Source: Pavona decussata (Eukaryota). From it: a stretch of DNA of 64,000 nucleotides. The position numbers and the translations under genes were made by a program. This document shows positions 1-64,000 of this stretch, piece by piece. Within the stretch, counting starts at the first letter, position 1, and each line of letters begins with the position of its first letter. The DNA is taken from NCBI GenBank assembly GCA_977016875.1, contig CDRNST010000115.1, positions 1-64,000 of the forward strand, read 5' to 3'. Below the pieces are notes generated by a model. That model worked only from the letters and a program-made list of their open reading frames with translations, did no database searches and was not told the origin of the DNA.

Positions 1-39116: not shown

Positions 39117-40070
39117 TTATTTTCTTAGTTGTTTTTTGTTGACCAAATATTTTTATTTTTACGTTTCAGTTTCTCAAGTCATTTGTTTGTTTGTTTGTTT
39201 GTTTCTTCCGTTCGTATTTGGGTATCACATTTATCCCGTTTATTAAATTATGATTTCCTTTGCTAGTTTGGTAAGTAAATTTTAACCTCGTCATTTAATG
39301 TGTACTGGGTTTCTTTGTTTTGTTGCTCGTTTTATCTCCTTCTTTTCCAGTTCTAACAAATATATTCTGGTATTTTTCTTTATATTTTCGGGCTGTAATA
39401 TCCCTTTCTCTCGAATTATTATTGAATTAAGTTTTAATTTTTCTCTTATTTTCTTAGTTGTTTTTTGTTGACCAAATATTTTTATTTTTACGTTTCAGTT
39501 TCTCAAGTCATTTGTTTGTTTGTGTCTTCCGTTCGTATTTGGGTATCACATTTATCCCGTTTATTAAATTATGATTTCCTTTGCTAGTTTGGTAAGTAAA
39601 TTTTAATCTCGTCATTTAATGTGTACTGGGTTTCTTTGTTTTGTTGCTCGTTTTATCTCCTTCTTTTCCAGTTCTAACAAATATATTCTGGTATTTTTTT
39701 TTATATTTTCGGGCTGTAATATCCCTTTCTCTCGAATTATTATTGAATTAAGTTTTAATTTTTCTCTTATTTTCTTAGTTGTTTTTTGTTGACCAAATAT
39801 TTTTATTTTTACGTTTCAGTTTCTCAAGTCATTTGTTTGTTTGTGTCTTCCGTTAGTATTGGGTATCATATTTTATCCCGTTAATTAAATTATAATTTCC
39901 TTTGCTAGTTTGGTAAGCGAATTTTATTCTCGTCATTTAATGGGTACTGGGTTCCTTTGTTTGTTGCCCGTTTTGTCTCTTTCTTTTCCAGTTCTAGCAA
40001 AAATATTCTGGTATTTTTTTTATTTTTTCGGGCTGTAATATCCCTTTCTCTCGAAATATTATTGAATTAA
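39117..40070. repeat. Tandem repeat, 3 copies of ~321-329 bp, T-rich
   Basis: TTATTTTCTTAGTTGTTTTTTGTTGACCAAAT restarts at 39117, 39446, 39767; third copy more diverged. Confidence 0.92.
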
Positions 40071-40228
40071 TTTTAGTTTGTTTATTCAGCCTGGGCTAAT
40101 AGCTTACATTGTCCCATTTTCCCCCGTAATTACATTATCACTATTTGAAATTATTTATTTTTACCCACTAATTTCATTATGACTGATTGCAATAAACAAA
40201 AATGTAGCAAACAACAGTCTTTGTAACG

Positions 40229-40267
40229 TATATAAAGAAAATGCAATCATGCATTCCCGTGTCATTG
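40229..40267 (+). promoter_or_regulatory. TATA box + Inr-like core promoter
   Basis: TATATAAAG at 40229 and TCATT about 33 bp downstream, ~70 bp before the ATG at 40336. Confidence 0.55.
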
Positions 40268-40335
40268 TACTTTATAGCTAGAACAGTGTAAAACTGGCCT
40301 TCAGTTGACCTGTACCCGACGAACCAACCAGTTGC

Positions 40336-41130
40336 ATGGCCGCCAAGCTGGATCACAGTGAAAACAGAGTGTCGCCGAAGGACAACAGTCCCAGAACAGA
40401 TAGTAAAAAAAGCATAAGCAAGTACTTCAAGAAGAAATTCTGCAAGCTGTTGGCTAGAGTTGGAAAATTGGCTCCAAAGACTGAGGTAAAGGAAATAAGT
40501 TCCCCGTCGTTTTGTGCTCTGTCTCCAAAGGTTGAAGCAGGGTTTCCAGAAACCAAGAAATTGCCTTCAAAAAATTGCATACCATCACCAGATCCTGAGA
40601 AGTTCTGTTCTTCTGAGGCAGGAAAATTGTCCCAAGAGATTAAAGAATTACCCTCAAAGACAGATGAATTGAGCTCAAATGTTGTCGAAGCGCTCCTAGG
40701 ACCGATCAGCATTCCATCGGACATCACCAAAGTGCCTTTACAGGACACAGGACTGCCGCAGAAGACCAACCAGTTGTGCTTCAATAAAGGGCGTGATGTT
40801 CAGCCGGAAGTTTTCATCTTTCCAGACGTACGTAAACAGCCATCTGAGGTCCAAGAAGATGGAGGAGTATTTAAGCCCCGAAGATTTAAATCTGAGGGGG
40901 AACAACGTACATTTGGAAATGCACAACAGCAACGACAACGTATGGTGAGTGTGCCATGTATTAACAAATATGCCCAGATTATTTCCGCCCGCGGAATACA
41001 ACTAACCAGCGCAGCTAACGAGCTGAGCGAGGAACAGTGTCGCTTGCTGTACGAAGACATTTTCAAACCACTTGACGTCTTCTCCATTTTACTGGAACGA
41101 AGGAAAAAAGAACATCTAGGACAGTTTTAG
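40336..41130 (+). CDS. Single-exon uncharacterised protein (264 aa)
   Basis: Intact ATG-TAG ORF, good start context GCATGG, upstream TATA/Inr, AATAAA at ~41237; no TE motif recognised. Confidence 0.7.
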   Translation: MAAKLDHSENRVSPKDNSPRTDSKKSISKYFKKKFCKLLARVGKLAPKTEVKEISSPSFCALSPKVEAGFPETKKLPSKNCIPSPDPEKFCSSEAGKLSQEIKELPSKTDELSSNVVEALLGPISIPSDITKVPLQDTGLPQKTNQLCFNKGRDVQPEVFIFPDVRKQPSEVQEDGGVFKPRRFKSEGEQRTFGNAQQQRQRMVSVPCINKYAQIISARGIQLTSAANELSEEQCRLLYEDIFKPLDVFSILLERRKKEHLGQF

Positions 41131-41690
41131 TCAAGATAAAGGCGTAAAACTACGCGTAAATGATTTTGTTTAACCCTTTGAAGGTTAAGATAAATGTGAT
41201 GTAAATATACTGTAAATTATAATTACTTTTAATGTCAATAAATGAGCAACTAACTTGAATATAAAAAAGCGTTAACCATTTCTGTAAACGACCATTTTCA
41301 TGCAAGATCGTGTTATAAATGAAGGTGTATTACAAAGCCAATGGTGGAATTGTAGTAAAGTCGTTTAAACCCAATTACGATTTAACCGTTGTTCATGGAG
41401 CTTGTAAAGGTTTTGAGCGGCCTCGGGTAATGCTCAGTTCGTCGACCGGAAAATGCTCGGTCTTTTTTTTTTTCCAGCTGTTGACATTTACAATTTAATG
41501 AACAACAGGCTTAACAACACGCTTTCTACCAAATGTACCTTTTAAGCCAGCGATGCACGAGGCGACTTTATACGTGGAGCTCGTCGAATTTAATCAAAAG
41601 TACGTTTCGTCGCCTCCCACGTTTTAAGGGGAGTCTTATTAGGAGGGTAATACGACTCCTAAAATCCAAAAGGTGGGGGGAGGGGGGAAG

Positions 41691-42770
41691 ACAAGGAGCG
41701 AGAGCTTGCACCCATGTTTCAGGAGTTTGAATGCCGTCCCCAATACTTCCCACGGTTTCCTGCTGTCCTAGCTGTCAAAGTATGGCCAATCAACGCAAAG
41801 TGGAAACAATAGGAAGCGTAAACAAACACGGGAAGGGTAAATTTCCGGCTGACTTGCCTGCTGGCTGCGCAGGGAACAAGCGTTGCTGACAGAGCTACTC
41901 CAAGGAAGGCCTGTTTAGCGAGAAAAACGAAAGCAGAAAATCTAAACGATTATTGTAGATGTTGCAAGGTTTCGTTTCAAGTTTGCTATGTGAATTCACG
42001 GGAATAGATTTCGTCGTTAGGATCTCAATTTTGTAGCCGGATCACCGAGAACGAGGATGTCATTCTCAATCTAGATAATATGGTTTCATTGGAACAGTCA
42101 ACACGCGTGAAAGTTGGGATATTGTGGCCGAGTGGCACACCACACCAGACGTGGGAGTGCCATATCAAAAGGAAAAAATTGCTCTTCTAAAGAAAAGCTT
42201 GTAGGTCGTTGCTAACTCCGTACTGTTTCACTCTGATTTGAGGTAAGATATTATGAAAGCTTTCTGACGTAAGCTGAACGCCGAGTCAAAAAACATCAGG
42301 AAAGTAATTGCTGTCCATAAGTTTTTCGGCTGAGCCAAACAAAGCTGATATTTGGCCGACCTTAACTCTCCATCTGAAACATCGGCAACCGAAGTGTCAG
42401 AACCGAGCTTCTGCAATGTGGTCATCGATAACACTTTACAATGGGCAGCAGACACTGATGTTGATTCCTTTCAATTGCTGCCGCTGCAGCAAAAATATGA
42501 AATATCACATTTTTGTCAAATCCCGTAGGTAAAGCTGCAAGAACATCGCTATCTTGAAGTAAAGCATTGCTTGACGTTGTCGGGTCTTATTATGATATTT
42601 CGAAAAATTCTCCCAAGCTTCACGGATGGAACCTCCGCTTTCCGCCACAACGTACGCGAAGAGTAATGACGTATCACCAAATTAAATATCTACCAATCAG
42701 CATTTTGCATCGACTTTTTCGGTGTAGAAATTCAAATATCCCGAGACATGGTTGCAAGCTCTCCCCTCCC
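41691..42770. mobile_element. Internally deleted AcademH-type element #3
   Basis: Inverted GAGAGCTTGCA.CCATGT.TC.GGA..TTGAAT ends; YCRCC zinc-finger start on +; DVLAALPTGFDK RecQ Walker A remnant on - (~42510-42550). Confidence 0.6.
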
Positions 42771-43621
42771 AATTGAAAAACTCTGAAAGCAGTATTGGAG
42801 AAATATGGATGTCACTGGATCACAGTGAATGACTCTTGTGGTCAACCTTTTGTTAAGTACACGTTTTTTGCCTGAATGGTCACATTTGCACGCCAAAGGT
42901 ATAAGCAAACCCATTAAACCACCGCTTACCTTTTTTAATAATAATAACAAATCTTTAAACAATGAGATGCCGAAGCCAAGGTGGTGGTCAGGCGAAGAAA
43001 ACAAGTCGATCATACAAGATGTTATTGCTACGTTTTAATTCCAAAGAAAAATACAATTAGATAGATGCCACATAACAAAAGCCAGCTTATTTATAACCCC
43101 TTCGTCCCCGAGAAACCAAACCTCGTATACCTCCAAACCGTGTAATGGGGACATTTGGCAGCTCTGTCTAAATCGCGTATTCAAATTTTCACTTTTTTAA
43201 CAAACGTAAGAGAGCTGAGTACAAGATCATCACTCTTCGTTAAGTGTTCGTTTTAAACAGGTCGGAAAACATCAATTGCGTTCTTTCTTGATCATGAGTA
43301 CCTCGTATAATTATTTGCTTGAGCAAATGGTGAAAGAGCCAATACTCCGGGTTAATTAAGTGAACTAATTCATCATAAAATTTAATTTTTAAATTACTTT
43401 TCTTTCCCCGGACTTTTGTATGCAAGGGTAAATTAGGCATTTTCAAGAGAAGTTAATTACAGTGCAGTCAAACATGCCCTGACCGTAACTCTAAAGTACA
43501 TGTACTCCTTATTACGTACGGTTTACTCGATCTTAGAGCGACGTTAAATGAAATATAAGTTCTACTGCTGACAAGCGCGCACTGAGATGTCTGCATTACT
43601 CAGAGGAAACCCCAAACCGGT

Positions 43622-43974
43622 TTAAAGTCGACTGTCAATGTTTAAGTCCAGAGACTGTTCAGGTATATTCTTCAAGGAGACCAGTTGAACCATTTCCTTG
43701 TGTTCATCAAACTGCTTCTCCCTAAAAGTTGAAACTGTATCGTTGCTGCTGACAATGCTGTCTCGAGTACCTTCACATCGCTTTTCAGATTTCATTCGCT
43801 TATTCAAATATTTCATCTTTGCTTTCATCTCCCGAATTTCACGTTTCCGCTTCTTTATAATAGGACCTATCTTCCTTGTCATGTCTCGATAGAATGAGTC
43901 CACGAAATTCTTCATCTCTCTAACGAGGGACTCTTTGTAAGCAAATTGGTTGGAAGAGGCCTTTAACTTTGTAT
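43622..43974 (-). CDS. Last exon: cytoplasmic basic coiled-coil tail ending DSRL*
   Basis: ttcttcag|AT ACA AAG; phase 1 matches upstream exon. Confidence 0.8.
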
Positions 43975-46900
43975 CTGAAGAAAAAGAAAATGATATGGCC
44001 AACGAAAATTTACGGGCATTGTTCGATGCTGGAACGGAAGTTACGTACTAGCTCCTCTCCACTTTTTTTTTAATCGCTAGGCAATAGCCGTGGTTACATT
44101 GCACCGTTTATAACGATAATAGGCTAATTTAGCAACAGAACGGGAACGTAATTTGAGGACGCGAGAGCTCGCGGAATAGTCTGAACACGAGTCTATTTCG
44201 ACTATATATGGGCATTCTTGATGCGCACACCGTTATTAACTGACGTTCCCGTTCTGTTACTAAATCAGCCTAATAGCGCTCTAACCACTTCCAATCATGT
44301 ATACCTCTTACTAACCCACTTTGTTGTCAGGCATGTAAGAGTGAGTGAGTGAGTGAGTGTCCGTAAACAAACAGGTCTACAGCGCGTGCACAGCACTACC
44401 CACATGTACGTAATGCGTACCTATTTTTTCCTCCTTGATTTCGGGTGGCCCATAAATAAAGAGAAAACGAGGATCCGTACCTTACGGTAGGGACCGAGAA
44501 AACGAGGTTAGTAAGATATTTACTATATCTCTGAGGTTAATCGGGCATCAAACTTTCAAATTTAGTGGGCCGTACAGTGAAATACAGCCCGCAAAACTGA
44601 CCAATCACATCGTGCGTACTGAGAAACATGATATATTTATTTACTAATTTCTTTATAAACGTAATTCCATTTTGACACAGCATTATGGCCCCTAAATGAC
44701 ATCTAGTTGAGGGAAGATATACTTTCTTCAAACCCGCCATTTAAGGAAGTCACATCGTGTCAAACTCCAATTTAGTTTAATATCACAAAAGCAGCCGCGG
44801 ATTAAAATAAAAATTATTACTTTGCACGTAGAGTTTGGCATATTCTGATTTATAATATAAAGGAGGGAAATTCAATTTCCTACGTACAGCGAAGAATCTT
44901 GCTTGCAGTCACATTAATGAACCAGCACAAACCAGCATCTGAGACAAAATTGCCGCTTTATAATTATGTCTCAAACGCAATTACTTACTGANNNNNNNNN
45001 NNNNNNNNNNNNNNNNNNNNNNNNNNNNNNNNNNNNNNNNNNNNNNNNNNNNNNNNNNNNNNNNNNNNNNNNNNNNNNNNNNNNNNNNNNNNNNNNNNNN
45101 NNNNNNNNNNNNNNNNNNNNNNNNNNNTACTTTTAGTCAGTCAGTCAGAGTGAGTGAGTGAGTGAGTGAGTGAGTGAGTGAGTGAGTGAGTGAGTGAGTG
45201 AGTGAGTGAGTGAGTGAGTGAGTGAGTTAGTTAGTTAGTTAGTTACCCCATTTTTCACCTTTGTTTCTCCGCCGAATGTATACAAAAAAGTGATAGGAAA
45301 GTCCGGTTGTGATAGCCATTCCCAAGAGACCAAACAAAGAAGCGATGGAGATGACGAACATTTGCGATGAACCATCAAATAATCCTGTACTTTTCTCCAC
45401 CACCGCATCTGCCGCAGGTGCCTGTGGAAACCAGTGAAAAAATAAAAAAGAAATATTTTGCTCAGTCCATATTTAGTTCATTAATAAATAAATAAGTTCA
45501 TTAATAAAAAGTTCATTAATAAAATTAACTGTCTAAATAATACGTGAATGTCATCATTATGGGTACCTCGATGTTCGACCGAGGGTGGTGCTTCAACATT
45601 CGAAATTTTACGTTCAGCTTTTAAGGTGGCTCACAGTGGTTTCAGCACTTTCTATCAATTCTAATTTGATAGATCAATCTACCACTCTTAGTCAATTGAT
45701 ACTGTACTTATGGTATAAATGCCTGGTCATTGGTAAACAGTTTTTTTTTACTTAAGAGATTACCTAGCAACAATATAACCTGTTAAAAACAGCCCAAATT
45801 TGAGCTTTAAGTGATAATAACTCAAAAACGAGATAAGTGCCCCAATTTTTTATTTTTCAATTGTAAAAACAATAATTTAAAGGTTTGAAATTTTCGAAAA
45901 TTTAAGGTGGCCCTGAACCCCTCCCTACAAATATTTCTAAACTCTGCATGAAGTTGTATCTGTACATGTGATCATAATCCCCTAATAAGAAATGGGGGTC
46001 ACCAATATTGTTTCTGAGTTATAACTAAAATTAGAGGTCCTTTAACTACTTTACTAATAACTGTGGTCAGCGGTCGGCTTGCGAGATGGCGGCGGATTTT
46101 TCGAGCTTTGAGGAAATTCGCAACTCCTAGGTGTCCTTTATCCCTAACTTCATGTTAGTATCTTGCCATGTGCCGACTTGTCAATTTATTTTAATTATTT
46201 GTTGTTTGGCTAGCTGGCTTCTCTAGCCCTCGAGGTTATTCTAGGCAGCTAGTGTCGTATTGTATTTTCAGTTTAGTTATTTTTGGATCCCTTCTGTAAC
46301 TGTTGGTACATATAAAGGTGGTGTTGCGCTTTAATACCACTATTGTAGTATCAACCGATAAAGATTGGTAGTAACGATCCATGAAATTAAAAGAGCTGGG
46401 AACCGTTGTGAATCACCTTAATTTATTTCCTCCCCTCCATGCTTATATGTTCATAACCTCTTATGTTCGTAACTCTTCTTTCAATAGCTCTTATCCTTGT
46501 TGGAACTCAAAGCCGGACAAAAGAGGAAAAATCACTCAAACAGCTGACTCATTTATTATGTAATATATCAAACACGAGAAGGTGTGTTTCGTCAGATATC
46601 CAAACATTGAGAAGTAGGTTGGAAAAACGAGGGGCAGCCGAGTTTTTTTGAACGACTTCCAGGTGTTTGGATATCTGATGAAACACACTTTCGAGCGTTT
46701 GATATCGCTTCTCAAATGATCAATAATTCTTGGAGAAATTCAAGGCTAAAGTTGGCAAAATTTTATGGTAATTAGGATCACATATCCAAACCACGGTCAC
46801 GGTAGTGATTTTCTTTGTTTTCTCTTGATGAATTATTAATGAGTTTGAGAATCATTATTCTCATCTATTTACTAGGCTTAAACAAATATACCATAACATC

Positions 46901-49900
46901 TATCCGTTGCGCAGGTTACCAACTATCAGTCAATCTTTTCAAACACCTTTTCAACTGGAATTTTGGTTTCTGTTCGTTTAAATAGCTACCACTGAAACCT
47001 CCTTGTTGTTTACATACACTTCTCCTTTTAAAAACAAAAAATGCTTCTTAACCTCAATTGTCTTTGTCATATTCCTGATGGTCTGAAATATTTCACTGAT
47101 GTGCATGTCGATGTAATCCCGACATCTTTGTTCAACATTCCTTGCCGCCCCTGAAAGCACCACTCCATAACCAAATGGCCGATCAAGAATCTGCTTCACA
47201 AACACGCGCTCGTCAAAAAGCGTTTCTTTGTGCTCAGCTGCAACGTAAGTGTCAACCAAAGCGCCCTGGATCTCGTCCTCTTCCAAGGCTGTTTGAATGT
47301 CATCCAAGTTGTTATATTGGCGTTCTGTAAATTAAATGATCAAGGAAGAAAACTGTATTCATTAAAGATGTTTAAATTCATGACTTACGATGATTTGTTT
47401 TTTGGTGGGGAGGGGAGGGGAAAACAGTCGGACAAAGTATGGTGAAAAGAAAATATGTCATTTGCTAGCATCCACTCCAGATAGAGTAGTAATGCCACTT
47501 TCAACTTCCTGCTACAGAAACCCAAGATAAGCACTTTCTTGTTGATCTTCCGTATATTTTAGAATTCAGTCGGACCGAATTTATTTTCCACCATGAATAT
47601 CCTTAGCTATTCTTATTTTAATACTTCTTGCCTTCATTTTTCTCAGGGTCGAGAAATCTGCTGTCAAATGTAGCAGCCAGAAGATTTAGATGCCTTTCAT
47701 GGTTTCTACACTAGTAAAATAAGAGCGTTTGGTATCTCCTTTCGGATTGTGTCCCCAAATTACAATGAGATTTTCCTAAGCTATAAGGCATTGACACGTT
47801 AATAAAGTTTTTATCTTATCTTATTTACTTAAACACACAACCGTTTGCTCTGACAGCCTATGACGCAGACGCTAGTCTCTTCTTCTACTGTAATGTTGTC
47901 TTGTCGGAACTAAACGTTCGGCGTGCACAACCGATGTGTCCTAGATAAGTGTAAGGTGTCTCGAGTTTGTTTACTACTATTGTAAAGTAGATGTTATTGT
48001 CACGTTAATAAAGTTACTGTTGTTGTTGCTCACTTGTGTTTACTCTCGCGTTCTTGAGAATTCCCAGGCGGTATTCTGTAGAGTTCTGAATGGCCCCTAC
48101 CTAAGTTGTAAAAATTAAAAAAAGAAAAGCATTATACGAGGGCTAAAACGTGACAAGACATACTTTTTCCCCGAGTATGTCTGTCACTGACTGAAAATAT
48201 AAATCTATCCTTTATTCACCAAGCTTCGCATTTATTTTACAAAGGACATCTCATTGACTCTCATTGAGTTTACAAGCGTCAGAGGAGGGGGAGTGGCCTA
48301 GTGATAAGGGCGCCGGACTTGAAATCCGGATGTCCAGGGTTCAAGTTCCGCCTCGGCCACGCTTGTAAATAGCGAGGTGGGATTTTTAACATGTTATGTT
48401 CGATTTGATAATTATTTGTTTCCCGTTATTTCTGAGTGGAATGCCTGTAAACTAGCTGTGGATAGCTAAGTGCATTCCACTATAAACAAAGCATTTATTA
48501 TTTTATTTATTTTTTATTAGCGTCCAACATCGTTTCAATATAGGGACTAAAAATGTGCTCTCTCGGGGCTTTGTTGTTCAACAGAAATATCTCCAAAGTA
48601 AACCTTGTGATAAGTTCTCGAGTACCCCGCGAGCAGAGATCCTTTTGAACTTCCTAGAAAATCGGGAAGATCGTGAGAGTAGTCTCTCGATGGATGATGA
48701 TATTACAATCAAGCTCACAATGGAAGACAAACGAGAACAAGCCACACTTTTATTACACGTGTGTTATTCTTAACTCTTTGAGCAGTTTTATACATTGATT
48801 TGACTGGCCCACAGTTAGTTATACGAACTAGTTTATGTCGGACGCGTCAACTAAGCCATTACCTATTCTAGAAAACAGTTATCCTTGCTCTACCCCTGGC
48901 GTTGATAAAAAAAAAAAAACAAGAAAGAACTTTTTTCTTTGTAACCCTTGCGGGGGTACAATTTTGAACTTACCTCTCTACCGTAGAGCATAATTTCCTT
49001 GTCCACGGTAAGAGATGTCAATGTCGTGGCAATATTACCAATCAGAATAGATATTATTACGATTCCAGCTAGTGTCCACATTATACCAAAAATACGTGCA
49101 GTGAGGGACTTGGGCGCTCGGTCACCATATCTGCCAAAAACAATCAATCAAGGAATTTAGATGAGACTAGGAATACAGTAGAGATCACTTTCCAAACCAC
49201 CGAATGTTCTTCAATTGTCGATGAAAGAATTTAAAATAGGTTAAACACTGATGGCATGTTATCATTGAGACGCAACGGATTATGAATGTAAGTGTTATTT
49301 GTATGCTCCAAAATTTAAATAGTGAGCCCGTTAGGAAACGTTCCACTCGCGTATTCCTTTGTCCATGTATGAAGAAAATGTTACGACCAATCAGGAGCCG
49401 CGTGTTATATTTTTTGACGTGTGCGTAGTGGCAGCGTTTCGTTTAGCGGAGCTACAGAGGGAGATTTTACCAGTTTGACTTCAGATAATTCCAACGTTTA
49501 AGTAAATTTGTTTAGCAAAAATAACATGATACAAATCAACTCCGAAAGCGTCTTTTGCAGAATAACAACATGATAAGTTTTTAACATCAATTGGAAACTC
49601 GGAAAAAATCCGAGCCCCAGATGGGATTCACGGAGAGTCGTGGGTTTAAATCCCATCTGGAGCTCGGATTTTTTCCGAGCTTCCAATGAATGCGAAAACT
49701 TATCATGTTATTTCTACAATACTCTGGTTGGATGGTTGCATCTCTGATATCCCTTAACGTGACTGCGCGATTCAGTTATGAGTCATATGCCTGTCTGATA
49801 TGCCTTAATGTGACTGCGTTGTGCAGTTATAAGTCATATAGGCCTGTATTGATTTGACTGTGTCACTGCGTAATGCAGTTCTAGTCAAAAACCCACATTT

Positions 49901-52900
49901 CCCCCTTGCAAGCCAACTCGTTCGTAAATACCTTACGCGCGCACCTCCCATGAAGTATTCTATGTTTATTTGTGTACCTCGGTTATGAGTAAGAGACTTT
50001 CCATAACTTCGTACTCATGGGTACCTTTTACTGATTTAATTAATGTCAAGTATTTTAATATCTCACCCAACTGTTGTCATGGAGATGAAAGACCACCAGA
50101 ATCCTTCACCAACGCCTTTCACAAAACTGGGCGGAAATTCCCCAGGGTTGTACCTGGAGTCCTGTTATAAAATTGCAATAGGAATTTTGCAGTGAATTCA
50201 AATGACAGAGAGGGATGAGGACCATGGTAACGATAAAAAAGCAGCACACAATGATAAGGATAACGTGACGATAGAAGACGAGTATAATAAGGATGGGAGT
50301 GACAACAGGGAGGGCGGGATGAGGTGAAGGGGGGGGAATGAATACGAAGAGGAAGATTAAGAAGGAAAACAAGGGATAATGAGGAGAAAAACAAAGAACG
50401 AGTGTACAAGGACAGGGATAAAAATTATGATCCGGACTACGAAAAGATACAAGAAATTAAAACGTTGTTCATATTTCAATACACGCCTTCTTTAAGAATG
50501 TTAAAACCGGCGTTAAAACATGGTTTCATGTCTTAAAGGCCTTGCATCCACAGACGTTCACAAACAACTCACTCGAAGTTATGGACTCCCAAAACAAAAG
50601 ATTCAAATCAGTCTATCCAATCGGAAACAGAGAAACTCTCTATGAAGTACTCACCAAAAGCCAAATGATAAATCCGGATATAAAAGCCGTGCATGTCGAC
50701 AGCACCAAGAAGGGAAGGATATCCAAAACTGCGTTTATCATGTTCATAGCAGCTGTCCCAGGAGGCCTAGTAGTGGCAATAAAAGCCACACCGGGGGATT
50801 CCACCAGGTTGATGTATGCATATTCCCGCAAGTATTTCGTGATGTATTTGTTTCCGTATATTGGAAAACTGATTTGTGGAACCTCGTCGACGTCTGCGAG
50901 CACTTCTAGGACATTTTTCTTGGCTGAACGTAAACCTTTCCCATTTTCTATAATCTCTATGATAGTGTTGCCGTGTGGGGGACATATTCCACAAGCCGCA
51001 TACACCATGTCAGTGACAATACTGCTGAAAATTCCCTCGAGCTTTTTGTCCTTCTCGTTCACCTTAAGGTATGGAGAAGTCGTCCAGTAGTTTGTGTAGA
51101 GAACTTTTGGACAACGACAGGTTTCTTAAAAAATATAAGACACTTGTTAAAACAGCAAAGGTTATTTATCACCCTTGCGAAACATGTCTAAACAATAACC
51201 TAAACAGATATTATAGAATAATTATATAAAGTCAATTTAAAATGATACAAACAGAGAATGTCGTGTTAGGGATAACTGAGCAGCCAAAATGTGCCGCCTT
51301 CGCTTAAATACATTATTTGTATGGGAATATTTTTTATTACTTTTTTATATTTTTTCCCTCGGAAAAAAGCTCAATATGGTACTTTTAAATGATAGCAGTA
51401 AGGTATATATTTTTACCACTTTTTGCCAGAACTAGGTTTCATAAACTGAAGATTTGTTTCAAGACGATTTAAGGCTTGTGTACGTACCAGCATACACATA
51501 TTTACTGTAAGGTCCCACTCCTTTCTGTGTAGATGCAGCCACTTTAATCCTGTAAGTCGAGTACGTTTGGACTTGAAGCGGAATCCAGAGTTCATTTGAT
51601 TTTAAGGTCACAGTGTGCTCTTCTGCGTCAAAAACGTCTCTCTCTGCTGTTTTCATTCTTTGATACTTCACAGAATAACCAGTTAGAAGGCCGTTGACGT
51701 GACCGTCAGGAACTGGACTCCAGTAGATGTTAATGGACTTTTCTGAAGTAAGGTTTTTAGCTCTGACATTCTGCGGAGGTCTGGTAGGGACTTGAATGTT
51801 ACAAAGTGGGAGGGGAAATTTATAAATTAACTTCTTTAACATATAAAGAATATACTCTGCAGAAGAATAAAACAGTAAATAAAGGTTTAAAGCAAAAGAA
51901 ACAATTTATCTCAATACAGAAGGTAATTGAAAATTTGCTGGTAAATCGAGAAAGAAAACTTTTGTTCAAACCAAACATTCGTTTCCACGCCCCATCCACG
52001 CAGCACCGCAGTTCCTTTAGAAACTAACCCTTATCCATTTCAAAATTCACAGTTTTCTGTGGTCTAATAAACCATACAATGACGTTATTAAGATGTTCAA
52101 AATTTAAGTGGAACCACGGGCCGCAGTTGAGTGGTTTTACTGCCAAGTTTGAAACATTTTATGGTGTCATTTTATGGCCTATAAGACTTGAGATTATAGA
52201 AAACTGTCGTCGATTTTATTTGTTTCGTTCGTGTTCAGTCATTTATATGCTCAGATTTCTGTCTTATTCCTCTGTAGGAAGTTAAGGCTCAGAGGGCAGA
52301 TGCTTGAATGAATAAAGAACGATAAGAAGTAGAGGAGTAGAAATGTGTGAGATGGTGAAATACTTGGCGCTTTAGCTTGGTCTGTGAGGCTCTAGCAACT
52401 GATTGTTTCATTGGTGAGAATAATTGCGATAAGCGTATGTCGTTGGGCTGGTAATAAGGCATTAAAGAGGAATAAAAAGGGTATGTGGCGGGTGAGGGAA
52501 ATTTGAGGATGTATTACTTAATTGCTCTTGTAAAGACCATCCTAAATGTTCTAAAAACACATAAAACACAAACTTGAACTACATTGTTTTATCCTAGTTG
52601 TTGTTGTTGTTTTTCTTTCTTTTTTTTTATTTTTTTCACAGGTAAAGTAAGACCCGAGAATTTACAATCCATGTAAATGCACTCACCATCGCCCCAAGTA
52701 TAAGAAAACGAAGAATATTTCTCGCCACAGCCCTTGGAAGTCTTAGCACAGACTGCTACTTTGTATCGAGTAAAATACAACAAGTCACCTAAAACGACTT
52801 TAAGTGTGTTTGCATCCACTGTTTTGTTTTTCCAGTTCAGCGGTGAACCATCGTCTTTGGCAAACCAAACCTCATATCCCAGGAGCGTCCCATGTACGTA

Positions 52901-55900
52901 CGTTTGGCTGATAGGTTTCCAGGACACACTGATTGAACTAGAACTCGTGGATTCGATAATAGTGTTTGGGGGAGGCTCACTTGGGACTAAAAGCAAACAA
53001 AAAAGAATCGTTTTAGTATAAATGGATAAATACAATCTCTGGTATTATAACTATTTTTTTCAAAAACTCAAAGCAAGTTGAGCGCGGCCTAGACCTTTTT
53101 TTAGCTTCTTAAGCGTCACCTTGATAAAGTTAAGTGGGCTAGTGACTTTTCCACTGCTCTATTTTCCAACTTGTTTAGCTTTTAGTTATTTTGAATAACC
53201 CGTTGCCTACATTCACAATCTAAGTGGAAAATTTGAAAGTAAGGCAATTGAAAAACAATAAAAAAAATTGTTGTTTATTTATGTTTCTATTTATAAAGAG
53301 TTGTTGGTGACTGTTGGAGAATTTCGCTGTATTTTAGCCAAACAATTCGTTGACACTCACAGCTATTGATACAATAAGGTGAACAGAGACCCAGAAACAA
53401 CACGAGAACAGCTTCTACTGGGTGTGAACAATCAACTAAATTCTTTACAAAAACTGGACATGTCAAGCCTACAACATCAGTCAAGTGTACACATTGAAAG
53501 TTTACCATCTTCCTGAGTTTTTAAGGACACTGGTTCACTAGAGACTCCATTGCCAAGACTCGTAAAAGCAAACACGCGTAATACGTAGTTTGTAAACTTG
53601 TCCAGATCGTCCAGTGTCACTTCTCGCTGTGATGGGGACACTGATTTCATGAAATCCACCTGAAACTTTCCGGTTACTTTTTTGTACACGATGGCATAGC
53701 CGCGAAGTGGTGCTGCATTTAGCTGTGTGACAGCAGACCATTTTAGTGTAATGGATGTTGAGTTGGTACTGCTTGCTTCAAGTATCACAGGAGGTTCTTT
53801 CGGTACTGTCGAGAAAGGACATAGTTTGCAAATGAAATACATAACCAAGACTATGGTAGAGAGCTAGGCGTCACAAGCTAGAATGATATAGGCCTGAAAG
53901 AATGAAAAGGAAACGAATGATGGTTAGCGTATTGTTTGACGTAGCGCTCAGCATTTTCTTTGTCTTCAAATGTGTACGTAAGCGATGTGTTAAGTTGTCT
54001 TTGTATCCTATCTTTCAGGATAACGTTATAATAAATCTGACCTTCGAAAGGAAAGTCCTTTTACGGTAATGGGAATATGTGGATTAAGCAAATCTAAGCG
54101 CCTATGGGAAGTATAACAGGGACTTTAAGATACGAGGACATGGCGGCTTTTACAACGTCGCAACCGAGAAGACTCTGGTTCGAGGGCGGGAGAATAAAAT
54201 TTAAGATTCACAACGCGACGAAGGTCAAAAACAACTATGTTGTCGAGGTGTTCGATTAGCTTTATACTAATTATGGCCATAGGATTACTAAGTGCAATCG
54301 TGGAATTCTGTGCCTGGCATTACTTGACGTCTACGCCAATGCAATTCACAACAAATGGGCCGCTCTTGAAAATTGCTTCGGATTTATATATAGATGGAAC
54401 AGTGCACCCAATCTCCCGGCCTATCATAAACCAGAGAACTGTATATGACGGACATGACCGCGTTCACGTACTCAAATTCCACTGAGTCTGTACATTTTTA
54501 TTTCATTTATACCGAAGGAAGTATGGACGACTGACGTTACGATATTGGCACTATCTGATCTCTACGGCGACCTAGAAAAATTCGGCTTCAATAATATAGT
54601 AATAATAACTTATATTGTACCTTTTAACATAGAATGTTCAAAGGCGCATTACGGCATGAAGTATAATAAATAGTTAAACTATGCATTAAAAGCTAATGTA
54701 AAAAGATTTTAGTGAGAATTGAAATACTGAAGTGATCTAGATTTCGTATCACAACAGGTAAAGCATTCCATAGTGTGAGAGCCGCGGCGGGAGAAGACCT
54801 TTCCCTTAATGATTGCAACATTTTCCCACAAGGGAAGTGTAGTAAAATTCCATTATCTGAGCGTAAGTGATAGGTAAATTGTTGCCGGGCATTCTCCTCG
54901 ATAGGAAAGGAAACACGTTTGTATGGTGATCCGGCCTATCCACTTAGGCTCATCTACCGGCACCATTTTAAGTTTCCAAACTTTAAGAAGAACTTAAAAA
55001 TTGGCAAGGTGTACGCTGTTTGTGTACTCCTAAGAAATGCCCTGACTTGCCTTTATTCAAACACAACGACAGAATATTTTGGCCTTGAACCGCCCATTTT
55101 GTACAACTATTTAAATTAAAGCTGTCAGGTACATAATGTGAATAAATGTAGTACATCCAAAAGAAAACAAGGGGGCCCTTTTCATTTCATCTTGGTACAT
55201 CTGAGATTCAGTCTTGTGTATAGGAAAGTGTCACAAATGGCTTGGACTGTTATCGGGGAGCATTAAGGCAGAGAAAGCTTCCTTTCAGCCCCTAACTGAC
55301 AAGAGGGCGTGCACAATAGTTTTGAGCCCAAGCTTTGCCATTTACCAGCTTCCTCGCCCCACAACTGGGCAATTTAGCAAAAAGGTCTGAACTTAAGGTG
55401 TTTGAGTACTCAGTATTTACAAAGGTACGAAGAAAGCAGCTGTTCTTAAATCGCAATTTTGAACCAACAGCCTGTTCCTATATTTTTAAGGTTGACTTCA
55501 AAGCAGAGGTTACCTTAATCTAATAAAGGAATCAAATAGTCTTATGATATTTCCAATCGTGTGCACAAACAGTAGCTCTATACTTAACCCATTTTCTTCT
55601 CTTTCCTTCTTTTCGATTTTTCTCTTTTGTGGTCATCCAACAATGAGCGCGTCCCTATAAGTAAGGGTTCAACCTCTTGGGAAAGTCTTTTGTTCAATTA
55701 GGCTGAGTATAAGTTTCAGGTATAAAGATCAATCTGATATTCTTAATTTATTGTTGCTTCTGTCCTCCTGTTGAAAATAACGTTTCTCGAATCTTTCCAC
55801 TGAAAACTATCTAGCTAGAACTGATGCACCTGGATATGGGATAAATCTGCTCGTTATACCAGTTGATGAAAATATTTTTTAGAACACTGTGTCCACAAGA

Positions 55901-58900
55901 CATTCCAAACGTTTACAAAAACATTAATTTGTGTCAACTAAACTTAACGCGTGTCTTGGAACCTTGCCCTTCACACTCCACCCTTCAAGAAAATTTTAAA
56001 ATCATGCTGGCTTAATATCAAAACTTTTTGGGACAGTTATTTAAACAGAGTCTAACTTAAGCCGCTGTCTATCGTTCTTGTGTTTCTGACAACTTTTCTA
56101 TTGCGTTTAATCTGACATGTTTATTAATCTCCATTTTTCGGCTCTTCTCCTGGTCCATTTTTTGCTACTCTGCCTCAGCACTTTCTTCCAGTGGGAATAT
56201 TTTCTCCAACAGTTTTTCCAATTCAGTGGGCTCGATTTATATCAGGCCTTATGCCATTTGCCTTTTCTTTACCTCTTAAATTCGTTTTATGCCTGTTTTG
56301 GAATATTCCAACATTTTCCCAAACTGAATGGAGCCTTTCTTCGAGGCATAATGATTTAGGTTAATAATTTCTTGGCATAGGATCCAAGCGGTTGCGGGCG
56401 TCTTGATGACTTTCCAGTAATTAAAATGCACGTTACCCCATGTCTTTTTGTTCATCAGTTCCTTTACTGATTCTGTGCAGGTTACGACAAACAAGGAAGG
56501 AGAAAATTTCAATTTTCCTCCCCCTCCCAAGCTTTATCCAATTTCACTAATATTGTGGCTGCGCAGGGTTTGCAAATCTCCTTATTTAAAGTTTATTTAC
56601 GTAAAGGAGTATTAAGTCACTACACCTTAAAAAACAAAATTTAACAAGGTAACTACGTCTCCAGTGATTCATCAATGATATTTAATAATGACAATAAACA
56701 AGTCTAAGTACGAAGATCAGCCTTTCAAAATTAGCATATGCCTGCATGCACTTTAACTCTTGCGACCCTACATTTTATTGGCATTTTTGCTGCAAGTTGT
56801 TAGTTGTCAAAGAATAAAAATTCGTGTCAATGTTCATAAACTGCAAAACTGAAAGTTGATGAAAGGGCGTTTGGTTACTTACCATATCTGCTTATAATAT
56901 TGAGTAATTCTGCTGTATTATCACCTAATCTTCCTTCTGCCATTTCCTCTTGCAAGAAGACAATCTGTAACGAGTCTACTGCGACGTAGGTGATATTTAA
57001 ACTGGCAATGACACTTCCTTTCCTTTGGAGGGGAAATTCAAAGTAAAAAGTCATTCTATCCAGTTGGCCCAGGTTGTTAAAATAACGAAGAACTTTATCC
57101 AGCGAAGGAATCGCTGTCAAGAGGATAAATGTACCCCAACTAATAGATTTTATCCCATGGAAAGCGATTAATACACTGGATAAAGTTCGTGTTGCCATAT
57201 CTAACCGTCTTCTTTTCTTACGAATCACTATTGAAAAATTTGAACCCGAAACACTGCCGAGGAAAAGCGTATCTAGTTGGAAACTTGATATTGATAAATG
57301 AGTTGTAAAGGCGCGTATCCGAAACTCCCCTCATTGAAAATTAATCAGGAACTTTCTCTCTGGCGTATCGTTAAACACAAATGCTGCTTGTAGCGATTCT
57401 GATTTTGTAGGATTGACAATATCGTTTGTCTCAGTAAGAACCTATTAATTGGCTACCTATTGAGTGACCAGTAAAATCACGTCAAGGATAGTGCCTCCTG
57501 ATACAAACGTATTTTTGAACAGTTTACGAATTTAGTTTTTGACTACGCGAGAAAAGTAGCTTTTAATACGGACTGTTGGAATCCAAAAAATAAATAAGGG
57601 GTAACCAAGTATTTTTCAAAGATAACAAAATAAAAATAAATGGCTTTAGCACTACAGCGTTAATTGGGGACACTATAAATCGGTGAAATAAATATACAAA
57701 CTGGACATAACATTTAAAAAATCCCAATTGGTGGAATCCAAACAAAACAATTCCAAAAAGCGGTGTAAACTGCAAAACAATGTATGGCATTTGTTCCCCA
57801 AATTAAAGCTTAAAATTATTTCCGAAGAACGTGTGGTTACCCCTACTTTTCGTTTTGGATTCCAACAACCCTTACTGGGATCTGCTTTTCCCCCACAATT
57901 AAAAACCACCCCAAAATACTTTTGTCTCAGAAGGCAACAGTCTTAAGAAACCCGACCATCCGAGATGCGCAGGACGTATGCGCAGTAGCAAATAAAGGCA
58001 TCGTCCTCAGTAAAGCCCCTTCACTGAGAGGCCATCTTTATAAGGTGGCTGCGGCCACCATTTGGCCGTCCCAAGGAGGGCTCTTCTTCTGTGTTTACAG
58101 TGTGAAGCGGCCACCAAGAATTTTTAAATTCTTGTCTTAAAAGACACACAGTTTAGCTTTTTCTTTATCCATGCTCCATTAGAAGGAATTAGTTCAAACC
58201 TTTCTTTTTAAATTTTGGTTCCCAACCGTTTAATTGTCTACTTACTTCGAAGCAATTATCAAAAAAACTTTGAAGCTTTGAGTAGTTTCAGCAGTTGTTA
58301 CAAGCCTCCAAACGTTCCTCAAAACAAATAAAGTTACGTTCCTACTTCGCCGTATGGTAATTTATGGCGAGCCCCTATATTTAGCAGCTACTTGCAGAAG
58401 CGACTGCTTGTGGGGCTTCAACCGTTTCTGACAAAACTTGAATGTTATGGGAAAAAGGAAAAGATAACTTGAAACTGATCTATATGATCGTCTAGTCAAA
58501 AGAAATATAAGACTGATATCTACCTCAGCTCTAAGACTTCCACGTTGATGATACTTTCACCTTTCATTTTGTATAAATTGATAATCTAAAATTGAAAATA
58601 AATAGGATAAGTATGCCATTTGTCTGAACATTAAATCGTTGAACCCTTCACTAACAAAAACGTCCAATGATAAAACCGACGAAATATTGAACATAATTTT
58701 CTCAAACAGCATAGCGAAAGGGGTTCAGCTTTCATGTGGTTGATCACGCACTAAGCAAAAGGCATCTTGTGCATCACAAGGGACAGCACCACAGAAAAGT
58801 GTAACATTACAGGTTTTTGTGAATAATTACATAATTACAACTTAGTATCTCGTCCACAGAGAAAACGTGGTTTCCCCCTTGTATAAAAAGTAACGCACAA

Positions 58901-61900
58901 AGCCACGGATGAGAAGAAAAAAAGAAAAGGCAAAACAGCAAATTTCTGTAAAATCAGCAACTGGAAAGGTTGACTTCAAGTCTCCAGTATCGGTAGGGTC
59001 TTAAGGCGGTGCTAAGGGAGTGAGCGCCAACTGCATGTCATGCGTGTGTGAAAGAAAACTCGATTGCTAAATGGTTCCAATGCTTACGTATTGTGTTATC
59101 TCGTTTACAAATGTCCGATAGTCGTCACTTGTCGGGTCGCCAAGGTCATCACTCCATGCTTTAGTTCTGAACCTGATCTTGAAATTTATCTCATCAGCTG
59201 ATAAAGAATTAAAAAAGATACGAAATGTTTAATTTCACTGCAGTTTTTCCTTTACATAAACAAGACAATACGAAGGTTTGCGCACGACTAATATGAGAAT
59301 GCGGCATAAACACCTCTGACTTAAAAGATGTATTATATGAGCTTTCTTGGGTTTTAAAATTAATATTTTGGTCTTAAGTTTGAAAAGGGTTGATGAACGT
59401 TTTCAGTGTACCAGAAGTATTTTTCGATATTTTAATGATCCGATCAGTTTCCCTTCATTTTCTTTCGATGCGTAGTAGTAACTCGTTAAATTTTCGAACG
59501 AACACTTTGTTATTTGCCTTCTCGTATTCTCGTGGCTTAGTTCTGTAGTCTCGAAAATTAAAGTTATACTGACCTGGACATTTGTTCATATTACAGGACT
59601 CGGTGTCGGTTGCTGGACCGTCGCAGGTTTTGCCCCCATCAACTGGTGATGGATTATTGCACAGTCGGGTCCTTGTCCTGGTTCCAGTGTTACACGGCTT
59701 ATTACAGTTTGGCCAAGAAGTCCAGTTGCCCCAGTTACCATCAACTACACAACAAATAAATAGTAGGCGTATAGATGTGGCGCCATGATATCATTCATTT
59801 AATGTAGAACATTTGTTGTTTTCGTGCAAAACAATGCTGCTTGTTCCCCCTGCCATTTTTTCTGTTTTGATACATTTATGTTAGACATTACAATAAAGTT
59901 ACCACACATTCTTAGATGTTGATTCCGACGATAACATTGCGGAGAAATAGTCAGTTATTGAAAATATTTTCTTCCAAACTAAGTCTCGTTTGGCAGTAGG
60001 TTTTCAGACTCGTGCACCTCTCTTGTAATGAGACAAGTATGTAACAAAATAATACAGCAACGACAATTAACAACATGGTAAACTTTTATTAACCCTTTGA
60101 CCCCTGAAGACGCCTATAGGCGCGCTTTCATATATGGTGTACATTTTGCTCTAAAAAAAGGGGCCAAAGGCACTTTCTAGGCCCCAGGCCTCCTCTACTA
60201 TTGCAAGAAACAACGTGATTCAAAATGGCGTCTATTTTAGCTAGATTTCTCTAGTTTTCAGGGGGAAATTTTCAATTTTTTTCGAAGCATTGGTTACAGA
60301 TGTCATCTGGTGATTTAAAAATGGCATCCTTCTACTCAGACATGGAGGAAATTCATCGAATTGTGATGGAAAGACCCGACATTAGTAACGTTTCGTAGGA
60401 GTACAGTTTCGAGTACGAAACCGCCGATTATTCTTCCCCAGAAGAGACAGAAAATGTGAATATTGTCGAAACATCAAGAGAGCAGCATCTCATGCACGTA
60501 AAAATCGTGATGGACAAACATCGAGATGGAAACCAGCTCGGCAACAACGCTGTAGAAATGAAGGGAAGACTCTAAACCTGAATCAGAGCGATTTGGATTT
60601 TTTATACAATACAAAATAACCACAATTTTCAGGCCCCAACGATTGACCGACTCATGCCTTTGAGGTCGATATCAGTCCGACTATATTTTTTGACAAGCTG
60701 TTTTCAGGTAAAGTGTGATCCAAGAATGAAAACGATTGCTGATTGTTGTAGCTTATATAGTATTCAAGTGATATACTGATAGTTGGACATCAGTAGCTTG
60801 CATGGATGGTAATAAACTTGGACCCATGACAGCAAATGTGATTTTTTTCTTTTTTGGCGGACATTTTGAATGACTAACCAGACTAGTTAATAATTAACAA
60901 CATAAAGTTTACATTTTCAAAATGCTCATCTCATCTACTTTCTAAAAATATATGGTTATGTATGGTTTGGATGAAAACTTAAGCTTTTATTAGCCATTTT
61001 CTCTGCCATGTCAATTTTTAGCAAAACTTAGTAAAAAATTCAGGGGTCAAATGAAGATTGACCAACAGGTGTAAATATTTAATGGCTGGCAATTTTATGT
61101 TTGCATGTCAATTATGTTGATGGAGAAGCAATTTATTTAAATCTCACATTGACAAAAATTACCCTTTCTTTTGTAGCAGATTAGCGTCTCGTTAACGAAA
61201 CAATCTCGTGTAAGCAAGATCGATTAAATTGCAGCCTTCAACAACAAAAATTGACTTGAAAGGAGAAGAAAATGTTGTCAAACCTTCACCAACACTTTTT
61301 GACGCAATAACTCTTGATGGTGGCACCAAAACACTATCTGGTGCTCGTGATCCTGGGTAGACAGATTGAGGCTGCTTTGACAGATTCTTGGTTTTAGACA
61401 CTTCAACTGGTGACAATTCGCTGCCTTTAGACAATTGCACTGGTGACCATGACAATATTGATGGATATTTTGTCTGTAGTGACGGTTGAAGTTCTGTATT
61501 ATGTTGTGTCACTGGTCGCAGTACAGATGAAGACTGCAGTGAAAGGGAGGATACTCGTTTCATACTTTGAGGTGTTGATTGTGATATCTGTTGTGTTGTT
61601 TGAGGAAACCTGATCGCTTGTGACGTAGACGATGGAACATTTGCCAGTTGCACTAACGATGAGAAGAGTGGACGTGAAGACTTTTGTTGCAGAATCTCAG
61701 ATCTCGATTCTTTCAGTGACGGTTGTGGAGACGGCTGATACGAAAGTGATGTTTGTGCTGCTGACTGTAATGATTGGGGTGAGGCATTTTGTTTCGACAA
61801 TGACTGTAGTATAGGTGAAGACTGCTGTGATACTTGTTGAAAACTAGCACTTTGGGGTGTATGTTGTAAAGCTATTGGAGACACAGGAGAAACTGTGATA

Positions 61901-62462
61901 GACACAAGTAATGACAAATCTGAATAAATCGGGCCATTGACATGATTAGAGTTATTTGATTTTTTTTTTTTTTCGCAAATCCGCTTTCCCCCTTCCTGTC
62001 AATGAAGTCGTTCAATGTTTACGTCTAAAGAAAGTATGGGAGGTTTAAGGTACGACACTGTAGCTCTCCGGCCTCTCAGAATTACTACGTTTATCGAGTT
62101 TTTCTCATAAAAACAAATCATGTCTGTGCCAAACCATTCCAAAATACTTCTTAAAGATCGGTGGATGCGTAGTTGATATGAATGAAGTAAACACGCGGCA
62201 TCCAAGTTATATCTATGCCTATCTCCAGATATACATCAAATGTATGACTAAAGGTTATCTGTATCATTGTTACCGAATACTAACAAACGTTATAAGTTAT
62301 CTGAACCAATGTACAGAGTTCTTATTAAAGCATTAATTAACATAAGAAGAATAGTGTTAAACTTATAGCTGGACGTACCACTTGTGCACCGATAATAACG
62401 ACCATTATCTGTTATGACACACGTCTGACCTTGAGGACAGTTGGTTCCACATGTGTTGTTAC
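43622..62462 (-). CDS. Multi-exon gene: adhesion-ectodomain (EGF-like, mucin, TSP1, SEA, 3xFN3) iGluR/GluR0-like channel with K+ filter TTVGYGD; >=16 exons, >=~1230 aa, start exon not identified
   Basis: All exons bounded by AG/GT with compatible phases and no stops; exons listed separately. Confidence 0.85.
44121..44271. mobile_element. PIF/Harbinger-type MITE
   Basis: TIR AGGCTAATTTAGCAACAGAACGGGAACGT / ACGTTCCCGTTCTGTTACTAAATCAGCCT; AAT on both flanks. Confidence 0.75.
44992..45127. other. Assembly gap (136 N)
   Basis: Run of N. Confidence 1.
45134..45245. repeat. Compound microsatellite (AGTC)n(GAGT)n(AGTT)n
   Basis: Directly visible, abutting the splice donor and the gap. Confidence 0.95.
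45247..45421 (-). CDS. Exon: M4-like transmembrane helix
   Basis: APAAD..MFVISIASLFGLLGMAITTGLSYHFFVYIRRR; ccacag| ... |gtaact. Confidence 0.85.
46563..46706. repeat. Palindromic non-autonomous element
   Basis: ATATCAAACACGAGAAGGTGTGTTTCGTCAGATATCCAAACA pairs with TGTTTGGATATCTGATGAAACACACTTTCGAGCGTTTGATAT. Confidence 0.7.
47053..47324 (-). CDS. Exon: S2 lobe of ligand-binding-like domain
   Basis: EIQGALVDTYVA...PFGYGVVL; tacag| ... |gttaag. Confidence 0.85.
48034..48100 (-). CDS. Exon: start of S2
   Basis: VGAIQNSTEYRLGILKNARVNT; cttag| ... |gtgagc. Confidence 0.8.
48283..48519 (+). mobile_element. tRNA-derived SINE, internally deleted
   Basis: A box TGGCCTAGTG, B box GGTTCAAGTTC, (TTATT)n tail. 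Confidence 0.7.
48974..49130 (-). CDS. Exon: YGD + inner (M3-like) helix
   Basis: YGDRAPKSLTARIFGIMWTLAGIVIISILIGNIATTLT; ggcag| ... |gtaagt. Confidence 0.9.
49567..49709. repeat. Fold-back (inverted tRNA-like repeat halves)
   Basis: CTCGGAAAAAATCCGAGCCCCAGATGGGATT pairs with AATCCCATCTGGAGCTCGGATTTTTTCCGAG. Confidence 0.75.
50067..50161 (-). CDS. Exon: pore helix and filter start
   Basis: DSRYNPGEFPPSFVKGVGEGFWWSFISMTTVG; aacag| ... |gtgaga. Confidence 0.9.
50655..51124 (-). CDS. Exon: S1-like lobe + M1 helix
   Basis: TCRCP..SPYL..EGIF..ACGIC..ESPGVAF..ILPFLVLSTCTAFISGFIIWLL; ttaag| ... |gtgagt. Confidence 0.88.
51488..51790 (-). CDS. Exon: FN3 domain 3
   Basis: PTRPPQNV..IYWSPV..GLLTGYSVKY..YRIKVAAST.KGVGPYS; phase 1-1. 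Confidence 0.9.
52687..52986 (-). CDS. Exon: FN3 domain 2
   Basis: PSEPP..SISVSWKP..GTLLGYEV..L..FTRYKVAVCAKTSKGCG; phase 1-1. Confidence 0.9.
53506..53805 (-). CDS. Exon: FN3 domain 1
   Basis: PKEPP..SITLKW..GYAIVY..LDKFTNYVLRVFAFTSLGNG..KTQED; phase 1-1. Confidence 0.9.
54118..55119 (+). mobile_element. PIF/Harbinger transposase remnant (intronic)
   Basis: LENCFGF/IDGTVHPISRP..QRTVYDGH.RVH.LKF, YGDPAYPL, LLRNALTCLY..YFGLEPP; AGGGACTTTAAG end. Confidence 0.8.
54590..54885 (-). mobile_element. L2 LINE 3' end nested in the Harbinger remnant
   Basis: YHLRS..LL..P..RSS..AALTLWNALP..IR and short (TTA)n tail. Confidence 0.7.
56883..57022 (-). CDS. Exon: SEA domain C-part (RKGSVIA)
   Basis: Phase 2-1; GSV motif. 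Confidence 0.8.
58524..58585 (-). CDS. Exon: SEA domain middle
   Basis: IINLYKMKGESIINVEVLELR; tttag| ... |gtagat; phase 0-2. Confidence 0.75.
59088..59197 (-). CDS. Exon: SEA domain N-part
   Basis: FKIRFRTKAWSDDLGDPTSDDYRTFVNEI; phase 1-0. Confidence 0.82.
59574..59744 (-). CDS. Exon: thrombospondin type-1 repeat
   Basis: VDGNWGNWTSWPNCNKPCNTGTRTRTRLCNNPSP..GGKTCDG..ESCN..CP; phase 1-1. Confidence 0.93.
60093..61051 (+). mobile_element. piggyBac-like non-autonomous remnant
   Basis: TTAA|CCCTTTGACCCCTGAA ... TTCAGGGGTCAAA; decayed acidic ORF start inside. Confidence 0.6.
61284..61919 (-). CDS. Exon: Ser/Gln/Pro-rich mucin-like stalk
   Basis: Open 241-aa frame, ttcag| acceptor; donor at 61283 or 61289 (both phase 1). 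Confidence 0.7.
62379..62462 (-). CDS. Exon: small Cys-rich EGF-like module
   Basis: NNTCGTNCPQGQTCVITDNGRYYRCTS; ttgcag| ... |gtacgt; phase 1-1. Confidence 0.7.
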
Positions 62463-63597
62463 CTGCAATGATAGTTTATTAAGTTAATTTGAAACAGTTT
62501 ATAATCAACAGTGGTTCTGACTTTTGATTAAGTAAATAGAAAACCTAAGTGAAAGGTAAAGTGAAAGCTTTTGAACAGCATGCGGGAGTGGAAGAGAAAG
62601 CCAGGCGGCATATTCCTCTGAAGGTATCTTTTCACCAAGGTTGCCTAGCACTGCTATGTCAGTCAATTCGTTGCAAAAAAAGTCGTCAGGGTATTAGTAA
62701 CGTCTCACGCTGTTGCTTTGCCTCGCAACGGATAGAAAATGTACTCTTCCCTGCAAGAATTAATGTATTAGTTCAACAAATGAAAGAAAAATGGGAAATA
62801 CAATATCAATCCCTGATTATGTATTCTTGGACCGTTTCTTTCATTTGGGCTGCGACTAGTAACCAGTTCTTTATCGTGAGCCGTTTGAGTTTACGCCTGT
62901 TTATTACGATTACACTGTATCACCGATTGCTCGGCTCTTTTACTTCAGTGGTTGTAGTTTATAAATCGTCCCAGTCTTTTTTCTTTTCTAAGATAACGCT
63001 CTTTTCACGGTGTTAATGTAATAAATTCATTTTGTAATTATTGAGGTTATTAATATATGCGTACAAATAAGAGAGTTGTTTGTCCATGTTCTTTTGGGGA
63101 ACAATGAAAGTTCCTTGTTTGGAAAGTTACGCCTGCTAGACAGCACTTGTAAAGACTGTTTTTATGTAACAACCAATAACTGAGTTTACGTGTGGACGCA
63201 CATTTTATGTATTTTATTGATTATTAGATTATTTTATTAACGATTAGATAAGTAATTGTAGTTAGGTGTCCCCAATCAGTGTACATTGTATGCTAGCGAC
63301 TTCGACACTATAATAAAGTTCTTATTATGGCCGTAAAAACTTCTGGATGCCCAGATATCCTAAACAATGATTGGGCGGCCAGCCGTAGCCAATCAATGCA
63401 ACGACCAAAGTCCTTACGATTAAAATCCCAACTCCTAATCATAAATATCCCAGTAATTAAATTCTAAAACTATTTACTATCCATAAAATCCTCAATCTAA
63501 ATACTAAAACTTCTGTTCCTCACGATGGAAACACTTAAAAAAAAAGTTTAATAAAACGCCTAATGTCCATTATTTCAAAAGGTTAAAGCGCCTCGCA

Positions 63598-63632
<35 letters not shown>

Positions 63633-64000
63633 GTGCAGTTAAAAAACGTATGTATGCTAAAATAGAACCACATAGGGCGCGCAGCGTAACCTATGCGATG
63701 TTAAGGAACTATAAAAAGAAAACTGCTGAGTTAAAAATTTAAAAAAAAATAGCGATAAAATATGAAAATCTCATAAAATATAAAAGTTCTCCGACACAAA
63801 AAACGATATGGAGCTTCTACGCTATTCCTTAAAGGAAAGTCAATTGACGGTAGCTTTGAATGTTCTAACTATGTTGAGAGAACTCGAAATGGTAGCCTTC
63901 TGCATCCTTCTCAATATGTCATAACCCCTGCTGCCAAAGAGCTTCCTCATTGTCAGGTCTACATCCCTTGACCATCCCCCAAGCACGTCAATGATGATGT
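63598..64000 (-). mobile_element. R4/Dong-like RLE non-LTR retrotransposon 3' end with (TAA)n tail
   Basis: IIIDVLGGWS...RMQKATISSSLNIVRTFK..* (stop 63840-63842), 3' UTR, then ~11 TAA repeats. Confidence 0.7.

Follow-up and report, generated by a model that had tools for sequence, protein, structure and literature searches.

GluR0 conducts K+ and its topology is inverted (PMC13099474), and Ger et al. 2010 found a binding domain and a K+ filter combined only in bacteria (PMC2950845). Here we describe a gene of the coral Pavona decussata in which a module homologous to these bacterial channels is joined to an adhesion-type ectodomain. The gene lies on the minus strand, running from 62462 to 43622, in the window of 64,000 nucleotides that we analysed (contig CDRNST010000115.1, positions 1 to 64,000, assembly GCA_977016875.1). 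We consider it probable that this one transcribed gene encodes an adhesion-type ectodomain together with a GluR0-type K+ receptor-channel that is gated by its clamshell. An earlier note on this DNA, made from the letters alone, had proposed an adhesion-receptor ectodomain fused to an iGluR-like channel and knew of no characterised family built in this way; in the literature searched we likewise found no characterised family that combines an adhesion ectodomain with a GYGD-bearing iGluR-type module.

Exons and transcript

The 16 phase-compatible exons listed in the earlier note are all present and bordered by AG acceptors and GT donors, and none of the 16 contains an internal stop codon. The first is a Cys-containing exon (62379..62462, phase 1-1, AG/GT borders) that encodes four cysteines and has no Pfam match. 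It is followed by a mucin-like stalk exon of 200 codons (61290..61892, phase 1-1), in which Ser, Thr, Pro and Gln make up 55% of residues, and by a TSP1 exon (59574..59744, phase 1-1; Pfam TSP_1, E 6.9e-12) that is collinear with orthologues P0181 and P0180; a similar Ser/Thr-rich stretch precedes TSP1 in the Nematostella relative P0018. The SEA domain is divided among an exon at 59088..59197 (phase 1 to 0, AG/GT), to which the orthologue maps and Pfam SEA matches weakly, a small middle exon at 58524..58585 (phase 0 to 2) and an exon at 56883..57022 (phase 2 to 1), which carries a G-S-V-I motif and shares its acceptor position with paralogue C204a. The middle exon was found by listing AG..GT exons and scoring each against orthologue SEA domains, and it resolves the phase mismatch between the first and last SEA exons. 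Three FN3 domains follow, each on a phase 1-1 exon: 53506..53805 (Pfam fn3, E 2.6e-13; AG/GT), 52687..52986 (E 4e-10) and 51488..51790 (E 1.1e-9). Pfam therefore bears out the TSP1 and the three FN3 domains of the earlier domain list and, with a weak match, the SEA domain, but not the EGF-like domain that had been read into the first exon. The Cys-containing, mucin, TSP1 and FN3 exons are all phase 1-1; this N-terminal part is a product of phase-1 exon shuffling.

The channel exons begin at 50655..51124, which encodes the S1 lobe, with four invariant cysteines (TCRC...CGxC), and M1; RNA joints, paralogous exons and the fold all support it. The disulfide-rich junction formed by this motif links the N-terminal modules to the receptor-channel module. 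The next exon (50067..50161) encodes an NPxEFP pre-pore motif, the pore helix and ..SMTTVG, the filter's first half, and its phase 2 end is at 50067; the second half, YGDRAP, starts at 49130 and shares its exon (48974..49130) with M3. RNA joints flank both of these exons. The S2 lobe is encoded by 48034..48100 (its first strand, placed by RNA joints and alignment with the family) and 47053..47324 (its bulk, covered by RNA contigs, with an invariant Asp in LVDTY and a YG.VLSG motif). The pre-M4 linker and M4, a helix in the model, lie at 45259..45421 and align with the family, and a charged, helical cytoplasmic tail with the stop codon lies at 43622..43974, an exon that paralogues also have. 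The predicted product is a type-I membrane protein with 1216 residues or more.

Spliced contigs from three runs (X1, X2 and X5) of two studies bridge FN3-2 through M4, linking the exons for FN3-2, FN3-3, S1/M1, the P-loop, M3, both parts of S2 and M4. These runs are labelled 'RNA?' and were taken as RNA because their joints are intron-free. The joints seen among them are 47324/48034, 48097/48971, 49130/50067, 50160/50654, 51124/51488 and 51790/52687 (the last for FN3-2 in X5), every one of them CT..AC on the plus strand and hence GT..AG in the direction of the gene. In X1 and X5 a loose end at 47052 matches the M4 exon over its initial 30 bases. Two claims of the earlier note are settled by these data: the filter is indeed split by an intron between TTVG and YGD, as the exon phases and the spliced joint 49130/50067 agree, and ectodomain and channel exons share one transcript, since single contigs of X2 and X5 cross the FN3-to-channel junction (51124/51488). 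Contig 7 of X2 (1123 nt) runs from FN3-3 to S2a, and a 2101-nt contig runs from S1/M1 to past M4. The gene is real and transcribed, and it is one gene and not two. For the exons upstream of FN3-2 and for the tail, placement relied on splice sites and phases and on a collinear order in orthologues and paralogues.

Because the reading frame enters the exon at 62462 in phase 1, at least one upstream exon, expected to hold the signal peptide, is missing. No convincing signal peptide or first exon was found upstream; a weak candidate from sequence inspection (62546..62612, minus strand) has an ATG, 22 codons and a GT donor in phase 1 and is without RNA or homology support. That the N-terminal part is extracellular is indicated by its domain types and by homology. 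A run of Ns (44992..45127), adjoined by a (GAGT)n/(TTAG)n microsatellite at 45148-45245, falls within the intron that runs from the M4 donor (phase 1, 45259) to the tail acceptor (phase 1, 43974). In the Porites orthologue P0181 the tail (878-997) follows M4 (residues 822-878) directly, and the gap is accordingly not expected to hold a coding exon. The tail motif L..E(M/V)..F is conserved across the family.

The channel module and its family

The order S1, M1, re-entrant P-loop with TTVGYGD, M3, S2, M4 and charged helical tail holds as the earlier note had it, and the K+ signature is intact. GYGD is present in 12 of 12 paralogues examined, with the filter in the form TT(V/L/I)/(G)YGDR (the slash marking the intron); among 18 aligned anthozoan and hydrozoan members of the family, 17 have it and one has GFGD. 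In Pfam the M3 exon scores 24.5 bits for Ion_trans_2 (cut-off 22.5) and 25.1 bits for Lig_chan. The best PDB sequence matches of the pore are Kv4, Kv1 and KvAP at E ~5e-14 (Kv4.2, E 5e-14), and no iGluR occurs among the 60 best matches of the pore profile. In the PDB the S2 profile has the GluR0 ligand-binding core as its top sequence match (E 4e-4), and the invariant S2 Asp lines up with an Asp that is invariant in bacterial GluR0-type proteins as well. S1 has no significant PDB sequence match and is too diverged for Pfam; its only invariant positions in the family are four Cys, two Pro and one Gly, and the S1 arginine that is invariant in the bacterial proteins (ISITAxRA) has no invariant counterpart in the cnidarian family. 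A standard alpha-amino acid, bound as in GluR0, is an improbable agonist.

The fold was modelled on the Nematostella relative P0018, which is 38-70% identical per exon to the coral gene, and not on the coral's joined product; the AlphaFold model of its channel module has a pLDDT of 83.4. For this module Foldseek returned nothing but AMPA and NMDA receptors among its top 50 matches (alignments of 440-511 columns, E as low as 4.7e-12). For the split lobes, VIA-align gave the GluR0 core 2pyy as the best match (Z 20.9, rmsd 2.3 Å, 201 of 212 residues), with Z 20.6 for the GluR0 core 1ii5 and about 17.7 for iGluR ligand-binding domains. In the model the S1 and S2 lobes fold as the PBP-II clamshell that the earlier note had expected. 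Aligned by hhalign with 20 bacterial GluR0-type proteins, the family matched with a probability of 99.95% and E 2.8e-38; the aligned 188 columns span M1 to S2 and stop short of S1. This profile alignment gives indirect backing to the earlier alignment of M3 with an iGluR stretch. In a profile search, bacterial proteins with SBP_bac_3, Lig_chan and Ion_trans_2 scored 94-133 bits and plain K+ channels at most 71 bits. By homology the module belongs with the K+ channels of the bacterial GluR0 type, and it has a fourth helix in common with animal iGluRs; the family's closest relatives outside Cnidaria are the bacterial channels and not animal iGluRs.

Four copies of M1-P-M3 from P0181 scored 0.69 in complex prediction, where the best of 3 controls scored 0.00; contacts fell at filter residues, runs agreed in at least 86% of contacts and pLDDT was at least 70. 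Among solved structures, 21 of 30 one-chain pairs reached the mark for such predictions and none of 23 single-chain proteins did. The pass of P0181 may reflect memorised structures of solved K+ channels.

The homologue survey in Cnidaria proposed earlier makes clear that the gene is not a one-off. At least 29 paralogous S1/M1 exons (loci) are present in the Pavona decussata genome, gene models of orthologues in Porites, Pocillopora, Stylophora and Actinia are collinear with the coral gene, and 288 database clusters match; of 30 looked up, every named one is cnidarian. The family is large and so far cnidarian only, with members in corals, anemones, octocorals and hydrozoans. Its ectodomains are always adhesion-type (FN3, TSP1, CUB, Ig, F5/8C), with CUB and Ig modules in place of FN3 in some members; SEA and TSP1 are restricted to part of the family, many members having FN3 arrays or CUB plus Ig only. 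Members are named in databases as contactin-3-like, PTPRQ, sidekick-1 or Cubilin, names transferred from the ectodomain only.

Rival readings and proposed mechanism

Given bacterial relatives, an assembly gap within the gene span and a missing 5' end, one might suspect two merged neighbouring genes, a pseudogene or bacterial contamination of the assembly. We regard this as very improbable: single RNA contigs cross the FN3-to-channel junction, five more GT..AG introns are spliced, the gap is intronic, the stop-free exons have the same order and intron positions in all 12 paralogues examined, on 7 contigs, and independent gene models in at least 10 cnidarian species contain the same ectodomain-channel fusion. 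We also give little credence to a non-conducting adhesion or scaffold receptor whose channel module, with a vestigial pore, serves as a membrane anchor or signalling platform. Automated annotation does place members with adhesion receptors, but the retention of the filter and its flanks in paralogues and family alike is hard to explain without selection on conduction, and the pore profile matches working Kv channels.

It is in our view unlikely, if less so, that force on the ectodomain or shedding at the SEA site opens the K+ pore without a soluble ligand. Such mechanical or proteolytic gating would fit the GS(V/I) autoproteolysis-type motif conserved in the subfamily's SEA domain (P0004, P0179, P0180, P0181, P0018), the four invariant cysteines that tie the last FN3 linker to clamshell lobe 1, the lack of a conserved ligand-binding Arg and the consistently adhesion-type ectodomains. 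However, many members have neither SEA nor TSP1, so SEA cleavage cannot be the common gate, and a bound ligand would account better for a clamshell preserved in full, down to the invariant S2 Asp. We favor the clamshell-gated K+ channel; the clamshell suggests ligand-type gating. The pore, inverted and K+-selective, would be made by four subunits; as the extracellular S1/S2 clamshell moves, it would pull the M3-S2 linker and open the pore, and K+ efflux would hyperpolarise or shunt the cell. The ectodomain would stand in for the iGluR amino-terminal domain and most likely anchors, clusters or presents the channel at matrix or cell contacts. Selectivity and gating are here argued from homology, and the functional reading of the earlier note (K+ selectivity, hyperpolarising action, gating by matrix contact, force or protease) is likewise a prediction.

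Comparison with known systems

Like bacterial GluR0 (Synechocystis Slr1257) and the 'Group 1' GluR0-type channels, the coral protein has a PBP-II clamshell whose two halves are separated by a K+ pore, and it has in common with them the TMTTVGYGDR filter, an NPxxFP motif ahead of the pore and the invariant S2 Asp. Unlike GluR0, the coral protein adds an M4 helix, a cytoplasmic tail, spliceosomal introns and an adhesion-type ectodomain of about 800 residues, and its family has a diverged S1 without the invariant ligand-binding Arg. With animal iGluRs (AMPA, kainate, NMDA, delta, epsilon, lambda) it shares the S1-M1-P-M3-S2-M4 order, a cytoplasmic C-terminal tail, a large extracellular region ahead of S1 and whole-module Foldseek matches (E 1e-10 to 5e-12). 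However, the cnidarian family has GYGD and not a Q/R/N-site pore, FN3, TSP1, SEA, CUB or Ig modules replace the LIVBP-type amino-terminal domain, SYTANLAAF is reduced to a ..N.A..LT remnant, and Lig_chan scores mostly fall under the Pfam cut-off (18-34 bits versus 30.8).

The pore helix, filter and inner helix match those of K+ channels (KcsA, Kv, K2P) in sequence, with Ion_trans_2 above cut-off and fourfold assembly predicted. In contrast to those channels, the coral pore has no voltage sensor, is flanked by extracellular lobes and is preceded by an extracellular N-terminal part; therefore, the P-loop must enter from the cytoplasmic side, inverted as in GluR0. Finally, the FN3/TSP1/SEA arrays, mucin stalk and phase 1-1 exons resemble those of mucins, PTPRQ, sidekick and contactin, but where these end in a phosphatase, a GPI anchor or a single-pass tail the coral protein ends in an ion-channel module.

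Exon structure and transcripts of the coral gene

On the minus strand, from 62462 to 43622, the gene comprises 16 exons; all are bordered by AG and GT splice sites, and their phases are compatible throughout. Those that encode the extracellular modules all have phase 1-1, a pattern typical of exon shuffling. They comprise a Cys-containing exon (62462-62379) and a mucin-like exon rich in Ser, Gln and Pro (61892-61290), both called from splice sites and phase; a TSP1 exon (59744-59574, Pfam TSP_1); three SEA exons (59197-59088, with a weak Pfam SEA match, 58585-58524, and 57022-56883, termed SEA-c, with the motif KGSVIAS); and three FN3 exons matched by Pfam fn3 (53805-53506, 52986-52687 and 51790-51488). 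The channel module follows as S1/M1 (51124-50655), P-loop (50161-50067), M3 (49130-48974, with Ion_trans_2 above cut-off and Lig_chan in Pfam), S2a (48100-48034), S2b (47324-47053), M4 (45421-45259) and a tail exon (43974-43625, stop codon at 43622). The exon at 62462-62379 had been described as EGF-like, a description that is unsupported: it has four cysteines, against six in the EGF pattern, and matches no Pfam family at E ≤1. We found no first exon or exons and no signal peptide for the gene; a weak candidate first exon lies at 62612-62546. Upstream of the gene, at 63843-63998 on the minus strand, is an open frame (..GGWSRDVDLTMRKLFGSRGYDILRRMQ..) resembling part of a mobile-element protein. 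ARAGORN found no tRNA genes in 43000-63000. The genome size is 602 Mb.

A SEA domain of the autoproteolytic type combines the SEA fold with a G|S-V-V/I cleavage motif. Pfam SEA scores for the window exons and family members were 16.5-26.9 bits against a cut-off of 26.4, that is, below or near it. We also considered as SEA coding sequence an open frame at 57330-57023 on the minus strand, which spans 100 codons without a stop, includes an RKKRRR stretch and runs in frame into SEA-c. None of its acceptors has the right phase, and in C204a, a paralogue on contig C204 of the same genome, the acceptor immediately precedes PGSV, which corresponds there to KGSV in the window. By splice phases and paralogues, the 57023-57330 frame is intronic, and the middle SEA exon is the one at 58585-58524.

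Contigs of four runs were aligned on 47000-52995. Three were informative (X1, X2 and X5, from two studies) and are taken as RNA because their contigs are spliced (the source label, 'RNA?', is only a guess). Small parts of the window are also present in RNA-Seq runs filed as coral metagenome. Each boundary predicted in this interval, from FN3-2 through S2b, is crossed in these runs by a joint that lacks the intron and has GT..AG ends (51790|52687, 51124|51488, 50160|50654, 49130|50067, 48097|48971 and 47324|48034). One X2 contig of 1123 nt spans FN3-3, S1/M1, P-loop and M3 and enters S2a, and an X1 contig of 2101 nt covers S1/M1 to S2b and extends 1116 nt further, its first unaligned letters being the start of the M4 exon. 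That ectodomain and channel exons might belong to separate genes is ruled out for the FN3 exons by these contigs, which bridge the two and point to a single gene, as the earlier note had proposed. The same contigs confirm in RNA that an intron splits the selectivity filter: at the joint 49130|50067 the P-loop exon contributes ...SMTTV and a final GG, which A-TAT-GGT-GAC from the following exon completes to TTVG|YGD.

One X1 contig joins 51790 to 52789 rather than to 52687, an in-frame skip of 102 nt (34 codons) with the donor within the FN3-2 exon (52687-52986). This joint may mark an alternative isoform, or the contig may derive from a paralogue or another allele. In a coral metatranscriptome run (X7), two intronic stretches (48378-48476 and 49400-49999) reach contig depths of 1200-2900 and the gene's exons are nearly absent; the high-depth stretches are probably dispersed transcribed repeats.

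An N gap at 44992-45127 separates the M4 and tail exons and adjoins a tetranucleotide microsatellite, (GAGT)n then (TTAG)n, at 45148-45245, which is the likely cause of the gap. The gap is intronic, and no coding sequence is expected in it. This follows from four observations: (i) the two splice sites around it, M4 donor and tail acceptor, share phase 1; (ii) in P0181, the orthologue from Porites evermanni, M4 (residues 822-878) and tail (878-997) directly adjoin in the alignment to the window; (iii) the paralogues have the same M4 and tail exons in the same order and (iv) the tail exon carries the family's conserved post-M4 helix motif.

Pore, clamshell and a possible mechanism

The potassium channel signature reported in the earlier note is intact, with T-x-G-Y/F-G-D after the pore helix reading TTVGYGD across the RNA-confirmed junction. 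Ion_trans_2 scored 43-54 bits in full members that kept the pore (Pfam). Two transmembrane helices around a pore loop are present both in alignment A1, which holds 18 full family modules and the window exons as separate rows, and in the model of P0018, a Nematostella relative. A four-copy prediction of M1-P-M3 from P0181 (residues 585-715) scored 0.69, and the best of three controls 0.00. The predicted contacts sit at the filter, at least 86% of them recur between runs, and pLDDT is at least 70. Of 30 solved one-chain pairs, 21 reached the complex-score mark, as did none of 23 proteins solved as single chains. The score expresses a model's confidence only and may reflect the predictor's memory of solved K+ channels.

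In the iGluR/GluR0 superfamily, the pore module characteristically lies between the two halves of a PBP-II (SBP_bac_3-like) clamshell. A fold check of this point was run on P0018:780-1278, from a protein with the same TSP1-SEA-FN3 architecture (folds and complex predictions were made on relatives' proteins, and searches used single exons or full-length relatives). The prediction had a mean pLDDT of 83.4, and the best 50 Foldseek matches in PDB were all NMDA or AMPA receptors, with 440-511 columns aligned. With VIA-align, model residues 18..363, taken across the membrane insert, best matched the GluR0 ligand-binding core 2pyy (Z 20.9, rmsd 2.3 Å, 201/212 residues), followed by a second GluR0 core, 1ii5 (Z 20.6), by bacterial glutamine and arginine binding proteins (Z ~19-20) and then by the ligand-binding domains of GluN2D, AvGluR1 and a Mnemiopsis iGluR (Z 17.7). 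In the predicted P0018 model, then, the flanking lobes do take the PBP-II clamshell fold. The proposed M4 and tail are likewise present: the hydrophobic segment encoded at 45259-45421 is conserved in 18 family members, the P0018 model has a long helix from residue 399 (M4), and the Foldseek alignments to iGluRs cover up to 511 columns.

In iGluRs and binding proteins an S1 arginine binds the ligand's alpha-carboxylate, and in the iGluR/GluR0 superfamily an S2 acidic residue binds its alpha-amino group. The arginine is invariant in an alignment (A4) of 20 bacterial GluR0-type proteins (R113, ISITAxRA). The cnidarian S1 has diverged: its invariant positions are four Cys (TCRC...CGxC), two Pro and one Gly, and when positions are mapped by secondary structure and the order of motifs, no Arg or Lys is invariant or nearly so. 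In S2, the aspartate does not vary across the family (D51 in alignment A3) and aligns with the GluR0 Asp in ..VMFDRP..; its bacterial match by motif is the invariant D304 in the conserved ..VVFDRP.. of A4.

The inverted topology of GluR0 has been mapped experimentally, with the P-loop entering from the cytoplasm (PMC13099474). The same should hold for the coral protein because its S1 comes after modules of extracellular type and has to lie on the same membrane face as S2, an orientation drawn from these domains and from the homology with GluR0. In the mechanism that we favor, four subunits would form the pore, the TTVGYGD filter would, judged from its sequence, select K+, and opening would hyperpolarise or shunt the cell. 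The gate would be worked by clamshell movement pulling on the M3-S2 linker, and the ectodomain would most likely position or cluster the channel at matrix or cell contacts. Gating by force or by SEA cleavage, as suggested in the earlier note, is possible for the subfamily that bears SEA; as many members are without SEA, it cannot be general.

A cnidarian family with a constant channel module

The S1/M1 exon matches at least 29 loci in this genome, most of them over the full exon length. We examined 12 paralogues on 7 contigs, 20 kb each, and found in every one the exon order FN3..S1/M1-P-M3-(S2a)-S2b with the same exon limits; the filter, TT(V/L/I)|(G)YGDR, is also kept in 12/12. The two closest paralogues lie on contig C204, at 3567660-3568127 (+) (L013/L025) and 3580233-3580697 (-) (L014/L026). 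They have the same TSP1-SEA-FN3x3 architecture, S1/M1 identities of 73% and 67%, and stand tail to tail about 12 kb apart; the pair is a local duplication of the TSP1-SEA-FN3 subfamily.

Searched exhaustively with HMMER, 1.84 billion representatives gave 288 clusters. Thirty were looked up, and all of the named ones are cnidarian (Stylophora, Nematostella, Montipora, Actinia, Clytia, Hydra and Hydractinia); two further searches add Pocillopora, Porites, Desmophyllum, Acropora, Paramuricea and Dendronephthya. P0023, with 10 repeated short matches in the exhaustive search, was rejected as a relative since it is a bacterial cadherin-like repeat protein. By Pfam scan the ectodomains consist of 1 to 9 FN3, of TSP1 and SEA, or of CUB and Ig, and the channel module is constant; F5/8C and EGF ectodomains appear in source names and precomputed tables only. 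Database names include 'contactin-3-like' in Stylophora, 'PTPRQ', 'sidekick-1' and uncharacterized in Nematostella, 'Cubilin' in Acropora and 'Kv subfamily F member 1, partial' in Paramuricea. Many cnidarian proteins called 'contactin', 'sidekick', 'PTPRQ', 'Cubilin' or 'Kv-F1' are thus mis-annotated channels. The RefSeq model of the Stylophora member P0004 (XP_022801143.1) passes from mid-M3 straight to S2a (..LVIISIL|VGAIQNST..) and lacks both M4 and the tail; compared with the RNA-confirmed exons in the window, it is probably mis-spliced or truncated.

Relation to GluR0-type channels and animal iGluRs

Against PDB, the S2 profile had its best match in the GluR0 core (E 4e-4) and the pore profile in Kv4, Kv1 and KvAP (E ~5e-14). 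Single-sequence PDB searches with the S1/M1 and S2b exons gave no match, and the S1 family profile gave only chance-level matches to Far1 proteins. A profile search of 5.8 billion proteins returned cnidarian members and then about 90 bacterial proteins of 350-410 residues with SBP_bac_3, Lig_chan and Ion_trans_2, which scored 94-133 bits versus at most 71 for plain K+ channels. An hhalign comparison of the family with 20 of them aligned 188 columns, M1 through S2, with a probability of 99.95%, an E of 2.8e-38 and 30% identity, and motifs found in both groups include NPxxFP, G.G.G.W and TMTTVGYGDR.P. These results identify the module as a true homologue of GluR0-type channels.

Neither SBP_bac_3 nor Lig_chan-Glu_bd was detected at E ≤0.01 in 11 cnidarian members, versus both in the bacterial GluR0-type protein P0193, and Lig_chan was mostly under the Pfam cut-off in the cnidarian members scanned. 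Domain-based surveys would probably miss the family for these reasons. We found no description of it in the literature, although most subscription journals lie outside the coverage of our search and an earlier description is possible.

Arguments on how K+ channels and periplasmic binding proteins gave rise to the cation-permeable glutamate receptors of animals have relied mainly on bacterial GluR0. Ger et al. 2010 reported a glutamate-binding domain paired with a K+ filter from bacteria only (PMC2950845). Here an animal phylum has that pairing, together with a eukaryotic M4, in dozens of transcribed paralogues per genome. The K+ channel to iGluR transition becomes testable by comparing selectivity and gating in one scaffold, as does the role of M4 in a K+-filter background. 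The family would add an inhibitory (K+) receptor class, of ligand or contact type, to cnidarian physiology and, if the ectodomains couple contact to gating, a direct link from adhesion to an ion channel, for which we found no characterised precedent. Tentatively, and with more doubt than confidence, we suggest that cnidarians kept, or very early acquired from bacteria, a K+-selective GluR0-type channel, which was combined with a eukaryotic M4 and dozens of shuffled adhesion-type ectodomains; these proteins would make up a large class, so far unrecognised, of 'contact-receptor K+ channels' in which extracellular binding or contact leads directly to hyperpolarisation; with GYGD and M4 in one protein, this could be the long-sought intermediate between K+ channel/GluR0 and iGluR.

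Unlike GluR0-type channels, but like animal iGluRs, the cnidarian module continues after S2 into M4, a conserved helix, and a cytoplasmic tail that is also helical. Bacterial GluR0 'Group 1' proteins are minimal (S1-M1-P-M2-S2, ~350-410 residues), SBP_bac_3-detectable and without M4, whereas the coral protein has M4, the tail and a long ectodomain. Animal iGluRs carry a LIVBP/ANF_receptor amino-terminal domain, which the family lacks: Pfam found no ANF_receptor in 11 cnidarian members and found instead fn3, TSP_1, SEA, CUB and Ig. Animal iGluRs also have the gating motif SYTANLAAF in M3 and a non-K+ pore with a Q/R/N site, whereas the window M3 reads ..IISILIGNIATTLT.., with only a ..N.A..LT remnant of that motif, and the filter is TTVGYGD. 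The family belongs within the iGluR/GluR0 superfamily, as neither an animal iGluR class nor a GluR0 orthologue.

Follow-up and report, generated by a model that had tools for sequence, protein, structure and literature searches.

The window, a stretch of 64,000 nucleotides of the Pavona decussata contig CDRNST010000115.1 (positions 1 to 64,000), carries on its minus strand the exons of an iGluR/GluR0-like channel subunit. The channel module spans 43823-51137 and was traced as a collinear tblastn chain without gaps from two homologues, P0151 and P0004, with Pfam matches to Lig_chan and Ion_trans_2. Its exons encode the S1 lobe with M1 (51137-50655), the pore helix and filter (50161-50066 and 49129-48971), a further segment of the module (48127-48038), the S2 lobe (47325-47044), M4 (45469-45251) and the C-terminal tail (43969-43823). 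As evidenced by Lig_chan, Ion_trans_2 and Ion_trans matches in a window exon and in all long homologues, together with a K+ filter reading TTVG|YGD, the channel core is of the iGluR/GluR0-like type. The window also contains a run of N at 44992-45127.

Three FN3 repeat exons on the same strand (53805-53507, 52987-52688 and 51794-51483; Pfam fn3 E 2.6e-13, 4e-10 and 1.1e-9) lie between the channel module and a SEA domain and are collinear with P0151 and P0004. Directly upstream of the SEA domain a TSP1 repeat is encoded on the minus strand at 59574-59744 (Pfam TSP_1 E 6.9e-12); the 3′ end of this exon is fixed by a transcript joint (59574|59197) and its 5′ acceptor is predicted. The TSP1 part of the mucin/TSP1 cap proposed in the initial annotation thus immediately precedes the SEA domain. 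At 61195-61998 on the minus strand, an open frame of 268 codons that is rich in serine and mucin-like (S 21%, Q 11%, P 9%, T 5%) is a candidate upstream exon. It contains phase-1 GT donors, for example before 61289, and the transcript contig described below extends 452 nt past the TSP1 exon, beyond the mapped stretch. It is plausible that this frame is part of the channel transcript.

The SEA coding region consists of three minus-strand exons, A (59197-59088), B (58585-58524) and C (57022-56883). A 1065-nt transcript contig from run X1, whose organism label is that of the DNA runs containing the window, matches the window with 0 mismatches at a depth of 9.6 and contains the joints 59574|59197, 59088|58585, 58524|57022 and 56883|53805, so that both junctions of each SEA exon as well as the connection of exon C to the first FN3 exon are covered. 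Each of the four introns so defined is bounded by CT..AC when read on the plus strand, and hence by GT..AG on the minus strand. Exon A (..DEINFKIRFRTKAWSDDLGDPTSDDYRTFVNEITQY) encodes β1, a loop and most of helix 1 and aligns with the N-terminal third of the SEA domains of the homologues. Exon B encodes the end of helix 1 and strand β2 (IINLYKMKGESIINVEVLEL) followed by the first two bases of an Arg codon; its orthologue in the coral locus L003 at 4173-4229 is 47% identical and has the identical split codon. Exon C (KGSVIASLNITYVAVDSLQIVFLQEEMAEGRLGDNTAELLNIISRY) encodes the K-G-S turn, β3, helix 2 and β4 and shares 59-61% identity with P0004 and P0151 and 73% with L003. Joined, the three exons yield about 104 residues including VEVLELR-KGSVIA. 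The Arg codon is split across the B/C joint as AG|G and is followed by AAA GGA AGT GTC ATT GCC, or K-G-S-V-I-A (57021-57004, minus strand). This is in accordance with the spliced reading ..VEVLELRKGSVIA.. of the initial annotation, which had placed the motif at 57004-57018. Cleavage of this motif is predicted at the bond joining Gly (57018-57016) to Ser (57015-57013).

Coral metatranscriptome runs X2-X5, which share 7% of words, were also considered as transcript support and were rejected, as the matches of the three that were mapped (X2, X4 and X5) fall on intronic repeats at 54500-55300, 55900-56100 and 57500-58100 rather than on exons. Among the runs mapped (X1, X2, X4 and X5), support for transcription comes from X1 only. 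Rfam and tRNA scans of the repeat-rich introns gave no match. The X1 contig and an exon chain collinear with full-length homologues place the SEA domain and the channel core in one gene, with SEA N-terminal to the channel as first annotated. The order of the subunit is TSP1, SEA, three FN3 repeats, S1/S2 binding-protein lobes and a pore with the TTVGYGD filter, possibly preceded by the serine-rich region. Located N-terminal to S1 and M1, the SEA domain would be extracellular in an iGluR-type topology.

Scanned exon by exon with Pfam, exon A matched SEA (PF01390) at profile positions 6-35 with an E-value of 0.0094 and 16.5 bits, which is below the cut-off, and exons B and C gave no match. Exon C alone, compared with the PDB sequences, retrieved only MinE at an E-value of 1.3, a chance match. 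In the homologues the Pfam SEA match lies directly after TSP1 in each case, scoring 26.9 bits in P0022 (cut-off 26.4), 24.9 in P0019, 23.9 in P0151 and 18.1 in P0004; P0022 is the one homologue that passes the threshold. We compared a family profile, which included window exons A and C, with the PDB and found that the best 7 matches are all SEA entries. ADGRF1 ranks first (E 4.5e-6), and the others are 8hc0_B (the cleaved N-terminal fragment of ADGRF1), mouse TMPRSS 2e7v, MUC1 (6bsb and 2acm), MUC16 (1ivz) and TMPRSS11D.

The fold was examined on residues 48-155 of the Stylophora homologue P0004, which is ~29% identical to the window in exon A and 59% in exon C. The AlphaFold2 model, of moderate confidence (pLDDT 76), shows the order β-α-β-β-α-β with strands at 3-12, 50-58, 62-70 and 93-105 and helices at 27-43 and 75-86. 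Foldseek alone returned SEA domains mixed with generic ferredoxin-like folds; exhaustive VIA-align against 48,161 chains separated them, with the top 5 all SEA at Z 10.3-11.7 and the next match at Z 8.1. Overall, the homologue fold, the family profile and the Pfam matches provide good support that the three exons encode a genuine SEA domain, as the initial annotation had claimed.

In the P0004 model K59-G60-S61 forms the β2-β3 turn, to which the window sequence aligns without gaps. The structure prediction of the SEA loop, suggested as a check at the outset, thus returned the SEA fold with K-G-S on this turn in the Stylophora homologue, although AlphaFold cannot show strain. In the comparison of the family profile with the PDB, the window motif pairs with FRNG-SIVAG of ADGRF1 without a gap, and the motif Gly falls on the Gly that ends the cleaved chains 8hc0_B and 6bsb_A. 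The β2-turn-β3 segment is gap-free against ADGRF1, and the turn is neither longer nor shorter than that of cleaved SEA domains. The coral sequence therefore shows the G-S-[V/I]-[V/I]-[V/A] pattern on the β2-β3 turn that defines the autoproteolytic subclass. GSVIA is the motif of matriptase, which is cut between Gly and Ser (PMC2958558), and GSIVA is the cleavage motif in ADGRF1 (PMC6954182, PMC2830182). The match to a MUC1-type self-cleavage site, claimed initially from the letters of the motif, holds at the level of the turn, gap-free against the ADGRF1 and MUC1 sites. Cutting by furin in the style of Gpr126 was considered and discarded, as there is no furin-type R-x-K/R-R site in the SEA sequence. 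A motif of this kind is necessary for cleavage and is not proof of it.

Homologues from Stylophora, Nematostella and Hydractinia contain TSP1, SEA, FN3 repeats and channel in the order of the window. G-S-[V/I] is kept in 8 of the 10 SEA domains of the family (the window, L003/P0166, P0004, P0151, P0019, P0022, P0067 and P0107), and the carriers span corals, the sea anemone Nematostella and the hydrozoan Hydractinia. Across the 102 columns of the alignment, G, S and V are within the 14 most conserved. Between the window and the coral L003, the five motif codons differ by 3 synonymous changes and 0 replacements, while the residue pair preceding the motif is R-K in the window and S-P in L003, and the three SEA exons are 47%, 58% and 73% identical. 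Conservation of GSV in homologues, which had been set as a check on the motif, is thus seen both across the family and at the codon level. Because the motif sits on the β2-β3 turn of an independently shown SEA domain and is conserved in relatives, it is not a chance match. An N-x-S/T sequon follows on β3 just after the motif, at the same place in at least the window, L003, P0004, P0151 and P0022. Used as the query of a word search, the SEA region of P0004 retrieved P0004 and P0151 and no other sequence.

A clear G-S is absent from the remaining 2 of the 10, Nematostella P0095 and Hydra P0135. P0095 has lost the Ser (G-K) and gained a 2-residue insertion in the turn. In MUC1, glycines inserted beside the cleavage site abolish cleavage (PMC10327162). 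Many family members have no SEA domain at all and retain the channel core. Since some members lack the SEA domain or the motif, cleavage is not required for the channel as such. Public annotation names the homologues only 'contactin-3-like', 'PTPRQ' or 'uncharacterized', and the present finding improves the annotation of these proteins.

These data give good support for a cleavage-competent motif in the window SEA domain, and we consider it probable, if by no means certain, that the domain cleaves itself at G|S and holds the outer cap non-covalently. The mechanism would be that of MUC1, matriptase and ADGRF1 acting on the turn K-G|S-V-I-A. During folding, strain in the tight turn would drive the Ser hydroxyl to attack the Gly carbonyl, and the chain would break between G and S. 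The outer chain would then be a cap comprising TSP1 and SEA β1-α1-β2, and the membrane chain would comprise SEA β3-α2-β4, the three FN3 repeats, the ligand-binding lobes and the pore. As the two chains would be joined solely by the shared SEA β-sheet, tension applied to the adhesive cap would pull them apart and the SEA domain would act as a breakaway or shedding joint. Cleavage, non-covalent retention and release by force are in this sense steps that we infer.

The same conservation could be explained by a SEA domain that stays uncleaved and serves as a rigid glycosylated spacer, with G-S-V kept for the tight turn and the start of β3. We regard this as the less likely explanation, though one to be taken seriously, since the best structural matches include the non-cleaving SEA domains of MUC16 (1ivz, 7sa9 and 8gkl) and TMPRSS6, and P0095 and P0135 manage without a clear G-S. 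For TMPRSS6, which has a GSLRV motif, self-cleavage is uncertain (PMC2958558). However, the coral protein has the full five-residue matriptase site beyond G-S alone and a turn length as in cleaved SEA domains. The coincidence of Ser loss with turn insertion in P0095, and the restriction of motif changes between two corals to synonymous ones while the neighbouring residues changed, also argue against a mere spacer and for self-cleavage.

The initial annotation went further and suggested, by analogy with the GAIN domain of adhesion GPCRs and the Notch NRR, a mechanical or shedding switch, whereby cleavage would arm the channel and loss of the mucin/TSP1 cap would alter gating. One polypeptide does combine an adhesive TSP1 cap, SEA, FN3 repeats, ligand-binding lobes and a pore, and SEA and SEA-like domains have been implicated in force-dependent dissociation (PMC10327162). 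Nevertheless, such a switch is a speculative analogy and seems improbable: the S1/S2 lobes lie three FN3 repeats away from SEA, a distance that speaks against direct coupling to gating, no element resembling a tethered agonist was identified, and paralogues without SEA have the same channel core. The force-spectroscopy study of MUC1 reportedly favoured a protective breakaway over a switch, which also counts against this reading. We are correspondingly doubtful that this is the first self-cleaved two-chain ion-channel subunit formed via SEA in which tension on the TSP1/mucin cap would strip off the outer chain and thereby change gating, surface life or ligand access; if true, it would be a mechanically armed, K+-selective, iGluR-like ligand-gated channel in cnidarians.

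An artefact, either a chance GSV in non-SEA sequence or SEA exons belonging to another gene, might be suspected from the weak Pfam match of exon A and the failure of exon C to match Pfam or the PDB when taken singly, but it is highly improbable and was rejected, as the X1 contig links TSP1 to all three SEA exons and to FN3-1, a single open frame in each of the Logan transcript contigs L001 and L002 encodes SEA, three FN3 repeats and the channel, the domains follow the same order in NCBI gene models of Stylophora and Nematostella, and the profile and fold evidence both identify SEA.

Self-cleaving SEA domains are known from mucins, from type II serine proteases and from a small number of adhesion GPCRs. 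Our literature search found no paper on a SEA module or SEA autoproteolysis in an ion channel. If the cut at G|S is real, the cnidarian family would provide a simple, testable case of a strain-driven breakaway joint from an adhesive ectodomain to a pore, which bears on how matrix or cell contact is coupled to electrical signalling. The paralogues offer natural controls, as they include proteins that keep the motif, one in which it is lost and the turn is longer, and proteins with no SEA domain. Of the Nematostella paralogues, XP_032222948 has GSVIA and LOC5501224 has G-K together with the insertion.

Polycystin-1, with its self-cleaved GAIN/GPS, and Notch, with its protease-cut NRR, likewise have extracellular modules through which an ectodomain is retained non-covalently on a membrane signalling protein. 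GAIN has a fold with no relation to SEA, and the HD of Notch, a furin substrate, is no more than SEA-like; their likeness to the coral protein is one of analogy alone. In MUC1, the sequence FRPG|SVVV on the β2-β3 turn undergoes strain-driven self-cleavage, the halves are held non-covalently, and a mucin-type region lies upstream (PMC10327162). The coral L003 has P-G-S at the turn as in MUC1. In contrast, MUC1 is a mucin that crosses the membrane once, carries a signalling tail and has no channel, and in sequence it resembles the family profile only weakly (E about 0.1).

By sequence, the family profile is matched best by the SEA domain of ADGRF1/GPR110 (E 4.5e-6), within which cleavage has been reported (PMC2830182); 8hc0_B ends at the motif Gly, as expected of a cleaved fragment. 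As in the coral protein, the ADGRF1 SEA domain lies mid-way in a long adhesion-type ectodomain, far from the membrane. The membrane modules differ: that of ADGRF1 is a 7TM receptor, which has a GAIN/GPS autoproteolysis site in addition, and that of the coral protein is a tetrameric-type K+-filter pore with binding-protein lobes, with no GAIN domain seen. Matriptase (ST14) shares the SEA fold and has the five-residue G-S-V-I-A identical to the coral motif, and SEA structures of the TMPRSS family match the P0004 model at Z 10.3-10.5. In matriptase, a type II protease with one membrane anchor, the SEA domain adjoins that anchor, whereas its coral counterpart belongs to the N-terminal arm of a multi-pass channel subunit and is separated from the membrane module by three FN3 repeats.

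The SEA region lies in an intron-rich gene of animal type on the minus strand, in which we read three short coding pieces. Exon A (59197-59088, minus strand) reads ..DEINFKIRFRTKAWSDDLGDPTSDDYRTFVNEITQY, and its donor is GTAAGC. Exon B (58585-58524, minus) encodes IINLYKMKGESIINVEVLEL and ends in AG, the first two bases of a split codon. The initial G of exon C (57022-56883, minus) completes this Arg codon and is followed by KGSVIASLNITYVAVDSLQIVFLQEEMAEGRLGDNTAELLNIISRY and a GTAAGT donor. The minus-strand reading confirms the G-S-V-I-A motif at 57018-57004, where the initial annotation had placed it. The splicing it had proposed is demonstrated by the public read run X1, whose organism label matches that of the DNA runs holding the window. 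A single X1 contig of 1065 nt (depth 9.6, 0 mismatches) joins 59574 to 59197, 59088 to 58585, 58524 to 57022 and 56883 to 53805, and all skipped parts have CT..AC ends on the plus strand, that is GT..AG on the minus strand. Since an intron-less contig cannot derive from genomic DNA, the gene is transcribed and spliced.

Coral metatranscriptome runs were rejected as support for transcription because they contained only intronic repeats. Short intron stretches around the SEA exons (57500-58100, 55900-56100 and 54500-55300) are matched in their contigs with 90-95% identity and at depths of thousands, and numerous loose ends occur at 57960 and 57992. These stretches resemble pieces of an abundant interspersed repeat that is transcribed, and gave no Rfam or tRNA match. 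Elsewhere in the window, two long open frames (3-2153 and 2424-7013, minus) are identical over their first 150 residues, and the short frames around them repeat at a 4860-base offset; a large retroelement-like unit is repeated here in tandem. A series of open frames at 8827-11127 (plus), with endonuclease- and reverse-transcriptase-like stretches in the frame listing, resembles a non-LTR retrotransposon.

Pfam analysis of open stretches places a TSP1 repeat (59458-59790, minus, E 6.9e-12) directly upstream of the SEA domain and three FN3 repeats (53480-53863, 52592-53044 and 51462-51905, minus) downstream of it, and finds Lig_chan and Ion_trans_2 at 48893-49147 (minus). The pore exons (50066-50161 and 48971-49129, minus) read ..GFWWSFISMTTVG and YGDRAPKS.., respectively. 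The resulting filter TTVGYGD, whose G and Y are split by an intron, is of the canonical K+ selectivity type, and the protein has iGluR-type S1/S2 lobes. Using HMMER on 1.84 billion representative proteins, we obtained 335 relatives of the S1-M1 exon at E <= 0.001, the long ones being cnidarian: Stylophora pistillata 'contactin-3-like', several from Nematostella vectensis, and others from Hydractinia and Hydra. The Stylophora homolog P0004 and the Logan coral transcript protein P0151, compared with the window by tblastn, form a collinear chain without gaps from 59715 down to 43823, in the order TSP1, SEA-A, SEA-C, FN3-1, FN3-2, FN3-3, S1-M1, pore, M3, S2, M4 and tail. The SEA exons and the channel thus belong to one gene. 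P0151 derives from a 4.2-kb transcript contig in which a single frame spans the SEA domain, three FN3 repeats and the channel; TSP1 and three EGF-like repeats lie upstream.

The X1 contig reaches 452 nt past the TSP1 exon. A Ser-rich frame at 61195-61998 (268 codons, 47% S+T+P+Q) has usable phase-1 donors and, as a candidate exon, would plausibly provide a mucin cap. Three EGF-like repeats occupy this position upstream of TSP1-SEA in a Logan transcript of a related coral (L001:400-875), indicating that the outermost cap varies among relatives whereas the TSP1-SEA pair is constant. Upstream of the Ser-rich frame, a Cys-rich open stretch at 62293-62475 (minus; ..NNTCGTNCPQGQTCVITDNGRYYRCTSG..) possibly represents an additional 5' exon of this gene.

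Scanned exon by exon, exon A gives only a weak Pfam SEA match (E 0.0094), while nothing was found for exon C alone in Pfam or among PDB sequences. SEA identity was therefore tested via homologs, with the window represented in the profile by exons A and C. Pfam recognizes SEA right after TSP1 in P0022 (26.9 bits; cut-off 26.4), P0019 (24.9), P0151 (23.9) and P0004 (18.1). We aligned eight SEA domains of the family with exons A and C (A2) and searched all PDB sequences with the resulting profile; the best seven matches were all SEA domains: ADGRF1 (E 4.5e-6), the 57-residue ADGRF1 chain 8hc0_B, mouse TMPRSS 2e7v, MUC1 6bsb and 2acm, MUC16 1ivz and TMPRSS11D 8vis. AlphaFold2 modeling of P0004:48-155 with A2 (pLDDT 76, pTM 0.62) yielded the order beta-alpha-beta-beta-alpha-beta. 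Foldseek ranked TMPRSS6 first (E 1.7e-4), with SEA domains mixed with other ferredoxin-like folds; in an exhaustive VIA-align comparison with 48,161 chains, the top five were SEA domains (Z 10.3-11.7; next Z 8.1). The window shares 59% identity with P0004 over exon C and about 29% over exon A. SEA identity is thus well supported for the family and reaches the window's predicted domain through these two exons, with the fold taken from the P0004 model.

In that model, beta2 (residues 50-58) and beta3 (62-70) flank the turn K59-G60-S61. The family's ..fRkGSviasf.. aligns without gaps to ..FRNGSIVAGY.. of ADGRF1, whose autoproteolytic site GSIVA lies in the beta2-beta3 loop (PMC6954182, PMC2830182). 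The separate chains 8hc0_B (ADGRF1) and 6bsb_A (MUC1) both end at the aligned Gly, as is typical of cleaved SEA domains in the PDB. The window motif is identical to that of matriptase (PMC2958558). Its conservation holds in homologs: the turn reads RK-GSVIA in the window, SP-GSVIA in a second coral (L003/P0166), WK-GSVY in P0004, RQ-GSVI in P0151, RK-GSVI, RH-GSVIA and RE-GSVM in Nematostella (P0019, P0022 and P0067) and RP-GSIE in Hydractinia (P0107). Of the 102 columns, those holding G, S and V belong to the 14 best conserved, at an overall family identity of only 20-26%. Compared with L003, the window shows three synonymous differences (AGT/AGC, ATT/ATC, GCC/GCT) and 0 amino-acid changes in the five codons of the motif. 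The two residues before it have changed, as has much of the domain (exons 47%, 58% and 73% identical). Two exceptions to G-S are informative: P0095 (Nematostella) has G-K and two extra turn residues (FREKD-GKVM), and P0135 (Hydra) a degenerate turn with possible G-T. MUC1 cleavage needs turn strain and is abolished by inserted glycines (summarized in PMC10327162). Five residues past the predicted cut, beta3 carries an N-x-S/T glycosylation sequon, N-I-T (56995-56987). At least L003, P0004, P0151 and P0022 share it with the window in the same column.

By analogy with the established SEA mechanism, the window's domain probably self-cleaves. The chain would break between Gly (57018-57016) and Ser (57015-57013) while the domain folds, leaving an outer chain (cap, TSP1 and SEA beta1-alpha1-beta2) and a membrane chain (SEA beta3-alpha2-beta4, three FN3 repeats, S1/S2 lobes and pore). 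The shared beta-sheet would keep the two bound until tension on the cap separates them. The more economical function would be that of a joint for breakaway or shedding, of the kind proposed for MUC1. A channel switch operated by this cleavage, as initially proposed, is very unlikely: three FN3 repeats stand between SEA and the ligand-binding lobes, and paralogs with FN3-only or CUB-Ig ectodomains retain the same channel core.

Our literature search, which combined SEA with ion channels, glutamate receptors or cnidarians, returned no paper on this family, and database names of the homologous proteins are generic. SEA modules of this kind are known; what appears to be new is the host, a K+-filter iGluR-like channel subunit. 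Among known systems, the SEA domain of ADGRF1 is closest to this family by sequence, that of matriptase has the identical motif and that of MUC1 provides the model for the mechanism.
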